A stretch of DNA of 64,000 bases, taken from Candidatus Limnocylindria bacterium (GTDB lineage: Bacteria; Chloroflexota; Limnocylindria; P2-11E). Shown here in pieces: positions 1-64,000 of the stretch; position 1 is the first letter of the stretch; every line of letters begins with the position of its first letter. Under the pieces are notes generated by a model. It did no database searches, had not been told where the DNA came from, and worked only from the letters and a program-made list of their open reading frames with translations. The stretch lies in contig DASYUC010000081.1 of the NCBI GenBank assembly GCA_036001645.1, forward strand, positions 21,325 to 85,324. The letters run 5' to 3'. Both the position numbers and the translations under genes were made by a program.

Positions 1-2
1 TG

Positions 3-386
3 TTGTCGCTCACCGGGATCGCGAACTACTCGCGCATCCTGCGCACCGAGACACTTGACGTTCTCGGGCAGGACTTCGTGCGCACCGCGCACGCGAAGGG
101 CCTGCACGAGCGGACCGTCGTCTTCGTCCATGCCCTCCGGAACGCGCTCATCCCCGTGGTCACCGCGCTCGGCGGGATCCTCGCAGGCCTCGTCGGCGGG
201 GCGCTCGTCGTCGAGCAGGTCTTCTCGTGGCCCGGTGTCGGCCAGTTCACCTTCCAGGCCGCGATCGCGAAGGACTACCCGATCGTGCAGGCCGCGACGA
301 TGTTCGTGAGCGTGCTGCTGGTGATCAGCTACCTCCTGCGCGATATCGCTTACGCGCTCGTCGATCCGCGGATCAAGGCCGGATAG
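3..386 (+). CDS. Dpp/Opp-type peptide ABC transporter permease (DppB-like), C-terminal fragment; 5' end lies outside the window
   Basis: The frame is open to the window edge. It contains the permease EAA-loop region 'VRTAHAKGLHERTVVFVHALRNALIPV' and the family-typical C-terminus 'AYALVDPRIK'. Confidence 0.85.
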   Translation: MSLTGIANYSRILRTETLDVLGQDFVRTAHAKGLHERTVVFVHALRNALIPVVTALGGILAGLVGGALVVEQVFSWPGVGQFTFQAAIAKDYPIVQAATMFVSVLLVISYLLRDIAYALVDPRIKAG

Positions 387-1318
387 TGGCGACGAGCACC
401 GCGTCCATCCGCGCACCGTCTGCGGCAGAGGCCCTCCTGCTGCGGCCGCCACGAAGCCTCTGGTCGAACGCCTGGTACAAGCTCCGGCACGATCGTTTGA
501 CGATGATCGCGTTCGCCGTTCTGCTTGCGCTCGCGCTACTCTCCGCCGCCGCGGATCTCTTCGCGGGCAACCTGTTCCACTACACGTTCGAGAAACAGGA
601 TCTGCTCAACACGTATCAGAAGCCCACGCTCGATCCGCCGGCCTTCCTCCTCGGCTCCGACGAGATCGGGCGCAGCCAGGTGGTGCGGCTTCTCTACGGC
701 GGCCGCGTCTCGCTCGCCGTCGGTTTCGTCGCCGCGCTCGTGAACCTCACCGTCGGCGTGACGATCGGCCTCACCGCGGGATACCTGCGCGGCCGGGTGG
801 ATGACCTGTTCACCTGGTTCGTCACCACTTTGAACTCGATCCCGACCATCTTCCTGCTGCTGATCTTCGCCGCGATCTGGGAGCCGGGCCCGATAACGCT
901 GACGATCGTGATCGGACTGCTGTTCTGGACGGGCATCTCGCTGTTCGTCCGCGGCCAGACCTTCGCTCTGCGCGAGCGCGAGTTCGTCGTGGCCGCGAAG
1001 ACGATCGGGGCACGGGACGCGCGCATCATGTTCAAGCACATCCTTCCCAACATCCTGCCGCTCATCTTCGTGCTGGCCGCGATCGACATCGGCGCGATCA
1101 TCCTGACCGAGTCGGCGCTCTCGTATCTGGGCCTCGGCATCCTTCCCCCGACGCCTTCGTGGGGCAACCTGCTCACCAACGCGACGACGTACTTCGTCCG
1201 CGCGTGGTGGCTCGTCGTTTCGCCGGGCGCGATGATCTTCCTCACGGTGCTCTGCCTGTACCTGATCGGCGACGGGCTGCGCGACGCGCTCGACCCGCGC
1301 CTCAAGACGGAGAAGTGA
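386..1318 (+). CDS. Dpp/Opp-type peptide ABC transporter permease (DppC-like)
   Basis: GTG at 386 shares its G with the upstream TAG stop. The N-terminus 'PPAFLLGSDEIGRSQVVRLLYGGRVSL' and C-terminus 'IGDGLRDALDPRLK' are family signatures. The ORF-track start at 227 would overlap the upstream gene. Confidence 0.85.
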   Translation: MATSTASIRAPSAAEALLLRPPRSLWSNAWYKLRHDRLTMIAFAVLLALALLSAAADLFAGNLFHYTFEKQDLLNTYQKPTLDPPAFLLGSDEIGRSQVVRLLYGGRVSLAVGFVAALVNLTVGVTIGLTAGYLRGRVDDLFTWFVTTLNSIPTIFLLLIFAAIWEPGPITLTIVIGLLFWTGISLFVRGQTFALREREFVVAAKTIGARDARIMFKHILPNILPLIFVLAAIDIGAIILTESALSYLGLGILPPTPSWGNLLTNATTYFVRAWWLVVSPGAMIFLTVLCLYLIGDGLRDALDPRLKTEK

Positions 1319-1335
1319 TCAACTAGGAGGCGCAC

Positions 1336-2958
1336 ATGCTGATGCGCCTCGCGTTCGCCGCCGTCCTCGCCCTGTCCGCGTGTCAGGTCGCTCCGGTGCC
1401 CGGCGTCGCGACGCCGACGCCGACGCCGGTCGGCAGCGCGGACGTGGGTGGCAGCTTCCGCGTCGCGCTGACCGCCGACGCCGCGACGCTCGACCCGTGG
1501 AACGCGAATGACACGAACACGCTGCTGGTCACGCGGCAGATCTTCGAGACGCTCGTCGACTACGAGCCGGGCGGCTTCAAGATCGTGCCAAAGCTCGCGG
1601 AGGCCTGGTCGGTCTCCTCCGACGGCCGCTCGTGGACCTTCGCGCTGCGACGCGGCGTGAAATTCCACGATGGGACCGACCTCGACGCCGCCTCCGTCGT
1701 GCTGAACCTCGACCGGGCACGTCAGACCGCGCACCCGCTCCGCGGTGCGGCCGGTGCGGACCGTTATCGCGCGTACGCGGCATTGCTGGAAGGCTTCGAC
1801 GACACGTCGGTCATCGCACGCGTCGAGGCGAAGGACGGCGCGACGGTGGTGATCACGACGAAGATGCCGTTCGGCCCGCTTCTCGCCGACCTCGCGACGC
1901 CGAGCTTCGCGATCGTGAGCCCGAGATCGATGCGCGACGACCCCGCGGGCTGGTCCACGCCGGCGTCGTCGGGCGCGTCAGGCACCGGGCCGTTCGTGTT
2001 CCGGCCAGGCGCGTGGCAGTCGGGCCAGCAGATCGCGCTCGAGCGGAACGGCGCGTACTGGGCGAAGGATCGTGACGGGACCCTACTGCCGTACGTCGAT
2101 CGTGTCGTCTTTCGCGTGATCAAGGACGAGACGGCACGCATCGCCGAGCTTCGCTCCGGCGGCCTCGACGTGGTCCGCGATCTCACGGCGGCGTCCCTCC
2201 CGACCGTGAAGGCCGACCCGAACCTCCAGCTCCTCACGCGGCCCGCGTTCAACGCGACGTATCTGGGCATCACCGGTGCGGTCAAGCCGTTCGAGAAGGT
2301 CGAGGTCCGCCGCGCGATCGCGATGGCCGTCGACCGGTCGCTTCTCACGGCCGCGCTGTACGGCGGCGCGGGCCGGCCGGCGTCGCAGCTGCTCGCGCCG
2401 GGGATGCTCGGGTACGACGACAGTGTGGTCGACTTCTACCGCTACGACACCGCGGCTGCGAAGCGCCTGCTCGCGGATGCTGCCTATCCCAGCGGCTTCG
2501 CGACCGATCTCTGGTATCCAACCGCGTGGCGCGCCCAGTACCCCGATCCCCGGCGCGTCGCCGAAACGATCGCCGCGGACCTCGCGAAGATCGGCATCGT
2601 CGTGACGCTGCGCACCGAAGATGCGGCGGCGTACCGCGCGGACGCGCGTGCCGAGCGCCTACCGCTGTGGCTCGATGACGCCGGCGGCGACAGTGCGGAT
2701 CCGGACTCGTTCTTCTCCGACGGGGGCGTATGGGCGGGCGACGTCGTACGTGAGCTCCTGCGCCGCGCGCGGTACGAGGCGGATGCGAGCAAGCGGACCG
2801 AGCTCTACAAGCAGACCTCCAAGCTCATCCAGCAGGACGCCGCGCGGATCCCGCTGGTGCATACCGACGTGCTCGTCGCGGCGACCAAGAAGGTGCGCGG
2901 CCTCGTGCCGCACCCCATCGGCGTCGAGTCGTACGGCCAGGTCTGGCTCGGGAGGTGA
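1336..2958 (+). CDS. ABC transporter substrate-binding lipoprotein, family 5 (peptide/nickel type)
   Basis: GGAGG lies 6 nt upstream of the ATG. The signal peptide has a lipobox ('AVLALSAC'). Length and the motifs 'FKIVPKLAESW' and 'GVKFHDGT' are typical of DppA/OppA-family binding proteins. Confidence 0.85.
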   Translation: MLMRLAFAAVLALSACQVAPVPGVATPTPTPVGSADVGGSFRVALTADAATLDPWNANDTNTLLVTRQIFETLVDYEPGGFKIVPKLAEAWSVSSDGRSWTFALRRGVKFHDGTDLDAASVVLNLDRARQTAHPLRGAAGADRYRAYAALLEGFDDTSVIARVEAKDGATVVITTKMPFGPLLADLATPSFAIVSPRSMRDDPAGWSTPASSGASGTGPFVFRPGAWQSGQQIALERNGAYWAKDRDGTLLPYVDRVVFRVIKDETARIAELRSGGLDVVRDLTAASLPTVKADPNLQLLTRPAFNATYLGITGAVKPFEKVEVRRAIAMAVDRSLLTAALYGGAGRPASQLLAPGMLGYDDSVVDFYRYDTAAAKRLLADAAYPSGFATDLWYPTAWRAQYPDPRRVAETIAADLAKIGIVVTLRTEDAAAYRADARAERLPLWLDDAGGDSADPDSFFSDGGVWAGDVVRELLRRARYEADASKRTELYKQTSKLIQQDAARIPLVHTDVLVAATKKVRGLVPHPIGVESYGQVWLGR

Positions 2959-3004
2959 CGAACGCGACAGTTCGCACGGGCGTCGCTCGTCTACGCTGGA
3001 CCAG

Positions 3005-4903
3005 ATGATGGGAATGGGCGGCCCCGGCGGGATGCACGTCTTCATGTGGGGTCCCGGCGGGCGCGGAGAGGGCAGACGACCCTCGCTCTCCATGTATCGC
3101 CGCCTCCTGCAATACGTCGGACCCTACAAATGGAACCTCGTCTTCGCGGCCCTGCTGCTCGTCGTCTCCACCGCGCTCGGTCTGATCTGGCCGCAGGTCG
3201 TGCAGCGCGTCATCGATCTTGGTCTCCGCGACGAGGGATTCCTCGACCTTCTGATCGTCGGCCTCATCGTCGTGCTTCTGGTGCGCGCCGTGATCGATGG
3301 CATACGCCAGTTCGTGATGGCCTTCACCGGCGAGAGAGTGATCTTCGACCTTCGGATGGCCATCGTCCGTCATCTGCAGTCCCTTTCGCTGTCGTTCTTC
3401 AATCACCGCAAGACCGGCGAGCTGATGTCTCATGTGACGAGCGACGCGACGCTCGTCCACGGCGTCATCACGCAGACGATCATCCAGGTGCTGGGGCAGG
3501 TCCTCACACTGGCCGGCGGTGTGGCGGTGATCTTCCTGATGAACTGGCGGCTGGCCCTTCTCACGCTCGTCGTCGCGCCGCCGATCGCGGTGCTTGGCCA
3601 GCGCATGGGTCGGCGGATCCGCGACATCTCGCGGGAAGCGCAGGACGCGCAGGGCGAGGCGGTGGGCGTGCTCCAGGAGGCGATCGCGGAAGTGCGTGTG
3701 GTGCAAGCGTTCACGCGTGAGGAGTACGAGGCCGCGCGCTTCCACGAGAAGCTGTTGTTCACGTTCACCAAGACGATCGAGCGGGCGCGCATCGCCGCGA
3801 CGATGTTCCCGATCATCGGCTTCCTCGGTTTCTTCTCATCGATCGTCGTGCTCTGGTATGGCGGCCACGAGGTCGCGCGCGGCGAGATGACCGCGGGAAT
3901 GCTCGTCGCATTCCTCCTCTACATGAACATGGTCGCGGGCCCGGTCGGCATGCTCGCCAGCCAGTGGACGCAGGTGCAGCAGGCCTTCGGCGCGGCGGAC
4001 CGGATCTTCGCGCTGCTCGACACGGCGCCCGAGATCCAGGACCGGCCCGGCGCCGCGCCCCTGCCCTCGGTGCGCGGCGAGATCCGGTTCGAAGAGGTCG
4101 GCTTCCGGTACGGGAATGCCGGCGCCGAGCCAATGGTGCTCGACGGTGTCACGACGACGTTCCAGCCCGGCGAGACGACCGCGCTTGTCGGTCCTTCGGG
4201 GGCGGGAAAGACGACGCTGGTGAACCTCGTCGGCCGCTTCTACGACCCCGTGAGCGGTCGCATCGTCGTCGACGACCACGACCTGCGCAGTGTCACGATC
4301 CGCTCCCTGCGCGAGCAGATCGCGGTCGTCCCGCAGGAACCGATCCTCTTCGCGGACACGATCCGCGAGAACATCCGCTACGGCCGTCTTGACGCGACTG
4401 ACGCGGAGATCGACGAGGCGGCGCGCTCTGCGAACGCGACCGAGTTCATCGCGCGCCTTCCGAACGGTCTCGCGACGATCGTCGGCGAGCGCGGCGTGCG
4501 CCTCTCCGTCGGTCAGCGGCAGCGCGTCGCGATCGCGCGTGCGCTGCTGCGCGACGCGCCGATCCTCCTCCTCGACGAGGCGACGTCGTCGCTGGACAAC
4601 GAGAGCGAGTACCTCGTGCAGCAGGCGCTCGACCGGCTCATGCGCGGCCGGACCACGATCGTGATCGCGCACCGGCTGTCCACCGTCGAGCGCGCCGACC
4701 GCATCCTCGTGCTGGACCATGGACGCATCGTCGAGGAGGGCACGCACGGCGAGCTGCTCACTCTTGGTGGTCTCTACCACCGCCTCTACACGCGCCGCTT
4801 CGTCGACGTCGACACGGTCCGCACTGCCGAGGAGGGTGAGCCAGCTCCGATCATCGCTGAACTGCCGGCGGGAGAGCCGCGTCGCTTACGGGTGGTGCGC
4901 TAG
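3005..4903 (+). CDS. ABC transporter ATP-binding/permease fusion protein (ABCB/MsbA-like exporter half-transporter)
   Basis: A six-helix TMD is followed by an NBD with Walker A 'GPSGAGKTT', signature 'LSVGQRQR' and Walker B 'ILLLDEATS'. The start is taken at ATGATG 3005 (Gly/Met-rich N-terminus) because the ORF-track start 2621 overlaps the binding-protein gene. Confidence 0.85.
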   Translation: MMGMGGPGGMHVFMWGPGGRGEGRRPSLSMYRRLLQYVGPYKWNLVFAALLLVVSTALGLIWPQVVQRVIDLGLRDEGFLDLLIVGLIVVLLVRAVIDGIRQFVMAFTGERVIFDLRMAIVRHLQSLSLSFFNHRKTGELMSHVTSDATLVHGVITQTIIQVLGQVLTLAGGVAVIFLMNWRLALLTLVVAPPIAVLGQRMGRRIRDISREAQDAQGEAVGVLQEAIAEVRVVQAFTREEYEAARFHEKLLFTFTKTIERARIAATMFPIIGFLGFFSSIVVLWYGGHEVARGEMTAGMLVAFLLYMNMVAGPVGMLASQWTQVQQAFGAADRIFALLDTAPEIQDRPGAAPLPSVRGEIRFEEVGFRYGNAGAEPMVLDGVTTTFQPGETTALVGPSGAGKTTLVNLVGRFYDPVSGRIVVDDHDLRSVTIRSLREQIAVVPQEPILFADTIRENIRYGRLDATDAEIDEAARSANATEFIARLPNGLATIVGERGVRLSVGQRQRVAIARALLRDAPILLLDEATSSLDNESEYLVQQALDRLMRGRTTIVIAHRLSTVERADRILVLDHGRIVEEGTHGELLTLGGLYHRLYTRRFVDVDTVRTAEEGEPAPIIAELPAGEPRRLRVVR

Positions 4904-4927
4904 TTACGGGTCCGGGCCTCGGTCGGC

Positions 4928-6223
4928 TCACCGCGAGATCGTGAGTTCGTAGCGCCACACAGCCCCAGCGTCGGAGCGAGCGACGAACCACATCTCGTCG
5001 CCGATGCGCTCGCCCACGACCCACGCGAACTGTCCCGAGACTGCAAGGTCGTGGATATCCCACACGTCGTTGGAACTCGCCGGGCCGCCGCGAGACCAGG
5101 TCCGCCCGCCGTCAGTGGTCAGTAGGACGGCGTCGGTGCTGCTGCCGTCGTAGAGGACTGGGATCCAGCCGATCGACGCAGAGGCAAAGTGCGGACCACC
5201 GAGAAGATGCACGTTGTTGCTCGGTGACCACCAAGAAGTTGGCGGGATGGCGTCCTGGAGCTTCATCCAGCTGCCACCACCGTCGGTCGTTCGATACAGC
5301 GAATGACTCGTGCACGGCATACCGACGCAATCGTTCGTCGCGACAAGGGCCCACCCGCTGTGCTGATCAGTGAAGTCGATCTGAAATTGGCCCTGTCCAG
5401 CGATGCTCAGCTGCGGTGTCCACGTGCGACCGCCGTCGTGCGTCGCGATGACCGTCGCGGTGTTAAGGGGCTGACCCGGCTCGTTCCTCGCCGTATAGGT
5501 GGCCGCCCAGCCCCTGCGCTGGTCGATGAAGTCGAGCTGGTCGCTGAATGCCGGAAGCAAAGCCACCGACTCCCAGCGCTCACCATCGCTCGTGGCCACG
5601 ACCTCTAGGTTGCAGTTGAACGGAGAGCACGCGACGCCAGATGCGGCCAGACGGATCGCCCAGGCGTGACGGTCGTCGACGGCGCTCAGTCCGCGGAGTC
5701 CCGGCCCGAGCTTCGAAGGCTGTTCCACGGACAGCTGTTCGCGCCAAGATCGCCCGCCGTCGCTCGTCCGAAAGATGACCGTCCGACACTGCGGCGGGGC
5801 GGTGGACGGTGGCGCGCAACCTCCGACGGTGCCGGGCAACAGGACGCTCGTCAGCAGCCAACCGCTGCGGGCATCGACAAAACGCAGTTGCGTGAGACCG
5901 CCAGCCGGCAAGATCTCGAGCGATGCGAGCGTGACCCAGGTCTTTCCTCCATCACTGGTCCCGAGCACCAGACCGTGCCCGTCGTAGCTCGCTGCGATCA
6001 CCCACCCGGTCTGCTCATCGATGAACCACGCCGCCCACAGCGCGGTACCGGCCGGAACATGCGCGACCGCTGATGTCGCCGATGCCGGCACGGCACGGCT
6101 CGGCGTGGCGTTTGTCGGCACGCTCAGCGCCGTGCTCTCCGCACTTGTCAATCGCGGTGACGACGCCACTGGTGCCGAACACGCCAAGATCAGCGCGGCG
6201 AGCAACGCATTCAATATCCGCAT
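4928..6223 (-). CDS. Secreted BNR/Asp-box repeat beta-propeller lipoprotein (Ycf48/sialidase-like fold)
   Basis: The protein has a lipobox 'LILACS'. Five Asp-box repeats are present: 'TSDGGKTW', 'TSDGGRSW', 'THDGGRTW', 'TTDGGGSW' and 'TTDGGRTW'. Confidence 0.7.
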   Translation of the reverse strand: MRILNALLAALILACSAPVASSPRLTSAESTALSVPTNATPSRAVPASATSAVAHVPAGTALWAAWFIDEQTGWVIAASYDGHGLVLGTSDGGKTWVTLASLEILPAGGLTQLRFVDARSGWLLTSVLLPGTVGGCAPPSTAPPQCRTVIFRTSDGGRSWREQLSVEQPSKLGPGLRGLSAVDDRHAWAIRLAASGVACSPFNCNLEVVATSDGERWESVALLPAFSDQLDFIDQRRGWAATYTARNEPGQPLNTATVIATHDGGRTWTPQLSIAGQGQFQIDFTDQHSGWALVATNDCVGMPCTSHSLYRTTDGGGSWMKLQDAIPPTSWWSPSNNVHLLGGPHFASASIGWIPVLYDGSSTDAVLLTTDGGRTWSRGGPASSNDVWDIHDLAVSGQFAWVVGERIGDEMWFVARSDAGAVWRYELTISR

Positions 6224-6397
6224 GACTCGGAGAATGCCGGACCCGTGCGAGCGTGGCGTCAGTGCTCCATGCCCGAACGCTTACAGTCGGGCTATGAGGT
6301 GGGGCCTGACCCGCCTCGGAATCTCAGACGCGCGTCCAAGGAGATGGTGAAGTCTTGCCGGCGTCGACCTGCTGATCGGACGGCGACCACGTCCTCC

Positions 6398-6934
6398 CTA
6401 TGAGTAGAGACCTGGCCAGAGAAGTGGCGCGCACGCCATGGCAACCAGGTCCGCGAAGGCATCGGTGCGCGAGACGAAGCCCTCCGTCAACAGTCCTACG
6501 GCTCCGCTGTGCCGTTTGGACGCGGTCACGCCGAAGAGATCGTCGATGATCGTGCCGAGCTCATCACCTGCGGCGAGCCGGTTCGCGACGGCGGACGGCA
6601 GCGGCATCCGTAGGCCGCTCGCGTCGCCCGAGCGTCCGTCCCGCGTCACCGCCGCGACCCAGGAGACCAGCCAAACGACCGGCGGCTCGTGCTCCACGCC
6701 GCCCTCGAGACCGAACGCGATATCGGCGCCGGTCGACGAGAGCGCCGCCCGGGCACGGTTCCGCGCCCCCTCGCGCGTCGCGTGGTCGCCTACGGGCTGA
6801 TCTGGGACGCCGCTGGCCACATCCACCGCTTGGAGGACACAGTCAGGCGCCAGACGCGCCAGGGCCCGCCTGACGGCCTCGATCTTGGCCGGGTTGCGGG
6901 AGCCGACGGCGGCGCGGGCGTACGGAAGAGGCAT
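6398..6934 (-). CDS. Inosine/xanthosine triphosphatase-like non-canonical NTPase (YjjX/DUF84 family)
   Basis: The 178-aa C-terminal part of the 6398..7594 ORF starts at ATG 6934 ('MPLPYARAAVGSRNPAKIEAV...GVPDQP...') and resembles YjjX. The upstream extension is antisense to the Rrf2 gene and was discarded. Confidence 0.65.
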   Translation of the reverse strand: MPLPYARAAVGSRNPAKIEAVRRALARLAPDCVLQAVDVASGVPDQPVGDHATREGARNRARAALSSTGADIAFGLEGGVEHEPPVVWLVSWVAAVTRDGRSGDASGLRMPLPSAVANRLAAGDELGTIIDDLFGVTASKRHSGAVGLLTEGFVSRTDAFADLVAMACAPLLWPGLYS

Positions 6935-6987
6935 CTGGGGCGGCGATGCTAGGGCCGAAAAGGCTGGCGGTGCCCAAGCCAAAGGCC

Positions 6988-7013
6988 TAGAATTCCGAGT
7001 GCAATGCTCGGAA
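6988..7013 (+). promoter_or_regulatory. Putative promoter -10 (TAGAAT 6988-6993) and 7-bp inverted repeat TTCCGAG-N7-CTCGGAA (6993-7013) spanning the Rrf2 start codon
   Basis: Read directly from the sequence. The repeat arms are perfect reverse complements and the ATG at 7004 sits in the spacer. This position fits an autoregulatory operator. Confidence 0.35.
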
Positions 7014-7453
7014 ATCCACAGACCGCCTTCCATGTCTCCACGCGGGGTGAATACGGCATGCGCCTGATGGTCGACCTCGCGCGGCACTGGCAGCAGGGCA
7101 CCGTTTCGCTGCACGCGGTCGCGACCCGCGAGGACCTGCCCGAGGCATATCTCGAGCAGCTCGTCGCGGTGCTGCGTAAGGCGGGCCTGGTGAACGGCAA
7201 GCGCGGCGCGGGCGGCGGCTACATGCTGGCCCGCGATCCCTCCGCGATCACCGCCGGAGACATCGTCCGCGCGCTCGAGGGGCCGATCGAGCCGCAGATC
7301 TGCACCGCCGAGGGCGATCCCGTACTCAACTGCATCCGCGAACAGGACTGCGGCACCCGAGCGGTCTGGGTCAAGCTGCAGTCGACCATCGCGCACGCGC
7401 TCGACGGCATGACACTCGCCGATCTCGCGAAGGAGAAAGTGACCGTTGCCTGA
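7004..7453 (+). CDS. Rrf2 family transcriptional regulator (IscR/SufR-like role inferred from its position upstream of suf)
   Basis: 'VSTRGEYGMRLMVDLA', 'LPEAYLEQLVAVLRKAGLVNGKRGAGGGYMLAR' and a three-Cys cluster 'CTAEGDPVLNCIREQDC' match the Rrf2 wHTH fold and Fe-S ligand region. Confidence 0.8.
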   Translation: MLGNPQTAFHVSTRGEYGMRLMVDLARHWQQGTVSLHAVATREDLPEAYLEQLVAVLRKAGLVNGKRGAGGGYMLARDPSAITAGDIVRALEGPIEPQICTAEGDPVLNCIREQDCGTRAVWVKLQSTIAHALDGMTLADLAKEKVTVA

Positions 7454-8243
7454 TCTCGTCGTCAAAGACCTCCACGTGAACGTGGAAGGAAAAGAGATCC
7501 TGAAGGGGATCGACCTCGTCGTCCGGAGCGGGGAGGTGCACGCGATCATGGGTCCGAACGGCTCGGGTAAGAGCACGCTCGCGCTCACGGTCATGGGCCA
7601 CCCTCGCTACAAGGTCACGCGCGGCGAGGTGACATACGGGGGTCGCGACGTCCTCAAGATGGCCGTTGATGAGCGCGCACGCGCCGGCCTCTTCCTCGCG
7701 TTCCAGTATCCGGCCGCGATCCCCGGTGTCTCGGTGGCGAACTTCCTGCGCACCGCGATCAACGCGCGTCGCGCGGAACCGGGTGCGACCGCGGGGACGG
7801 CGGCGGAGGCGCGCAAGAACGACATGCCGATCCCGCAGTTCCGCAGGCTTCTCGCGGAGAAGATGAAGCTCCTCGAGATCGACGACTCGTTCATCACGCG
7901 TTCGGTGAACGACGGCTTCTCGGGCGGCGAGAAGAAGCGCCTCGAGACCCTGCAGATGCACATGTTCGCGCCGACGCTCGCCCTGATGGACGAGACCGAC
8001 TCCGGCCTGGACATCGATGCGCTCCAGGTCGTCGCGCGCGCGATCGAGGCGCTGCGCGGACCCGAGGTCGGCATCCTCCTCATCACGCACTACGAGCGCA
8101 TCCTTCGGTTCGTGCAGCCAGACTTCGTCCACGTCCTCATCGACGGACGCGTCGTGCGCACTGGCGGGCGCGAGCTCGCCGCGGAGCTCGAGGCGAAGGG
8201 CTACGACTTCGTGCGCGAAGAGCTATACGCGGGGAGGGCCTGA
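7446..8243 (+). CDS. sufC: Fe-S cluster assembly ATPase SufC
   Basis: TTG start overlaps the Rrf2 stop by 8 nt. Walker A 'GPNGSGKST', 'FSGGEKKR' and 'LMDETDSGLD' are present. The gene is followed by sufS/U/B/D. Confidence 0.95.
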   Translation: MPDLVVKDLHVNVEGKEILKGIDLVVRSGEVHAIMGPNGSGKSTLALTVMGHPRYKVTRGEVTYGGRDVLKMAVDERARAGLFLAFQYPAAIPGVSVANFLRTAINARRAEPGATAGTAAEARKNDMPIPQFRRLLAEKMKLLEIDDSFITRSVNDGFSGGEKKRLETLQMHMFAPTLALMDETDSGLDIDALQVVARAIEALRGPEVGILLITHYERILRFVQPDFVHVLIDGRVVRTGGRELAAELEAKGYDFVREELYAGRA

Positions 8244-8245
8244 AC

Positions 8246-9511
8246 GTGGCAGTCACGGTAAAGACAGGCACCGAGGTGCGCTCGCCGCTCGACGTCACGA
8301 AGATCCGGGCGGACTTCCCGATCCTCTCGCGTACCGTGAACGGCAAGCCGGTCGTGTATTTGGACAACGCCGCGACGAGCCAGAAGCCGCGCCAGGTCAT
8401 CGATGCGATGAGCGCGGTGTTCGAGGAGCACAACGCGAACATCCACCGCGGCGTGTACGAGTTCAGCGAGACGACCACCGCCGCCTTCGAGGGCGCGCGG
8501 GCGAAGGTCGCACGCTTCATCGGCGCGCGCGACGAGCGCGAGGTGATCTTCGTGCGCAACGCGACCGAGGGTGTGAACCTCGTCGCGTACACCTGGGGCC
8601 GCGAGAACATCACGTCGGGGGACCGGATCATCTCCACCGTCCTCGAGCACCACTCTGACTTCGTGCCGTGGCAGCAGCTCGCGAAGGACGTCGGCGCGCA
8701 GATCGTCATGATCGACGTCGACGACGACGGCCGGCTGCGGCGCGACCAGCTGTCGGCCGAGCTGAAGCGTGGCGCGAAGCTGCTGGCGATCACGCACACG
8801 TCGAACGGCCTTGGGACGGTGAACCCGGTGAAGGAGATCGTCGCCGAGGCGCACGCCGCGGGCGCGACCGTCCTCGTCGACGCCGCGCAGGCCGTGCCGC
8901 ACACGCCGGTGGACGTGACTGACCTGGACTGCGACTTCCTCGTGTTCAGCGGCCACAAGATGCTGGCGCCGCCCGGCTCGGGCGGTGTCTGGGGCCGCAT
9001 CGGGCTTTTGGAGCGCATGCGGCCGTTCCTGTTCGGCGGCGACATGATCAGTCGCGTCACCGTCGAAAAGACCGAGTGGAACGAGCTGCCGTGGAAGTTC
9101 GAGGCGGGCACGTCCTCGTACGTGGACGCCATCGGGCTCGGCGCGGCCGTCGACTACCTGGGGGCGGTCGGCGTCGCGAAGATCCACGACCACGAGGTCT
9201 CGCTCGTGGGGTACCTGCTGCCGCGCCTCGCGGACATGCCGGGCATCACCGTGTACGGCCCGAAGACCCTGGACGACCGCGTCGGGGTCGTGTCCTTCAA
9301 CATCGAAGGCATCCACCCGCACGACGTCGCGACGATCTTCGACCGCGAGGGCGTGTGCGTGCGCGCGGGCCATCACTGCAACCAGCTGCTCATGACACGC
9401 CTCGGCGTCGCGGCGACGACGCGCGCCTCGTTCTACCTCTACAACACGACGGGCGAGTGCGATGCGCTGCTGGGCGCAATGGAGAAGGCCAAGAAAGTGT
9501 TCAAGGTGTGA
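8246..9511 (+). CDS. sufS: Cysteine desulfurase SufS (class II aminotransferase V)
   Basis: Start is GTG. 'YLDNAATSQKP', the PLP-lysine region 'FSGHKMLAPPGSG' and the catalytic Cys region 'VRAGHHCNQ' are present. Confidence 0.9.
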   Translation: MAVTVKTGTEVRSPLDVTKIRADFPILSRTVNGKPVVYLDNAATSQKPRQVIDAMSAVFEEHNANIHRGVYEFSETTTAAFEGARAKVARFIGARDEREVIFVRNATEGVNLVAYTWGRENITSGDRIISTVLEHHSDFVPWQQLAKDVGAQIVMIDVDDDGRLRRDQLSAELKRGAKLLAITHTSNGLGTVNPVKEIVAEAHAAGATVLVDAAQAVPHTPVDVTDLDCDFLVFSGHKMLAPPGSGGVWGRIGLLERMRPFLFGGDMISRVTVEKTEWNELPWKFEAGTSSYVDAIGLGAAVDYLGAVGVAKIHDHEVSLVGYLLPRLADMPGITVYGPKTLDDRVGVVSFNIEGIHPHDVATIFDREGVCVRAGHHCNQLLMTRLGVAATTRASFYLYNTTGECDALLGAMEKAKKVFKV

Positions 9512-9575
9512 TGGTCATGACTCGTTTCACTCGTCAAGACCAGTACGTGCACCTCCTGGCGGAGGTGCTGTAGCC

Positions 9576-9995
9576 GTGGATGACATGTACCGCGACTACA
9601 TCCTCGATCACTACAAGAACCCGCGGAACCAGGGCCAGCTCGAGGGCGCGACGAACACGTACAGCGACTCGAACCCGCTCTGCGGCGACGAGCTCAGCAT
9701 GGCGCTGCGCATCGCTGACGACCGCGTCGCGGATGTACGCTTCAGTGGCAAGGGCTGCGCGATCTCGCAGGCGTCCGCTTCGATCCTCACCGAGGAGATC
9801 AAGGGGAAGACGCTCGACGAGATCAAGGCCATCGATCGCGATCACATACTGGAGAACCTCGGCATCCCGATCAGCCCAGCTCGCATCAAGTGCGCGCTGC
9901 TCAGCCTCAAGACGCTGAAGGGTGCGGCGTGGGGTCTGCCGGCGTGGCCAGACGAGGACGAGGCGAAGGCGCGCTCGGCCGGACAGGGGAGATAG
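9576..9995 (+). CDS. sufU: SufU/IscU-like sulfur acceptor/scaffold
   Basis: '[14 protein letters not shown]', 'NPLCGD', 'GKGCAIS' and 'RIKCALL' are present. GTG 9576 has GGAGG about 10 nt upstream. ATG 9585 is an alternative start. Confidence 0.85.
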
Positions 9996-9997
9996 CC

Positions 9998-11407
9998 ATG
10001 GCTACCGACGTTCGCGAACAGGTCCCGGACAACTACAAGTTCGGCTGGGAAGACAAGGACGCCGTCTACCGGAACGTCAAGAAGAAGGGCCTCAGCGAGG
10101 ACGTCGTCCGCGAGATCAGCCAGGACTACAAGCACGAGCCCGACTGGATGTTCCAGCGGCGACTGAAGGCGCTGAAGCACTACCGCACGCGTTCGATGCC
10201 GACCTGGGGCGCGGATCTCTCGGGCATCGACTTCGAGGACATCTACTACTACCTGAAGGCATCCGACGAGTCGAAGAAGAGCTGGAACGACGTTCCGGCC
10301 TACGTCAAGAGCACGTTCGACAAGCTTGGGATCCCGGAGGCCGAGCAGAAGTACCTCTCGGGCGTCGGAGCTCAGTACGACTCTGAATCCGTTTACCACA
10401 ACATCCGCAAGGACCTCGAGAAGCTCGGCGTCATCTTCATGGACACGGACACCGCGCTGAAGGAACACGAGGACATCGTGAAGCAGTACTTCGGCACGGT
10501 GATCCCGGCGAACGACAACAAGCTCGCCGCTCTGAACACCGCGGTCTGGTCCGGTGGCTCGTTCGTGTGGGTACCGCCGGGAGTGGAAGTCACGATGCCG
10601 CTGCAGGCGTACTTCCGCATCAACAGCGAGAACGCCGGCCAGTTCGAGCGCACGCTCATCATCGCCGAGCCCGGTTCGAAGGTGCACTACGTCGAGGGCT
10701 GCACCGCGCCCGTCTTCACGACGAACACGCTGCACAGCGCGGTCGTCGAGATCATCGTGAAGGAAGGCGCCGACGTCCGCTATACGACGATCCAGAACTG
10801 GAGCCACAACGTCTACAACCTCGTGACCAAGCGCGCCGTCGTTCAGCGGGGTGGCCGCATGAGCTGGATCGACGCGAACCTCGGCAGCAAGGTCACGATG
10901 AAGTACCCGAGCGTGTATCTCACCGGCGAGGGCGCGCACGGAGAGGTGCTGTCGGTGGCTTTTGCGGGCGACAACCAGCACCAGGATGCCGGAGCGAAGA
11001 TGATCCACGCCGCGCCGAACACCACATCGATCATCACCAGCAAGGGCATCAGCAAGGGCACCGGCATTCAGAGCTACCGCGGACTGGTGAAGATCTACGC
11101 GGGCTCACATGGCGCCAAGAGCACCGTGCGGTGCGACGCGCTCATGCTCGACGACACCGCTCGGAGCTCGACCTACCCCTACATGGAGATCGACGAGGAC
11201 GACGTGACCATCGGCCACGAGGCGTCCGTGTCCAAGGTCGGCGAGGAGCAGCTCTTCTACCTCATGAGCAGGGGGATGAGCGAGGCCGATGCCACCGCGA
11301 TGGTCGTGAACGGCTTCATAGAGCCGATCGTGAAGACGCTGCCGATGGACTACGCGATCGAGATGAACCGTCTGATCCAGCTCCAGATGGTGGGGGCGAT
11401 CGGCTGA
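9998..11407 (+). CDS. sufB: Fe-S cluster assembly protein SufB
   Basis: ATG 9998 lies just after the sufU stop. Length and motifs 'YKFGWEDK' and '[17 protein letters not shown]' are typical of SufB. Confidence 0.95.
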
Positions 11408-11418
11408 GCCTCGCCGCT

Positions 11419-12687
11419 GTGGCCGCACCGTCATTGCCGCTCGACCGCGCAACGGTCGAGCGGCTCAGTGTTGGGCGGGGTGAGCCCGGCTGGCTGCTCG
11501 CGGACCGTCTCGCGGCTCTCGAGCGCTTCGAGGCGGCGACGTGGCCGACGGGTCAGGAAGAGGAGTGGCGGCGCTTTCCCCTGAAGGACCTCCCGCGAGT
11601 CGAAACGACCGAGCTCCTCGGTGTCACGCACCCGCCGAGCGAGTACGGCTCCGTGCCGGTCGACGCGTCCCACAAGGGCCTCGTGTTCGACCGTTGGTCC
11701 TCCGCGGTGCGCGATCATCCCGAGCTCGTGCGCCGCTGGCTTCCCGACGGGGGCGGCATGCCGAGCCACGACGTGTTCCGCGCCTGGGCCGGCGCGCTCT
11801 ACGGGCACGGCAGCACGTTCCTGTACGTTCCCGCTGGCCTGCACGTCGAGCTGCCGCTGATGGTGCACAAGCGCTGGGCCGCGGGCACCGCGCCGATCGT
11901 ATTCCGCACGCTGGTCGTGGCCGAGGAGGGTTCGTCGGTGACGCTGCTCGAGGAGCTTTCGTCCGAGGGCGGCGGCTCTGGCCGCGTCGCGGTCCCCTCG
12001 GTCGAGGTGCGCGCCGGCCCCGGCGCGACGGTCCGCTACGTCGGCATCCAGCGCTACAGCGATGACGTGTGGGAGCTCGGGCAGCAGCGAAACATCTCGG
12101 AGCGCGACAGCGTGCTGGCCAACTTCAACGTGCTCGTGGGCAGCAAGCGAACGAAGCTCGGCGTCGAGTCGGACATCCGCGGGAACGGCGCGATGGTCAA
12201 GCTCTACGGCCTCGTCGCTGGGGGAGACGCGCAGCGCATCGACGTCAACTCGTTCCAGCGCGTCGATGGCAAGGCGTCGACCAGCGATCTGCTCTATCTC
12301 TCGGCGTTGTACGAGTCCGCACACGCGATCTTCTACGGCGTCATTCGTGTCGAGCCGACGTCGAGCGCGACCGGCTCGTACCAGGAGTGCCGCAACATGC
12401 TGCTGTCCAACAAGGCGGGCGCGGATCCGATCCCGGTGCTCGAGATCCTCACCAACGATGTCGCGCGGTGCGGCCACGGGGCGACCGCGGGACGCATCGA
12501 CGACACCGAGCTCTTCTACATCATGTCGCGCGGACTGGACCGCTCCACCGCGGAGCAGCTCCTCGTGCGCGGATTCTTCCAGCGCGTCGTCAACGACATC
12601 CCCGACGTGCAGGTCCGTGCGCGTGTGATCGGCGCGCTCGCGCCGCGGATCGGCCGCATCGCCGAGGTCGAGGGGGCGGCGGCGTGA
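11419..12687 (+). CDS. sufD: Fe-S cluster assembly protein SufD
   Basis: This is the C-terminal part of ORF 10567..12687. The 'EEWRRFPL' N-terminal region and the SufB/D beta-helix C-terminus 'GHGATAGRIDDTELFYIMSRGL' are present. The start is uncertain: GTG 11419, or CTG 11404 overlapping the sufB stop. Confidence 0.85.
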   Translation: MAAPSLPLDRATVERLSVGRGEPGWLLADRLAALERFEAATWPTGQEEEWRRFPLKDLPRVETTELLGVTHPPSEYGSVPVDASHKGLVFDRWSSAVRDHPELVRRWLPDGGGMPSHDVFRAWAGALYGHGSTFLYVPAGLHVELPLMVHKRWAAGTAPIVFRTLVVAEEGSSVTLLEELSSEGGGSGRVAVPSVEVRAGPGATVRYVGIQRYSDDVWELGQQRNISERDSVLANFNVLVGSKRTKLGVESDIRGNGAMVKLYGLVAGGDAQRIDVNSFQRVDGKASTSDLLYLSALYESAHAIFYGVIRVEPTSSATGSYQECRNMLLSNKAGADPIPVLEILTNDVARCGHGATAGRIDDTELFYIMSRGLDRSTAEQLLVRGFFQRVVNDIPDVQVRARVIGALAPRIGRIAEVEGAAA

Positions 12688-13025
12688 ATCGATACGTCCC
12701 CGTCGCGAAGGTCGCGGATATCCCGCCGGGCGAAGTCTGTGTCGTCGAGGCCGATGGCAGGAGCCTCTGCGTCGGGCACTGCGAGGACGGATCCTGGGGC
12801 GCGATCGACAACGTCTGCACGCACGACGGCGGCATCCTGGGTGAGGGCGAGCTCGAGGATTGCCTGGTGGAGTGCCCGCGGCACGGCGCGCGCTTCGACC
12901 TGCTCACCGGCGAGGTGAAAGCGCTGCCAGCCGTGTTCCCCGTGAATGCGTACCCGGTGCGCGTCGTGGGCGACCAGGTCGAAGTCGACATCGGCGTCCC
13001 GACGCGGGAGCTGGAGATCGGCTAG
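12684..13025 (+). CDS. Rieske [2Fe-2S] ferredoxin-like protein
   Basis: GTGA overlap with sufD. Rieske ligand boxes 'CTHDGG' and 'CPRHGARF' are present. Confidence 0.85.
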   Translation: MNRYVPVAKVADIPPGEVCVVEADGRSLCVGHCEDGSWGAIDNVCTHDGGILGEGELEDCLVECPRHGARFDLLTGEVKALPAVFPVNAYPVRVVGDQVEVDIGVPTRELEIG

Positions 13026-13036
13026 GGGCCCCATGT

Positions 13037-13071
13037 GGCGTAAATAGTCCGGTAACGGTATATTTACGCCA
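13037..13071 (+). promoter_or_regulatory. Perfect 11-bp inverted repeat TGGCGTAAATA-N14-TATTTACGCCA with embedded TATATT, abutting the ATG at 13071
   Basis: Read directly: 13036-13046 is the reverse complement of 13061-13071. TATATT at 13059-13064 lies 6 nt from the start codon. The region is locally AT-rich in a GC-rich genome. Confidence 0.4.
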
Positions 13072-13751
13072 TGCGAAGCCTGAAGCTCGTCAGCGTGGCC
13101 GACGCGGCCACGCGTCTTGGCCTGAGTGAGCGTCGCGTACGAGCTCTCGCAGCCAAGGGCCAAGTGCCAGCCCAAAAGATCGCGAACCGCTGGTTCGTCG
13201 AAGTGGACCGGCTAAGCGAACGGCGTCGGAGCGCGGGAGCGAGAGGACGGCCATTCTCGGATCGGCACGCGCTGGGCCTTCTGTTCCTTGCATCGGGCGA
13301 GGATCCGCAGTGGCTTTCCGCGTATGAGAAGTGGCGTCTACGACGATACGCGTTGCCGCGCCTATCTGACCTCATACCGCGGCTCAACCAACGGGCGGGT
13401 GTGCACTCCGTCCGCGCTCCGGAATCCCTCGTGAAGCGCCTTGCCAACGATCCAAATTTCATTCGCTCTGGAGTCAGCGCCGCCGATCATTACCGGGCCG
13501 ACATCTCAAGTCGGTCGGTCCTTGATGGCTATTACAAGGAGCGCGCCTTCAAAAACTTGGTCTACCGGTACGCCCTCCAGCCCGTCCCGGAGGGAGAGGC
13601 AAATCTTGTCGTTCGCGGAATTGAGGACGACACGGCCCTCTCGCGGCGCCAGTTCATGCCGGTCGCAGTGGTGGCCGCCGACCTCGCGGACTCGGCCGAC
13701 GCGCGGACGCGGCGGGCCGGCATGCAACTCATGCGCGGGCTACTGTCGTGA
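13071..13751 (+). CDS. Helix-turn-helix (excisionase/MerR-like) DNA-binding protein with C-terminal domain; putative AbiEi-like antitoxin
   Basis: The N-terminus 'VSVADAATRLGLSERRVRALAAKGQVPAQKIANRWFV' is a typical excisionase-family HTH. The gene has a 4-nt overlap with the downstream nucleotidyltransferase gene. A/T-ending codons are visibly more frequent than in neighbouring genes. Confidence 0.6.
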   Translation: MRSLKLVSVADAATRLGLSERRVRALAAKGQVPAQKIANRWFVEVDRLSERRRSAGARGRPFSDRHALGLLFLASGEDPQWLSAYEKWRLRRYALPRLSDLIPRLNQRAGVHSVRAPESLVKRLANDPNFIRSGVSAADHYRADISSRSVLDGYYKERAFKNLVYRYALQPVPEGEANLVVRGIEDDTALSRRQFMPVAVVAADLADSADARTRRAGMQLMRGLLS

Positions 13752-14485
13752 TCCTGCTCCCGGTCGAAACTGAGCGCGAGCGTGACGTGTGGCGGACGCT
13801 GCTAGACATCGCGGAGCGGGAACATCGATGGACGGTGATCGGAGCCCGGATGGTCGAGCTACACGCCGTCGAACGAGGACGCGAACTGCGGCGATCGAGC
13901 CTGGACGGCGACGCGCTAGGTGATGCGCGTGCGCGTCCGAACCCGGTGCGCAGGATCGCGCAACTGCTCACCGACGCGGGCTTCGACCTTCAAAACGTCG
14001 CCGTCATGGGCACCGGGCATACGTTCGTGAAAGGCGGCGTCGAGATCGATCTGCTCGCCCCAGAAAACCTCGGAGTCAATTCCGTGCGCGACCGAACGAC
14101 GATTCCGCCGCTTCACACGGTCGAGGTGCCCGGCGGCCGGCAGGCGCTCGATCGCAGCGAGTGGGTCGAGGTTGATGTCGCTGGACGACGCGGTCGCTTG
14201 CCGCGGCTCAATTTACTCGGTGCGATCCTGCTCAAGGCGCGGGCCGTCGATGTGGACGACGAACAGGAGAGTCAGCGGCTCGATCTCGCGCTCCTTCTAA
14301 GTCTGGTGGATGAGCCTGACGCACTATTCACGGAGCTGCGCGCGCGCGAGCATCTTTGGCTTAGGAGCCGAGCCGAAATGAATGATGAGAATGCCGACTG
14401 CTGGATCGGCCTAAGCGATACCGACATCCAGAAGGGCCTGGTAGCACTGAGGACCCTTGCGCGCCTGCCCTCGCCGGAGGCCTGA
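13748..14485 (+). CDS. Nucleotidyltransferase-fold protein; putative AbiEii-like toxin
   Basis: GTGA overlap with the HTH gene. 'IGARMVELHAVERGRELRRSSLDGDAL' resembles the G-x-A...R-x-[ST]-x-D-x-D NTase motif of AbiEii/DUF1814-type proteins. The assignment rests on motif only. Confidence 0.5.
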   Translation: MILLPVETERERDVWRTLLDIAEREHRWTVIGARMVELHAVERGRELRRSSLDGDALGDARARPNPVRRIAQLLTDAGFDLQNVAVMGTGHTFVKGGVEIDLLAPENLGVNSVRDRTTIPPLHTVEVPGGRQALDRSEWVEVDVAGRRGRLPRLNLLGAILLKARAVDVDDEQESQRLDLALLLSLVDEPDALFTELRAREHLWLRSRAEMNDENADCWIGLSDTDIQKGLVALRTLARLPSPEA

Positions 14486-14550
14486 TCCAGCCAAGGAGGC
14501 AGTGGCATCGCTTGTGCTCCCTTCCAGAGGCAAACTCAGCGGAGGTTCCC

Positions 14551-14742
14551 ATGGAAGAGCGCAAGATCGTCGAGAAGCGCACCGAGGTCACGCGCGAAGA
14601 CGTGACCGAACCGAAGACGACGAACGTCAACATCGGTCCGGATGGCACCACGCAGGTCGAGGAGGAGTCCGAGATCGTCGAGGAGCCGGTCGAGTCGACG
14701 ATCATCACTCAGGAGAAGACCGTCAAGAAGGACATGCGCTAA
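14551..14742 (+). CDS. Small acidic hypothetical protein (63 aa)
   Basis: GGAGG at 14541-14545 lies 5 nt before the ATG. Third-codon positions are strongly G/C in this frame. No family was recognised. Confidence 0.5.
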   Translation: MEERKIVEKRTEVTREDVTEPKTTNVNIGPDGTTQVEEESEIVEEPVESTIITQEKTVKKDMR

Positions 14743-14800
14743 AAGAGCAGGGGGCCCTTCCGGCGGTATCCTCAGCCCGAACACGCGCCGGGAGGGCCTC

Positions 14801-15004
14801 TTGATCAGCAGCGCCGCTCGCGACCGGATCAAGCTCGCCATCGACCAGCTCGAGGAAGCGTTCCATCGCTACGACGAACGGTCGAACCAGGACACCAACG
14901 AGTCGTACGAGGCCGCCCTGGAGCGCGGCAAGGCGATGGGCTACCAGGAAGCTGCGCACGTCGTGAAGACCGCGCTCCACGACATCGACGTCAAGAGCCT
15001 CTAA
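14801..15004 (+). CDS. Small helical hypothetical protein (67 aa)
   Basis: GGAGG at 14791-14795 lies 5 nt before TTG 14801. GC3 is high in this frame. No family was recognised. Confidence 0.4.
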   Translation: MISSAARDRIKLAIDQLEEAFHRYDERSNQDTNESYEAALERGKAMGYQEAAHVVKTALHDIDVKSL

Positions 15005-15018
15005 ATGCGGCACTCGCG

Positions 15019-15300
15019 ATGATCACTGCGGTCGTGCTCATCACCGCCGAGCGCGGGGCACTTCCGAAGGTCGGTGAGGACCTCGCCGCCGTGCCGGGCG
15101 TCTCCGAGGTGTACTCGGTGACCGGCGAGATCGATTTCGTCGCGATGGTCCGTGCGCGCGAGCACGAGGAGCTCGCCGACATCGTCACCCGGCGCATCGC
15201 TCAGGTGCCGGGCGTCGCGCGCACCCACACCCACGTCGCGTTCCGGGCGTACTCGAAGCTGGATCTCGAGAGCGTGTTCGGACTGGGCAGCCCGCGCTGA
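15019..15300 (+). CDS. Stand-alone Lrp/AsnC ligand-binding (RAM) domain protein
   Basis: A 93-aa alpha/beta sandwich pattern 'AVVLITAE...VPGVSEVYSVTGEIDFVAMVRA...EELADIVTRRIAQVPGVARTHTHVAF' is present. There is no HTH domain. Confidence 0.75.
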   Translation: MITAVVLITAERGALPKVGEDLAAVPGVSEVYSVTGEIDFVAMVRAREHEELADIVTRRIAQVPGVARTHTHVAFRAYSKLDLESVFGLGSPR

Positions 15301-15330
15301 GACGCCGCGCCGTCGCCTAAACTCGGCCTG

Positions 15331-17826
15331 ATGCAGGCCGTGGTCATGGCCGGCGGCGAGGGGAGCCGCCTGCGCCCCCTGACGATCAATCGGCCGAAGC
15401 CGATGGTCTCGATCGTCAATAAGCCATGCCTGGGACACATCTTCGATCTCCTCCAGCGGCACGGCATCAACGACGCGTTCGTCACGCTGCAATATCTCGC
15501 GTCCCAGATCCAGGACAGCTTCGGCGACGGCGGCGCGATCGGGATGCGACTCAAGTACAGCGTCGAGGAGTCGCCGCTCGGGACCGGCGGCTCCGTCCGT
15601 CAGGTCGGCGCCCTCGACGACACGTTCATCGTCATCTCCGGCGACGCGCTGACCGACATCGACCTGTCGAAGGTCATCGCGTTCCACCGCGAGCGCAAGG
15701 CCGCCGTAACGCTCACGCTCTACCACGTCGCGAACCCGCTCGAGTACGGCGTCGTCATCACCGGCGAGGACGGGAGGATCTCGAAGTTCCTCGAGAAGCC
15801 GTCGTGGGGCGAGGTCTTCTCGGACACGATCAACACCGGCATCTACGTCATCGAGCCGCGGGTGCTCGAGCGGTACAAGCCGGGCGAGGCGTTCGACTTC
15901 AGCAAGGATCTGTTCCCGGCGCTCCTCCGGGAAGGCGAGCCGCTGTACGGCTACGTCGCCTCGGGGTACTGGACCGACATCGGATCGATCTCCGAATACG
16001 CGCGCGCGAATGCGGATCTCCTGCACGGGCGTCTGACGGCGCCGCCGCTCGGCCGCGAGCTCCTTCCCGGCGTGTTCACCAACGGCGACGTCGAGATCGA
16101 CGAGTCCGCGCGCATCACCGGTCCGGTCTATCTCGGGAACGGCGTGAAGATCGGACCCCACGTCGAGATCGTCGGACCGACCGTCCTGCGCGATTACGTG
16201 ACCGTCGACGTCGGCGCGGTGGTCGACCGGTCGATCGTGTGGCGCAACAGCTACGTCGGCGAGCGGGCGGAGCTGCACGGCACGATCGTCGGCCGGCAGT
16301 GCGCGTTGAAGTCGGGCGTGACGCTCGAAGAGGGCAGCGTCATCGGGGACCACTGCATCGTCAATGACAACGCTCGCGTCCGCAGTCAGGTGAAGATCTG
16401 GCCGGACAAGCAGATCGAGAGCGGTGCGGTCGTCGGCGCGAGCCTCATCTGGGGCTCGCAGGGGCGCCGCGCGCTGTTCGGCCGATTCGGCGTCACGGGC
16501 CTCGTGAACATCGACCTCACGCCGGAGTTCTGCGCCCGGCTCGGCGCCGCGTACGCGTCGACGCTGCCGGAGGGCACGACCGTCACGATGAACCGCGACC
16601 AGCATCGGTCCAGCCGCATGCTCAAGCGCGCGCTCATGGGCGGGATCGTCTCCGCCGGCGTCCACGTCGCCGACCTCTTGCAGGCGCCGCTGCCGATCGG
16701 GCGGCATCACACGCGGCGTATCGGCGCGGGCGGCGGCGTCCACGTCCGTGTATCTCCTTTCGATGCGCGCGTGTGCGACGTCAAGTTCTTCGACCGTCAG
16801 GCGCTGGACATGGACAAGGCGCAGGAACGCAAGGTGGAGACCGTGTTCTTCCGCGAAGACATCAGGCGTGTCGGCTACGCGGACGTTGGCCGGATCTTCG
16901 AGTCGCAGCGCGTCGGCGAGGCGTACAGCGAGGGGTTCCTGGCCGAGATCGTTCACCGCAAGGAGATCGCGGAGCGCAACTTCAAGATCGTCGTCAACTA
17001 CTCGCACGGCACCGCCGCGCAGTTCCTGCCACCTCTGCTCAACACCCTGGGGATCGAGCTCATCGCGATCAACGGAGTCGTGTCGGAGGATGTCGGAGCC
17101 CGCTCCTTCGATGAGTTCCAGAACGAGAAGCGCGAGCTGGCCGCGATCGTGTCGGCTCTGTCGGCATCCGCGGGCGTGATCATCGACGCCGGAGGCGAGA
17201 AGGTCTTCTTCGTCGACGACGAGGGACGCAGCATCAGCGACATGCATTTCCTTGCCGCGTTCGTCGCGTTGTCCGCGCGCGTCACCCCTGGCGTGGTGGC
17301 CGTTCCCGTCTACGCCCCGTCGGACATCGAGCGCGCTGTCGCCGAGGTCGGCGGCAAGGTGCAGCGCGTCCGCGCCTCGGCCGAGGCGCAGATGAGCCTG
17401 GCCGCGCGCGAGCATCCGCTCGTCGTTGGCGACGGCGTCGGCGGATTCATCTTCTCGCGCTTCCATCCGTCGTACGACGGGCTGTTCGCGACGGTACGCC
17501 TGCTGGAGCTCCTGGCCGTCACCGGCAAGTCGCTTTCGGAGGTCATGGACGAGACACCGCCGGCGAACGTTGCCCGCCTCCAGGTGCCGTGCGAATGGGA
17601 GCGCAAGGGCCGCGTGATGCGCGTGCTCGCGCAGGACCCGCGCACCGAGCAGACGCGGCAGATCGACGGCGTGAAGCACCAGAGCGATGGAGAATGGGTG
17701 CTCGTGCTGCCGGACGGAGACCGCCCGCTGTTCAACGTGTACGCCGAGGCCAAGGACGAGGCGCGCGCCTGGTCGCTCGCGCAGGAATACGCCGACCGTC
17801 TCACACAGCTGCGGGCCGAGGCTTGA
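15331..17826 (+). CDS. Bifunctional sugar-1-phosphate nucleotidyltransferase (mannose-1-P guanylyltransferase-like) / phosphomannomutase-phosphoglucomutase family protein
   Basis: The N-terminus '[22 protein letters not shown]' is an NTP-transferase motif. It is followed by left-handed beta-helix hexapeptide repeats and a C-terminal PGM/PMM-like region. Total length is 831 aa. Confidence 0.85.
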
Positions 17827-18698
17827 CCGTCCGCGTCGCGATCGCACAGTGCGCGCCCGCGCTCGGCGCCTTCAGACGCAACGTCGCGATGCACGAGGAG
17901 TGGATCGGGCGAGCGCAGAGCGCCCGCGCCCGCCTGGTGGTCTTCCCCGAGCTTTCGCTTACCGGCTACTACCTGAAGGACCTCGCAGGCGACATCGCGT
18001 GCGCGGTCGACGACGAGCGGCTGAAGCCGATCGCCGACGCATCCCGCCGCATCGACGTGTGCGCCGGCTTTGTCGAGCGCGCCGCCGATGCCCGCCTGCA
18101 CATCGCGCAGGGGTACTGGTCCGGTGGTCGCCTGGTGCATGTGCACCGCAAGGTCTACCTGCCGACGTACGGGATCTTCGACGACGGCCGCTACTTCGGG
18201 CCGGGCGAGCGCTTCGACGTGTTCGAGAGCGTGACCGGGCCCACGGGTCTCGCGATCTGCGAAGACCTCTGGCACATCTCCGTGCCCTACGTGTATGCCG
18301 CGACGGGCGCGACCGTCGTGCTGTCGCCGGCGTCGAGTCCCGGACGCGGTGTCGCCGAGGGCGGCGACCTCGGTACCGCGGAGTCGTGCCGGCTCATGGA
18401 CCGCTTCTACGCGCAGTACCTGACGCTCTACGTGCTCTTCGCGAACCGCGTCGGGCTCGAGGATGGCATCGCCTTCTGGGGAGGATCCGAGGTCGTCGCG
18501 CCCGACGGCACGGTCGTCGCGCGCGCGCCGGAGTTCGAGGAGCACCTCCTTGTCGCGGAGATCGACCCCGACCTCGTCGCGCGCGAGCGCGACCGCAATC
18601 CGCTCATCCGCGACGAGCGGCCCGATCTCGTGCAGAGCCATCTCGCGCGGCGAACGAGACTGGTGCGCGCGCCCGACGTCGCGGCGGAGCGCTCGTGA
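17823..18698 (+). CDS. Carbon-nitrogen hydrolase (nitrilase superfamily); probable glutaminase partner of NadE
   Basis: TTG 17823 overlaps the upstream TGA. Glu-Lys-Cys triad contexts '[11 protein letters not shown]', 'HRKVYLP' and 'LAICEDLWH' are present. GTGA overlap with nadE. Confidence 0.8.
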
Positions 18699-19564
18699 GC
18701 ATCGCGGAGCGCATCGGCGCGATCCGGCCCGATCCGAGCGACCAGTCGCCCCTGCGCATCGACGAGGCGCTCGTGCGTCGCATGCTCATCGCGTTCCTGC
18801 GCGAGGAAACGAAGAAATCAGGCCACCGGCGCGTGGTCGTCGCGGTCTCGGGTGGCGTCGACAGCGCCGCGGTCCTGGCGCTCGCGGCGGAGGCCTTCGG
18901 TCCCGCGAACGTTACCGCGCTGTTCCTGCCGTATCGGACGTCCGATCGCGCATCGCGCGAGCACGCGCGGCTCATCGCCAAGACGTTCGGTGTTGCGCTC
19001 GAGGAGATCGACATCACGCCGCAGGTCGACGCGTACCTCGGCGGGCTCGGTGAAGTGGACCGCGTGCGGCGGGGCAACAAGATGGCGCGCGAGCGCAAGT
19101 CGATCGAGTACGACCGTGCCTGGCCGGACGGGCTCGTGCTCGGGACGAGCAACAAGACCGAGCTCCTGCTCGGGTATGGCACGCGCCACGGCGACATGGC
19201 CTGCGACCTGAATCCCGTCGGCGATCTGTACAAGACGCAGCTGCGCGAGCTCTCGGTGATCCTCGGCGTGCCCGACGTCGTCGTGGCCAAGGCACCCAGC
19301 GCGGATCTCTGGGAGGGCCAGACGGACGAGGGCGAGCTTGGATTCACGTATGCGCAGGCGGACCTCATCCTGTATCACCTCGTCGATCGCCGCCTGCGTC
19401 CCTCCGAGCTGATCGCCGCGGGCTTCGACGCGGCACTCGTGAACAACATCCGGGAGCGAGTCCGTCGGAGTCATTACAAACGGGTCATGCCGCTCATCGC
19501 CAAGGTGAGTCTTCGCACGGTCGGCCATGACTTCCTATATCCGCGTGACTGGGAAGCGGACTGA
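18695..19564 (+). CDS. nadE: NAD+ synthetase (synthetase domain only)
   Basis: PP-loop 'VVAVSGGVDSAAV', 'GTSNKTELLLGYGTRHGD' and 'PSADLWEGQTDE' are present. Confidence 0.9.
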   Translation: MSIAERIGAIRPDPSDQSPLRIDEALVRRMLIAFLREETKKSGHRRVVVAVSGGVDSAAVLALAAEAFGPANVTALFLPYRTSDRASREHARLIAKTFGVALEEIDITPQVDAYLGGLGEVDRVRRGNKMARERKSIEYDRAWPDGLVLGTSNKTELLLGYGTRHGDMACDLNPVGDLYKTQLRELSVILGVPDVVVAKAPSADLWEGQTDEGELGFTYAQADLILYHLVDRRLRPSELIAAGFDAALVNNIRERVRRSHYKRVMPLIAKVSLRTVGHDFLYPRDWEAD

Positions 19565-19615
19565 GCACGTCGTCCAGCGGCGCGGAGCCGACCGAAACCC
19601 TCTCTACGCGCGAAA

Positions 19616-19638
19616 CCCCGTCCCTCGTCGGGACGGGG
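19616..19638 (+). terminator. GC-rich hairpin (9-bp perfect stem CCCCGTCCC / GGGACGGGG, 5-nt loop) 52 nt after the nadE stop; no U-tract
   Basis: Read directly from the sequence. A second imperfect GC hairpin follows at about 19640-19656. Confidence 0.4.
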
Positions 19639-19752
19639 ACCCCTCGCGCGCGGGGGCCCTCGGTCGGCTCCGCGCCCGATGCCTCTGAATCTCCGCCCCT
19701 ACGTCTCGCGCTCGGATACGGGCTGGCATTCTCGGCCGCCGCGTGCTTCGGG

Positions 19753-20586
19753 GTGGGCGGGATCATCGCGAAGACCGCGTTCAACGCGGGCGTGCCGCCA
19801 TCGCTACTCGCCGAGTGGCGGATCCTGTTCGGCTTCCTCGCCTACGCGGCCCTCTTCGCCGTGATCCGGCCCGCGGCGTTCCGCGTCCGTCGAGCCGATC
19901 TGCCGCTCTTCGCTCTCTTCGGCATCGTCGGCCTCGCGGGCGTGCAGTGGTCGTACTACGAATCGATCCAACGCCTCCCAGTCGGCGTCGCGGTGGTCAT
20001 CCAGTACACCGCGCCCGTCCTGCTGCTCATCTGGGCACGGCTGCGCGGACGGAAAGTGGGGAGCCGGCTGTGGCTCGCCGCGGCGCTCGCACTCGTCGGC
20101 TGCTTCTTCGCCGCGGGCGCGTATGACGCCGCGCTCTTCCAGCTGAACACCGAAGGCGTGGCGCTCTCGGTGCTCTCCGCGTTCATCTTCGCGCTCTACT
20201 TCTCGCTCGCGGAGCGGATCCTCAAGAGCTACGAAACGCCGACGCTCCTCATCTATGGATTCGGCTTCGCGCTTCTCGCGTGGGCGGTCTACCGTCCGCT
20301 CTGGACGCTACCGTGGACCGCGACGCCGCCCGAGATCTACACGCTTCTCGTTGGCGTGCTGATCGTGGCGACCGTGATCCCGTTCGGCCTAACGCTCGCC
20401 GCGGTGAAGCTCATCCCCGCCGCGCGCGTTGGCCTGACGGCGACGATCGAGCCCGTCGTCGCGGCGATCGCCGCGTTCCTCGTGCTCGGTGAACAGCTCG
20501 CGCTCCCGCAGATCGCGGGCGGTGCGATCGTGGTCGTCGCGATACTCATCGCGCAGAGCCTCCGTCCGACCGCGGATAGCGTGTAG
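19753..20586 (+). CDS. EamA/DMT family transporter (the annotated start truncates TM1; see finding on the frameshift at 19696-19699)
   Basis: The protein is polytopic and hydrophobic with duplicated EamA-like halves. The first helix 'LALGYGLAFSAAACFGVGGIIAK' is encoded in-frame upstream of GTG 19753, with no canonical start in that frame. Confidence 0.75.
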   Translation: MGGIIAKTAFNAGVPPSLLAEWRILFGFLAYAALFAVIRPAAFRVRRADLPLFALFGIVGLAGVQWSYYESIQRLPVGVAVVIQYTAPVLLLIWARLRGRKVGSRLWLAAALALVGCFFAAGAYDAALFQLNTEGVALSVLSAFIFALYFSLAERILKSYETPTLLIYGFGFALLAWAVYRPLWTLPWTATPPEIYTLLVGVLIVATVIPFGLTLAAVKLIPAARVGLTATIEPVVAAIAAFLVLGEQLALPQIAGGAIVVVAILIAQSLRPTADSV

Positions 20587-20633
20587 GACTGAAAAGTGCC
20601 GCGGTACGTCGAGGAAATGAGTGGGCGCCGATC

Positions 20634-21017
20634 ATGAAGGACCTCAGCGTTGGATGCGCTTGGGTGCCATCGCAGCTGACCATTTCCGACGCAGTTGTCG
20701 CGTCCATATTTGTCATGAGCCTTCCAGACGGCATAGCCGTGCGTTTCACGGAATACCAAGGGTCATCACCAGGAATCCGTGCGTGGATGCGCCGGTGGTT
20801 TGAGGATCGTCGCGACAAGTACGAGCGCGAGAAGCGGGGCGAGTTGGAGGAACCGATTGCGCTGATCTCGCTGAGCGTTCAGCGCGCCAAGCCTGGAGGC
20901 GAGTATTCCCTTGTGGAGTCGATCGCAGCAACGTCCGAAGCCACCTCGATTCCTGATGATTGGCCAGACCTCCCACGTGCTGAGTTGCTCGCGCGCGCGA
21001 TCGCCTTCCTGAGCTGA
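20634..21017 (+). CDS. Hypothetical protein (127 aa)
   Basis: This is the only sizeable ORF in a locally lower-GC gap. Codon usage is atypical, with many A/T-ending codons. No family was recognised. Confidence 0.3.
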   Translation: MKDLSVGCAWVPSQLTISDAVVASIFVMSLPDGIAVRFTEYQGSSPGIRAWMRRWFEDRRDKYEREKRGELEEPIALISLSVQRAKPGGEYSLVESIAATSEATSIPDDWPDLPRAELLARAIAFLS

Positions 21018-21050
21018 GCCGGACCCGGCAACGCGAGAGAATCTCCGCTG

Positions 21051-21761
21051 ATGGGCAAGCTGTATCTCGTCGCAACACCGATCGGCAACCTCGAGGACGT
21101 CACGCAGCGCGCGCTGCGAATCCTCCAGGAGGCTCATATGGTCGCCTGCGAAGACACGCGCCACACGCAGATCCTGCTGCGCAAGCACGACATCCGCGCG
21201 AAGCATCTCACCGCCTACACCGAGTTCAACCACAAGCGCAAGGTCGTCGAGCTCGTCGGCCAGCTCGATCGCGGCTGGGACGTCGCCCTCGTCTCCGACG
21301 CGGGCACGCCCGCGCTGTCCGACCCCGGCGAGCAGCTCGTCCGCGCGGCCGTTGCCGCGGGTCACGAGGTCGTCGCCGTGCCCGGGCCTGCCGCGGCCAT
21401 TGCCGCACTCGTGGCATCGGGACTGCCGACGCGCGAGTTCACGTTCGTCGGGTTCGTCGAGAAGAAGAGCGGGCCGCGACGGCGCCTGCTCGAGCGGCTC
21501 ATCGCCGAGGGTCGCACCGTCGTGCTCTACGAGAGTCCCTACCGCGTTGCCGACCTGCTCACCGACCTCGCGGCCGTCGCGCCGGCCGCGCCAGTCGTCG
21601 TCGCGCGTGAGCTCACCAAGATCCACGAGGAGCTTGTCCGCGGCACGGCGTCGGAGCTCGCGGCACGCTTCTCGGGGAAACCGCCCAAGGGCGAAGTCAC
21701 GGTCGTGTTCGCGCCGGGCAAAGGCCCGCTGATCGACCCATCGGGTGGTCCGGAGGCCTAA
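21051..21761 (+). CDS. rsmI: 16S rRNA (cytidine1402-2'-O)-methyltransferase RsmI
   Basis: 'LYLVATPIGNLEDVTQRALRIL...VACEDTRHT' and 'LVSDAGTPALSDPG' are RsmI (tetrapyrrole methylase fold) signatures. Confidence 0.9.
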   Translation: MGKLYLVATPIGNLEDVTQRALRILQEAHMVACEDTRHTQILLRKHDIRAKHLTAYTEFNHKRKVVELVGQLDRGWDVALVSDAGTPALSDPGEQLVRAAVAAGHEVVAVPGPAAAIAALVASGLPTREFTFVGFVEKKSGPRRRLLERLIAEGRTVVLYESPYRVADLLTDLAAVAPAAPVVVARELTKIHEELVRGTASELAARFSGKPPKGEVTVVFAPGKGPLIDPSGGPEA

Positions 21762-21793
21762 ACTCCCGGCTACACGGCGCGGGGGAGGATGCG

Positions 21794-23428
21794 ATGAAGC
21801 TTGGCCTGCACCCGTTCTTGTTCCGCAGCACATCGTTGATGTTCGTGGCCGCGCTCGCGATATCGGCGTGCACGAGCCCGACGCAGACCGGGGCGACAGC
21901 TGCGCCGTCAGCGCAGGCGGGGCCGGTGTCGGGAGGGACCGTCACGATCCCCATCGGCGCGGATCCCACGCTCAATCCCTGGAGCCCGAACGCCTTCGTC
22001 GAGTCTCTCTTCATCAACCGTGCGATCTTCGAGGGCCTCACCAAGCCCGGCAAGGATCTCGCGCCGGCGCCGGATCTCGCGGAGAGCTGGACGACCGCGT
22101 CCGACGGGCTCAGCTGGACGTTCAAGCTCCGCAGCGGCGTGAAGTGGAGCGACGGCAAGCCGTTCTCGGCCGACGACGTCGCATTCACCTTCAACGACAT
22201 CGTGCTCAAGCCGGACCTCGGCGCGCAGAACCGCGCGAGCTACGCGGCCGTGAAGAGCGTCACCGTCGTCGACCCGAATACGGTGCGGTTCGACCTGACG
22301 CGCAAGTTCGCTGCCCTGGCTTCGTTCCTCGCGTACAACGCGGGTATCCTGCCGAAACATGTGCTCTCGGCCGATCCGCTGAAGACGACGTCGTTCAATA
22401 AGGGCGTTCCGGTAAGCACCGGTCCGTTCAAGGTCGAGAAGTACACGTCCGGCCAGAGCGTCTCGCTGGTGCGCAACGAGAACTACTTCGGTCCGAAGCC
22501 GTACCTCGAGAAGGTCGTCTTCACCGTCGTCCCCGACCCGAACACGCAGATCGCGCAGGCGCTTTCGGGAGACCTGCAGATCATGATCCTGGACAACAAG
22601 GCCGCGGTCGATCGCCTGAAGAGCGCGGCAGGTCTCGTTGTCGTGGCACGCCCGCTCGTGCAGTACTACTGGCTTTCGCTGAATCAGACCGACAGCCGCT
22701 TCACCGACGTGCGTGTCCGTCAGGCGTTCGTTCACGCCATCGACCGCGCGGCGATCATCAGATCGGTCGAGCTCGGCTACGGTTCGATCGCGAACAGCCC
22801 GATCACTCCCGCGCTCAAGGCGTATTACGACCCATCGTTGGCGTCGAAGTACCCGTACGATCCGGCGAAGGCCACGGAGCTGCTGAAGGCGGCCGGCTGG
22901 ACGCCAGGGCCGAACGGCGTGCTCCAGAAGGATGGCAACCCATTCCAGTTCACGATGGACGTCGGTCAGCGCGGCGTCCTCGAGCCCGTCAACGCGCTCA
23001 TCCAGCAGGATCTCAAGAAGGTCGGCGTGACCGTCGACCTGAACACGATGGAGTGGAACGCCTACATCCAGAAGGACGTGGTCCGTCGCGAGTACACGGC
23101 GACCGTCAACTGGTGGACCTACCCGAGCGACCCGGACGTGTTCCCGTACTACCACTCGAGCGCCGCGGGCAAGGGTTTCAACATCCCCGGCTACCAGGAC
23201 GCGAAGCTCGATGATCTGCTCGTGCAGGGGCAGAGCGCCGGCGATCTCGAGGCTCGGAAGGCCGTGTACAAGGAGCTTCAGCGGTACACGTCCGACGTCC
23301 TGCCGTATCTCTTCCTCTGGTACCCGCAGGAGATCGACGTGCTGAGCACGGCACTCCAGGGCGTGCCCGAGCTCGGCCTCCGCGATTCGATGCACTACAT
23401 CGGCGAATGGTGGTTGGCCAAGAAGTAA
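21794..23428 (+). CDS. ABC transporter substrate-binding lipoprotein, family 5 (peptide type)
   Basis: An SD 'GGGGAGG' lies upstream. Lipobox 'LAISAC' is present. 'DLAESWTTASDGLSWTFKLRSGVKWSDGKPF' is typical of the DppA/OppA family. Confidence 0.85.
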   Translation: MKLGLHPFLFRSTSLMFVAALAISACTSPTQTGATAAPSAQAGPVSGGTVTIPIGADPTLNPWSPNAFVESLFINRAIFEGLTKPGKDLAPAPDLAESWTTASDGLSWTFKLRSGVKWSDGKPFSADDVAFTFNDIVLKPDLGAQNRASYAAVKSVTVVDPNTVRFDLTRKFAALASFLAYNAGILPKHVLSADPLKTTSFNKGVPVSTGPFKVEKYTSGQSVSLVRNENYFGPKPYLEKVVFTVVPDPNTQIAQALSGDLQIMILDNKAAVDRLKSAAGLVVVARPLVQYYWLSLNQTDSRFTDVRVRQAFVHAIDRAAIIRSVELGYGSIANSPITPALKAYYDPSLASKYPYDPAKATELLKAAGWTPGPNGVLQKDGNPFQFTMDVGQRGVLEPVNALIQQDLKKVGVTVDLNTMEWNAYIQKDVVRREYTATVNWWTYPSDPDVFPYYHSSAAGKGFNIPGYQDAKLDDLLVQGQSAGDLEARKAVYKELQRYTSDVLPYLFLWYPQEIDVLSTALQGVPELGLRDSMHYIGEWWLAKK

Positions 23429-24369
23429 TTTCATTCCTTTTCCAGCGCATCGCGTCGGGGGCGCTCGTGATCGTTTTCGCGAGCGCCCTCACCTTCTTCT
23501 TCGTGAACCTCGCGCCTGGCGGCCCCGCGTCGGTCATGCGGTTCGACGTCACCGCCGAGCAGCGCGACGCCCTGATCAAACGCATGGGCCTCGACAAGCC
23601 GGTGACGCAGCGGTACGTCGAGTGGGTCACGGGGGCGGTGCGCGGCGACTTCGGCATATCGCTCCTGACGGATGAGCCCGTCACGCAACGCATCGGCGAA
23701 AGACTTCCGAACACCCTTACGCTCGCCGGCGCCGCTTTCCTGCTGTCGATAACGCTCGGGATCCCGATCGGCCTCATCCAGGCACTACGCCGCGGGAGCT
23801 CCCTCGATCATGTCCTGAGCTTTTTCAGCGCGATCGGACTCGCGGTGCCGGTCTTCTGGCTGGGCATCGTGCTGATCCTCATCTTCGCCGTCTCGCTCCG
23901 CGTACTCCCATCGGCGGGAGTGACCGGGATCGCGACGGACACGCTGCTCGACCGCGTGCAGCACCTCGTCCTGCCGGCGGTGGTGCTCGCCACGACGGTC
24001 CTCCCCACCATCGTCCGTTTCATGCGCTCCTCGGCGATCGAGGTCCTCCACGAGGACTACATCCGCACCGCCGAGTCGAAGGGTCTCGGGCCGCGCGTCG
24101 TCGTGGCGCGCCACGTCCTGCGGAACGCATTGATCCCCGTGGTCAGCGCGCTGGGGGCGCTCGTGCCGCGCCTGCTCGGCGGTGCGGTGGTCACGGAGGT
24201 GGTGTTCAGCTGGCCAGGTCTCGGCCGGCTCGCGCTCGAGGCCGCTCAGGGCCGGGACTACCCGCTCATCACCGGCCTCACGGTGGTGGCCGCGGCCGTG
24301 GCGGTCGGGACGACCCTGCTCGTGGATCTCGCGTACACCCGCATCGATCCGCGGGTACGACTCGCGTGA
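23407..24369 (+). CDS. Dpp/Opp-type ABC transporter permease (DppB-like)
   Basis: 'YIRTAESKGLGPRVVVARHVLRNALIPVV' is the EAA loop, and the C-terminus is 'LAYTRIDPRVR'. Confidence 0.85.
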   Translation: MVVGQEVISFLFQRIASGALVIVFASALTFFFVNLAPGGPASVMRFDVTAEQRDALIKRMGLDKPVTQRYVEWVTGAVRGDFGISLLTDEPVTQRIGERLPNTLTLAGAAFLLSITLGIPIGLIQALRRGSSLDHVLSFFSAIGLAVPVFWLGIVLILIFAVSLRVLPSAGVTGIATDTLLDRVQHLVLPAVVLATTVLPTIVRFMRSSAIEVLHEDYIRTAESKGLGPRVVVARHVLRNALIPVVSALGALVPRLLGGAVVTEVVFSWPGLGRLALEAAQGRDYPLITGLTVVAAAVAVGTTLLVDLAYTRIDPRVRLA

Positions 24370-25169
24370 CGCGTCTCGGAGGTGCAGCCCTCGCGGTGCT
24401 CGCCGCGATATCCCTTCTCGCGATCGTCGGCCCGTTGTTCTGGACGATCCCGCCCGAGGCGACCAATCCGGCGCAGACCCTCGCCGCGCCGAGTCTGGCG
24501 TACCCGCTCGGCACCGACGAGCTCGGGCGGGACGTCCTGAGTCGCCTGCTTCACGGGACCCGGGTCACTCTGCTCGTCGGCGTCGCCGCCATGCTCGCCG
24601 CGCTGTTGATCGGCGTCATCGTCGGCGCCGTCGCGGGCTTCAAGGGCGGATGGCCCGACACGGTGCTCATGCGCTTCACCGACGGGATGCTCGCCGTGCC
24701 GGCATTCTTCTTCATCCTCGTCGTGGTCACCGTGCTCGGCCCCGGCATTGGGACACTGGTCCTGGTCATCGGCGCGTTGTCGTGGATGCCGGTCGCGCGG
24801 GTCGTCTACGGCGAAACCCTCCGCTGGAAGACGGCCGAGTTCGTCGTGGCAGCCGTGTCGCTCGGAGTGCCCGCGCCTCGCCTGCTCGTCCGCCACATCC
24901 TTCCGCAGGCGATCCCCTCACTGGTCGTTTCGGCCACGCTGGGAGTCGCGTTCGCGATCCTGACCGAGTCGGCCCTCAGCTACCTCAGCTTCGGCGTCCA
25001 GGCGCCGCTGCCCTCGCTCGGGAACATGCTTCAGCGGGCGCAGATCTACGTCTTCACGGCTCCCGTGCTCGCTATTTACCCCGGCCTCGTGATCACGGCC
25101 GTCGTGCTCGCGTTCAACTTCCTGGGAGATGGTCTACGCGACGCGCTGGACCCCAGGCGCCGTCGCTAG
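24366..25169 (+). CDS. Dpp/Opp-type ABC transporter permease (DppC-like)
   Basis: GTGA overlap with the upstream gene. 'YPLGTDELGRDVLSRLLHGTRVTL' and 'LGDGLRDALDPRRR' are present. Confidence 0.85.
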   Translation: MTRLGGAALAVLAAISLLAIVGPLFWTIPPEATNPAQTLAAPSLAYPLGTDELGRDVLSRLLHGTRVTLLVGVAAMLAALLIGVIVGAVAGFKGGWPDTVLMRFTDGMLAVPAFFFILVVVTVLGPGIGTLVLVIGALSWMPVARVVYGETLRWKTAEFVVAAVSLGVPAPRLLVRHILPQAIPSLVVSATLGVAFAILTESALSYLSFGVQAPLPSLGNMLQRAQIYVFTAPVLAIYPGLVITAVVLAFNFLGDGLRDALDPRRRR

Positions 25170-25200
25170 TATCGGCGGGCGACACGCAGGGGAGGACGAG

Positions 25201-26421
25201 ATGAAGACAGCCGACGTCGGTAAGGCCACGCGCTACTCCGGTTATCGCAGCTTCCAGTACCTCGAACCGGGCAGCGACTATCGCGAATTCGAGCTCGCGA
25301 AAGAGCTCGACCGCGTGCCCTCGCGCAAGGTCGAGGTCAGCACCGCGCAGGAGGAGCGGGTCCAGCGTCTGCTCGACGAGCACCTCGCGGTGTCGCTCCA
25401 CGACCACTGCTTTGTCGTTCCGGCGGACTTCGCGGAACTGGCCGACTACCGCCGGCAGGGACGCGACTGGACGGGATACGCCGGCATGGCGCGGTCCGGG
25501 CTTGATGCGGTATTCGACTGCCTGATGGACGGCACCGCGACGATCACGTCGAAGGCCGGCTGGAAGTGGGACGACATCGTCTACGACCTCGGGATGCGCC
25601 TGTCAGACATCCTGCACCAGGACTTCGTCGTGCGTGGAGAGACTCTGGACGACATCCGCCGCGCCAAGGAGAACGGGCAGATCGCGTTCATCGCCTCGCT
25701 CGAAGCCGCCACGGCCATCGAGAACGAGGTCGATCGTCTCGACATCCTGTATGGCCTCGGCATCCGGTCTTCCGGCATCGCGTACAGCGAAGCGAACACG
25801 CTGGGCAGCGGACTGAAAGAAGCCAAGGACGGCGGTCTCACCGAGTTCGGACGCCAGGCCGTGCGCCGAATGAACAAGCTCGGGATCGCGATCGACGTCT
25901 CGCACTCGGGTGACCAGACATCGCTGGACACGATCGAGGCAAGCGAGAAACCGATCTTCATCACTCACGCCGGAGCGCGCGGGCTCTGGAACACGAAGCG
26001 GATGAAGCCCGATGAGGTGCTGAAAGCGATGGCCGCGAAGGGCGGCGTCATCGGTATCGAGGCCGCACCGCACACGACGCTCACGAAGAAGCATCCCAAG
26101 CACTCGATCGAGAGCTTCATGGAGCACTTCGAGTACTGCGCGGATCTCATCGGGATCGACCATGTCGCGTTCGGACCAGACACCCTGTTCGGCGATCACG
26201 TCGGGCTGCACCACTACTTCGCGAAGCAGCTGTCGATCAAGGCCGCGCACGGCGCGCAGGCCTTCGAGGAGGTCGCGTTCGTCGATGGGATCGAGAACCC
26301 GGCCGAGGCGTTCCCGAACATCGTGCGCTGGATGGTCAAGCACGACTACTCCGACGGCGACATCGGCAAGGCCATTGGCGGCAACGTCATGCGTGTGTTG
26401 GAAGAGGTCTGGTTCCGGTAG
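25201..26421 (+). CDS. Membrane-dipeptidase family (peptidase M19) protein
   Basis: GGAGGA lies 5 nt upstream of ATG 25201. 'AVSLHDHC', 'IAFIASLEAA', 'GIAIDVSHSGDQT', 'FITHAGAR' and 'IDHVAFGPD' follow the M19 metal-ligand pattern. Confidence 0.85.
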   Translation: MKTADVGKATRYSGYRSFQYLEPGSDYREFELAKELDRVPSRKVEVSTAQEERVQRLLDEHLAVSLHDHCFVVPADFAELADYRRQGRDWTGYAGMARSGLDAVFDCLMDGTATITSKAGWKWDDIVYDLGMRLSDILHQDFVVRGETLDDIRRAKENGQIAFIASLEAATAIENEVDRLDILYGLGIRSSGIAYSEANTLGSGLKEAKDGGLTEFGRQAVRRMNKLGIAIDVSHSGDQTSLDTIEASEKPIFITHAGARGLWNTKRMKPDEVLKAMAAKGGVIGIEAAPHTTLTKKHPKHSIESFMEHFEYCADLIGIDHVAFGPDTLFGDHVGLHHYFAKQLSIKAAHGAQAFEEVAFVDGIENPAEAFPNIVRWMVKHDYSDGDIGKAIGGNVMRVLEEVWFR

Positions 26422-26443
26422 GCCAGAGCCCGGCTATCCTCCG

Positions 26444-27175
26444 ATGGGCGAAGGGGGAGCCGATCCGTTGAAGCGCGACTACCGCAAGTGGCACAGTCCT
26501 GCGCTCTCGCGGGACATGGAGCTGCTCGTCTTCGGCGAAGGCGGCACCCCGGTCCTCGTCTTCCCGACCTCCATGGGCCGCTTCTACCAGTGGGAGGACT
26601 TCGGGATGATCGCCCACATGGCGGAGCGCATCGACGCGGCCTGGCTTCAGCTCTGGTGCGTCGACAGCGTCGACTCGGAGTCGTTTTACGACAAGAAGAA
26701 GGCGCCACAGGAGCGTGCCCAGCGGCACCTCGCGTACGAGCGCTACCTCGTGGAGGAGGTCCTCCCCACCGTCCGTGCTGAGAATCCGGTCGACTTCCTC
26801 GTGACCGCCGGCGCGTCGTTCGGCGCGTTCCACGCGATCGCGTTCGCCACGCGCCGACCCGGTCTCGCGCGCAAGGCGGTCGGTCTCTCGGGCGCCTATG
26901 ACGCGGCGCGCTGGCTTGGCGGCTCGCATGAGGGTGAGGCGTACTACGTGAACCCGCTGACGTTCCTCCCGAACCTGAACGACGCGCGCTATCTCGAGCC
27001 CCTGCGGTCGACCGAGATTGTCATCGCGACGGGACACGACGATCCGAATGTCGAGGAGTCACGGCGTATGGCGACGGCCCTCCAGGACAAGGGCGTGCCG
27101 GCGAGCTTGCATGTGTGGGATGGCTGGGCGCATGACTGGCCATATTGGAAAGAGATGGTGGACGTGTTCCTGTGA
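26444..27175 (+). CDS. Alpha/beta-hydrolase 'putative esterase' family protein (esterase D-like)
   Basis: The nucleophile elbow 'GASFG' is present, followed by 'GHDDP' and 'GWAHDW' (Asp/His candidates). Start is taken at ATG 26444. Confidence 0.7.
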   Translation: MGEGGADPLKRDYRKWHSPALSRDMELLVFGEGGTPVLVFPTSMGRFYQWEDFGMIAHMAERIDAAWLQLWCVDSVDSESFYDKKKAPQERAQRHLAYERYLVEEVLPTVRAENPVDFLVTAGASFGAFHAIAFATRRPGLARKAVGLSGAYDAARWLGGSHEGEAYYVNPLTFLPNLNDARYLEPLRSTEIVIATGHDDPNVEESRRMATALQDKGVPASLHVWDGWAHDWPYWKEMVDVFL

Positions 27176-28134
27176 GCAAAGTCGTCGGTCTTCTGGTCGG
27201 GCGCGAGAACACCTTCCCCGGACCGTTCATCGAGACGGTGAACCGAAAAGGCGCCGCGCAGGGCATCACCGCGGAGCTTGCCGTGCTCGGCGGGACGCGC
27301 GAGCTCGAGCTGCCGCGGTACCGCGTCATCGTCGATCGCATCAGCCACGAGGTGCCGTACTACCGTGCGCACCTCAAGAGCGCGGCGCTCATGGGCACGG
27401 TCGTGGTGAACGATCCCTTCTGGTGGGAGGCCGACGAGAAGTTCTTCGAGTGCACGCTCGCGCGGATGCTCGGCGTCGCCGTGCCGAAGACCGTCGTGCT
27501 GCCGAACAAGTCGTATATCTCGGACATCAGCGACCAGTCGCTGCGGAACCTCAAGTACCCGCTCGATTGGGACGACATCCTGTCGTACGTCGGCCTGCCG
27601 GCCATCCTCAAGCCGAACACCGGTGGCGGATGGAAGGACGTGTATCGCGTGGACTCCAAGCAGGATCTGCTTTGGGCGTACGACCAATCGGGCGGCCTCA
27701 GCCCAGGGCATCGGCCGAAGACGATGATCTTGCAGGAGTTCATCAAGTGGGACGATTACGTCCGCTGCATCTGCATCGGCCGCACGAACATCCTTCCGAT
27801 CCGCTACGACCCCACGGCGCCGTTCGCCGACCGGTATGTCGTGAGCCGTCCGGTCGAGGGTGAGCTGCGCGACCGCGCCGTCCACGACGCTCGCGCCCTC
27901 GTCGACGCGCTCGGTTACGACATGGACACCGTCGAGTTCGCGGTCCGCGACGGCACGCTCTACGCGATCGACTTCCTCAACCCCGCGCCCGATTTCGATT
28001 CGTTCTCCATCAAGGAGGACAACTTCAACTGGGTGCTGGAGAAGATGAGCGACCTCGTCATCGCGTACGCGACCGGCGCGGCGCAGCCGCCGTGGCGTGG
28101 CGAGCACCGCTGGTGGCGGCACGTGCGCACATGA
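27172..28134 (+). CDS. ATP-grasp domain protein (RimK/glutathione-synthetase-like ligase)
   Basis: GTGA overlap with the upstream gene. Layout and motifs 'PKTVVLPNK', 'PAILKPNTGGGWKDVYRV', 'ILQEFI' and 'TVEFAVRDGTLYAIDFLNP' match the ATP-grasp fold. Family assignment is by pattern only. Confidence 0.7.
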   Translation: MSKVVGLLVGRENTFPGPFIETVNRKGAAQGITAELAVLGGTRELELPRYRVIVDRISHEVPYYRAHLKSAALMGTVVVNDPFWWEADEKFFECTLARMLGVAVPKTVVLPNKSYISDISDQSLRNLKYPLDWDDILSYVGLPAILKPNTGGGWKDVYRVDSKQDLLWAYDQSGGLSPGHRPKTMILQEFIKWDDYVRCICIGRTNILPIRYDPTAPFADRYVVSRPVEGELRDRAVHDARALVDALGYDMDTVEFAVRDGTLYAIDFLNPAPDFDSFSIKEDNFNWVLEKMSDLVIAYATGAAQPPWRGEHRWWRHVRT

Positions 28135-29465
28135 CCACGGAGCCGGCGTTCGTCGTCGCGTACAACGCGCTCCTTTCGGACGCGGCGATGGCGGCGGCCT
28201 GTGCCGAAACGCTCGCGGAGGGGCAGCGCACCGCGCGCGCCGTGTTCGGAGATCGCCCGCTCTGCGTCTCCCTGCGGCCGAACTTCGTGACGAAACGTCA
28301 GCACGCCGCGAACGTCAGCGCGTCCGAAGCTCTGTACGGTGCGCTCGCGCGTCTCGAGCGCGCGCTGCTGCGCGAGGAGGAGCTGCGCCGCGAGCTCGAC
28401 CTGTCGCCCGAGGAGGACCGTCTCGCGCTCGCAAACCCGGGCTTCGCCGCGGCATCGCCGTCGTCGCGTCTGGATGGCTTCGTCTCGGACGGGGTCATCC
28501 GCTACGTCGAATACAACGCCGAGTCTCCGGCCGGCATGGCGTACAACGACGTCCTCGTGAAGATCTTCGACCGCCTCCCGGCGATGCGCTCGTTCCGGAA
28601 GCGCTTTCGCGCGCGGCCGCTCCGCGCGGCGAGCAAGCAGCTCACCGTGATGCGGCGCGCTCATGGCCGGAAGGTAGGCACCATCGCGATCGTGGACTGG
28701 CGCGGTCTGCCCACGCTCACCGAGTTCGAGATGTTCCAGCGCGCGTTCACCGAGCTCGGCGTGAAGACCGTGATCTGCGCTCCGGACGACCTGACGTATC
28801 GCGCCGGCAGACTCCGCGCGAAGGGGACGCCGATCGATCTCGTCTACCGGCGCGTGCTGCTCTCCGAGCTTCTCGCGAAGCCCGAGATCGCGCAGCCGCT
28901 GCTCCGGGCGTATCTCGCCGGCGACGTCACCGTGGTGAACAGCTTCCGCGCGAAGCTGCTGCACAAGAAGATGAGCCTCGCGCTGCTCTCCGACGACCGA
29001 TACGCGCGCCTCTACACGCCCGCGCAGCGGCGCGCGATCGCGAAACACGTGCCCTGGACGCGCAAGGTGCGCGAGGGCCACACGACCTACGGGGAGAAGG
29101 TGATCGATCTCGCCGAGTTCATCGTCCGCAACCGCGAGCGCCTCGTGCTCAAGCCGAACGACGAGTACGGCGGGAAGGGCGTCGTGCTCGGCTGGACCGT
29201 CGATCGCCACGAGTGGGAGCAGGCGCTGCTGGCCGCGCTCACGACGTCGTTCGTCGTGCAGGAGAAGGTCGCGGTCCCGCGTGAGCCGTTCCCGGTGCTG
29301 CTCGACCGCGTGCATTTCCTCGATCTCAGCGTCGACTGCGATCCGTATCTGTTCTGGGGCCGCGTCGGCGGCGTGCTCACGCGTCTTTCGTCCAGCGCGC
29401 TGCTCAACGTGACGGCGGGCGCGGGCAGCGTCGTGCCCACGTACGTGCTGGACGGCGCGGCATGA
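28131..29465 (+). CDS. Circularly permuted ATP-grasp type 2-like ligase
   Basis: ATGA overlap with the upstream gene. 'RLDGFVSDGVIRYVEYNAESPAG', 'IDLVYRRV', 'LVLKPNDEYGGKGVVLG', 'FVVQEKV' and 'GVLTRLSSSALLNVTAGAGSVVPTYV' are in the order expected for the permuted ATP-grasp (glutathionylspermidine-synthase-like) families. Confidence 0.65.
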   Translation: MTTEPAFVVAYNALLSDAAMAAACAETLAEGQRTARAVFGDRPLCVSLRPNFVTKRQHAANVSASEALYGALARLERALLREEELRRELDLSPEEDRLALANPGFAAASPSSRLDGFVSDGVIRYVEYNAESPAGMAYNDVLVKIFDRLPAMRSFRKRFRARPLRAASKQLTVMRRAHGRKVGTIAIVDWRGLPTLTEFEMFQRAFTELGVKTVICAPDDLTYRAGRLRAKGTPIDLVYRRVLLSELLAKPEIAQPLLRAYLAGDVTVVNSFRAKLLHKKMSLALLSDDRYARLYTPAQRRAIAKHVPWTRKVREGHTTYGEKVIDLAEFIVRNRERLVLKPNDEYGGKGVVLGWTVDRHEWEQALLAALTTSFVVQEKVAVPREPFPVLLDRVHFLDLSVDCDPYLFWGRVGGVLTRLSSSALLNVTAGAGSVVPTYVLDGAA

Positions 29466-29980
29466 CCGACGTGGCCCTGCTGCCCGGGGAGCGCGTGCTC
29501 TGGGAGGGTCGGCCCGACCTCCTCCGCTTTGTGTTCAATCCGATGTACGTTTTCTTCTTCGTGTTCTTCGCCGTGTGGCTGCTGGGGTTTTCGTCCGTCA
29601 TCGGATCACGGAGCCCTAACGCGCCGTCGCCGCTGTTCTTCCTGTTTCCGGCTTTGTTCTTCGGCGTCTTCTTCTTTGGCCCGATGCTCATTTCGGGGTG
29701 GCTGGAAGGATCGCGTACGACGTACGTGTTGACCGACCGGCGTGTCCTCATCCGCGGCTTCCGCCGGCGCGCCGAGATCGATCTCGCCAGCCTGCAGCTC
29801 GTCGAGCTTCAGAGGTCCCTTTTCGGGACGACGTCGATCTACTTTGCGCCACGTTCGCCGTACGCATCCTGGGGATTCGGATTCACCGGAAGCTGGACGC
29901 CGGCATTTCGCGCGATCGCCGATGGCGATCGGGTGTACGACCTCATCAGCCGCGCTCGCGCTGAGGCGCGTTCCCGATGA
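29462..29980 (+). CDS. Membrane protein with bacterial PH (bPH_2/DUF304, YdbS/YdbT-like) domain
   Basis: ATGA overlap with the upstream gene. 'LLPGERVLWEGRP' is followed by two Phe-rich TM helices and then 'YVLTDRRVLIR...SIYF', a PH-like domain. Confidence 0.6.
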   Translation: MTDVALLPGERVLWEGRPDLLRFVFNPMYVFFFVFFAVWLLGFSSVIGSRSPNAPSPLFFLFPALFFGVFFFGPMLISGWLEGSRTTYVLTDRRVLIRGFRRRAEIDLASLQLVELQRSLFGTTSIYFAPRSPYASWGFGFTGSWTPAFRAIADGDRVYDLISRARAEARSR

Positions 29981-31101
29981 AGGTCCGCGACGTCCCGCGT
30001 CTCACCATCGGCATCGAAGAAGAGTTCCAGATCGTCGACGCGCAGGGACAGCTGAAGAGCCACATCGAGACGCTCCTCGCGGCGGCCGGTGGCCGCTTCG
30101 GCGACCAGCTGAAGCGCGAGATGATGCAATCGGTCGTCGAGGCCGGCACGAAGATCTGCGCCGACGTGAGCGAGGCCCGCGACGAGATCGTGACGCTGCG
30201 GGGCTCGATCGCCGCGCTGCTGAAGCCGGCGGGTCTGCGCATCGCGTCGGCCGGCACGCACCCGTTCTCGCACTGGCAGGACCAGGAGGTCACCGAGCAC
30301 GAGCGCTACAAGATTCTCGAGGAGGAGCTTCAGGACGTCATCCGCGAGCTGCTCATCTTCGGCCTGCATGTGCACATCGGCATCCCCGACCCCGAGCTGC
30401 GTATCGAGGTGATGAACGAAGCGCGCTACTTCCTGCCGCACCTGCTCGCGATCTCGACCTCGAGCCCCTTCTGGCTCACGCGCATCACCGGTCTCAAGTC
30501 GTACCGGCAGATCATCTGGCAGCGCTTCCCGCGGACCGGGATACCGCCGGAGTTCACCTCATACGACGAGTACGAGAACTTCGTCGAGCTCCTGGTGAAG
30601 ACGAAGTGCATCGACGACGGCAAGAAGATCTGGTGGGATCTGCGCCCGCACGCCGTCTTTCCGACCATCGAATTCCGCGTGTGCGATGCGGCCACGCGGG
30701 TCGAGGAGACGCTGTGCATCGCCGCACTCACGCAGGCCATCTGCGCGAAGCTGCTCGTGCTGCGCGCCCGGAACCAGGGCTTCCGCCGTTACACGCCGAG
30801 CCTCATCCAGGAAAATAAGTGGCGGGCCGTCCGCGGGGGCATGGACGCGAAGCTCATCGACTTCGGCAAGCAGATCGAAGTGCCGATGCGCGACCTCGCG
30901 GTGGAGCTACTCGAGTTCGTCGACGACGTTGTGGACGCGCTCGGCTCGCGACGAGAGGTCGAGTATCTCCAGACGATCGTGCGTGACGGGACCAGCGCGG
31001 ACCGGCAGCTTCGGGCGTTCGCCGCCTCCGGCCACCTGCACGAGGTGGTCGATCACATCGCCGAGGAAACGGTCGCGGGCGTGCCCGCGCTCGCGCTGTG
31101 A
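29977..31101 (+). CDS. Carboxylate-amine ligase, glutamate-cysteine ligase family 2 (YbdK/GCS2)
   Basis: ATGA overlap with the upstream gene. 'TIGIEEEFQIVD', 'LHVHIGI', 'SSPFW' and 'IWWDLRPH...PTIEFRVCD' are GCS2 signatures. Confidence 0.85.
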   Translation: MKVRDVPRLTIGIEEEFQIVDAQGQLKSHIETLLAAAGGRFGDQLKREMMQSVVEAGTKICADVSEARDEIVTLRGSIAALLKPAGLRIASAGTHPFSHWQDQEVTEHERYKILEEELQDVIRELLIFGLHVHIGIPDPELRIEVMNEARYFLPHLLAISTSSPFWLTRITGLKSYRQIIWQRFPRTGIPPEFTSYDEYENFVELLVKTKCIDDGKKIWWDLRPHAVFPTIEFRVCDAATRVEETLCIAALTQAICAKLLVLRARNQGFRRYTPSLIQENKWRAVRGGMDAKLIDFGKQIEVPMRDLAVELLEFVDDVVDALGSRREVEYLQTIVRDGTSADRQLRAFAASGHLHEVVDHIAEETVAGVPALAL

Positions 31102-31934
31102 CGAAGACCGTCACGCAGGCCGTCGAGGAGCTCGTCCGGGCGACAGTGCAGCTTTCGGACGAGGACATGGGGCGCGAGTGGAAGTGGCGTGAGTACGACG
31201 AAGAGGGTCTGCGCTTCGCGCTGCTCATGACGCATCACGAGCTGCGCGACCTCGCCGTGCAGGTCGCCGCGCGCCGCCAGAGCGCGCTGTCGCAGGCTGA
31301 GCGCGTCCTCGCGCAGTACCACCAGACGTACCGCGATCTCACCGGTGTCCTCGCGGGAGTCCGGACCGAAGACCTCGACCGCGCGCCGGCGGAGGGGGAG
31401 TGGCCGCTGCGTGAGACGCTCGACCACGTGATGGGAGCGGAATACGGCTTCCTCGGGGTGAGCCGTGGCGCGCTCGAACGACACCGTGCCGGCAACGCGA
31501 CCGAGCCGTCGGAGGACGAGTTCAAGGCGTACCGCAAGCCATACGCGACGCCGAAGGACGCCGTGGCTGGATCGATCGAGTCGATTCGCAACGCGTTCTT
31601 CGAGATCCACCGGCGCGTCCTACGCGAGCTCGCCGACGTGACTGACGCCGAGCTCGAGAAGCCCGCCTGGTTCTGGGATGGTCCGATGCCGATCCGCTTC
31701 CGACTGCATCGCTTCGAGGAGCACCTTCGCCAGCACATCATCCAGCTCGACAAGACGCTCGCCGCCATCCGGCCGCCGACGGAGGCGCACCGGCTGCTGC
31801 GCAACATCTACAACGCGCTGGCCGACGTGGAGACCGCGACCGAGCCCGCCGAGGATCTCCGTGCGAGCGTCGCGAACGTCATCTCTCAGCGTGCCGCGGC
31901 GATCGTCAACATGGTTTCAGTGCGGCGTGACTAG
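31098..31934 (+). CDS. DinB-family (DinB_2 / mycothiol-maleylpyruvate-isomerase N-terminal-like) four-helix-bundle protein
   Basis: GTGA overlap with the upstream gene. Helical segments carry a spaced His/Asp pattern ('THHELRD', 'LDHVMGAE', 'HRFEEHLRQH'). Confidence 0.65.
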   Translation: MTKTVTQAVEELVRATVQLSDEDMGREWKWREYDEEGLRFALLMTHHELRDLAVQVAARRQSALSQAERVLAQYHQTYRDLTGVLAGVRTEDLDRAPAEGEWPLRETLDHVMGAEYGFLGVSRGALERHRAGNATEPSEDEFKAYRKPYATPKDAVAGSIESIRNAFFEIHRRVLRELADVTDAELEKPAWFWDGPMPIRFRLHRFEEHLRQHIIQLDKTLAAIRPPTEAHRLLRNIYNALADVETATEPAEDLRASVANVISQRAAAIVNMVSVRRD

Positions 31935-31966
31935 CGTTCCGAGGACCGGTCAGCGTGAGGACATAG

Positions 31967-32194
31967 ATGACGCGCCGATTTGTGTCCGCTGCAAAGCGCC
32001 CTGTTCGAAGGAATCGTGAGTATTACGCGGTCTTCGAGCGGATGCATTGGGCATGCTTCCACTACGAATTCGAACACCGCTCAGGCAAAGGCGACCCTGA
32101 TGAAGCCTGTGGCGACCCGTCGTGTCCGGCACGGGCATTCGATCCGAGACCACCCCCGGACTGGTTCGAGGAGCGGCGGCAGAGCGGGCGGTAA
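31967..32194 (+). CDS. Hypothetical Cys/His-containing small protein (75 aa)
   Basis: An ORF in a locally lower-GC gap with no recognisable family. Coding status is uncertain. Confidence 0.2.
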   Translation: MTRRFVSAAKRPVRRNREYYAVFERMHWACFHYEFEHRSGKGDPDEACGDPSCPARAFDPRPPPDWFEERRQSGR

Positions 32195-32209
32195 TTCCGT
32201 GTGCGTGAC

Positions 32210-32527
32210 TCAGTCGAGCTGGAGGGCGAACGTCAGGGCGTCGTGAAGCTCCGTGAGCTTGACCTGGGACAGACGGCCGACTCGACGGATCAGGCGCGCC
32301 TTCGCGATCGTCGTGAGGTCGTCGCAGTTAGCAACGCACGCTATGGGCAGGCCATCGCGTTCGTCGAGTTCGACCTCGGACGCCAGCCCGCGAGCAGTTC
32401 GTGTGATCGCCGCGACGGTTGTCTGCGTGCGCGCGCCTCGCGAGTCGTCGCGAGATACGACCAGCACGGGGCGCCTCTTGTCGGCGGCAGCCCACCAGAT
32501 CTCGCCGTGCTCGGTTCCCCTAGGCAT
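32210..32527 (-). CDS. Type II toxin, PemK/MazF family endoribonuclease
   Basis: 'GEIWWAA...RRPVLVVSRD' and 'VAAITRT...EVELDERDGLPIACVANCDDLTTI' are typical MazF/PemK. ATG 32527 overlaps the antitoxin stop by 8 nt. Confidence 0.8.
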   Translation of the reverse strand: MPRGTEHGEIWWAAADKRRPVLVVSRDDSRGARTQTTVAAITRTARGLASEVELDERDGLPIACVANCDDLTTIAKARLIRRVGRLSQVKLTELHDALTFALQLD

Positions 32528-32795
32528 CGCCCGGCGCCTCCGGCCATTCCTCATCTGACGCGGCGTCCTCGATCCCGATCTTCTCCATCGCGAGGAAGTC
32601 GGGGTCGTCGCCGTCCGGGATCCGTCGGTATCCGTCGAAGTACGCGTCGATCTTCTCTTGCATCGTCTTCCGCTTTAGGTAATCGGCTGCAGCTTCCTGT
32701 ATCCAGGTGCTGCGGTCCTTTTTCGACCGCTTGCGCGCCCGCTCGATCTGGCGAAAGAGGTCGTCGGGGAGGCTTATGGCCGTCTTCTTGGTCAC
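32520..32795 (-). CDS. Ribbon-helix-helix (CopG/MazE-like) antitoxin
   Basis: GTG 32795 is preceded by GGAGGA. 'KKTAISLPDDLFRQIERARKR...RSTWIQEAAADYLKR' is an RHH motif, and the C-terminus is acidic. Confidence 0.7.
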   Translation of the reverse strand: MTKKTAISLPDDLFRQIERARKRSKKDRSTWIQEAAADYLKRKTMQEKIDAYFDGYRRIPDGDDPDFLAMEKIGIEDAASDEEWPEAPGDA

Positions 32796-32904
32796 TTTCC
32801 TCCAGTATGACCAGTGGTCGTACCGTGTCAATCTCACGTCGCGTAACGGCCGGGCCGCCGAGACCTCGGGTAGCATCCGGAGCGAGGAACGGAGGTCCAA
32901 GAAA

Positions 32905-33675
32905 ATGAACGGAAGGCATGTGCTCGCGCTGCTCGCAAGCGCTGCGATCGTGACCGTTGGATGCGGGGCTGCAGCGCCGGCCGGCGCAAGCCCGGCCGCC
33001 GCGAATACGGCGAAGGCCGAAGGCGCGAAGACCGACGTTCTTGGAGACGGCAAGATCACCGCGCTGCCGGCGGGCACGCTCTACGTGCAGTATCTCGATG
33101 TCCCTCAAGCGGCTGGAGCTCCGATCACCCACGCGCACATCGCCGGATTCGTCTACACCCACACCGGTGCCCACCGGCTGGCGATCGAGGGCGGTGAGAC
33201 GAAGGACGTGAAGGCCGGCGAGGCCGCATTCGTCCCGGCCAATGTCGGTCACACGCACAGCAATCCGGGGACATCTACGAGTGGCTGGTACTTCATCAGT
33301 ATCCGCCCGAACACGGCGCGCACGGCTTCGCCCACGTTCCCCGGACAGAAGGAGGCTTTCGCGACGTCGGATCTGGCCGCGCTCCCTGCGGGCGCCTACT
33401 CATTGGGTCTGCGCTACGTCACGGTCCAGCCGAATGGCCGGACCGCTGCGCACAAGCACGGTGGGATGGAGACCATCTTGGTGCTCGAGGGCACCGTCGA
33501 GGTTCGCGTGCAGGGTGCAGCGATGAAGACACTCCAGAAGGGCGATGGGACGTCCATCGATGCGGACACCCCGCTACAGGTCTGGAACAAGGGCACGGCG
33601 CCCGCGAAGTTCCTCGCGTTCTTCGTCACGGCGGATGGAAAGGCCTTCTCGACGGACGTGGACGCGAGCCCTTAG
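32905..33675 (+). CDS. Secreted bicupin lipoprotein
   Basis: GGAGG lies 9 nt upstream. Lipobox 'IVTVGC' is present. The second cupin has 'HKHGGMETILVLEG'. ORF-track start 32707 was rejected because it overlaps the antitoxin gene region. Confidence 0.65.
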   Translation: MNGRHVLALLASAAIVTVGCGAAAPAGASPAAANTAKAEGAKTDVLGDGKITALPAGTLYVQYLDVPQAAGAPITHAHIAGFVYTHTGAHRLAIEGGETKDVKAGEAAFVPANVGHTHSNPGTSTSGWYFISIRPNTARTASPTFPGQKEAFATSDLAALPAGAYSLGLRYVTVQPNGRTAAHKHGGMETILVLEGTVEVRVQGAAMKTLQKGDGTSIDADTPLQVWNKGTAPAKFLAFFVTADGKAFSTDVDASP

Positions 33676-33711
33676 CCGGCACCTGACGCTCACGCGAGGT
33701 GTTCGCGGCGG

Positions 33712-35151
33712 CTAGGGTCCGTCGCCCCGCCCGAGCTCGAGCGTGACCGCGGTCACGACATCGCCCGCTTTCTGCAGCCGAGGCGTTTCGATGAGCGCGA
33801 TCGTGTCGCGCGGCGTGTGCAGGATGATGTCGCTCCAGAGGATGATCGCGGACGGCACGCCGCGCTTCGCGAACGTCGTCTGGTCGCTGCCGCCGCCGCG
33901 GATCGACTGGAACGGGATGCCGAGGCGCGCCGCCGCCGCGCGGATCCGGTCTACCAGGGTCGCGCTCTCGTCCGACGCCTCGAGCGTGTTGCCGCAACAG
34001 CCGATGACGTCAAGGTTGAGATACGCGACGAGGCTCTCCACCCGGCCGGGCGACACCGCCATGCGTCCGGCGTAGGCCTCCGAGCCGAGCAGCCCCTCCT
34101 CCTCGCCGGCCCAGGCGACGAACACGATCGACCGCTTGAGCTCCGCGCGCTTTGTGACGAGCGCTCGCGCGACCTCGATCGTGACCGCTGGGCCCGAGGC
34201 GTTGTCGTTCGCGGCGCTGAAGACGGTGCCGTCGGGATCCGTGCCGACACCGTCGAGGTGGCCACCGACGAGGACCGCGCGCTTCGACAGCTCCAGATCG
34301 CTCCCACGCAGCAGGCCGATCACGTTCACGCCCTCGACCTCGTGGACCGGGGTGAGTGGCAGCGCCATGCGTACGGTCACGTCCGTCTCGAACGCCGGTG
34401 ACGGCGCCGCGGGGTTCGACCGCCGCGCGCGGACCGCGCTCTGCACCTGCGCGACGGTCTTCGCCGCTGGCGCGAGGAGCTCGTTCGCCACGCTCTCGGT
34501 GATCACGAGCACCGGGATCGTGTCCGCGAAGAACCGCGGGATGAATGAGTAGCGGATCGAGGCGTCTCCGATGACGAGGACGCCGACCGCTCCTTCGGCG
34601 AAGGACGCCTCGACCGCGCTCCCCGCGATCGGACCGGTCACGAGCGCGATGCGACCGCGCGCCGTCACGCCGGCGAAGTCATCCTGCCCGTTGCCCTTCG
34701 CCGCACCGCCGACCACGACGACCGGCGCCTCGGCCGATCCATTACCCGATCGGCCACCCACGCTCTCCGTGAAGTCGACCCGGTGTTTCCACGACTTCGC
34801 GTCCGCACCGGTGCGCGTGAGCGTTGGTGTCGCGGTGAGATCCACGATCGGCATCGGGAACCGCTGGAAATACGAGCCCCCGAGCGGCTCGAGGCCGACC
34901 GCCTTGAACTGATCGGCGACGTACTGCGCCGCGTCGAGATAGCCCGGCGACCCGCTGTACCGGCCGCCGCGTGCGGGGTCCGCGAGATAGGCGATGTGCT
35001 CTCGTGCTTTCGGCCCGTCAAAGACGGCCGTGCCCGCAACGGCCACCGCGGTCGGCGACGGGCTGCGCGATGCGCTCGGCGTCGGTGACGCGATGACCGC
35101 CGTCGGACCGCACGACGCGACGAGCAGCGCGGTCAGGAGGAGGCGCCTCAT
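33712..35151 (-). CDS. M28 family metallo-aminopeptidase lipoprotein with PA domain
   Basis: Lipobox 'LLVASC' is present. M28 ligand contexts are 'GGHLDGVG', 'ANDNASGPAV', 'WAGEEEGLLGSEAY', 'LNLDVIG' and 'GGSDQTTF'. ATGA overlap with the upstream fusion gene. Confidence 0.8.
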   Translation of the reverse strand: MRRLLLTALLVASCGPTAVIASPTPSASRSPSPTAVAVAGTAVFDGPKAREHIAYLADPARGGRYSGSPGYLDAAQYVADQFKAVGLEPLGGSYFQRFPMPIVDLTATPTLTRTGADAKSWKHRVDFTESVGGRSGNGSAEAPVVVVGGAAKGNGQDDFAGVTARGRIALVTGPIAGSAVEASFAEGAVGVLVIGDASIRYSFIPRFFADTIPVLVITESVANELLAPAAKTVAQVQSAVRARRSNPAAPSPAFETDVTVRMALPLTPVHEVEGVNVIGLLRGSDLELSKRAVLVGGHLDGVGTDPDGTVFSAANDNASGPAVTIEVARALVTKRAELKRSIVFVAWAGEEEGLLGSEAYAGRMAVSPGRVESLVAYLNLDVIGCCGNTLEASDESATLVDRIRAAAARLGIPFQSIRGGGSDQTTFAKRGVPSAIILWSDIILHTPRDTIALIETPRLQKAGDVVTAVTLELGRGDGP

Positions 35152-37520
35152 CCGGTCGCCGCCATCTCGAGCACCGACTGGAGCACGACCTCACCGGACG
35201 CGCGCAGGCGGGCGGGGTCGACCGTTGCCGGCGTGTCGCCGACGGTGTGGAACGGGCCGAGGTCGGTCCCGGAGATCATCACCGCGGGCACGCGCCGCCG
35301 CAGGAAAGTGAAGTGGTCGCTGCCGCCGATGGCGGGTGTGTACTCGAGGCCGTAACCGAGGCGCTCGGCTGCGGACTTGACCCGCTGGTGCAGTGCGAAG
35401 TTCTCGTCGGAGGCGGCCAGCGCGCCGCAACACCCGTTCATGTCGAGATTGATGAACGCGACGATGTTGTCCGCGCGATACGGGGTCGTGACCGCGTTCG
35501 CCAAGAATGCTTCCGAGCCGATGAGCCCCTCCTCCTCGCCCGCGAACGCGACGAAGATCACGGAGTTCTTCAGCATCGCCCTCTTCGCGGCGAGGACGCG
35601 CGCGACCTCGATCGTGACCGCCGGACCGGAGGCGTTGTCGTTCGCCGCCGGATAGACCGTCCCGTTGGGGTCGGTGCCGACGCCGTCGAGGTGCCCTCCG
35701 ATGACGACGAATTTCGCCGCGCGTTCGGGATCGCTCCCGCGCAGCATGCCCACGACGTTCATCGTGCGGACCGGTTGGACGGGCCCGAACGACACCTCGA
35801 TATGGACGCGCGTCGGCGTGTCGAACGAGAGCGGCTCCGGAGCGCTGCGGACCAGGCTCGGCCGTTGGTCCGCGCGACGGCGCCGCTCCTCCAGGGTCTT
35901 ACGGAGGTCGGCGATGCGCTTGCCTGAGGGCGCGATGAGCTCGTCGGCCACGGCTTCGCTCACGGTGATCACCGGGACGGTGTCCCTTTCGAAGAACGCG
36001 GAGTACGAGCCGCGAATGATCCCGCGGTCTGGCGCGGCAACGAAGATGACCGCCTTCGCGCCCGACCGGATCGCCGCGTCGATCGGATCGCCCTGCGTCG
36101 GCCCGGCGATCAACACGATGTTCCCCTCGGGATGCGTGCCCTGGTAGTCGCTGTACTCCTGCGTGCGGATCCCACCACCCACATACACGATGTTGCCCTC
36201 GGCGGTGCCGCCGCCGGCGCGACCGCCAACGCGCTCGCTGAAGTCCACGCGCGGCTGATACCGCTTCGGATCGTCGTCGACGCGCTCGAAGACCGGCATC
36301 GCGCTGAGCTTGACGATGTTCGTTCCCCAGTTCTGGAAGTAGGTCCCGTCGCTGCCGATGGGTTCGAGTCCGATGGACTTGAACTGATCGGCGACGTAGC
36401 GCGCGGACTCGTTGTATCCGGCCGATCCGGTGTACCGTCCGGCGCGCGCGGGATCCGCCAGCCAGTCGACGTGCCCTCGCGCACGCGCCGCGTCGAATTC
36501 GCGCGCGACGGCGACGTAGCTGCCCGCGGGTCCGAGGTACGGACTCGCCACGCGGAACGCGACGAAGATCGCGACGATCGCCATCGCGGTGCGCAGTGAG
36601 AGGAGCTTGCCGAGCGCGACCGGCGCGCGCTCGAAGAACGTCCGCAGTCCGTGTCCGATGAGATTGAAGCCGAGGATCGCACTTGCGAACGCTACGGCCG
36701 GCACGAGGGCGATCCAGGCGGCGCGGTAGATCTCGAACTTGCCCTGCGCGAGGATGGCGCCCCACTCGGTCGTCGCGAAGATGAACTCAGTTCCGCCGCC
36801 ACGACCGGTCACGTCGGTCGATACGTTCTGCCCGCCTCCGACGACGATGCCGAGGAATCCCAGCTCGCCGAGCACGAGGAGGATCGCGCTCGCCTCCAGC
36901 GCGGCGGCGACCGCGAGCATGGGAAGCAGGTTCGGCAGCACGTGGCGCGCGAACACGGCGAACTCGGATAGGCCGAGTGAGCGCGCCGCCTCGAGGAACG
37001 GACGTCCGCGGAGCGCGACGACAGCGGACCGCGTCGCGCGACCGAATCCCCACCAGCCCGTGATCGCGAGCGCCGCGGCGAATGCGCTGATGCCCGAGCG
37101 GATGTCGAACGCGAAGATCCAGAGCATCGCGAAGAGCACGGTCGGGAACGCGCCGAACGCGTCGATGAGCGCGGACACGGCGCGGTCGAGCGACGAGCCG
37201 GCGAACCAACCCGCGAGCGCACCCAGGGCGGTCCCGACGACGAGGCGCACGGCGAGGACGACGAACGCGATCGTGAGCGTTGCGCGTGCTCCGTACATGA
37301 CGCCCGCCCACAGGTCCCGGCCGCTCCGGTCCGACCCGAGCGGGTAGCCGTAGGTCCCTGGGTCGTACGGCGCGAGGACGGAACGCGGGCCGTCGATGAT
37401 CAGTGTCGTGCCCTTGAGGGGATCGACATCCGTGAGGAGCGGCGCCGCCAGCCCGACGAAGACCCAGCCACCGATGATCGCCGCGCCGAAGATGAGCTGC
37501 CAGGTGAGCGCGCGCCGCAT
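35148..37520 (-). CDS. Fusion protein: Dpp/Opp-type ABC permease (DppC-like) + extra TM helix + PA-domain M28 metallopeptidase
   Basis: The N-terminal half has 'YPLGSDRSGRDLWAGVMYGARATL' and 'NLIGHGLRTFFERAP', the normal permease C-terminus. A hydrophobic helix 'LRTAMAIVAIFVAFRVA' follows. The rest is a full M28 domain ('GGHLDGVG', 'ANDNASGPAV', 'FAGEEEGLIGSEAF', 'INLDMNG', 'GGSDHFTF'). It is a single uninterrupted 790-codon ORF. Confidence 0.8.
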   Translation of the reverse strand: MRRALTWQLIFGAAIIGGWVFVGLAAPLLTDVDPLKGTTLIIDGPRSVLAPYDPGTYGYPLGSDRSGRDLWAGVMYGARATLTIAFVVLAVRLVVGTALGALAGWFAGSSLDRAVSALIDAFGAFPTVLFAMLWIFAFDIRSGISAFAAALAITGWWGFGRATRSAVVALRGRPFLEAARSLGLSEFAVFARHVLPNLLPMLAVAAALEASAILLVLGELGFLGIVVGGGQNVSTDVTGRGGGTEFIFATTEWGAILAQGKFEIYRAAWIALVPAVAFASAILGFNLIGHGLRTFFERAPVALGKLLSLRTAMAIVAIFVAFRVASPYLGPAGSYVAVAREFDAARARGHVDWLADPARAGRYTGSAGYNESARYVADQFKSIGLEPIGSDGTYFQNWGTNIVKLSAMPVFERVDDDPKRYQPRVDFSERVGGRAGGGTAEGNIVYVGGGIRTQEYSDYQGTHPEGNIVLIAGPTQGDPIDAAIRSGAKAVIFVAAPDRGIIRGSYSAFFERDTVPVITVSEAVADELIAPSGKRIADLRKTLEERRRRADQRPSLVRSAPEPLSFDTPTRVHIEVSFGPVQPVRTMNVVGMLRGSDPERAAKFVVIGGHLDGVGTDPNGTVYPAANDNASGPAVTIEVARVLAAKRAMLKNSVIFVAFAGEEEGLIGSEAFLANAVTTPYRADNIVAFINLDMNGCCGALAASDENFALHQRVKSAAERLGYGLEYTPAIGGSDHFTFLRRRVPAVMISGTDLGPFHTVGDTPATVDPARLRASGEVVLQSVLEMAATG

Positions 37521-38443
37521 CAGGATGCCGCTCCGGTCGACGCGTGCACTAGACGGGAGGCGGCCGCGTCGAGCGCGAACCGAACGATCGCGATCGTCAC
37601 GACCAACGCACCGAGCAACGTGCCCGCGGTCGCGGCGTCGAAGCGCTGGATCGCCTGGAGCAGTGAGAAGCCGAGGCCGGGCCAGGAGAAGAACACCTCG
37701 ACGACCGGCAGCGTGGAGAGTCCGATCGAAAGTGCCGCCGCGATCGCACCGAGGATCGGCACGAGGGCGTTGCGAAGCGCGTGGCGGCCGATGACCACGC
37801 GCTCGAGCAGGCCCTTGGACCGTGCGGTCCGCACATAGTCGGCGCCGAGCTCCTCGTCGACGGCAACGAACGCGAAGTTCGCGATCTGGGCGAATGGGCG
37901 CGCGGCGAGGACGAGCGTCGGCAGGATGAGATGGTCGTCGATCCCGAAGCCGAAGCTCGGCCAGAGCCGGACGTTGTAGCGGCGCACCATCTCGGCCGAC
38001 AGGAGGATCAGGAGGATCGCGAGCAGGAAGGACGGCAGCGAGATCACCGCCATCGTGCTGCCCAGGAGCGCGGCCCGCAGGCGTGCGCTGCGTGTGGCAG
38101 CGGCGACCACGCCGACGGCGACGCCGAGCACCGCGGCGAGCGTCACCGCGAGGCCGACGAGCAGCATGCTCTTCGGGTACGCGTCGAGGAGCACCTCGCC
38201 CATCGAGCGGCGCCGGCCGCCGAGGATTGACGTCGTCGTCGCTTCGCCGAGCGACCCCTGGAACAGGCTCGAGAAGTAGTCCTGGGTGCCCTCCCAGGCC
38301 TGCTGGAGGATGTCGGCGATCGGCGCGTGATCGAAGCGCGTGCGTGCCGCGACGAGCGCGATCTGCGCGAGCACGACGATGAGGACGAACGTGAAGATGA
38401 CGAGCAGGACGCGCGTGAGGACCGCGACGGCAGCGCGACTCAA
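37520..38443 (-). CDS. Dpp/Opp-type ABC transporter permease (DppB-like)
   Basis: 'YVRTARSKGLLERVVIGRHALRNALVPIL' is the EAA loop. Start is taken at TTG 38443 because the longer ORF-track start would overlap the divergent metG. The stop shares one nt with the fusion-gene ATG (TGATG). Confidence 0.75.
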   Translation of the reverse strand: MSRAAVAVLTRVLLVIFTFVLIVVLAQIALVAARTRFDHAPIADILQQAWEGTQDYFSSLFQGSLGEATTTSILGGRRRSMGEVLLDAYPKSMLLVGLAVTLAAVLGVAVGVVAAATRSARLRAALLGSTMAVISLPSFLLAILLILLSAEMVRRYNVRLWPSFGFGIDDHLILPTLVLAARPFAQIANFAFVAVDEELGADYVRTARSKGLLERVVIGRHALRNALVPILGAIAAALSIGLSTLPVVEVFFSWPGLGFSLLQAIQRFDAATAGTLLGALVVTIAIVRFALDAAASRLVHASTGAAS

Positions 38444-38470
38444 CGTGTGTCGACGAGGGGCATGTCGACC

Positions 38471-38476
38471 TAGAAT
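38471..38476 (+). promoter_or_regulatory. Candidate -10 hexamer TAGAAT in the 48-bp divergent gap upstream of metG
   Basis: This is an AT-rich hexamer 15 nt upstream of ATG 38492 in an otherwise GC-rich context. No SD is evident. Confidence 0.25.
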
Positions 38477-38491
38477 ACCGAGCAAATTCCG

Positions 38492-40033
38492 ATGAAGTTC
38501 TACGTCACGACCGCCATTGCATACGTCAACGCCCGGCCCGGACTTCACCATGCGTATGAGTTCACCGGGACTGACGCACTTGCCCGTTTTCACCGGCAAC
38601 GCGGGGACGACGTCTACTTCCTGACGGGCACGGACGAGAACGCGACGCGCAACGAGCAGGCGGCGAAGGAGCAAGGGATCCCCACACGTCAGCTCGTCGA
38701 TAGATACGCGGCCGAGTTCCGGCAGATGGCCGACCTCTGGCACATCTCATATGACCGTTTCATCCGCACGGTCGACCCCGATCACATCGTCGGTGTCCAG
38801 GAATTCGTTCGCCGCTGGATCGCGAACGACGATGTGTACCTCTCGACGTATGAGGGCTGGTATTGCACCGGGTGCGAGGCGTTCTATGAAGAGAGTGACC
38901 TCGTAAATGGTCAGTGCCCGATCCACCCGACCCGCCAGATCCAGCGCCTCAAGGAGGAGAACTACTTCTTCCGCCTCAGCAAGTACGAGCAGCGCCTTAA
39001 AGACCTGTACCACGAGCGCCCTGACTTCTGCGTGCCAGAGGTACGACGCAACGAAGTCCTGGGCTGGCTGGAACGCGGCCTTAAGGACGTTAGCGTGTCG
39101 CGGCGCAACCTCACCTGGGGGATCCCGTTCCCGGACAAGCCTGGGCACACGGTGTACGTCTGGTTCGACGCTCTCATCAACTACGCGACCGGTGTGGGGT
39201 TCGGCACCGACGAGAAGAAGTTCAAGAAGTGGTGGCCGGCCGATCTGCACGTCATCGGACTGGACATCACGCGTTTTCATTGTCTGTTCTGGCCGGCGAT
39301 GCTGATGTCCGCGGGTCTCGAGCTACCGCGGCAGGTCTACGCCCACGGCTTCCTTCACTACGCCGGCGAGGGTCGGCTCTCGCGATCGAGCGGCAACATG
39401 ATCGATCCCATCGCCGCGGCGAATGAGTGGGGGAGTGATGCGCTTCGCTACCTGTTATTGCGCGAGGCGCCGTTCGCCAAGGATTCGCCCATCTCGCCGG
39501 ACCTCCTCGACCTTCGCTTCAACGCCGATCTCGCCAACGGCCTCGGCAACCTCGTCTCGCGCGCGACGAAGATGGTCGAGCTGTATTGCGAGGCTCGTGT
39601 GCCGCCGCCCGGCAAAGAAGGTCCATCCGAGAAGGCGCTGCGCGAAACTGCCGAGCGCGCCCTTCGCGCGCACGACGAGTACGCCGCCCGGCTCGACTTC
39701 TCCGAGGCGCTCGCCGCGATCTTCGCTGTCGTCGAAGAGGCGAACAAGCACTTCCAGCGCACGCAGCCGTGGCAGGCGGTGAAGGAGCCGCCACGGAAGG
39801 GCGAGGTCGAGGCGTCGTTGTACGCGGGGCTCGAGGCGGTGCGCCTCGTCGCGTATCTCCTGTTCCCGTATATGCCGACGATCAGTCCCCGTATCGCCGA
39901 GGTGCTGGGCGTCGAATCGCCTGCCTCGGCGAAATGGGAGGCTGTCGCGCGCTGGGGTCTGCTCGAATCGGGAAAGCAGATCCGCACCGCGCCGTCGCTC
40001 TTCCCGCGGCTCGAGCGAGCGAAGACCGCCTGA
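38492..40033 (+). CDS. metG: Methionyl-tRNA synthetase (short form, no C-terminal tRNA-binding domain)
   Basis: 'FYVTTAIAYVNARPGLHHAYE', 'FLTGTDE', the zinc knuckle 'YCTGCE...CPIH', 'NYFFRLSKY' and 'VWFDALINY' are present. The gene is followed by tatD, as in many genomes. Its signature motifs are atypical (see finding). Confidence 0.9.
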   Translation: MKFYVTTAIAYVNARPGLHHAYEFTGTDALARFHRQRGDDVYFLTGTDENATRNEQAAKEQGIPTRQLVDRYAAEFRQMADLWHISYDRFIRTVDPDHIVGVQEFVRRWIANDDVYLSTYEGWYCTGCEAFYEESDLVNGQCPIHPTRQIQRLKEENYFFRLSKYEQRLKDLYHERPDFCVPEVRRNEVLGWLERGLKDVSVSRRNLTWGIPFPDKPGHTVYVWFDALINYATGVGFGTDEKKFKKWWPADLHVIGLDITRFHCLFWPAMLMSAGLELPRQVYAHGFLHYAGEGRLSRSSGNMIDPIAAANEWGSDALRYLLLREAPFAKDSPISPDLLDLRFNADLANGLGNLVSRATKMVELYCEARVPPPGKEGPSEKALRETAERALRAHDEYAARLDFSEALAAIFAVVEEANKHFQRTQPWQAVKEPPRKGEVEASLYAGLEAVRLVAYLLFPYMPTISPRIAEVLGVESPASAKWEAVARWGLLESGKQIRTAPSLFPRLERAKTA

Positions 40034-40043
40034 CGGCACGCGC

Positions 40044-40805
40044 GTGATCGACGCCCACGCGCATCTCGACGATCGCCGTTTCGCCGACGACCTCGACGCG
40101 GTGATGGCGCGCGCTTCGGCCGCGGGGGTCGAGCGCGTGTTGTCGTGCGCAGGCGACCTCGCGTCGAGCGAGCGCACCGTGCTCATCGCGCGCCGGTACC
40201 CATCGGTGCGCGTCGCCGTCGGCGTTCATCCACACCACGCGGGATCCTGGAGCGATGCGGTATCGGGAATGGTGAATCGTTTGGCGCGCGACCAGCACGT
40301 CGTCGCGATCGGCGAGATCGGCATGGATCTCTCGGGTCGCAGCGCCCCGCGTGAGGCGCAGGAGACCGCGTTCCTCGCGCAGCTCGCGCTGGCACGCGCG
40401 CTCGACCTGCCGGTCGTCGTGCACGTTCGCGAATCCGGTCCTGTCGCGCGCGAGCTCATCGATCGCGCCGGTGGTGCGCGCGGCATGGTGCACTGCTACA
40501 GCGAAGGGGCCGACGAGGTCGGGGAGTGGATGCGGCGCGGCTTCGCGGTCTCGTTCGCCGGGACGGTGACCTATCCGAAGAACGGGTCGCTGCGGCTGGC
40601 GGCCGCGGGCGTCACGGCGGACCGGATCCTCGTCGAGACGGACGCGCCCTATCTCGCGCCACAGGCGCGCCGCGGCGAGCGGAACGAGCCGGCCTTCGTG
40701 CTCGAGACCCTCGCCGCGGTGGCCGCCGCCCGGGGCGAGGAACCCGCCGAGCTTGGGCGGCAGGTGGGCGAAAACGCGCGGAAACTCTTCGGAGACCGCT
40801 TCTAG
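40044..40805 (+). CDS. tatD: TatD family metal-dependent hydrolase/DNase
   Basis: 'IDAHAHLDD', 'GEIGMD', 'VVHVRE', 'HCYSE' and 'LVETDAPYLAP' are present. Confidence 0.9.
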   Translation: MIDAHAHLDDRRFADDLDAVMARASAAGVERVLSCAGDLASSERTVLIARRYPSVRVAVGVHPHHAGSWSDAVSGMVNRLARDQHVVAIGEIGMDLSGRSAPREAQETAFLAQLALARALDLPVVVHVRESGPVARELIDRAGGARGMVHCYSEGADEVGEWMRRGFAVSFAGTVTYPKNGSLRLAAAGVTADRILVETDAPYLAPQARRGERNEPAFVLETLAAVAAARGEEPAELGRQVGENARKLFGDRF

Positions 40806-40865
40806 GGAACACAACCGAGCCGGCCGTCGTATGTATCAGCAGCACCTTGAAAGGGTGGTGGATAC

Positions 40866-41759
40866 ATGCGGCGCTCATGGCGCGCTCTCGCACTTCTCGG
40901 TCTCGTTCTGGGGCTCGCGGCGGCGTGCTCGACCGCGCCCGCTGGTCAGGCGTTCAGCAACATCGGGAACAACCTGAGGGACACCGCCGCGGACTCGAAG
41001 GGCGTAGGTGCCCCAGGCAGCATCCCAGCGTCTGGCGTCGGAACGACAGCGGAGAACGGTATCCCGACGCTCGTCACGAACCCGAGCCGCAACCTGATCC
41101 TCACCGCGAACGTTTCGATGAAGACGCAGGATCCATGGGCAACGGCCGACAAGGCGCGCGCCATCGCGAACGGCCTCGGCGGCGACATCCTCGCCATGAG
41201 CCAGACCGGCCAGGGCGAGAACCGCAGCGCGCTCATCACCGTGCGCGTCCCGTCGGACCGTTTCGATGAGGCGCTCCGCCAGCTGAAGCTGCTCGATGGC
41301 GAAGTCGTCACGTCGAACGTCGACGCGAAGGACGTCACCGACCAGTTCACCGACCTGCAGGCGCGTCTTACCGCGAAGCAGGCCGAGGAACAGCGCTACC
41401 TTCAGCTCTTCCCGCAAGCGAAGACCGTCGACGAGACCCTGAAGATCGATGCCGCGCTCGGCAACGTGCGCGTGCAGATCGAGCAGCTGCAGGGCCAGCT
41501 CAACCTCATCAAGAACCGCACCGAGTTCTCGACGATCACGATGGCGATCTCGCCCATCGTGACCGTGCCCGCGGCGACGGGTGGCACGTGGGACCCGGCC
41601 GTGACGTTCGCCAAGGCGATCGCCGCGCTCTCCGTGTTCTTCAAGTTCGCCGCCGACCTCGCGATCTGGCTCCTCGTGTTCGGGTGGATCCCGCTCATCG
41701 GTCTGGTCATCGCGTTCGCGGCGACGCGCATGCGCCGCCCCAGCGTCCCCGCTTCCTAG
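40866..41759 (+). CDS. DUF4349-like lipoprotein with coiled-coil and C-terminal TM helices
   Basis: Lipobox 'LGLAAAC' is present. 'VRVPSDRFDEALRQLKLLDGEVVTSNVDAKDVTDQFTDLQARL...' resembles the DUF4349 pattern. Two C-terminal hydrophobic helices are present. Confidence 0.7.
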   Translation: MRRSWRALALLGLVLGLAAACSTAPAGQAFSNIGNNLRDTAADSKGVGAPGSIPASGVGTTAENGIPTLVTNPSRNLILTANVSMKTQDPWATADKARAIANGLGGDILAMSQTGQGENRSALITVRVPSDRFDEALRQLKLLDGEVVTSNVDAKDVTDQFTDLQARLTAKQAEEQRYLQLFPQAKTVDETLKIDAALGNVRVQIEQLQGQLNLIKNRTEFSTITMAISPIVTVPAATGGTWDPAVTFAKAIAALSVFFKFAADLAIWLLVFGWIPLIGLVIAFAATRMRRPSVPAS

Positions 41760-41822
41760 GCGTTCCCTCCCTCGACGCGGCGGCGGCCCACACGTGCTCC
41801 ATCGGCTGAAAAGCCGGGGCCG

Positions 41823-42149
41823 GTGGGGCCGCCGCCATCTCTTTGGGCTCGGATCGGCGGGCAGCCGCCCGCTTGGCAATGCGCTTGCACTGTGCCGGCC
41901 GTGGCGGTCCAGTGGGAGCACCTCGACCTCACGCAGTCCGAGCGCATCCAACGCGAGTTCCGCGAACGGAACGCCGCGGAGGCGGTCGTCGAACGACTGC
42001 GGGAGGCGGGCTTTGGGGAAGGTGAGATCAGCCTCACGACACACGGCGGCAGGACCGCCGACGACGGCACATTCGTTCCCGGCGGCGTCGTGGTCGTCGT
42101 CACCGCGGACGCACTGCGCGCCCGCGAGGCGGAGCGGATCATCTCGTAA
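41823..42149 (+). CDS. Hypothetical small protein (start uncertain; GTG 41901 is an alternative)
   Basis: GC3 is high in this frame. There is only a weak resemblance to small stress-protein domains. No firm family assignment. Confidence 0.3.
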   Translation: MGPPPSLWARIGGQPPAWQCACTVPAVAVQWEHLDLTQSERIQREFRERNAAEAVVERLREAGFGEGEISLTTHGGRTADDGTFVPGGVVVVVTADALRAREAERIIS

Positions 42150-42160
42150 ACTCGGCCGCG

Positions 42161-42598
42161 ATGGCCGACGTGCGCATCCGTCCGGTGAATGAGCTCGACA
42201 TCGAGTCGATCTGCCGCATCGACGAGCGGATCACCGGCAAGTACCGACCCGATGTCTGGGAAGACCGCGTCGCCTACTTCATCCGCCGCGATCCGGATTC
42301 CTCGCAGGTCGCCGAGGTCGAGGGCAAGGTCGTCGGCTTCATGCTCGGTGAGGTGCGTGGCGGCGAGTTCGGGATGGAAGAGCCGACCGGGTGGCTCGAG
42401 TTCTTCGGCGTCGACCCCTCGGCGCGCGAGCGCGGCATCGGGCGCGGTCTCACCGACGCGTTGCTCGCCGGATTCAAGAAGCGTGGCGCGCACGTCGCGC
42501 GCACGATGGTGCGCACGCAGGACGCGGAGATCGCCAAGTTCGTCGCGGCGATGGGATTCACACCGGCGCCGGTGAGCGCACTCGAACGACGCCTCTAG
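42161..42598 (+). CDS. GNAT family N-acetyltransferase
   Basis: 'VVGFMLGE...LEFFGVDPSARERGIGRGLTDALLAGFKKRGA' is the acetyl-CoA binding motif A (R/Q-x-x-G-x-G/A). Confidence 0.8.
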   Translation: MADVRIRPVNELDIESICRIDERITGKYRPDVWEDRVAYFIRRDPDSSQVAEVEGKVVGFMLGEVRGGEFGMEEPTGWLEFFGVDPSARERGIGRGLTDALLAGFKKRGAHVARTMVRTQDAEIAKFVAAMGFTPAPVSALERRL

Positions 42599-42603
42599 TC
42601 GAG

Positions 42604-43092
42604 ATGCGACGTGAGGTCATCTTCGAGGTTGACCTGGCTCCGACGGACGTCGCGGACCGATTGCGCGCAGTTATCGCCACTCCGCCGACACTCCGCGGCT
42701 TGCTGAGCGAGCCATCGCTCGGGTTGCCATACGTCGGCGAGGTCGATGAGTCGAGGTTCAGCGCCCGGCGCGGAAGGCTAAATACGCTCAAGGTCCTCGC
42801 GCACGGCCTTATCACGCCAGTCGGCCACGGTTCGCGTGTCGCGCTGCGCTTGGTCGGGCCCCCGCGAGGGTTGGTCGCAACGCTGTGCGGGGCGCTCCTC
42901 GTCGGCGCCGTGGTCATGCTGTCGATCGGGGAGCCGTGGGCCGCGTTGATCTTTGCGGCCGCCAGCGCTCTTGTTGCGTACGCGGGGATTGTTCAGCCGC
43001 AGCGAGAGGCCGACGCAATGGCCCGGGTTCTTGGTGGCGCCTGTTCGAGCGAAAGTGTCGGCGCCGCGCGTTCGCTCGCGCGAACGGTATGA
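42604..43092 (+). CDS. Hypothetical membrane protein
   Basis: ATG 42604 lies just after the GNAT stop. Two C-terminal hydrophobic helices are present. No family was recognised. Confidence 0.4.
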   Translation: MRREVIFEVDLAPTDVADRLRAVIATPPTLRGLLSEPSLGLPYVGEVDESRFSARRGRLNTLKVLAHGLITPVGHGSRVALRLVGPPRGLVATLCGALLVGAVVMLSIGEPWAALIFAAASALVAYAGIVQPQREADAMARVLGGACSSESVGAARSLARTV

Positions 43093-43095
43093 CCA

Positions 43096-44460
43096 TTGAG
43101 GGCTCGAACCGGTAACCTAGACATCGTGGGCGACGAGATCCGCATGCTGCCCGACCGCTATCACGGGGCCATCGAGCACTGGCGGCAGCACAACTTCCCC
43201 GATTACCCGCAGCTCGCCGAGGTCTGGCCGAAGTTCTTCCCCAAGGACGAGCCCTTCTGCCTGTGCGCGAAGGCAGCGGCGGACATTCCGGCCGAGATCG
43301 AGATCGGCGACGACGTCGGGAAGCCAAAGGCACTCCAGCCGAAGGAGCTCGCGCCCGAAGCGGCGCAGCACCTGCTTTCGCAGATCCGCGCGCAGGCGTC
43401 GACCGAATTCGGATCGATCCAGCAACATCAGATGACGCTCTTCCGCGCGCAGGAGCCGCAGGACCAGGCTTGGGCGCTGCGCGTGATGGCCGAGGAGCTG
43501 CGCCACGGCTATCAAATGGTCCATTTGCTGACGAGCTCCGATTGGTCGCCGGTGACGGAAACGAAGCCCGAGGACATGGTGGAAGAGATCCTCTCGATGC
43601 AGACCGGCAGTCACGTGCTCGCGGCCTTCAACCTCGAGTTCGATTCGTTCCTCGACAACGTGGTGTTCGCGGCGTTCATCGACCGCGTCGGGAAATACCA
43701 GCTCACGATGCAGAGGATCTCGGCGTACAAGCCGTACGCGTCGTCGATGCCGCCGATGCTGCGCGAGGAGGCGTTCCACCTGGCCGCGGGCGTCATCCCG
43801 CTTCGCCGCTGGGTGGAGCACGCCGCGCGCGGCGACGGATACATCGACATGCCCGCGATCCAGAAGTCTGTTCACAAGTGGTTCGGTCGAGGCTTGGAGA
43901 TGTTCGGGGACGAGCGCGGCGGCCAGACGAACGTGAAGTTCGGCCTCAAGGACTTGAACAACAGAGACGCGCAGGATCAGTACATCCAGGAATGCACCAA
44001 GATGCTCGACGACCTCAACGTCCGCTACGTGCGCGCACGCTTCCCGGATCGCACGCGCGAGGAGGCCGACGCGATCTTCGCGCGTGTCGCAGCGGGCGAG
44101 ACGGTCGGCGGGCTTTCGCGTGACGACCTGCTGCGGGTGCCGGATCGGCGTTTCTTCCGACGTCGCGGGGAGTTCGCGTTCCAGATGTTCGGCACGCATG
44201 GCGAGACATTCACCGACGTGGAGAAGTACATCGCCCATGTGCTCGCGAGCCTGCCCGAGGCCTACCGCGCCTCGATCGATGTGAAGCACTGGGCCGACAC
44301 ACAGCGCGCGGTCGTCGCGGGTGCGACGCCGCTGAAGCAAGCGATGGCGTCGATGCCGCGGCTTGCGCGTCAGGCCGGCGGGTGTCCCTGCGGCAAGTCC
44401 GTCCGCTGGGTAGTTGATCAAGCCGGCGGCACGGCCGGAGGCGAGCGCCTGAACCCCTAG
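43096..44460 (+). CDS. BoxB-like di-iron oxygenase (benzoyl-CoA 2,3-epoxidase subunit B / PaaA superfamily)
   Basis: Di-iron carboxylate boxes are 'STEFGSIQQH', 'MAEELRHG', 'FIDRVGKYQL' and 'MLREEAFHL'. The N-terminal 'HWRQHNFPDYP' and the overall length resemble BoxB as I remember it. The start is uncertain: TTG 43096, GTG 43126 or ATG 43144. Confidence 0.65.
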   Translation: MRARTGNLDIVGDEIRMLPDRYHGAIEHWRQHNFPDYPQLAEVWPKFFPKDEPFCLCAKAAADIPAEIEIGDDVGKPKALQPKELAPEAAQHLLSQIRAQASTEFGSIQQHQMTLFRAQEPQDQAWALRVMAEELRHGYQMVHLLTSSDWSPVTETKPEDMVEEILSMQTGSHVLAAFNLEFDSFLDNVVFAAFIDRVGKYQLTMQRISAYKPYASSMPPMLREEAFHLAAGVIPLRRWVEHAARGDGYIDMPAIQKSVHKWFGRGLEMFGDERGGQTNVKFGLKDLNNRDAQDQYIQECTKMLDDLNVRYVRARFPDRTREEADAIFARVAAGETVGGLSRDDLLRVPDRRFFRRRGEFAFQMFGTHGETFTDVEKYIAHVLASLPEAYRASIDVKHWADTQRAVVAGATPLKQAMASMPRLARQAGGCPCGKSVRWVVDQAGGTAGGERLNP

Positions 44461-45335
44461 TGGAGGTCGGCCTCGGCCTCGACTCGCGGCTCGGCCTTTC
44501 ATCCGCGCAGCTGCGCGACCTCGCGCCCGAAGCGAGCGCGCTCGGCTACGAGAGCCTCTGGACGAACGCGGGCGTGGACTACGACCCGGTGGAGATGTGC
44601 GTCGCCTGGCATGAGCGCTCCGGCCTCCCGACGGGCGTGTCCGTCGTCCCGATCGCGCGCAACCCGGCGCCGGTGCTCGCGCTCGCGGCGCGCACCGCGC
44701 ACGAGCTCAGCGCCGGGAGGTTCATCCTCGGCGTCGGCTCGGGAAGCGTGAGCGAGCGCCCCATCGCCGCGGTGCGCTCGTACATCGACGAGCTGCGCAA
44801 GATCGCGAAGGACGTCCCGATCTACGTCGGCGCGCTCGGGCCGCAGATGCTCGCCCTCGCGGGCCGCCATGCCGATGGCGCCGCGCTCAACTGGTGCACG
44901 CCGGCGCAGGTGGCGTGGAGCCGCGAGCGCGTCGGCCCGCGCGCGAAGCTCATCGAGTACATCCGCATGTGCGTGGACGACGACGTCGCTGCCGCGCGGC
45001 TCGCGCTGGCGCGACAGATCCTCGCCTACGCGCTGCTCGTCCGGCCCTCGGGCGCTCGTGGCTATCGGACGCACTTCGAGCGGATGGGCTTTGCATCGCA
45101 TCTCGACGAGCTCGAGGCGAAGCGCGCGGCCGGCGTCTCCGAGGACGAGCTCGCGCGCGCGGTGCCGGACGAGATGCTGTCCGCGCTCGGCTATGCCGGC
45201 CCGGCCGCGGGCGCCGCGGCGGCCTTCAAGAGGCTGAGCGCGGGGCTCGATGTCGCGATCGTGCGCGTGCTCGTCGCGCGTCAGGGCAACGTGGAAGGCG
45301 TGCGCGCGACGATGGGCGCCGCGCTCGCCGCCTAG
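44460..45335 (+). CDS. LLM-class (luciferase-like) flavin/F420-dependent oxidoreductase
   Basis: 'LGYESLWT', 'FILGVGSGS', 'PIYVGALGPQMLALAGRHADGAALNW' and a TIM-barrel LLM pattern are present. The GTG start shares one nt with the upstream TAG. Confidence 0.8.
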   Translation: MEVGLGLDSRLGLSSAQLRDLAPEASALGYESLWTNAGVDYDPVEMCVAWHERSGLPTGVSVVPIARNPAPVLALAARTAHELSAGRFILGVGSGSVSERPIAAVRSYIDELRKIAKDVPIYVGALGPQMLALAGRHADGAALNWCTPAQVAWSRERVGPRAKLIEYIRMCVDDDVAAARLALARQILAYALLVRPSGARGYRTHFERMGFASHLDELEAKRAAGVSEDELARAVPDEMLSALGYAGPAAGAAAAFKRLSAGLDVAIVRVLVARQGNVEGVRATMGAALAA

Positions 45336-45433
45336 GACGCGGCGCGAGCCGCCCGGGCGCTCGGGAAATTCGCGTACGACTTAGGCCAGAGAACTCGGAC
45401 GCGGGCAGCTCGCGACTCGTGGAAGATACCTCC

Positions 45434-46525
45434 GTGCGTCTGGCCGTCTCTTTAGTCGGGCTGCTATTCATCGCGGGAGCGTGCGGGTCGGTCGCGAAAT
45501 CAGATTCAAGTCCAGCGCCAACGACGCGTCCCTCGATCGCCCGCCCCGCGCCCGCGACGATCATCAAAGGTGATCCCCCGACACTTCTCCATTCATCACG
45601 GATGGCGGGCGTATTCACCGTTCCGTACTCGGGAGGGTGGCGCTACGACGGACCAAAGGGGACTCTCGAGCCGGCCCGCACCGTCGCAGAACCAATCGAG
45701 CATCCAGCCCTCAGCGGATCGCGCGTAGCGATCGAACGGCAGAGCCCGACTCCCGGCGGCTATTTCGTCTCGACCGAGTTGGCCGTGCGTGACCAGCCGA
45801 CCGGCGCTGAGCGGGTCATCTATCGCGCGCCGGAGCTCTTTTACTGGTCAGGTTGGTCACCCGACGGTCACTATGTCGCGCTCTGGGAGGTCGATTTCTT
45901 CAGCGGCTCGATCGATCTCGATGGCCGGCCTCTGGTGGTGCTCGACGCCGGGACCGGAACGCGCGTCGACTTGGGGCGGACGCTGCTCAACGCGACCACC
46001 GCATGGGCGGCACCCCACACGCTCGCGTTTGTGGCGGGCGGTGGGCGCATGGTCTGGGATACGAAGACGCTAAGGCTTTGGTCATTTGAAACCGGCGTCC
46101 ACGATGTGACGATGCCCGGCGTGGTCGGGTTTGCCCCGGTGTGGACCGCCGACGGGCACGCGCTCTATTTCGTGAGCGGAGTCACTGGCCAATACGACCC
46201 CATCACGTTCTTCATCGGCCGCGGGATCGGCGATCGCAGGATCACCATCTACGACTTTCGAACGGGCACCCAGCGAGAGCTCGCGCACGAAGACGGATTC
46301 GTCGAAGAGGGCGCGCGACCGTCGCGTGACGGTTCTCATCTTCTCGTGCTGCGCCGGAAAATCGTTGCTGCGACGGATCCACTGTCGATCCCAGACGCGC
46401 CGCTCGAGGTGTGGCTTACCAACGCTGAGGGCAAAGAGGGAACACCTCTCTTGAGGGTGGCGAAGGTTGGCTTCGGCTATTACGGGTGGTATCCAGGCCC
46501 GAGCGAATGGGATTGGTCCGAGTAA
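45434..46525 (+). CDS. Beta-propeller (TolB/WD40-like) lipoprotein
   Basis: GTG 45434. Lipobox 'FIAGAC' is present. Repeated 'W[ST]PDG' / 'SRDGSHL' blade motifs are present. Confidence 0.6.
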   Translation: MRLAVSLVGLLFIAGACGSVAKSDSSPAPTTRPSIARPAPATIIKGDPPTLLHSSRMAGVFTVPYSGGWRYDGPKGTLEPARTVAEPIEHPALSGSRVAIERQSPTPGGYFVSTELAVRDQPTGAERVIYRAPELFYWSGWSPDGHYVALWEVDFFSGSIDLDGRPLVVLDAGTGTRVDLGRTLLNATTAWAAPHTLAFVAGGGRMVWDTKTLRLWSFETGVHDVTMPGVVGFAPVWTADGHALYFVSGVTGQYDPITFFIGRGIGDRRITIYDFRTGTQRELAHEDGFVEEGARPSRDGSHLLVLRRKIVAATDPLSIPDAPLEVWLTNAEGKEGTPLLRVAKVGFGYYGWYPGPSEWDWSE

Positions 46526-46572
46526 CGCGGCTTAGCGCCGGCCTCGATGTCGCGATGTTTCGCGTTCTCGGC

Positions 46573-47460
46573 TTACGTGGACCACGGCTGACGCTGCGTT
46601 CCCTGAGGAAATCGCAGACCGGCATCAAACTCGGGTAGCTCGGCCGCAACAAGAGCCCCCGTCTCCTCGACCAGGCGGCCAAGCTCAGCGGCTGCGGACT
46701 CAGGATCGAGCCGAAAGAGCGATTCGAGTCGCTCGGCTAGTCGCGCCGGGGCGAGCGTCATCTTCGCGATGTACGCCCGGGTCCCCTTGAGCTGAAAGCG
46801 TGTGAAGTAGAGACGGTTCAGGCCGGCGAGCACGCCGAGCAGGTTGAACGCTCCTTCCAGGAGCATGTCGAGCCGCCAAAGCTCCGCGTCGCGTTTTGCG
46901 AGCGCGGCGCCTTCGTACCACAGCGGGAAGAAGCGCCAGTAGCGTTGGACCATCGCCAACCGGAGCGGTTCAGGGTAGTGAGCAGCGCGCACTTTCCATC
47001 GCTCGATCAGCTCGTGCCCGTGCATCGCAAGACCCTCGAGAAGACCCGAGAGGATCTTCTGACTCGGTGAGTCGAGATCCATCAGCCGCTCCAATAGGTC
47101 GTCGAGCCTCGTCTCCATCCAGTTGACAGTGGCAAAGGAGAGCTCGACTCGAACGCCGTTCAGGTCGAACTCGTCCGCCGAGAAGTGCTCGGTCCGTTGG
47201 GCTCTCCGAACGGCCTTGGTCCCACCGACGGCTTCGCGTACATCTGTCGCAACGTCCTGCGAAGGGACAAGGTCGACGTAACAGATGAGGTCGATGTCCG
47301 AGTAGTTATCAGCGTCGCCTCGGCCAGCCGAGCCGGCGAGGAGCGCAGCACGAAGCGGCACATGCTCACGCACTCGGTCAAGGACTCCTTCAGCGAGCGC
47401 ACGCAGGTGTTCGCTCGCCGGACTCACACGACCCGATCGTGGCCGCCGGTCTGGTCCCAC
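46573..47460 (-). CDS. Pol-beta-superfamily nucleotidyltransferase with C-terminal helical domain (KNTase/ANT-like)
   Basis: The 'AGSAGRGDADNYSDIDLICYV' NTase motif (G-S-x-x-R-G...D-x-D) is present. The GTG start overlaps the MFS stop by one nt. Confidence 0.65.
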   Translation of the reverse strand: MGPDRRPRSGRVSPASEHLRALAEGVLDRVREHVPLRAALLAGSAGRGDADNYSDIDLICYVDLVPSQDVATDVREAVGGTKAVRRAQRTEHFSADEFDLNGVRVELSFATVNWMETRLDDLLERLMDLDSPSQKILSGLLEGLAMHGHELIERWKVRAAHYPEPLRLAMVQRYWRFFPLWYEGAALAKRDAELWRLDMLLEGAFNLLGVLAGLNRLYFTRFQLKGTRAYIAKMTLAPARLAERLESLFRLDPESAAAELGRLVEETGALVAAELPEFDAGLRFPQGTQRQPWST

Positions 47461-48713
47461 TAGGACGCGGCCGCGTCCGTCGGTTCTTCAATGACCGGCC
47501 GCGGATCGCGGAAGCGACGCACCTCGTCGTCGCGCGCGTTCACGCCGACGATCGCGACCGCGATGAGGGCGGCACCGGCCGTCGCCGCGACCGCCGGGCC
47601 GAACGCTTCGACGGCGAGGCCGGTCTGGAGCTGGGACGTCTGCGCCATGCCGCGCCCCACCAGGAGGAACGCCGAGAGCGTCCGCCCGCGATAGGCCTCG
47701 TCGGCCTGCAGCTGGAAGATGCTGTTGCGCATCGTGGCCCACCACGTATCGGCGAAGCCGACGGCCGCGAGCGTCAGGGCCGAGAGCTCGAACGATCGCG
47801 ACCAAGCGAACGTCGCGAACGACGCGACGTACGCGTAGCCCGAGAGCATCATCGAGCGACCCTTGCGTTCCACGTCGCCGCTCATGACGAGCGCGCCGGT
47901 CCCGACGAGCGCACCGGCGCCAAGAGCGCTGAGCAGGAACCCGAGTCCCTCCGGCCCGACGTGGAGCACATCCTTCGCGACGATCGTCACGAGCGCTGTG
48001 TTCGCGCCGAAGAGGCTGTGGATGGACTCGAGGGCGAGCAGGTTCGCGAGGACCCGCTTGCCGAGCGTGTAGCGGACGCCGTCGATGGTCTCGGCCCACA
48101 GCGACGCCCGAACGCGTGCGACGATCGCCGGCGTTCCCATGAGCAGCAGCGCGCCGATGATCGCGAGGAAGCTCGCCGCGTTGACGAAGTACGGGAGCGC
48201 CGGACCGGTCGTCACGATGAGGATGCCGGCCAGGCTCGGGCCGATGAGCCGCGCGATGCGGAATACCGCGGCGTTCAGCGTGATCGCGTTCTGCATCTGC
48301 GAACGGGGGACCATCGTCGTGTACATCGCTCGCCGGGCGGGCGCGTCGAACGCCTGGAGCGTGGCGTTCATGACGCTGGCGACGTAGATGTGCCAGACCT
48401 GGACCTGGCCGGTCGCAACGACGAGGCCGAGCCCGAGCGACGTGAGCGCCGAGCCGCTCTGCGTGATGAGCAGAAGACGGCGTCGATCGACGCGGTCCGC
48501 GATCGCGCCGGCGAGCAGACCGAACGCGAAGATCGGGATCGCGCGCAGCGCACCGCCGATGCCGAGCAGCACCGGCGAGCCGGTGATCTCGTACAGGAGC
48601 CACGTGGTGAGCGTCTGCTCCATCCAGCTGCCGCACTGCGAGACGGTGAGGCCGGTGAAGTAGAGGGCGAAGTCACGATGACGGAGCGGGGCAAGGCCCG
48701 GAGCGAAGCGCAT
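47460..48713 (-). CDS. MFS transporter (EntS/MFS_3-like efflux type)
   Basis: 'LRHRDFALYFTGLTVSQCGSWM' and 'AGAIADRVDRRRLL' are present, with about 12 hydrophobic helices. Start is taken at ATG 48713. Confidence 0.8.
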   Translation of the reverse strand: MRFAPGLAPLRHRDFALYFTGLTVSQCGSWMEQTLTTWLLYEITGSPVLLGIGGALRAIPIFAFGLLAGAIADRVDRRRLLLITQSGSALTSLGLGLVVATGQVQVWHIYVASVMNATLQAFDAPARRAMYTTMVPRSQMQNAITLNAAVFRIARLIGPSLAGILIVTTGPALPYFVNAASFLAIIGALLLMGTPAIVARVRASLWAETIDGVRYTLGKRVLANLLALESIHSLFGANTALVTIVAKDVLHVGPEGLGFLLSALGAGALVGTGALVMSGDVERKGRSMMLSGYAYVASFATFAWSRSFELSALTLAAVGFADTWWATMRNSIFQLQADEAYRGRTLSAFLLVGRGMAQTSQLQTGLAVEAFGPAVAATAGAALIAVAIVGVNARDDEVRRFRDPRPVIEEPTDAAAS

Positions 48714-48790
48714 CTGCGCGTCATATATTCGTTTTTCTGAGCACACATCGTCTCCGGTTCACTCTCAATGGCTCGCCCCAGTCACTCGAG

Positions 48791-49198
48791 GTGCGCGCGG
48801 ACCGACGGCTCATCGACGTTCTCCGCGACGACCTGGGACGCACCGGGACCAAGGAAGGCTGCTCGATCGGCGTCTGCGGCGCCTGCAGCCTGCTCGTCGG
48901 CGGCGAGCTGCTGTCGGCCTGCCTCCTGCCCGCGCTCTTCGTTGACGGCCTTGCCGTTACCACTGTGGAGGGCCTCGCGCACGGCGACGAGCTCTCGCCG
49001 CTCCAGGATGCGTTCATCCGCGAAGGCGGCTTCCAGTGCGGGATCTGCACGCCCGGCCAGCTCATCGCCGCGACGGCGCTTCTCGCGGAGCGTCCCCGAC
49101 CGAGTGCCGACGAGATCCGCGAGTGGATGATGGGAAACCTGTGTCGCTGCACCGGTTATCACGGGATCACGCGTGCGATCCAGGCGGCCGTCGCGTGA
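48791..49198 (+). CDS. (2Fe-2S)-binding small subunit of a xanthine-dehydrogenase/CO-dehydrogenase-family molybdenum hydroxylase (canonical-start model; the true start is probably upstream, see finding)
   Basis: 'GTKEGCSIGVCGACSLLV...SAC' is the plant-type cluster and 'GFQCGICTPG...CRCTGY' is the second cluster. Conserved N-terminal strand codons lie upstream of GTG 48791. Confidence 0.8.
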   Translation: MRADRRLIDVLRDDLGRTGTKEGCSIGVCGACSLLVGGELLSACLLPALFVDGLAVTTVEGLAHGDELSPLQDAFIREGGFQCGICTPGQLIAATALLAERPRPSADEIREWMMGNLCRCTGYHGITRAIQAAVA

Positions 49199-50055
49199 CG
49201 TACGACTATCACGAGCCCGAGTCCGTCGCCGAAGCCCTCGAGCTGCTCGCGCGCCACGGCGAGGATGCGCACCTCGTCGCCGGTGCGACAGCGTTCACGC
49301 TGCTCTGGCGACAGGGCCTGCTGCGACCGGGACACGTCATCGGTCTGCGCCGCATCGCGTCGCTCGGCGGCATCACGCGCGCGGGCGGCGGACTCACGAT
49401 CGGCGCCACCGTGACCCACCGCGCGATCGAGCGGTCGGACGACGTCGCCGGCTACTGCCCCGCGCTGACGCGCACATTCGCGTCGGTGGCGACCGTGCGC
49501 GTGCGCAATCAGGCGACGCTCGGAGGCAACCTCGCGCACGCCGATCCGGCGCAGGATCCGCCACCGATGCTGATCGCGCTGGGTGCCGAGGTCGTCGCGA
49601 TGTCCGCGACCGGCGAGCGCACGATCCCTCTCGACGACCTGTTCGTCGACGTGTTCACGACGTCGCTGCGCGCCGACGAGATCCTGACCTCGGTGCATTT
49701 CCCGGCGCTCGCACCGGGCACGCGTGCGACGTATCTGAAGTTCCTACCGCGGACCGCCGACGACTACGCGACGGTCTCGGTCGCGGCGGCGCTGCGACTC
49801 GCGGGGGACGGCACCGTCGCCGATCTACGCGTGGCGCTCGGCGCGTGCGGCCCGACGCCGGTGCGCGCGCGGTCGGTGGAGGCGGCGCTGAAGGGCCTGC
49901 GACCCGATGCCACGCGCATCGCGGATGCGGCTGGGCGCGTCGATGCCGACATCGCCCCTTTCGACGACGTCCGCGGTTCGTCCGCATACAAACGCGACAT
50001 GGCGCGCGTATGGACGGAGCGCGCCCTCAGCGAGCTCGTGGGGCGGCGGCGGTGA
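49195..50055 (+). CDS. FAD-binding medium subunit (CoxM/XdhB-like) of the molybdenum hydroxylase
   Basis: GTGA overlap with the upstream gene. 'HLVAGATAF', 'RNQATLGGNLAHADP' and 'DVRGSSAYKRDMARV' are present. Confidence 0.85.
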   Translation: MTYDYHEPESVAEALELLARHGEDAHLVAGATAFTLLWRQGLLRPGHVIGLRRIASLGGITRAGGGLTIGATVTHRAIERSDDVAGYCPALTRTFASVATVRVRNQATLGGNLAHADPAQDPPPMLIALGAEVVAMSATGERTIPLDDLFVDVFTTSLRADEILTSVHFPALAPGTRATYLKFLPRTADDYATVSVAAALRLAGDGTVADLRVALGACGPTPVRARSVEAALKGLRPDATRIADAAGRVDADIAPFDDVRGSSAYKRDMARVWTERALSELVGRRR

Positions 50056-50495
50056 AGCTCTCCCACACCGCCCTCGTCCGGGCGCCCCGCGCGCGAGTCT
50101 GGAAGCTCGTCACCGATGTGCCCGCGGCCGCGCGCTGCGTGCCCGGTGTGGCGGCGGTGACCCCATCCGGCGCCGGGAAGTACAAAGGGTCGCTCCTGGT
50201 GCAGCTCGGACCGGTGCGTCTGGTGCTCGACGGGGACGTCGCGCTCACCGCGACCGACGAGGCCGCAGGAAAAGCTTCGGTACGCGCGGACGCCAAGGAC
50301 TCGCGCCTCGGCGGCACGGTCCGCGCGACGATGGATCTCACGCTGGTGGACAGGGGCGAGGACACGGAGCTACGGATCACCAGTGATGTCCAGATCGCCG
50401 GCCGGATCGGTGAGTTCGGACAGCCGGTCATCCAGCGCAAAGCCGACCAGCTGATGACGCAGTTCGCCGAATGCCTCGCGCGCACGCTCGCGTGA
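50052..50495 (+). CDS. SRPBCC/CoxG-family protein
   Basis: GTGA overlap with the upstream gene. 'RVWKLVTDVPAAARCVPGV' and 'IAGRIGEFGQPVIQRKADQLMTQFAECL' match the CoxG pattern. Confidence 0.75.
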   Translation: MKLSHTALVRAPRARVWKLVTDVPAAARCVPGVAAVTPSGAGKYKGSLLVQLGPVRLVLDGDVALTATDEAAGKASVRADAKDSRLGGTVRATMDLTLVDRGEDTELRITSDVQIAGRIGEFGQPVIQRKADQLMTQFAECLARTLA

Positions 50496-52693
50496 CGACT
50501 ACCGGGGGGCTGCGCCCCCCGGGGACCGCCCACGCCGCCGATGTCCTCGAGACACCCGAGTACCGGGTCGAGGGGCGCGACAAGGTCACCGGCGCGGCGC
50601 GCTACGCGGCGGACATCAAACGACCGGGCATGCTCCACGCCGCATTCGCCGGCAGCCCGTATCCGCATGCGCGAGTGGTTTCGGTCGACGTCGAGGCGGC
50701 GCGCAAGATGCCGGGCGTGCGCGCCGTGCTCACCGGCGCCGACGTGCGGCCGGCGCGTTTCGGCCGCCGTCTGCAGGACTGGCCGGTGCTCGCGTGGGAC
50801 CGCGTGCGCTTCATCGGCGACCGCGTCGCGGCGGTCGCGGCGGACTCGCTCGAGGCGGCGGAGGCCGCGGCCGCCGCGATCGCGGTGGAGTACGAGGAGC
50901 TGAGGGCAGTCCTGGACCCCGAGGCGGCGCTCGCACCGGATGCGCCGATCCTGCATCCCGAAGCGACCGAGTACACGTACTTCGGCGGCGCGAGACCCGC
51001 GCGACCGCACGAGAACATGCAGGGCCACGTGATCGACGAGCACGGCGACCTCGCGGCCGGATTCGAGAGCGCGACGGCCGTCTTCGAGCACGAGTTCAGC
51101 GTTCCGCGTGTCCATCAGGCATACATCGAGCCGCGCGCGAGCCTGGTCTGGATCGAGGGCGAGATCGTTCACGTCGTCACGACGAACAAGGCTCCCTTCG
51201 CGCTGCGCGATCAGATGGCCGTGACGATCGGCATCCCCGCCGCGCGCATCGTCGTGGACACGCCGCATGTCGGCGGCGATTTCGGCGGCAAAGGTCTCTC
51301 GCTCGATGAGTTCGCCCTGTACTTCCTGGCGCGGGCGAGCGGTCGGCCGGTCCGCTCGGTGCTCAGGTACGCCGACGAGCTGCAGATCTCGAACACGCGT
51401 CACGCCGCGCGCATCCGCCTTCGCACGGGCGTCGATCGCGACGGTCACATCACCGCGCACCAGGCGCGGGTGGTCTTCGACGGCGGCGCGTACGCCGCGG
51501 GAAAGCCGGTCGCGGGCCTGCTCCCCGGCGGCCCCACGCTGACGCTCGCCGGCTATCGCGTGCCCGCCGCGCGCGTCGAAGCGGTCGCCGCGTACACGAA
51601 CACCCTTCCCGCCGGACACGCGCGCGCGCCGAGCCAGCCGCAGCTCACCTTCGCGGCCGAGTCGCATCTGGATCTCATCGCGCGCGCGCTCGGGATCGAC
51701 CCGTTCGAGCTGCGTGAGCGCAACGCGATACACGCGGGCGAGACCGACGTCGAGGGCGCCGTGTGGCACGACTCGGAGGCGCCGCGCGTGCTCGCGATGC
51801 TTCGTGCGGCGTCGCGTTCGGGAGGCATGCTCGCGAAGGATCACGGACGAGGTCTGGCTCTCTCCGCGAGACACATCGGCCGCGGCAAGACCTCGCTCAC
51901 GCTCACGCTCGCGTCGGACGGATCGGTCGAGGTGCTCACGGGCGTGGCCGATCAGGGCGGCGGCGCGCACACCATGATCCAGCGCGTGGTCGCGCGCGAG
52001 CTCGGCATCGACACCGCTCGCGTACGTGTGCGACAGGGCGACACCGGTCACGCGAACGTCGATCCCGGCGTCGGGGGCAGCCGCGTCACGCCTGTCGCGG
52101 GCAACGCCGCGCTCGACGGCGCGCGCAAGCTCAAGGCGCGCCTCGCCGAGCTCGGCGTGACGCTGGACGAAGCGGCGCGCCGCGCCGCGCGGCTCGTCGT
52201 CACCGGCGAGGGCGAGCAGAACGAGCACCTCTACGGCGTGTACGCGTACTCGATCGAGGTCGCGGTCGACCGCGAGACCGGCTCGTTCCGGGTCGTCGAT
52301 GCGGTGCTCGTGGCGGACGTCGGCACCGTGATCAATCCGGTGGCGGTGCGGGGGCAGCTCGAGGGCGGGTTCGTGTACGGTCTCGGACAGGCCGTCATGG
52401 AGGAGCTGCGACTGGAAGACGGCCGCGTGACGACGACCAATCTGGGCGACTACAAGATCCCCACCAGCGCGGATGCTCCACCGCTGCGCCTCGTGCTCAT
52501 CACCGACGCGCCCGGTCCCGGTCCCTTCGGCGCGAAGTCCGCGGGTGAGCTCGCCAACCCGGCGGTCGGTGCCGCGATCGCGAACGCCATCGATGCCGCC
52601 GTGGGCGCGCGCGTCATGTCGCTCCCGATCACGGCCGAGAAGGTCCGTTCGGCCCTGCGAACGACGGGCAATCGCTCGGCGGAGCCCGGCTAG
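50492..52693 (+). CDS. Molybdopterin-binding large subunit of the xanthine-dehydrogenase/aldehyde-oxidase family hydroxylase
   Basis: GTGA overlap with the upstream gene. 'RVEGRDKVTGAARYAAD', 'GGDFGGKG' and 'GAKSAGELANPAVGAAIANAI' (catalytic Glu context) are present. Confidence 0.85.
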   Translation: MTTTGGLRPPGTAHAADVLETPEYRVEGRDKVTGAARYAADIKRPGMLHAAFAGSPYPHARVVSVDVEAARKMPGVRAVLTGADVRPARFGRRLQDWPVLAWDRVRFIGDRVAAVAADSLEAAEAAAAAIAVEYEELRAVLDPEAALAPDAPILHPEATEYTYFGGARPARPHENMQGHVIDEHGDLAAGFESATAVFEHEFSVPRVHQAYIEPRASLVWIEGEIVHVVTTNKAPFALRDQMAVTIGIPAARIVVDTPHVGGDFGGKGLSLDEFALYFLARASGRPVRSVLRYADELQISNTRHAARIRLRTGVDRDGHITAHQARVVFDGGAYAAGKPVAGLLPGGPTLTLAGYRVPAARVEAVAAYTNTLPAGHARAPSQPQLTFAAESHLDLIARALGIDPFELRERNAIHAGETDVEGAVWHDSEAPRVLAMLRAASRSGGMLAKDHGRGLALSARHIGRGKTSLTLTLASDGSVEVLTGVADQGGGAHTMIQRVVARELGIDTARVRVRQGDTGHANVDPGVGGSRVTPVAGNAALDGARKLKARLAELGVTLDEAARRAARLVVTGEGEQNEHLYGVYAYSIEVAVDRETGSFRVVDAVLVADVGTVINPVAVRGQLEGGFVYGLGQAVMEELRLEDGRVTTTNLGDYKIPTSADAPPLRLVLITDAPGPGPFGAKSAGELANPAVGAAIANAIDAAVGARVMSLPITAEKVRSALRTTGNRSAEPG

Positions 52694-52717
52694 TATTCGG
52701 AGCTCAGCGGAGGCGCC

Positions 52718-53440
52718 ATGTCGCAGTTCAACGACAAGGTCTCGCCCAAGGACTTCGTGAAGATGCCGCCCGAATACAAGGATCTCCTCATCCGCCTGCT
52801 CACGATCCAGGCGGACTGCGAGATCGGCGGGCCGCACATCTACGTCGACCACTGGACGCTCCGCGCGCCGACCGTCGATGACCAGTGGCGCGTCGCGCGC
52901 ATCGCGTCCGAGGAGATCGACCACTGCCGCAAGATGCTGCGCCTGCTCAACCTCATCGACATCGACCGCTCCGACATCCTCGAGCGACCGCGCAGCAAGC
53001 GTGAGGTCGATGCCTTCAAAGAGGACATGCCGACGTGGGCCGACTTCGCCGCGTTCGGATTCCTCATCGACAAGGTGGGTGAGTACCAGCTCGAGGAGAT
53101 GGTCGGCTCCACCTTCGCGGCCATCGACGACACGCTGCCGATCATCCTGCGCGAGGAGAAGGGCCACGTCGCCTACGGCGAGCAGCAACTTCAGAAGCTC
53201 ATTCAGAGTGGGGCCGCAGGCAAAGCGCAGGCTCAGGCCGCGATCTCGAAGTGGTATGGCATCGGGCTGGACATGTTCGGAAAATCCGGCTCGTCGCGCA
53301 CCGAGCGCTACCTCGAGTGGGGCCTGAAGCGCCGCACCAACGAGGAAGCGCGCCGCCAGTACATCGCCGAGATGGAGCCGAAGATCGCCGCGCTCGGACT
53401 CGTCGTCCCGGATCGTCTGCAGGGCAGGAAGTACCTCTAG
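52718..53440 (+). CDS. PaaA/PaaC-family di-iron protein (phenylacetyl-CoA epoxidase subunit-like), short form with a complete ligand set
   Basis: An SD 'GCGGAGG' lies upstream. E...ExxH is present twice: 'ADCEIGG...ASEEIDH' and 'LEEMVG...REEKGH'. Confidence 0.75.
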   Translation: MSQFNDKVSPKDFVKMPPEYKDLLIRLLTIQADCEIGGPHIYVDHWTLRAPTVDDQWRVARIASEEIDHCRKMLRLLNLIDIDRSDILERPRSKREVDAFKEDMPTWADFAAFGFLIDKVGEYQLEEMVGSTFAAIDDTLPIILREEKGHVAYGEQQLQKLIQSGAAGKAQAQAAISKWYGIGLDMFGKSGSSRTERYLEWGLKRRTNEEARRQYIAEMEPKIAALGLVVPDRLQGRKYL

Positions 53441-53455
53441 CAGATTTTTCGGCGC

Positions 53456-54991
53456 GTGACGGAGCCGTTCAACCTCTCGACTGTTCTCCTCGACGAGCAT
53501 CTCGCCGCGGGTCGCGGCGGTCGTCCAGCGCTCCACTACGAAGGAGCGGCGCTCAGCTACCGCGATGTCTCGGAGCTCGTCGCGCGCACCGGCGGCGCAC
53601 TGCGGTCGCTCGGCGTCGAGATGGAGGACCGGGTCGCGCTGCTGCTTCCCGATTCGCCGGAGTTCGTCGCGACATTCCTCGGCGCGATTCGCATCGGCGC
53701 CGTGCCGGTGACGCTGTCGATCTACCTCACGAGCGACGACTACGCGGAGTTGCTCGCGGACTGCCGGGCGCGCGTGCTCGTCGCGCACGCGAGCGTCATG
53801 CCCCGCGTCGCGCCGATCCGCCGCGCCCTGCCGCAGCTGCGTCACATCGTCATCGCCGGCGGCGACCACGGGCCGGATGCCGGGTTCGACGACCTCACGC
53901 GGTCACAGCCGAGCGAGCTCGCGCCCGAGGCGACGACCGCCGACGACATGGCGTTCTGGCAGTACTCGAGCGGCACGACCGGACGGCCGAAGGCCGTCGT
54001 GCACCTGCACGGACCGGCCGCGACACCGGCGGACCTGCACGGCGCCCACGTCGTGGGCATGAGCGCGGACGACCGCGTGCTCAGCGCGGCGAAGCTCTTC
54101 TTCTCCTACGGCCTCTGCTCGTCGCTGCTCATACCGTTCCGCCGCGGCGCCTCCTCGGTCCTCCTCCCCGGCCGGCCCGAGCCGCGCCTGGTGTTCGAGA
54201 CCATCGCGCGCGAGCGGCCGACCATCCTCTACGCGGTGCCCACGACGTACGCAGCGCTGCTCGCGGTCCCGGAGAGCGAGCGCCCCGATGTGTCGTCGCT
54301 GCGCCGTTGCATCTCCGCGGGCGAGGCGCTGCCCGCGCCGCTGTTCGAGCGCTGGCGGGCCCGGTTCGGCCTCGAGATCCTCGACGGGATCGGCTCGACC
54401 GAGATCGGCTACATCAGCATCTCGAACTTCCCGGGTCGGGCCCGGCCCGGCACCTCCGGTCAGGTCATCCCGGGCTACGACGCGCGCGTGCAGCGCGACG
54501 ACGGCGAAGGTGCCGCCGTGGGCGAGGTCGGCGACCTGCTGGTGCGCGGTCCCTCGACCGCCGCCTTCTACTGGCGGCGGCGCGCCGCGACGAAGCACAC
54601 GTTCCGCGGCGAGTGGGTCTTCACCGGCGATCGATATTCGGTCGATGCCGACGGCTATTACACGAACCAGGGACGCTCCGACGATCTGCTGCGCGTGAGC
54701 GGTCATTGGGTCTCACCGCTCGAGGTCGAGTCCGTCCTGCTGCGTCATCCGGCGGTGCGCGAGTGCGCGGTGGTCGCGCGGGCGGACCGCGACGGCCTGG
54801 TCAAGCCGTGCGCGTACGTCGTCTGCGCTGATGGTGCGGCCGCGGCGCCGGCGCTCGCCGACGACCTCAAGGCGTTCGTGAAAGACGCGCTCGCACCATA
54901 CAAGTACCCGCGCTGGGTCGAATTCATCCCCGAGCTGCCCAAGACTTCGACCGGCAAGATCCAGCGGTTCAAGCTGCGACGTGAGCAGTAG
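53456..54991 (+). CDS. Aryl-CoA ligase (benzoate/4-hydroxybenzoate-CoA ligase-like, ANL superfamily)
   Basis: AMP-binding box 'WQYSSGTTGRPKAV', 'GEVGDLLVRGPS', 'YWRRRAATKHTF..W..TGDRY' and the C-terminal 'LPKTSTGKIQRFKLR' are present. Confidence 0.8.
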   Translation: MTEPFNLSTVLLDEHLAAGRGGRPALHYEGAALSYRDVSELVARTGGALRSLGVEMEDRVALLLPDSPEFVATFLGAIRIGAVPVTLSIYLTSDDYAELLADCRARVLVAHASVMPRVAPIRRALPQLRHIVIAGGDHGPDAGFDDLTRSQPSELAPEATTADDMAFWQYSSGTTGRPKAVVHLHGPAATPADLHGAHVVGMSADDRVLSAAKLFFSYGLCSSLLIPFRRGASSVLLPGRPEPRLVFETIARERPTILYAVPTTYAALLAVPESERPDVSSLRRCISAGEALPAPLFERWRARFGLEILDGIGSTEIGYISISNFPGRARPGTSGQVIPGYDARVQRDDGEGAAVGEVGDLLVRGPSTAAFYWRRRAATKHTFRGEWVFTGDRYSVDADGYYTNQGRSDDLLRVSGHWVSPLEVESVLLRHPAVRECAVVARADRDGLVKPCAYVVCADGAAAAPALADDLKAFVKDALAPYKYPRWVEFIPELPKTSTGKIQRFKLRREQ

Positions 54992-56804
54992 CGGTCGCCC
55001 GGCTGTGGAAGAGCTTGTCCGCCGCGTCGAGCGTCTTGCCGGTGTGGGCTTCAGCTCGGTTCCCTCGTTCTCTCCCGACGGATCACGCATCGCGTTCATC
55101 ACCGATCTGTCCGGATCGCCACAGGTTTGGACAGTGAGTATCGAGGGAGGCTGGCCAGAGCGCGTCACGACGTTCCCGGACCAAGTGACGAGCGCCTGGT
55201 GGTCGCCGGTGGACGAGCGCATCGCGGTCGAGGTGGCACCCGGCGGCGGGCTGAATCAGCAGGTCTACACGGTCCGCGCGGACGGTTCCGACGTGCGCCG
55301 GCTCACTCCGGGCGGCAGCGAGAACAATCGTCTCGTCCGCTGGTCGCGAGACGGCAGAACACTCTTCGTCGCCTCGAGCCGGGACGATCCATCGCATTTC
55401 GACATCTTTGCCATCGACCTGGCCACGGGAGTGTGGCGCCCGATCGCGCGCACCCGTGGGGTCAGCAATCTCACACATCTCTCGCAGGATGGGCGGTGGG
55501 CCTTGCTGAGCCGGACCGTCGCCCGCGGCGACGCGAACATCTATCTCCTCGAGCTCGAGCGCGGCGGCGAGACACTGCTGACCCCGCATCAAGGACAGGC
55601 GGTCTTCGCGTTCGCGCGATTCGGCGCTGACGGCGCCGTCTGGCTTGGAAGCGACGACTGCCGAGAACGGTTCGCCCTCGCACGCATCGCGCTGCACGCC
55701 GGGCAGCCGGGAGCGCTCGAGTACGTGGCAGCCAGGGACGACGCCGACCTCGAGAGCTTCGCCTTGAACGACGCAGGCACGACGGCGGTGATCGGTTGGA
55801 ACGTGGCGGGCAGGAGCGAGCTCGAGCTCATAGACCTGCCGACGCGCCAGATAAGGCCGGGACCGCGCCTCCCGCACGAGATCTCCGCCGATGTGTGGTG
55901 GTCACCGGACGATACGCACGTCGCGGTCGTGGCCAGCGGCGCTGCGGCTCCGGTGGATATCTGGATCGGCACACCCGGCACGGGGGAGCTGAAGCAGATC
56001 ACGCACAGCCCTCATCCGGGCGTGGATCTGGCGACGCTTATCCGTCCGCGCCTCGAGCATTTCACGGCGCACGACGGGCTCGACCTCACCGGCTGGCTCT
56101 ACGTCCCGCGCGACTTCCGTGCCCCGGGCCCGTGCGTCCTGTCGTTCCACGGCGGCCCCGAGGCGCAGGAGCGCCCGCTCCTGAACCGCACCTACCAAGG
56201 CCTGCTCGCGAACGGCATCGCGGTGTTCGCGCCGAACGTGCGCGGCTCGAGCGGTTTTGGCAAGACGTTCATCCATCTCGACGACGGCCCGAAGCGCTTC
56301 GACGGAGTTCGCGATATCCAGGCCTGCGTCGATCACGTGGTGCGGGCTGGGGTAGCCGATACCAGGCGCATCGGTATCACCGGAGGTTCGTACGGCGGGT
56401 ACATGACGATGGCCGGCATCGCCGAGTTCCCCGATGCCTTCGCTGGCGCGGTGTGCGTCTGCGGCATCGTGAACTTCCTGACCTTCTTCAAGCACACCGA
56501 GCCGTGGATGGCCGCCGTATCGAAATCGGAGTACGGCGATCCCGAGACGCAGCGCGACCTGCTCGAAGCACTCTCGCCGATCAACAAGCTCGACAACGTG
56601 AGAACGCCGCTCCTCGTGTTGCACGGCGCGAACGACACCAACGTGCCACTGGTGGAGGCCGAGCAGATGGTCGACGAGCTGCGAAAACGGAAGGTCACAG
56701 TCGAGTCGGTGATCTTCCCCGACGAGGGCCATGGCTTCACCAAGACCGTCAACCGGACGCGCGCCGCGGTCGAGACGGTGCGCTGGTTCGCGAAGTACCT
56801 GTGA
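54981..56804 (+). CDS. S9 family serine peptidase (prolyl oligopeptidase/dipeptidyl-peptidase-like) with N-terminal beta-propeller
   Basis: The GTG start overlaps the ligase gene by 11 nt. 'SFSPDGSRIAF' propeller blades are present. Nucleophile 'GGSYGGYM', plus 'VLHGANDTNVP' and 'DEGHGF', are present. Confidence 0.85.
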   Translation: MSSSGRPAVEELVRRVERLAGVGFSSVPSFSPDGSRIAFITDLSGSPQVWTVSIEGGWPERVTTFPDQVTSAWWSPVDERIAVEVAPGGGLNQQVYTVRADGSDVRRLTPGGSENNRLVRWSRDGRTLFVASSRDDPSHFDIFAIDLATGVWRPIARTRGVSNLTHLSQDGRWALLSRTVARGDANIYLLELERGGETLLTPHQGQAVFAFARFGADGAVWLGSDDCRERFALARIALHAGQPGALEYVAARDDADLESFALNDAGTTAVIGWNVAGRSELELIDLPTRQIRPGPRLPHEISADVWWSPDDTHVAVVASGAAAPVDIWIGTPGTGELKQITHSPHPGVDLATLIRPRLEHFTAHDGLDLTGWLYVPRDFRAPGPCVLSFHGGPEAQERPLLNRTYQGLLANGIAVFAPNVRGSSGFGKTFIHLDDGPKRFDGVRDIQACVDHVVRAGVADTRRIGITGGSYGGYMTMAGIAEFPDAFAGAVCVCGIVNFLTFFKHTEPWMAAVSKSEYGDPETQRDLLEALSPINKLDNVRTPLLVLHGANDTNVPLVEAEQMVDELRKRKVTVESVIFPDEGHGFTKTVNRTRAAVETVRWFAKYL

Positions 56805-56890
56805 CCCGGGACCACCTCGCGGCGCTTGGGTGCTCGCTTGGTATGTTGCGTGCATGAAGCCTTCCGGAAGCCAGTCACGGAGGTGCTCAC

Positions 56891-57028
56891 ATGGAACAGA
56901 GCAGCAGCTCGTCAGGGATCATGGCCGTCATGGTGGTCGCGCTCGTAGCGATCGTCGTCGTCTTTCTGCTCGTGAGTGGCGTCGTCGCACCGCAGGATGG
57001 CGGCGGCATCCACATCAATCTGCCGTAG
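56891..57028 (+). CDS. Small single-pass membrane protein (45 aa), not in the ORF track
   Basis: GGAGG at 56879-56883 lies 7 nt before the ATG. The product is 'MEQSSSSSGIMAVMVVALVAIVVVFLLVSGVVAPQDGGGIHINLP'. Coding status is unverified. Confidence 0.3.
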   Translation: MEQSSSSSGIMAVMVVALVAIVVVFLLVSGVVAPQDGGGIHINLP

Positions 57029-58780
57029 TTACCTGAAGCGCGACGGCTGCCGGCGCCGGACGATCGTGTCGACCAGCGCCGGCATCCTTCTCTCCTTCAC
57101 GTACGCGAGCGCGCGTTCGATCGCCGGACCCGCCGCATCCCCGTCCGCGATCGGACCCTCCGCGTACCAGCCGAGGCTCTTCGCCAGCATCGCGAAGTCC
57201 GGCGCCGGATCGTCGATCTCTTGCCCGACGCGCGCGTTCTCGACCGGCGTGCCGCGGTGACGCGCGACGCGGATCTGATGCTCGAAGTCGTTGTAGTAGG
57301 CGCGGTTGTTGTACATGACCACGAGCAGCGGGATGCGGCTGTTCGCGGCCGTCCAGAGCGCGCCCAGGTCGTACATGAGATCGCCGTCGGGCTGCACGTC
57401 GACGACGACCGTGTCCGTCCCGCGGTACGCGAGTCCGACGCCGAGCGAGACGCCGATCTGTGTCGCGGTGCCGAATGATCGTCCGGGATGACGCTTCGGC
57501 GAGTCGACGTCCCAGAGGCGCAGCGTCCAGTCCTCCAGGGTGTTCGCGGTAAGGACCCAGTCCTCGGCCTTGATCGCGTCCCAGATCTCCGACGCGAGCC
57601 GCGCCGCGGTCATCGGCGACGCATCCCAGTCGGCCTTCGCGTCGCGCTGCCACTTCTCGCCTAGCTCCTGATGCGCCGCGCCGATCTCCCTCCGGCGCGC
57701 GGCGCGGCCATCGGTGCCGGACTGCCCCCGAACGAGCGCGCGGAGCGCGGGCAGCGCGAGACGTGTATCCGCGACGATCGACAGCGCCACCGGCTGGAAG
57801 TCGCCGAGATCCTCCGCCCATTTGCTTTGCCGCAGCTCCGAGAGTCCGATGTCGACGACGGGCGTCCCCGCGGGCACCCGCGAGCGCTTCGCGCGTTCGG
57901 GGCTGTCGCGGTCCAGCTCGTTCAGCGCGCGATGCAGGTCGCCGACGTCGAGCGCGATCACGAGGTCGGCGTCCTTGAGCGCCTCGCCGCCCGAGAGGTT
58001 CAGCGGATGGCGGTTCGGGATGTTCACGCGGCCATGCAGGTCGATGACCGCGGCCGCGATGTCCTCCGCAAGGCCCACGAGCTCGGGGACGGCCTCCGGA
58101 TGCCGGCCGGTGAACTCGGTCACGATGACCGGACGCTTCGAGCGCGCGACGAGCTCCGCGACCTTCGCGAGCGCCGCCGGATCGGCCTGCGCCGGCGTCG
58201 GCCGCGCCCCGCTCACGACGTCATCGATCGCGACGGCGTGATCGAGCGCGTCTTCCTGGAGCCCGGCGTCATAGCAGAGGTACACCGGCCCGGCCGGCTC
58301 GGTGGTGGCGATCCGATACGCCCGTGCGAACGAGGCGGGGAAGTCGTCGACGGTCGCCGGCTGGTCGTCCCACTTGGTGAAGTTGCGCACGGCCTCGGCC
58401 TGCACCTGCGCGGTGTGGATCCAATCGATCGCCGGACGCCGCCGTCGCCTATCGAGCGGTCCCGTTGCTCCAAGCAGCATCAAGGGGACGCGGTCGAGGT
58501 GTGCGTAGTACACGCCCATCGTCGAGTGGAGCAGGCCGACGACGTCGTGGACGATCGCGCCCATCGGCCGTCCGGTTGCCTTCGCGTATCCGTGCGCGAC
58601 GTTCACCGCGACCTTCTCATGCGTGCACAGGATGATCTCGGGCTTGCCGCCACCGTAGTTGACGAGCGAATCGTGCAGACCGCGGTAGGTCGCGCCGGGA
58701 TTCAGCGCGACGTACTCGATGCCGAAGGCCTGCAGCAGATCGACGATGACGTCAGAGCCGAAGCGGGGCGAGCGCGTCAT
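57029..58780 (-). CDS. Thiamine-pyrophosphate-dependent enzyme (acetolactate synthase / benzoylformate decarboxylase / Xsc-like family)
   Basis: The N-terminal Pyr domain has 'GIEYVALNPGATYRGLHDSL...CTHEKVAVNVAHGYAKATG'. The C-terminal PP domain has 'GDLMYD...LWTAANSRIPLLVVMYNN' (GDG-X-NN-like TPP motif). Confidence 0.85.
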   Translation of the reverse strand: MTRSPRFGSDVIVDLLQAFGIEYVALNPGATYRGLHDSLVNYGGGKPEIILCTHEKVAVNVAHGYAKATGRPMGAIVHDVVGLLHSTMGVYYAHLDRVPLMLLGATGPLDRRRRRPAIDWIHTAQVQAEAVRNFTKWDDQPATVDDFPASFARAYRIATTEPAGPVYLCYDAGLQEDALDHAVAIDDVVSGARPTPAQADPAALAKVAELVARSKRPVIVTEFTGRHPEAVPELVGLAEDIAAAVIDLHGRVNIPNRHPLNLSGGEALKDADLVIALDVGDLHRALNELDRDSPERAKRSRVPAGTPVVDIGLSELRQSKWAEDLGDFQPVALSIVADTRLALPALRALVRGQSGTDGRAARRREIGAAHQELGEKWQRDAKADWDASPMTAARLASEIWDAIKAEDWVLTANTLEDWTLRLWDVDSPKRHPGRSFGTATQIGVSLGVGLAYRGTDTVVVDVQPDGDLMYDLGALWTAANSRIPLLVVMYNNRAYYNDFEHQIRVARHRGTPVENARVGQEIDDPAPDFAMLAKSLGWYAEGPIADGDAAGPAIERALAYVKERRMPALVDTIVRRRQPSRFR

Positions 58781-58808
58781 TGCGCCCGCCCCGCCATGTT
58801 CGCGCTGG

Positions 58809-59852
58809 CTATTTGCCGACGCCGCGCTTCTCGGCGTCCGCGACGTACTTGTCCTCGATCACTTTCGTGACGTCGAGGTCCTTCACCTTCGCATTCGTCG
58901 CGACCAGGACATCGCGCGTCGCGGTGAACGTCGCGACGGTCGGATGTGGGTAGGCCTGGAAGATCGTGCCCACGTAGAAGTCGTAGGTCTGCGAGAGCGC
59001 CGCGGCGTCCTCGGCCTTGGAGGTGTCGAGCTTCAGCAGCTTCGCGAGGATCGGGATCGTCTTCGCCTTGTCCTTCTTCGCGATCGCGATCGCTTCGATC
59101 TCCGCGTCCACGTAGGCCTGGACCGCCTGCGGGTTCTTCTCAGCCCACGACTTCAGCACGATGGTGCAGTTGTCGGTGGCCGGGATCGTCTCCGCGCCGA
59201 GGTCGTAGATGACCTTGAAGCCCGCGGCGAGCAGCTTGACGGTGTCGGGTGGATGGCCGGGGCCCGCGTAGGCGGCGCCGCCGATCATGCCGGTCGCGAG
59301 GTTCGCGGTCGAGCCGAATGCCTGAATGGTCACGTCCTTTGCGGGGTCGAGGCCGAGCCGCTTGAGCGACTCGACCGCGGCGACGTACGCGGAGCCGCCC
59401 ACGGTCGCCACGCCGACCGTCTTGCCCTTGAGGTCGGCCGGCGTCTTGTAGTCGGACTTCGCGAGGAACTGCCACGGCGTCACGGGGACGAAGAGCGCGA
59501 CGACCTGCATGTCGGATCCGGCGACGAAGCCGCTCATCGCTTCCGTGCCGCCGAAGTTGCCGACCTGCGTCTGGTTCGAGACGAGCGCTGCCGCCGAGGG
59601 CGCGCCGCCGTCGATGAGCGACAGGTCGACGTCGAGGCCACGCCTCTCGAAAAGACCGAGCTCCTTCGCCATGAACGGCGCGAGGTTCGCGGGCGTGACG
59701 TTCCCGTACGACGACTTGATCTTGATCGGCGTCGGCGTCGCCGTCGGTGCGACCGAGGCCGCGACCGTTGGCGAGCTCGAAGCTGGCGTGCCGCCTCCGC
59801 ACGCGGCCAGGAGTGCTGTGATCCCAAGAGCCAGGACACGACTTAGGCGCAT
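58809..59852 (-). CDS. NMT1/THI5-like (SsuA/TauA-type) ABC substrate-binding lipoprotein
   Basis: ATG 59852 is preceded by GGAGG. Lipobox 'LLAAC' is present. 'DLKGKTVGVATVGGSAYVAAVESLKRLGLDP' is typical of this family. Confidence 0.7.
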   Translation of the reverse strand: MRLSRVLALGITALLAACGGGTPASSSPTVAASVAPTATPTPIKIKSSYGNVTPANLAPFMAKELGLFERRGLDVDLSLIDGGAPSAAALVSNQTQVGNFGGTEAMSGFVAGSDMQVVALFVPVTPWQFLAKSDYKTPADLKGKTVGVATVGGSAYVAAVESLKRLGLDPAKDVTIQAFGSTANLATGMIGGAAYAGPGHPPDTVKLLAAGFKVIYDLGAETIPATDNCTIVLKSWAEKNPQAVQAYVDAEIEAIAIAKKDKAKTIPILAKLLKLDTSKAEDAAALSQTYDFYVGTIFQAYPHPTVATFTATRDVLVATNAKVKDLDVTKVIEDKYVADAEKRGVGK

Positions 59853-59952
59853 CCCACACCTCCGAGATTGCCGGTCCGCGCGAGCGGCCGGAGCGGTCAA
59901 TTGTTATACCATTCGCCCGCGCCAGCGGTCCGATCTTCCAGGAGGTGTACGC

Positions 59953-60984
59953 GTGGGCGACGAGGGCGGACGCGTCTTCCTGCGGGGGATCACCTCCGAG
60001 CAGTACGGACTGGCTGAGCACCGAAAACTCCAGCATTCGGCGCCGCGCGTCCGCCGCGCTGGCACCGTCGTGGACGATGCATCGGTGGGCCATTCCGGCG
60101 ACTCCGATGAGGGCCACTCGAAGACGTGGTGGATGCTCGGCCCGGGAGACGACCCCTTCCTAACTCAGACGCTCCAGCTCCACTTCGTCGAGCTGAAGCC
60201 GGGCGGTTCGAACCACGGCCACGGCCATCAGAACGAGGCGACGTTCTACATCCTCGAGGGCAACGGTTACGAGATCCACGACGGCGTGCGTTACGAGTGG
60301 TCCAAAGACGACTTCGTCGTCGTGCACAACGATTCGGTGCACCGCCACTACAACGCGAGTGACACCGAGCGCGCGCTCGCGCTGGTGATCAAGGCGAAGG
60401 CGGCGTGGATGTACCTCGGGCTCGTGCAGCAGGGCCGCAGCGAGCCCTTCGACGACGCATCCTATGGCGCCCCGCAGGAGTGGTCGCGCCTCTGGACGCC
60501 CGGCGCGACCGCGCGCAAAAAGGTCGTGAAGCCGTCCGAGACGCGCTGGGAAGACACGCGCGACGGGCACGTCCGCATCATCAGCTCACCGGCGCGTACC
60601 GACGTGCGCACCTTCAGCGTCGACCTGTACGAGCAGGAGATCCGTCCCGGCGGGCGGTCGGCCAAGCACTGGCATATGGCGGACGAGGTCTGCTACGTGA
60701 TCTCCGGCGCGGGCACGAGCGTGCAGTGGGACGTCGAGGCCGACATCACCGACAAGTACCGCGCGCGTGTCGCCGAGAAGCCGGGGACCTGGGACTTCAC
60801 CTCCGGCGACCTCGTGTACGTGCCACAGAACACCGTGCATCAGCTGGTCGCGAGCGTCGGCGAGCCGCTGCGCGTTCTCGTCGCGCAGAACCGGCTGTTC
60901 AAGCTGCTCGGTTATGACTCGGTCGTCTATCTCGAGGATGCGAGCGCGGACGCCGCTGCGTCCGCGTCGGCGGCGCGCGCGTAA
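59953..60984 (+). CDS. Bicupin protein with complete metal-binding motifs in both cupin domains
   Basis: GGAGG lies 7 nt before GTG 59953. Cupin 1 has 'GGSNHGHGHQNEATFYILEG...VHRHYN'. Cupin 2 has 'GGRSAKHWHMADEVCYVISG...VPQNTVHQL'. Confidence 0.75.
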   Translation: MGDEGGRVFLRGITSEQYGLAEHRKLQHSAPRVRRAGTVVDDASVGHSGDSDEGHSKTWWMLGPGDDPFLTQTLQLHFVELKPGGSNHGHGHQNEATFYILEGNGYEIHDGVRYEWSKDDFVVVHNDSVHRHYNASDTERALALVIKAKAAWMYLGLVQQGRSEPFDDASYGAPQEWSRLWTPGATARKKVVKPSETRWEDTRDGHVRIISSPARTDVRTFSVDLYEQEIRPGGRSAKHWHMADEVCYVISGAGTSVQWDVEADITDKYRARVAEKPGTWDFTSGDLVYVPQNTVHQLVASVGEPLRVLVAQNRLFKLLGYDSVVYLEDASADAAASASAARA

Positions 60985-60999
60985 CACGTCGATCGAAGC

Positions 61000-62193
61000 A
61001 TGCGCGCATACCGCGGCAACATCTGGCGCTTCTTCGTCGTCCAGGGCCTCATCCACTTCCTCCTATGGATACCGATCTGGGTGGTATTCCTCCAGGACAA
61101 GGGCGTCAGCCTCACGCAGATCGGGATCCTCGAGAGCGTCGCGTGGATCCTGACGGCCGGACTGGAAGTGCCGAGCGGCGCACTCGCGGACCGCTGGGGC
61201 CGCAAGGCGTCGATGGCGGTCGGGACCTTCCTCTACTCGGCGGCCATGCTGCTCATCCTGGCCGACGCGCTGTCACCCGCGTTCCTCCTCGGGTATGCAC
61301 TCTGGAACACCTCGTTCGCGTTCGTCAGCGGGGCGGACACGGCGTTCCTCTACGACAGCCTGAAGGCGGACGGTCGTGCGTCGGAGGCGGCGAAGCAGTC
61401 GGGCCGGTACCTCGCGGTCACGCAGGCGTCACAGGGGATCGCCTCGGTGCTCGGTGCGGCAGTCGCGACGCTCGACATCACCCTCTGCTTCACGATCGGC
61501 GCGGTGAGCGGTTTACTGGCGACGGCGCTCGTGCTCACCTTCAAAGAGCCCCCGCGCGTGGAGGAGGGTGAGACACAGCTGGCCTTCGTGCAGAACCTTC
61601 GCACCGCGGTGGGGATCGCCGCCCGCCGCCCGGTCGTGCGCTGGCTCCTGCTCCTCGGCGCCGGCTTCGCGATCGTTCCGATGGTCGTCTATTACGTGCT
61701 GCTCCAGCCGTATGCCCTTGCGGTCGGGCTGCCGCTCGCCTCGCTCGGGATCGTTGTCCTTGGCGTTCAGCTCGCGGGCGTTGCGGCGTCCTGGTTCGCG
61801 CACCGCACCGAAGGCCACGTGCCGCTCTCGGCCCTCGTCGCCGGCGGCATCGCGATCACCATCGGTGCGACCACGCTCCTCGGGGCGTTCCCCGGGGTCC
61901 CCGCGATCTCCTTCGTGCTGGTGGTCGCGCTCGTCCCGGCGGTCGCGCAGCCCCTTCTCTCAGCGCGTCTCAACGACATGATCCCCAGCGCGCAGCGCGC
62001 GACGATCATCTCCCTCAGCGCGCTCTTGTTCGAGCTTGGGCTCGCGGTCGCCATGCCGTTGCTGCTCGGTCTCGCCGATTCGTTCGGCGCACCGACGACG
62101 ATCGGATTCGCCGCGGCGGTCTATGCCCTCACGGTCGTCCCGTTCGCGATCCTGTGGCGGAGGGCCGAACGATCGAGAGTGGCGCGCGCGTAG
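61000..62193 (+). CDS. MFS transporter
   Basis: The protein has about 12 hydrophobic helices. 'SGALADRWGRKASM' is the MFS loop 2-3 motif. Confidence 0.8.
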   Translation: MRAYRGNIWRFFVVQGLIHFLLWIPIWVVFLQDKGVSLTQIGILESVAWILTAGLEVPSGALADRWGRKASMAVGTFLYSAAMLLILADALSPAFLLGYALWNTSFAFVSGADTAFLYDSLKADGRASEAAKQSGRYLAVTQASQGIASVLGAAVATLDITLCFTIGAVSGLLATALVLTFKEPPRVEEGETQLAFVQNLRTAVGIAARRPVVRWLLLLGAGFAIVPMVVYYVLLQPYALAVGLPLASLGIVVLGVQLAGVAASWFAHRTEGHVPLSALVAGGIAITIGATTLLGAFPGVPAISFVLVVALVPAVAQPLLSARLNDMIPSAQRATIISLSALLFELGLAVAMPLLLGLADSFGAPTTIGFAAAVYALTVVPFAILWRRAERSRVARA

Positions 62194-62196
62194 CCG

Positions 62197-62493
62197 TCAC
62201 CGCCGACCGGCGCGGTCCTCCGACGCGGCCTGCAACGCGCGCTCGAGCGCGCCTTCGAGGTATGTCGCTTGGAGACCTGATGCCCAGTAGCGAAGGGCGT
62301 TGCGGCTCGGCTGCGTCGTCTCCCTTCGCGTCCGTCGCACGACCCCGCCCGACCCGCGCGGGCTGAACTCGATCCAGCCGATCCACGTCTTATCGCTGCG
62401 CGGCCGTCCGAGTACGCGCGCTTTGTAGGCGTGCCCGTCAGCATCGCGGACCGGGCTCCTGAATTCGTGGATCAGAGAATCCATATACCTCAA
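62197..62493 (-). CDS. Hypothetical protein (start could be ATG 62484)
   Basis: This ORF is convergent with the MFS gene and has reasonable composition. No family was recognised. Confidence 0.35.
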   Translation of the reverse strand: MRYMDSLIHEFRSPVRDADGHAYKARVLGRPRSDKTWIGWIEFSPRGSGGVVRRTRRETTQPSRNALRYWASGLQATYLEGALERALQAASEDRAGRR

Positions 62494-62629
62494 GTGTCCC
62501 GCACGACTCGGTCATCCGGCACGGCGCGTTACCAGGCCGCAATCGTCCCGGTAAGCAGCCGCGGCCTTGGTTGCATGCCGTGCTGGACCATTCGGCTGTC
62601 CAGCGTGCGAATGAGCGCGGAGGTGACCC

Positions 62630-63574
62630 ATGCGCGGCGTCGTCTTCATTCTCGCGGCCGTGATAGCTGCGGCAGGAGCCATCGTCGCGTACGAGCAATT
62701 CCGTCCGGTCGGTCAGCGCGCTGGGAGCCAAGGCGCGTCCTCGCCGCAGAGCGGCGACCCGACGCAGGAGCTCGCGAGCCGGCTGCTGACGCCCTCCTAC
62801 TCGTTCGATGGCGCCACCTACGAGGTCCGGCTCTTCCCGACGCAGCTGCCACCGGACCCGAAGATCGATCTGCCGCAGCCAGCCGGCGCGCGTCTGGTTG
62901 GCAGCGCGCTGCGCCTGCGCAACGGAACGGCAGCGAGCCTCGACGCCGTCCTCGACGTTCCCGCCGGAACGAGTGACGTGGTCGGCTTCTACGACCGGGA
63001 GCTCGCGAAGCTGGGCTGGTCGCTCGCGCCGGGTCGCGGACCCTCGAACCAGGGCGGCTTCATTCAGGCGTACCCGGGCACGAGCCGCATGTACTGCAAA
63101 GGCGAGAACCCACCGTGGTACAGCGTGAACATCATCACGCTGCCATCGGCACCGATCGATGTGCGCGCCCACGTCGAGTTCACGAGTCCGAACGTCCAGG
63201 CAGGCAGTACGTTCATGGGGCCATGCTCGGCCCAGCCGCAAGGCGTGCAAGTGGGCGGCGGCCTGAACAAGCTGCCCGCGCTCCACGCTCCGGACGGAGT
63301 GATCCTTCGCGGTGGCATGGGCGGAATGAGCGGCAACGATCGTCAGACATCGGAATCAGGTGCGACGACAAAGCTCAGCGCGAGCGACCTCGAGGCGCAG
63401 TTCGCGCAGCAGCTCGTCGCGGCGGGTTGGACGAAGCTCGCGCGCAGCGCCGACGGGCCCATCGCGTGGAGCACGTGGAAGCTCCCGGGCGACGGCGATT
63501 GGCGCGGCCTGCTGCTCGTCAACGAGACGAGCGGCGATCGCCGTTCGCTGATGGTCCGCGCGGAGCTGAATTAG
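62630..63574 (+). CDS. Membrane-anchored hypothetical protein
   Basis: GGAGG lies 6 nt upstream of the ATG. The N-terminal TM anchor is 'VVFILAAVIAAAGAIVA'. No family was recognised. Confidence 0.5.
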   Translation: MRGVVFILAAVIAAAGAIVAYEQFRPVGQRAGSQGASSPQSGDPTQELASRLLTPSYSFDGATYEVRLFPTQLPPDPKIDLPQPAGARLVGSALRLRNGTAASLDAVLDVPAGTSDVVGFYDRELAKLGWSLAPGRGPSNQGGFIQAYPGTSRMYCKGENPPWYSVNIITLPSAPIDVRAHVEFTSPNVQAGSTFMGPCSAQPQGVQVGGGLNKLPALHAPDGVILRGGMGGMSGNDRQTSESGATTKLSASDLEAQFAQQLVAAGWTKLARSADGPIAWSTWKLPGDGDWRGLLLVNETSGDRRSLMVRAELN

Positions 63575-64000
63575 CGGTCCTTCGGCCGCTCCCCCTGACC
63601 AACGAGCCAGCCCCACCGGTCGAGGGCCTTCTGCCTCGTCGCCGGTGTGGGCAGCTGTGATTTCGGGAAGCGGTCGCGCCACTCCCACGGGCGTGTCGCG
63701 TCGATGATCGCGCGCGACGAGAAGCCCTTCTTGTCGGGGTGGATCCGCGGGTCGAGCGGGCCGCTCCAGGCGCGCGGGATGATGTCGATCGATTCCGCGG
63801 GCTCCGAACGCGTGCACATCGCCCACAGCACCTGCTCGAGGTCCATGACGTCGATGTCGTCGTCGACCACGACGACGTAGCGCCCGAGATACGCCCCCGT
63901 ATGCACGGTCGCGGCCGCGTGTCCGACCTGGCGCGCGTGACCGGCGTAGCGCTGGTCGATCGAGATCGCATTGAAGAGCCGCGAGCCGCCCACCTCGTGG
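63571..64000 (-). CDS. UbiD-family (prenylated-FMN-dependent) decarboxylase, C-terminal fragment; 5' end lies outside the window
   Basis: 'GAYLGRYVVVVDDDIDVMDLEQVLWAMCTRSEP...IDATRPWEW' is the UbiD C-terminal pattern. The frame stays open to the window edge. Confidence 0.8.
   Translation of the reverse strand, partial: HEVGGSRLFNAISIDQRYAGHARQVGHAAATVHTGAYLGRYVVVVDDDIDVMDLEQVLWAMCTRSEPAESIDIIPRAWSGPLDPRIHPDKKGFSSRAIIDATRPWEWRDRFPKSQLPTPATRQKALDRWGWLVGQGERPKDR

Follow-up and report, generated by a model that had tools for sequence, protein, structure and literature searches.

A conserved fusion of an ABC permease subunit to a PA-domain M28 aminopeptidase in Chloroflexota, possibly part of an importer with its own peptidases

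Why would the membrane subunit of an ABC importer carry a peptidase at its C-terminus? The question is raised by an operon in a 64-kb stretch of DNA (64,000 nucleotides; hereafter the window) from a Candidatus Limnocylindria bacterium. An earlier note, made from the sequence alone, had described three minus-strand genes with overlapping stop and start codons, encoding an ABC permease (B), a second permease (C) continuous with an M28 peptidase, and an M28 lipoprotein. Both overlaps were read directly, TGATG at 37522-37518 between B and the fusion gene and ATGA at 35151-35148 between the fusion and lipoprotein genes, and the three genes are translationally coupled; the amino acid strings quoted in the note are likewise all present. 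The operon is flanked by a divergent metG gene (38492..40033, +) on one side and a convergent cupin gene on the other, and a promoter scan of the operon/metG intergenic region found no sigma-70 consensus. Although the maximal ORF of B extends over 37520..38743(-), the TTG codon given in Table 1 is the sole plausible in-frame start outside metG, and the orthologues in loci L001 and L085 are likewise called at 307 aa. The metG-divergent arrangement is also seen in L001, L085 and L086, and the complete operon adjoining metG is kept in L001, L002 and L085 (69-71% identity).

Table 1. Features of the operon and their positions in the window
Feature	Position	Strand	Basis
OppB/DppB-type ABC permease subunit (B), 307 aa	37520..38443	-	TTG start at 38443; Pfam, NCBIfam, hydropathy
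OppC/DppC-type permease + TM7 + PA-domain M28 aminopeptidase, one 790-codon gene	35148..37520	-	Pfam, homologues, AF2
C permease domain, residues 1-300	36621..37520	-	Alignment to OppC 8Z21 and DppC 8Z1V
EAA coupling loop of C, residues 177-197	36930-36992	-	EAARSLG...HVLPN
Extra helix TM7, residues ~303-328	36537..36614	-	Hydropathy, AF2, P0122 alignment
PA-domain M28 aminopeptidase ectodomain, residues 331-790	35151..36530	-	Pfam, PDB sequence matches, Foldseek
Vicinal Cys697-Cys698	35427..35432	-	Sequence, homologue alignment
Paralogous PA-type M28 protein, putative lipoprotein, 479 aa	33712..35151	-	Pfam, PDB matches
Divergent operon/metG intergenic region, 48 bp, presumed promoter region	38444..38491	.	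Read directly

The permease-M28 fusion is real and conserved. The 790-aa ORF is uninterrupted, as is the 479-aa ORF downstream, and at least 120 protein clusters of 777-799 aa (62-90% identity) retain a single continuous ORF. That a missed stop codon or frameshift has joined a permease gene to a peptidase gene, an idea favoured by nothing except the odd look of the fusion, is ruled out with near certainty, because the ORF of about 790 aa is kept in these clusters, which stem from many independent assemblies (NCBI, JGI, ENA and Logan), and a fused ORF also persists in distant clades at 30-38% identity. Nor is the architecture rare. The scan of genome contigs comprised at least 600 stretches, a sample and not a census, and among the matches listed every locus and every named two-domain protein belongs to a Chloroflexota MAG, with one exception: P0054 (71% identity), encoded on a 7.5-kb contig binned as Methylomirabilota, which is taken to be mis-binned. 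The fusion is thus a large family, confined to Chloroflexota among the matches listed, and related MAGs encode more extensive versions as well, the single-chain architectures being C+M28, B+C+M28 and B+C+M28+M28 (the last in P0125 and in P0345, of 1697 aa). A literature search found no paper on a permease-M28 fusion, in agreement with the note, which knew of no characterised example; a paper on proteolysis in Thermoflexus mentions M28F lipoproteins and no fusion.

Both permeases match Pfam BPD_transp_1 well above its cut-off of 26.4 bits, B with 76.3 bits and C with 67.4 bits over residues 96-298. B has six hydrophobic segments by hydropathy and an EAA-type loop (YVRTARSKGL...RHALRN) from residue 205 on. 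In the EAA coupling loop of C, E177, G183, P196 and N197 are the same in all clades of alignment A1, and EAA-loop residues are invariant even between clades at about 30% identity. Residues 51-295 of C align with residues 71-293 of the 300-residue solved OppC and DppC chains (8Z21 and 8Z1V), that is, up to their C-terminal ends, which bears out the description of the first part of the fusion as a DppC-type permease; the tail string LIGHGLRTFFERAP occupies residues 287-300. The BPD_transp_1 fold and the EAA loops are common to the Opp/Dpp/Nik importers (E. coli DppBCDF and OppBCDF; M. tuberculosis DppABCD and OppABCD; 8Z1V, 8Z21, 8WD9, 8J5Q), and the PLGSDxxGRD loop of their C subunits is conserved here too. 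Compared to these systems, the operon is without binding-protein and ATPase genes, and C is longer by a seventh helix and an ectodomain of 460 residues.

This additional helix, postulated in the earlier note, was found at residues 309-325, with a hydropathy peak at 306-324, and appears as a helix at 309-328 in an AF2 model of the fusion protein (mean pLDDT 81, pTM 0.65). It is preceded by a cytoplasmic stretch, GHGLRTFFERAPVALGK, that contains three K+R residues, and the N-terminal membrane anchor of a stand-alone homologue, P0122, aligns at the same place (query 299-788, protein 18-496). In the model, only a very short linker separates TM7 from the ectodomain, and the juxtamembrane residues P331, A339, F342 and A347 are conserved. 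Since the C-termini of DppC and OppC are cytoplasmic in published structures and one further helix follows here, we infer from the DppC/OppC alignment, hydropathy and the AF2 model that the M28 ectodomain is extracytoplasmic, as the note had proposed.

The ectodomain is a PA-domain M28 metallopeptidase with the full set of metal ligands that had been claimed for it. Pfam Peptidase_M28 matches residues 588-782 with 123 bits (cut-off 21.3); the PA domain, at residues 442-528, scores 18.5 bits, below its cut-off of 23.9, and the PA-M28 fold is recovered in the AF2 model. Foldseek, with 471-511 columns aligned, ranked the Aneurinibacillus AM-1 aminopeptidase (2EK8; TM 0.75), P. aeruginosa PaAP (8ACK) and YwaD/BSAP (6HC6; 0.70 for BSAP) ahead of TfR and GCPII, with target-normalised TM scores of 0.60-0.75 for the three bacterial enzymes, and the sequence matches in the PDB were AAP, 2EK8 and YwaD. 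No SBP family matched the ectodomain in Pfam or in the structure search. The H-D-D-EE-D-H motifs of the bacterial enzymes align with H610, D612, D628, E662, E663, D693 and H758, and all seven positions are invariant in 120/120 homologue clusters; to judge from these residues, the fused M28 of the Limnocylindria lineage is apparently an active enzyme. Four residues past the Asp693 ligand lie Cys697 and Cys698; the 790-aa protein has no other cysteine. The pair is invariant in all 120 of the 120 fused homologues (signature HDDEEDCCH) and absent from the other clades. The bacterial enzymes are soluble and secreted, whereas here one copy belongs to a permease chain and its paralogue is a predicted lipoprotein, and both differ from them in the lineage-specific Cys-Cys pair beside the Asp ligand. 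TfR and GCPII, which are type II membrane PA-M28 proteins with the N-terminus inside, one membrane helix and the ectodomain outside, resemble TM7 plus ectodomain in topology as well as in structure; unlike the fusion, they are eukaryotic, carry a helical dimerisation domain and have no link to a transporter.

The predicted lipoprotein scores 113.5 bits against Peptidase_M28 (cut-off 21.3) and has a full HDDEE-D-H set plus Cys385-Cys386, so that the vicinal-Cys motif GCCG is indeed common to the two paralogues. Its best PDB matches are YwaD (6HC6) and 2EK8, with the ligand motifs aligned. The putative lipobox, L-V-A-S-C14 in MRRLLLTALLVAS-C14, fits [LVI][ASTVI][GAS]C by eye; the orthologues P0122 and P0124 have an uncleaved-looking hydrophobic anchor instead. 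Paralogy with the fused ectodomain is evident from 46% identity over 457 aa and from the LADPAR... stretches, identical at 25/34 positions, and the two M28 copies of the Limnocylindria lineage are each other's closest relatives (46-53% identity, versus 33-36% to other clades).

Neither an ABC ATPase gene (an ORF with Walker A and LSGGQ) nor a binding-protein gene (SBP_bac_5) is present in the operon. Elsewhere in the window, ABC ATPases are limited to an exporter (2621-4903) and a SufC-like gene (near 7551). In 18 related loci (~30-90% identity), no binding-protein gene was found in the module and no typical adjacent OppD/F ATPase gene within ±10-kb flanks; the only ABC ATPase nearby is a 245-aa ABC_tran protein encoded two genes upstream in L083. 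The window contains two other Opp-type clusters, which own its two SBP_bac_5 genes, one each, and which also lack ATPase genes. Both absences recorded in the earlier note are thus correct, but only the missing binding protein is special to the fusion operon; the missing ATPase is not. Because the other two clusters lack ATPase genes too, the ATPases are probably encoded elsewhere and shared. One of these clusters carries an M19 dipeptidase gene, so neither peptide use nor ATPases encoded in trans seem out of the ordinary in this Limnocylindria genome.

Starting from the gene structure, domain identities and conservation observed here, and from the intact catalytic residues and coupling loops, we give a probability of roughly 0.5 to a surface complex that couples aminopeptidase trimming to peptide uptake and is driven by ATPases encoded elsewhere. 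The operon would encode those components of a type I ABC importer (PepT/Opp-Dpp-Nik family) that lie in the membrane and on the cell surface: B and residues 1-300 of C would form the usual heterodimeric translocator, and their intact EAA loops would dock OppD/F-like ATPases, probably shared with other Opp-type systems in the genome. TM7, which probably derives from the signal anchor that a downstream peptidase gene once encoded, would return the chain across the membrane. On the very short linker that follows, a YwaD/BSAP-like di-zinc aminopeptidase would be kept next to the outer opening of the permease. The paralogous lipoprotein, anchored in the same leaflet, would cooperate with the fused M28, possibly as a heterodimer. 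Environmental peptides would then be trimmed from their N-termini at the transporter and the products imported before they diffuse off, which would be useful to a cell whose periplasm is small or absent. That B, C and both M28 domains act together is suggested by the natural single-chain fusions, a Rosetta-stone type of evidence. The closest solved relatives of the peptidases are secreted aminopeptidases of broad specificity, in line with coupled trimming and uptake. Several observations weigh on the other side. Energisation is assumed, no ATPase partner having been found in the window or in the ±10-kb flanks of related loci; an SBP-dependent cycle is assumed as well, with no linked binding protein in the 18 related loci; and in L086, also from Limnocylindria (63% identity), the downstream lipoprotein gene is absent. 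The degenerate M28 domains of the wider family and the nickel/cobalt-type NCBIfam matches of the permease, both described below, count against this model too.

By the usual account, a type I ABC importer needs a Venus-flytrap binding protein, free or tethered. Alternatively, then, the tethered M28, alone or with its paralogue, could be a substrate receptor that replaces this protein: ligand would be held in the former active-site pocket, and docking on the outer face of B/C would trigger the ATPase cycle. We regard this as a tentative second choice. It draws on the wider family, in which most fused M28 domains are without the second zinc site and the catalytic base; trimming therefore cannot be what the tethered domain does throughout the family, and its conserved role there is not catalysis. 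In the Anaerolineae B+C+M28 clade, H610 is replaced by Y (113/117), E662 by G (113/117) and D693 by S (107/117), while D628 (117/117), E663 (108/117) and H758 (109/117), presumably the Zn1 triad of the AAP structure, are retained. An ectodomain that is conserved yet predicted to be non-catalytic, in genes that are often monocistronic and without a peptidase partner, points to a conserved non-enzymatic job on the transporter. This clade has a parallel in TfR, whose M28 domain is catalytically dead and has been redeployed as a receptor. Such degeneracy, read from residues, favours for the wider family that half of the idea in which the domain docks or acts as a receptor; the earlier note had offered substitution for the binding partner as an alternative to coupled trimming. 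That the module has no SBP gene, either in this operon or at the 18 loci, when the other two Opp-type clusters of the window each have one, fits a receptor, as do the very short linker with its conserved residues and the Pfam domains OppC_N and BPD_transp_1_N, which were found in the window's other permeases and not in the B/C pair. GlnPQ and OpuA (PMC8025302, PMC11065425) provide precedents in which a type I importer has a substrate-binding ectodomain joined covalently to its membrane domain, close to the translocation pathway; their tethered domain has the SBP fold, whereas here a PA-M28 domain is attached through an added C-terminal helix, and the likeness is topological only. Against a receptor, bacteria often encode an SBP away from its transporter genes, and in the Limnocylindria lineage the site appears fully catalytic, so that a bound peptide would be cut and not passed on intact. 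Moreover, every receptor known to us from type I importers has the SBP fold. Replacement of the SBP by an M28 ectodomain that would be catalytic in Limnocylindria and a pseudo-enzyme with a putative zinc triad in Anaerolineae is accordingly no better than a possible, clearly less probable alternative to coupled trimming and uptake.

The module might also be mainly a non-transporter, in which ATP-driven movements of B/C are relayed by TM7 to turn one or both surface peptidases on and off, much as FtsEX is tied to EnvC, PcsB or RipC; we think this unlikely. The AF2 model has a rigid, short TM7-ectodomain junction, the module is without an SBP, and large multi-peptidase partners are frequent, such as those of 1732 aa and 2116 aa in L004 and L012 and the M28+MA+M28 proteins P0128 and P0143. 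Many family members, however, have a dead ectodomain only and no peptidase partner nearby. FtsEX, moreover, is an analogy and no more: it too is an ABC-type membrane complex joined to an extracytoplasmic hydrolase, but its fold is type VII and not type I, its partners are unfused and the hydrolases that it targets act on the cell wall. To our knowledge, mechanotransmission by BPD_transp_1 domains is not on record.

Less likely still is an importer of metal or metal chelates (of the Ni, Co or Zn type) with the M28-derived domain as metal receptor, which rests on NCBIfam scores. The best matches of both permeases are of the nickel/cobalt type: for C, Opp2C (147.8 bits, cut-off 300), NikC (124), Opp1C (118) and CntC (82), and for B, Opp2B. 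Further best matches of B are SapB, Opp3B and GsiC, and all these scores lie far under their cut-offs. The peptide-type families OppC (85 bits, cut-off 433), DppC (89, cut-off 483) and Opp3C lie lower, at about 85-101 bits, and the Anaerolineae clade retains one putative zinc triad. No score against a named equivalog, however, comes anywhere near the family cut-offs (300-480 bits), and at 134 bits the oligopeptide-type Opp4C lies almost level with the nickel/cobalt types. As C reaches no equivalog cut-off (OppC, DppC, NikC, GsiD, CntC), no substrate is assigned, and with nickel/cobalt-type families as the top, subthreshold matches, a peptide substrate is not established either. A metal receptor is also hard to square with the complete peptidase site and the second, apparently active peptidase of the Limnocylindria lineage, and with other degenerate clades that lose H758 too (signatures of the QDDEE.R.GR type).

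The permease-M28 family is large and deeply conserved, keeps its ATPase-coupling loops and always bears a peptidase-fold ectodomain on the permease, and may reveal a new route by which substrate is fed into an ABC importer. If the ectodomain delivers substrate, the loading rule for type I importers would change: an enzyme would have been turned into a transport receptor, the first for a type I importer without the SBP fold, with hydrolysis coupled directly to hand-over. If it only trims at the pore, the family would offer a clear case of extracellular hydrolysis physically coupled to uptake, with a bearing on organic nitrogen scavenging by abundant soil and freshwater Chloroflexota. The natural single-chain versions, B+C+M28 proteins of about 1170 aa such as P0136 and P0160, would be convenient structural targets.

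Direct reading of the DNA bore out the three-gene minus-strand operon described in an earlier note, in which overlapping stop/start codons join an OppB/DppB-type permease (B), an OppC/DppC-type permease fused to an M28 aminopeptidase (C~M28) and a putative M28 lipoprotein, the middle gene being one uninterrupted ORF; every peptide string cited there was found in its place. The maximal B ORF would run into the divergent metG gene, and the only sensible in-frame start, a TTG, yields a protein whose orthologues in other assemblies are likewise called at 307 aa. The same full-length fusion recurs in at least 120 clusters of proteins (grouped at 90% identity, from NCBI, JGI, ENA and Logan assemblies) of 777–799 aa and 62–90% identity to C~M28, with both Pfam domains present in all but one, which excludes the missed stop codon or frameshift that the earlier note had named as refuting it. 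Named clusters among them are Candidatus Limnocylindria or Chloroflexota MAGs.

Features of the operon, of its surroundings in the window and of related loci (L numbers, in their own coordinates)
Feature	Position	Strand	Remarks
M28 lipoprotein ORF	33712..35151	minus	479 aa
C~M28 fusion ORF	35148..37520	minus	790 aa, no internal stop
B permease	start TTG 38443, maximal ORF up to 38743	minus	307 aa
B/C~M28 overlap	37522-37518	minus	TGATG
C~M28/lipoprotein overlap	35151-35148	minus	ATGA
Cys697-Cys698, C~M28	35427-35432		vicinal pair
Cys385-Cys386, lipoprotein	33994-33999		vicinal pair
metG	38492..40033		divergent from operon
Opp-type cluster	3-2958	+	B (truncated by window edge), C, SBP_bac_5; order unusual
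ABC exporter	2621-4903	+	ABC_membrane + ABC_tran; follows B-C-SBP_bac_5, in place of OppD/F
Opp-type cluster	21794-26421	+	SBP_bac_5, B, C, M19 membrane dipeptidase
ATP-grasp cluster	28092-31934	+	circularly permuted ATP-grasp (weak match), GCS2 glutamate-cysteine-ligase-like, DinB_2
PemK/MazF-type toxin gene	32210-32554	minus	Pfam, 60 bits
Small ORF upstream of toxin gene	~32551-32790	minus	ribbon-helix-helix antitoxin-like by eye; no Pfam match
Giant surface protein, L004	11110-16305		
Giant surface protein, L012	7691-14038		
B + C~M28, L086	10001-12947		63% identity
ABC_tran + flavin reductase, L083	8637-9975		same strand as fusion gene

BPD_transp_1 was matched by Pfam in B and in C~M28, and both permeases fall within the Opp/Dpp/Nik group of NCBIfam, with nickel/cobalt-type subunits as top matches; since all matches are far under the curated cut-offs (Opp2C, 148 bits against 300), no substrate can be assigned. 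EAA coupling loops are kept in both permeases throughout the whole fusion family, and ATPase partners are therefore expected. Residues 51–295 of C~M28 align to the solved structures of E. coli DppC/OppC, almost reaching their C-terminal ends, which are cytoplasmic. The additional helix reported to follow (TM7) was detected by a hydropathy scan, which found the usual permease helices and one extra at ~306–324, preceded by a short basic stretch (3 K+R). In an AF2 model from 50 homologues (mean pLDDT 81, pTM 0.65), the helix spans 309–328 and the ectodomain starts almost immediately after. One helix beyond the cytoplasmic ends of DppC/OppC would make the M28 domain extracellular. Alignment with the stand-alone homologue P0122 starts at residue 299 of C~M28 and sets that protein's own N-terminal hydrophobic anchor against TM7, suggesting that TM7 originated as the signal anchor of a once-separate peptidase gene.

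Pfam placed Peptidase_M28 in the C-terminal half of C~M28 (residues 588–782, 123 bits) and in the lipoprotein (113 bits); a PA domain in C~M28 (residues 442–528) matched under threshold. Among solved structures, Vibrio aminopeptidase aligns with C~M28 residues 588–775, and there are further matches to 2EK8 and YwaD, both of the PA type. For the lipoprotein, YwaD/BSAP and 2EK8 come closest, and the H.D, NDNxSG, EE, NLD and HTP motifs align. In a Foldseek comparison of the C~M28 model with the PDB, PA-domain M28 aminopeptidases rank first (2EK8, TM 0.75; BSAP, 0.70; PaAP, 0.60), followed by transferrin receptor and GCPII. As the earlier note had proposed, the downstream gene is a paralogue of the fused domain, the two being mutual closest relatives (46–53% identity versus 33–36% to other clades). 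They also share the vicinal cysteine pair remarked on there, four residues past the Asp zinc ligand. These are the sole cysteines of C~M28 and, besides the putative lipobox Cys14, of the lipoprotein; the pair is unchanged in 120/120 Limnocylindria fused homologues and in lipoprotein-type relatives but missing in every other clade. Its role may be that of a redox switch or of an additional metal ligand.

Searched exhaustively with HMMER, a set of 1.84 billion 50%-identity representatives gave 525 proteins matching C~M28 at E ≤ 1e-30, and many of the best 150 cover the whole query in a single stretch at 30–38% identity. Pfam and our own domain mapping assigned them to C+M28 (~780–850 aa), single-chain B+C+M28 (~1160–1340 aa, well over 100 clusters) and B+C+M28+M28 (~1660–1715 aa), in which the entire operon is one polypeptide. 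Among the matches listed, every named member and every two-domain genome locus comes from Chloroflexota (Limnocylindria, Anaerolineae/Anaerolineales, Thermoflexales and uncultured "Chloroflexia" MAGs), apart from one 7.5-kb contig binned as Methylomirabilota (P0054, 71% identity), which we take to be mis-binned. Giant surface partner proteins of 1600–2100 aa (such as P0128 and P0143) are encoded downstream of the permease fusion in MAGs of Anaerolineales and "Chloroflexia"; they combine one intact M28 with a Peptidase_MA-like region and another M28 that is degenerate. Their second M28 has a conserved HDDQE.DGGN signature and has lost the catalytic Glu and last His; some carry an N-terminal DUF418 membrane domain.

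M28 domains were mapped onto the seven catalytic/ligand positions of C~M28 (H610, D612, D628, E662, E663, D693 and H758) with a profile built from intact members. All seven are unchanged in the permease-fused M28 of 120/120 close Limnocylindria homologues. Among the other 50%-identity representatives in which this domain is fully aligned, just two (P0121 and P0123) are intact, against ~40 that are degenerate. The degeneracy is itself conserved in the Anaerolineae B+C+M28 clade (n = 117): H610 is replaced by Y (113/117), E662 by G (113/117) and D693 by S (107/117), whereas D628 (117/117), E663 (108/117) and H758 (109/117) are retained. From the Aeromonas aminopeptidase structure, we take the lost residues to comprise the ligands of Zn2 plus the general base, and those retained to form the Zn1 triad. 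Chains of four domains pair a degenerate M28 next to the permease with an intact distal one (in P0125, YDDGEES..H, then HDDEEYD..H). This prevalence of degenerate domains argues that hydrolysis is not the conserved family-wide job of the tethered M28, judged by its ligands; the window's lineage stands apart, both of its enzymes being apparently active.

Gene context was compared in 18 related loci with flanks of up to 10 kb on either side. The B, C~M28 and M28 genes, divergent from metG, are kept in three Limnocylindria loci (L001, L002, L085). In a fourth (L086), B and C~M28 adjoin metG and the downstream lipoprotein gene is absent, so the paralogue is not an obligatory operon member. In Anaerolineae, a giant multi-M28 gene lies downstream (L004, L012) or the fusion is a single gene amid unrelated neighbours (L082, L087, L088); L084 has two copies in tandem. 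No binding-protein gene was found within the module in the 18 loci, the SBP_bac_5 gene of L009 belonging to a distinct SBP-B-C cluster 6 kb off, and none has an adjacent OppD/F-type ATPase gene. The only ATPase seen near a family member in these loci is a 245-aa ABC_tran in L083, too short for a typical OppD/F; its gene, the second upstream, and a flavin reductase gene directly precede a B+C+M28+M28 gene.

Within the window, SBP_bac_5 genes occur only in the two other Opp-type clusters, and the absence of a binding-protein gene recorded in the earlier note is thus specific to the C~M28 operon. The absence of an ATPase gene also stands but not as a peculiarity of this operon: the other two clusters likewise have none, indicating a property of the genome, and the only ABC ATPases across the 64 kb are the exporter and a SufC-like gene.

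Because the B, C and M28 domains are naturally fused in more than one combination and are deeply conserved, we argue that they work together. For the window's lineage we favour, with a probability of about 0.5, a surface complex in which an apparently active YwaD-like aminopeptidase is held on the C subunit and, with its lipoprotein paralogue, would trim peptides at the entrance to an Opp-type translocator powered by ATPases encoded elsewhere in the genome. The main rival, rather unlikely in our estimate, is that the M28 ectodomain itself serves as substrate receptor in place of a binding protein. This would fit the consistent lack of a linked binding-protein gene and the fact that monocistronic genes retain a non-catalytic ectodomain; it would also parallel GlnPQ and OpuA, whose binding domains are tethered to the importer (PMC8025302, PMC11065425), a likeness in the topology of the tethered ectodomain. 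Compared with the trimming complex and a receptor role, FtsEX-like regulation of the peptidase is improbable, and import of a metal or metal chelate slightly more so.

The component families are known and their combination is uncharacterised. Pipelines annotate the proteins as "M28 family peptidase" or "peptide/nickel transport system permease", and our literature search, in keeping with the earlier note, gave no description of a permease–M28 fusion; a paper on Thermoflexus proteolytic metabolism mentions M28F lipoproteins and Opp transporters, not the fusion (PMC8129789).

Elsewhere in the window, the M19 dipeptidase gene overlaps the end of C in its cluster, a further peptidase within a peptide-transporter operon of the same genome. 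The synteny of the ATP-grasp cluster near the operon is kept in L001 and L085. The toxin gene and small ORF lie between the DinB gene and a cupin gene; since L001 and L085 carry other genes at this site, the pair may be a lineage-specific insertion.

Follow-up and report, generated by a model that had tools for sequence, protein, structure and literature searches.

The loci of 4-hydroxybenzoyl-CoA reductase (hbaA/hbaBCD and hcrABC) carry an aryl-CoA ligase gene beside the genes for a three-subunit enzyme of the xanthine oxidase (XO) family. Two aerobic aryl-CoA epoxidases are known, PaaABCE and BoxAB, and each needs a dedicated reductase. A further system, found in Cupriavidus basilensis HMF14, comprises the 2-furoyl-CoA dehydrogenase HmfABC, the furoyl-CoA synthetase HmfD and the UbiD decarboxylase HmfF (PMC8091172).

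The DNA analysed here (the window) is a stretch of 64,000 nucleotides from an uncultured soil Chloroflexota bacterium, Ca. Limnocylindria, the genome of which is 83% complete (GCA_036001645.1; DASYUC010000081.1, coordinates 21325 to 85324). The following features were identified in it.

43096 to 44460, plus strand: BoxB-clade di-iron protein of 454 aa (T1; TIGR03225, 57 bits, cut-off 499)
44460 to 45335, plus strand: F420-type LLM oxidoreductase, coupled to T1 (TIGR03620, 107 bits)
46573 to 48746, minus strand: nucleotidyltransferase and MFS_3 exporter, inserted between the T1-LLM pair and the molybdenum (Mo) operon (Pfam)
48737 to 49198, plus strand: Mo-hydroxylase small subunit (S) with two [2Fe-2S] clusters (Fer2, Fer2_2)
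49195 to 50055, plus strand: FAD-binding medium subunit (M), 286 aa (FAD_binding_5, CO_deh_flav_C)
50052 to 50495, plus strand: CoxG-type SRPBCC protein (PF06240, 56.8 bits)
50492 to 52693, plus strand: molybdopterin-binding large subunit (L), HcrA-related (Ald_Xan_dh_C, MoCoBD_1, MoCoBD_2)
52718 to 53440, plus strand: stand-alone PaaA-fold di-iron protein (T2), 240 aa (PF05138, PaaA_PaaC, 88 bits)
53456 to 54991, plus strand: aryl-carboxylate CoA ligase (AMP-binding), benzoate/anthranilate type (TIGR02262)
54981 to 56804, plus strand: cytoplasmic S9 serine peptidase (Peptidase_S9; GGSYGG elbow)
56930 to 56958, plus strand: terminator-like hairpin, 3' of the S9 gene, the only one in the operon region
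57029 to 58780, minus strand: TPP-dependent enzyme, a recurrent neighbour (TPP_enzyme_N, _M, _C)
58809 to 59900, minus strand: SsuA/NMT1-type ABC substrate-binding protein, a recurrent neighbour (TIGR01728, 69 bits)
63571 to 64000, minus strand: 3' part of a UbiD-family decarboxylase gene, a recurrent neighbour, which extends past the window (UbiD_C)

Gene layout and Pfam/NCBIfam matches showed that the seven plus-strand genes between 48737 and 56804, with their overlaps and domains, are real. Stop and start codons overlap as GTGA at 49195, 50052 and 50492, the ATG of T2 (52718) follows a gap of 24 nt that includes GGAGG, the GTG of the ligase (53456) follows a gap of 15 nt, and the GTG of the S9 gene (54981) overlaps the ligase stop codon (TAG, 54989-54991) by 11 nt; the overlaps and gap lengths are as described in an earlier sequence-only reading of this DNA. 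Other possible starts of the S9 gene are at 55005 and 55044. However, position 48714, which that reading gave as the operon start, is out of frame, and the S subunit probably starts at CTG 48737. Its frame includes no ATG, GTG or TTG before GTG 48791, and the CTG, which is kept in five genomes, aligns exactly with the ATG, GTG or TTG start of '(M)STHRLRF...' in relatives. The single terminator-like hairpin, against 2.0 sites expected, is weak evidence.

Six of these genes, S/M/CoxG/L together with T2 and the ligase, form a conserved module and not a chance juxtaposition. This module is the core of the finding and belongs to one family of Ca. Limnocylindria. The linkage of a Mo hydroxylase, a stand-alone di-iron protein and an aryl-CoA ligase had been pointed out from the window, and the survey of related genomes suggested at that time bore it out, as the same gene set recurs in shuffled orders (T2-Lig-S-M-G-L, S-M-G-L-T2-Lig, T2-S-M-G-L and Lig-T2). 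Of 18 Limnocylindria loci with 5 kb or more of sequence to either side, 16 have L no more than 10 kb from T2. Among 50 genomes of one family, which are not phylogenetically independent, an L orthologue was found in all 33 genomes carrying T2 and in 6 of the 17 without it (Fisher p = 3e-7), and T2 and L were on one contig in 24 of the 33. S-M-G-L is intact in G004, a 97%-complete genome of a congener in which T2 and most of the ligase gene have been lost together, arguing against an obligate partnership of the Mo enzyme and T2.

The S9 peptidase had also been assigned to the operon unit, but it was not found in any of the 80 related loci, and its orthologues in four congeners are on other contigs with no ligase adjoining. 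It is a recent lineage-specific passenger outside the module.

The Mo enzyme has the composition of a three-subunit XO-family hydroxylase. The eight cysteines expected of the small subunit are at positions 42, 47, 50, 62, 101, 104, 136 and 138 of S, the FAD and large subunits have the corresponding Pfam domains, and L retains GGDFGG and the C-terminal catalytic Glu, with 'GAKSAGEL' aligning with the catalytic region of HcrA. The position of the CoxG gene between M and L is kept in relatives. L is neither a CO dehydrogenase nor a purine hydroxylase, its nearest characterised relative being HcrA (272 bits to structure 1rm6_A in a PDB search). However, the equivalog cut-offs of all three Hcr models were missed by a wide margin (alpha, TIGR03194, 442 bits against 994.6; beta, 102 against 404.6; gamma, 146 against 257.8). 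The sequence-only reading had seen no Cys-rich [4Fe-4S] insertion of the HcrB type in the FAD subunit, and M indeed includes only 2 Cys and lacks the insert, residues 120-281 aligning to positions 159-319 of the HcrB model TIGR03195 with a shift of ~39 positions. The active-site loop of CO dehydrogenase carries a Cu-binding Cys (AYXCSFR). Identification of L as an aerobic CO dehydrogenase (CoxSML) was rejected (TIGR02416, 256 against 991), the loop reading AAYTNTLPAGHARAP, with no Cys.

T2 had been likened to a catalytic PaaA rather than to PaaC, and its residues and fold agree with this. Residues E35, E66-x-x-H69, D118 and E147-x-x-H150 align with the metal ligands of PaaA, and all six ligands are conserved among 28 sequences. 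The AlphaFold model of T2 (pLDDT 95.5) matched PaaA (3pw8) with a TMq of 0.87 and an rmsd of 2.2 Å, and PaaC with 0.75. PaaC has the same fold as PaaA but lacks the metal ligands, and T2, with six ligands kept and the lower TM score to PaaC, was rejected as a PaaC structural subunit (TIGR02158, 37 against 133). It is also neither a PaaA equivalog (TIGR02156, 90.7 against 280; partner genes absent) nor a BoxB (TIGR03225, 53.5 against a cut-off of 499; outside the BoxB group in the tree). Phylogenies had been proposed for both L and the di-iron protein; a tree was built for T2, which forms its own clade apart from PaaA, PaaC and BoxB, and L was placed by profile and PDB scores. As L, S, M and T2 all fail the equivalog models, their functions are extrapolated from distant relatives.

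In other phyla, T2 is located among CoA-ester genes, encoding ligases, crotonases, thiolases, CoA-transferases, a PaaX regulator and BCR/HGD-type enzymes. ETF alpha/beta genes adjoin it in 5 of these loci, and genes for a NuoF-like protein and a thioredoxin-like [2Fe-2S] ferredoxin in 4. No XO-family Mo enzyme is adjacent in the T2 loci of other phyla, though 2 of 40 such loci have one at a distance of ~8 kb. Homologues of T2 were also found in apparently anaerobic Deltaproteobacteria, beside ETF or BCR-like genes.

The ligase scored 601 bits over residues 4-509 with the benzoate-CoA ligase family model TIGR02262, above the cut-off of 375.25, and its top PDB matches were anthranilate-CoA and benzoate-CoA ligases (4wv3, 460 bits; BadA, 422 bits).

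The genes either side of the module were also examined. T1, which the earlier finding did not include, is located ~4 kb upstream of the Mo operon and groups with true BoxB (support 100/95). It was found in 45 of the 50 family genomes, 10 of which lack both T2 and L; T1 is a separate, more widespread oxygenase, a frequent neighbour of the module that is independently distributed. The LLM oxidoreductase gene adjoins T1 in 7 loci. The nucleotidyltransferase gene has a low GC3 (0.71), and both it and the MFS_3 gene are missing from the corresponding place in L005. Downstream, the TPP enzyme recurs in 14 related loci, the ABC substrate-binding protein (cluster c1) in 29, and the UbiD gene, whole on contig C81, is 83% identical to cluster c8. 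The absence of canonical paa and box partner genes, seen earlier in the window, extends to the whole 83%-complete genome, where PaaB (PF06243), BoxA and BoxC gave no match over the cut-off and PaaC, PaaD and PaaE were not found. Only two PF05138 genes are present in this genome, both within the window. A PF01613 flavin reductase gene is found in 4 module loci, and also on contig C109 of the host genome.

Judged from sequence, the module probably degrades an aromatic acid by a route matching no described pathway. The best explanation, and a reasonably likely one, would be a variant aryl-CoA catabolic route in which the ligase, oxidative Mo hydroxylation of the thioester and oxygenation by T2 follow in that order. 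The ligase, the family of which is clear, would couple CoA as a thioester to a carboxylic acid with an aromatic or heteroaromatic ring, and the Mo enzyme may then oxidise the thioester, adding a water-derived hydroxyl as furoyl-CoA dehydrogenase does. With O2, T2, which has the fold and metal ligands of PaaA, would then form an epoxide of this CoA-bound intermediate or of the one that follows, or add a hydroxyl group to it. Opening of the ring and steps resembling beta-oxidation could be performed by a crotonase, an aldehyde dehydrogenase, the TPP enzyme and a UbiD protein, the genes for which flank the module in relatives; in this genome some of them are downstream and others on separate contigs. 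A Mo hydroxylase ordinarily requires a carbon that is activated by a heteroatom or belongs to an aldehyde, whereas the ligase is benzoate/anthranilate-like, thus the two enzymes may not share one substrate. The intact S-M-G-L of G004, the six L-positive genomes without T2, the T2 homologues of apparently anaerobic Deltaproteobacteria, which have no Mo enzyme adjacent, and the incompleteness of the genome also count against this route. Of the points made in the sequence-only reading, the Mo/di-iron/ligase linkage and the PaaA-like T2 stand, and the S9 membership and start coordinate do not.

Other assignments of the Mo enzyme are conceivable. It may act before the ligase, with the TPP enzyme decarboxylating an aryl-glyoxylate-type 2-oxo acid to an aldehyde that S-M-G-L would oxidise to the acid for CoA-ester formation, leaving T2 alone to attack the ring. 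Aldehyde oxidation is a canonical XO-family reaction, M best matches the archaeal glyceraldehyde dehydrogenase beta subunit (225 bits), and the TPP enzyme, for which the best PDB match is benzoylformate decarboxylase (80 bits), is directly upstream of the ligase/T2 in L017, L027 and L028. However, this order is unlikely, as L scores 442 bits with HcrA against 310, 270 and 238 with aldehyde-oxidoreductase models, many module loci lack the TPP enzyme, and every match is far under its cut-off. A reductive route like that of 4-hydroxybenzoyl-CoA reductase (HCR), in which S-M-G-L strips an aryl-CoA of a hydroxyl or amino group on its ring and T1 epoxidises the resulting benzoyl-CoA, would fit the kinship of L with HcrA, the hbaA/hbaBCD-like layout of ligase and XO-family genes, and the BoxB-clade T1 adjoining the module at many loci. 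It is nevertheless very improbable, since M lacks the [4Fe-4S] loop by which low-potential electrons enter HCR, the three Hcr scores are far under their cut-offs, the distribution of T1 does not follow that of L and T2, and no role is left for T2.

The remaining alternatives concern T2. Electrons from Mo hydroxylation might pass through the [2Fe-2S] and FAD centres to T2, which would then activate O2 without an NAD(P)H-dependent reductase. Consistent with such coupling, all Limnocylindria loci lack a gene for PaaE, BoxA or another reductase within or close to the module, T2 of other phyla adjoins flavin/Fe-S electron modules, and L accompanies T2 in every T2 genome. Yet this is association only, S-M-G-L outlived T2 in G004, no gene fusions were seen, and either the PF01613 flavin reductase or housekeeping ferredoxins, which serve many di-iron enzymes, could be the donor instead, making direct coupling quite doubtful. 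The least probable reading is that T2 is not a ring oxygenase but serves flavoproteins (the Mo-enzyme FAD, ETF, NuoF-like) as an electron sink that reduces O2 or as a protective oxidase. Although its homologues in Syntrophobacteraceae-type MAGs are beside ETF and O2-sensitive BCR/HGD-type enzymes, and its identity across phyla is very high (51-56%) despite varied gene contexts, its fold is nearest to the CoA-ester epoxidase PaaA, it consistently adjoins a CoA ligase or crotonases, and it was lost along with the ligase in G004.

Among known systems, BoxAB (Azoarcus evansii; PDB 3per, 3pm5) offers in BoxB a single-subunit di-iron CoA-ester epoxidase with no structural partner, and the upstream T1 is in its clade, but T2 is only half as long as BoxB (~470 aa) and the host genome carries neither BoxA nor BoxC. 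SSO1313 of Sulfolobus solfataricus (PDB 4mud), a stand-alone PaaA-like protein, is close to T2 in length (235 aa) and fold (TMt 0.87-0.88), but shares only 22% identity with it and groups on the T1/BoxB side of the tree. T2 shares the fold and equivalent metal-ligand residues of PaaA from Escherichia coli PaaABCE (PDB 3pw8, 3pvr). However, it is ~70-85 residues shorter, the 'lysine bridge' positions Lys68 and Glu49 align to Ile62 and Val43 of T2, the clade is separate, and PaaB, PaaC, PaaD and PaaE are missing from the host genome.

HcrABC/HbaBCD (Thauera aromatica, Rhodopseudomonas palustris; PDB 1rm6) likewise pairs an XO-family Mo enzyme with a benzoate-family CoA ligase, and both NCBIfam and PDB searches put HcrA first among the characterised matches of L. 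The module differs in its extra CoxG gene, in an FAD subunit without the [4Fe-4S] insert, and in subunits that all fall far below equivalog cut-offs, and its link to a di-iron oxygenase suggests that the Mo enzyme probably works oxidatively, unlike HcrABC. The hmf pathway includes no di-iron oxygenase and the ligase of the module is of the benzoate/anthranilate type, but the two are alike in proposed pathway logic, in which an acid is converted to a CoA ester that undergoes Mo-dependent thioester hydroxylation, and UbiD decarboxylase and crotonase genes are found in the neighbourhood of the module.

The window has a GC content of 68%, its best protein matches are in Ca. Limnocylindria, Chloroflexota, and it lies on contig C81 (DASYUC010000081.1) of a 2.98 Mb metagenome-assembled genome that is 83% complete. 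ORFs in this DNA were called using a stricter GC3 filter and tblastn mapping, and a 1280-aa antisense ORF that arose from longest-ORF or simple GC3 calling was rejected as spurious. Pfam and NCBIfam identified seven plus-strand genes, encoding the [2Fe-2S] small subunit (S), FAD medium subunit (M), CoxG/SRPBCC protein (G) and molybdopterin large subunit (L) of a Mo hydroxylase, a 240-aa PaaA_PaaC-family protein (T2), an AMP-forming ligase (Lig) and an S9 peptidase. The three GTGA overlaps, the gaps of 24 nt and 15 nt and the 11-nt overlap described for these genes in an earlier sequence-only reading were all confirmed. GGAGG is present within the 24-nt gap between L and T2, and no terminator-like site was found inside the operon, the sole such site being 3' of the peptidase gene. 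The following features in and around the operon are referred to below:

43096–44460 (+), T1, a 454-aa PF05138 protein
52718–53440 (+), T2, the stand-alone PaaA-fold di-iron protein
54981–56804 (+), the S9 peptidase, downstream of the ligase
57029–58780, a TPP enzyme, downstream of the module
after the TPP enzyme, an SsuA-type binding protein, a bicupin, an MFS transporter and a UbiD decarboxylase

The operon had been taken to start at 48714, but this position is out of frame, and the frame contains no ATG, GTG or TTG before the GTG at 48791. A CTG at 48737 lines up with the ATG, GTG or TTG start codon of (M)STHRLRFTLNG in relatives. This CTG, kept in five closely related genomes, is the apparent start codon of the Fe-S subunit. 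If the divergent MFS gene begins at its first GTG (48746), its 5' end would overlap that of the Fe-S subunit gene by ~10 nt. The stretch from 45335 to 47460, where third-position GC is 0.65–0.72 versus ~0.88, includes the gene for a nucleotidyltransferase and 1.2 kb of unclear content, where a weak PD40 match was the only one. As this stretch and the MFS gene are missing at the corresponding place in a close relative (locus L005), they look like an insertion.

All eight cluster cysteines are present in S. M includes only two Cys in 286 residues and was aligned to the model of HcrB, a subunit of 4-hydroxybenzoyl-CoA reductase (HCR), offset by about 39 positions, indicating that the Cys-rich [4Fe-4S] insert of HCR is missing, as had been noted from the sequence alone. 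L retains GGDFGG and the C-terminal catalytic Glu, and the Cu-binding Cys loop of CO dehydrogenase (CODH) was not found in it. Its affinity was judged from rankings of HMM and PDB scores. Among curated models, HcrA scored 442 bits (cut-off 995), followed by PucD (398), XdhA (357), glyceraldehyde dehydrogenase (310) and CoxL (256), and among solved structures HcrA (272 bits) ranked ahead of quinoline oxidoreductase (222) and CODH (217). As both rankings favour HcrA and the Cu-binding loop is missing, L is neither a CODH nor a purine hydroxylase, either of which would have told against the pathway proposed in the sequence-only reading. A second L paralogue (67% identity) is located at the end of a 2-kb contig, C103, of the same genome. 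'TGA inside' flags on L orthologues were rejected as recoding, as the search had simply continued past each gene's natural stop codon.

The ligase scored above the benzoate-CoA ligase family cut-off (601 versus 375), and among proteins of known structure it is closest to anthranilate-CoA ligase (460 bits) and BadA (422 bits).

In T2, residues E35, E66, H69, D118, E147 and H150 line up with the ligand positions of PaaA, and these six show little or no variation across 28 sequences from several phyla. An AlphaFold model built from the 28-sequence alignment (pLDDT 95.5) was ranked by Foldseek closest to PaaA (TMq 0.87, rmsd 2.2 Å), ahead of SSO1313/4mud (0.81), BoxB (0.78) and PaaC (0.75), and the earlier view that T2 is nearer the catalytic PaaA than the structural PaaC is thus upheld by both ligands and fold. 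The 'lysine bridge' residues of PaaA, Lys68 and Glu49 (PMC4498308), match Ile62 and Val43 in T2, and the bridge is therefore not conserved. The phylogeny that had been called for, a maximum-likelihood tree, placed T2 in a group of its own, apart from the PaaA, PaaC and BoxB clades. The family is small, with 40 matches at E <= 1e-30 and 693 at E <= 0.001 among 1.84 billion 50%-identity representatives. Plasmid and chromid matches (28–33% identity) belong to a different, radical-SAM-linked PaaA-like subfamily with uninformative contexts. In loci L083 and L084, on Alteromonas and Burkholderia plasmids, a stand-alone member of this subfamily ~30% identical to T2 always precedes genes for a radical SAM protein and a hot-dog protein of the MaoC or PaaI type, and the Alteromonas gene adjoins a Tn3 transposase.

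The whole 83%-complete genome lacks PaaB, and BoxA and BoxC were not found over cut-off, extending the earlier observation that canonical paa and box partners are absent. Only two PF05138 genes are present in the genome, T2 and T1, and the latter grouped with true BoxB in the tree (100/95 support). T1 is immediately upstream of T2 in many loci. However, it was found in 45 of the 50 genomes of the family, 10 of which have neither T2 nor L, and Type-B loci carry T2 without T1 within 10 kb, ruling out T1 as an obligate partner subunit in the manner of PaaC for PaaA. T1 is thus predicted to be an oxygenase independent of T2 rather than a PaaC-like subunit. A Nonomuraea match to T1 was in an unrelated context. 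FNR-type reductase genes are on unrelated contigs only, and a PF01613 flavin reductase is encoded in four of the module loci as well as on contig C109 of the window's genome.

Species-representative genomes were scanned with the T2 alignment, and the ORFs of the 80 loci recovered were mapped by tblastn and clustered. In Limnocylindria loci (T2 identity 73% or more), T2 remains linked to the ligase and S-M-G-L in varying gene orders, namely T1-[LLM]-T2-Lig-S-M-G-L (where LLM is an F420-type oxidoreductase gene coupled to T1), [UbiD/ABC]-T2-Lig-S-M-G-L, T2-S-M-G-L, Lig-T2 and the S-M-G-L-T2-Lig of the window, and L is present in 16 of the 18 loci whose flanks each extend 5 kb or more. Among 151 genomes sampled evenly across the class, T2 was confined to one family (33 of 50 genomes), where an L orthologue was found in 33/33 genomes with T2 versus 6/17 without it (Fisher p = 3e-7, uncorrected for relatedness). 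Both genes are on the same contig in 24 of these 33 T2 genomes, and the co-occurrence data rule out chance juxtaposition; the neighbourhood evidently recurs among relatives. The TPP enzyme, SsuA-type binding protein, bicupin, MFS and UbiD genes are also recurrent around the module, and contig C109 carries a paralogous island (ABC transporter, the flavin reductase, class II aldolase, bicupin, UbiD, SBP and TPP enzyme) of a kind that flanks the T2-ligase-Mo module in other Limnocylindria. The S9 peptidase was in none of the 80 loci, and its orthologues (66–77%) in four congeners are located on different contigs and do not adjoin a ligase gene; the peptidase is a passenger.

In G004, a 97%-complete congener, T1 is followed by a 42-residue ligase remnant and then S-M-G-L, with T2 missing between T1 and the intact S-M-G-L (locus L106, G004:C17:72000-88000; 12065–13010). 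This is a natural deletion in which T2 and the ligase were lost together and the Mo enzyme was left intact. Plasmid and chromid relatives of L found by tblastn were all <= 36% identical, in uninformative contexts. A loose analogue of the module, on an Arthrobacter plasmid, combines a Mo enzyme with an adenylate-forming enzyme and an SRPBCC protein.

Outside Limnocylindria, T2 family members 50–56% identical occur across several phyla, and no Mo enzyme adjoins T2 there; in two Deltaproteobacteria loci, a xanthine oxidase-family M-S-L is ~8 kb away. ETF alpha/beta adjoin T2 in five loci, and a NuoF-like protein and thioredoxin-like [2Fe-2S] ferredoxin are beside it in four, one of which also includes a PaaX regulator, crotonase and CoA-transferase. 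Elsewhere T2 adjoins a ligase together with crotonase and thiolase, BcrAD/HGD-type enzymes or, directly 3' of T2 in 20 loci (including L047, L056, L059 and L064; Deltaproteobacteria, Binatia), a conserved 63-aa protein (62–70 aa across loci), which has no Pfam match and no counterpart in the window and in many cases precedes ETF beta/alpha or a 183-aa cupin. The theme shared by these contexts is CoA-ester metabolism. In L051 and L074, T2 homologues are beside a BcrAD/BadFG ATPase and HGD-D-type subunits (benzoyl-CoA reductase or 2-hydroxyacyl-CoA dehydratase class), placing an O2-type di-iron protein next to oxygen-sensitive radical enzymes.

Together, these findings best support a conserved, undescribed aryl-CoA catabolic module, in which the ligase product would be hydroxylated by the Mo enzyme working oxidatively and oxygenated by T2, a minimal PaaA-fold di-iron enzyme. 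Of the hybrid aryl-CoA pathway proposed earlier, the conserved association of Mo enzyme, T2 and ligase, the relationship of L to HcrA and the lack of paa/box partners stand, whereas the S9 peptidase has to be removed. The Mo enzyme could instead catalyse an HCR-like reductive reaction; it is HcrA-related, but without the feature that makes reductive operation of HCR possible. Alternatively, it could be an aldehyde oxidoreductase acting upstream of the ligase, or T2 could be an electron sink and not a ring oxygenase.

In a further alternative, which takes up the electron-source idea of the sequence-only reading, the Mo enzyme and T2 might form a redox-neutral tandem, electrons removed from the aryl-CoA during its water-dependent hydroxylation passing via [2Fe-2S] and FAD straight to the di-iron site, which would use them to activate O2 on the same molecule. 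If so, the ring would be oxygenated twice without NAD(P)H or a dedicated reductase. Such coupling is favoured by the lack of any reductase and by the flavin/Fe-S modules that alternate beside T2 in other phyla, but it is weakened by G004, where S-M-G-L persists after loss of T2 and the ligase, and is considered unlikely.

Limnocylindria are an abundant, uncultured soil lineage with poorly known carbon sources. Identifying the substrate would assign a function to the T2 family, which is conserved across several phyla (51–56% identity), and also probe the Mo hydroxylase as a possible electron source for the oxygenase. No description of a Mo hydroxylase combined with a PaaA-like di-iron protein and a ligase was found in the literature. 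Only two forms of aerobic 'hybrid' degradation of aromatics via CoA thioesters are known, Paa and Box, and in each the di-iron epoxidase is served by a reductase of its own. The module would represent a third arrangement, in which a minimal PaaA-fold oxygenase is permanently tied to an HcrA-related Mo enzyme.
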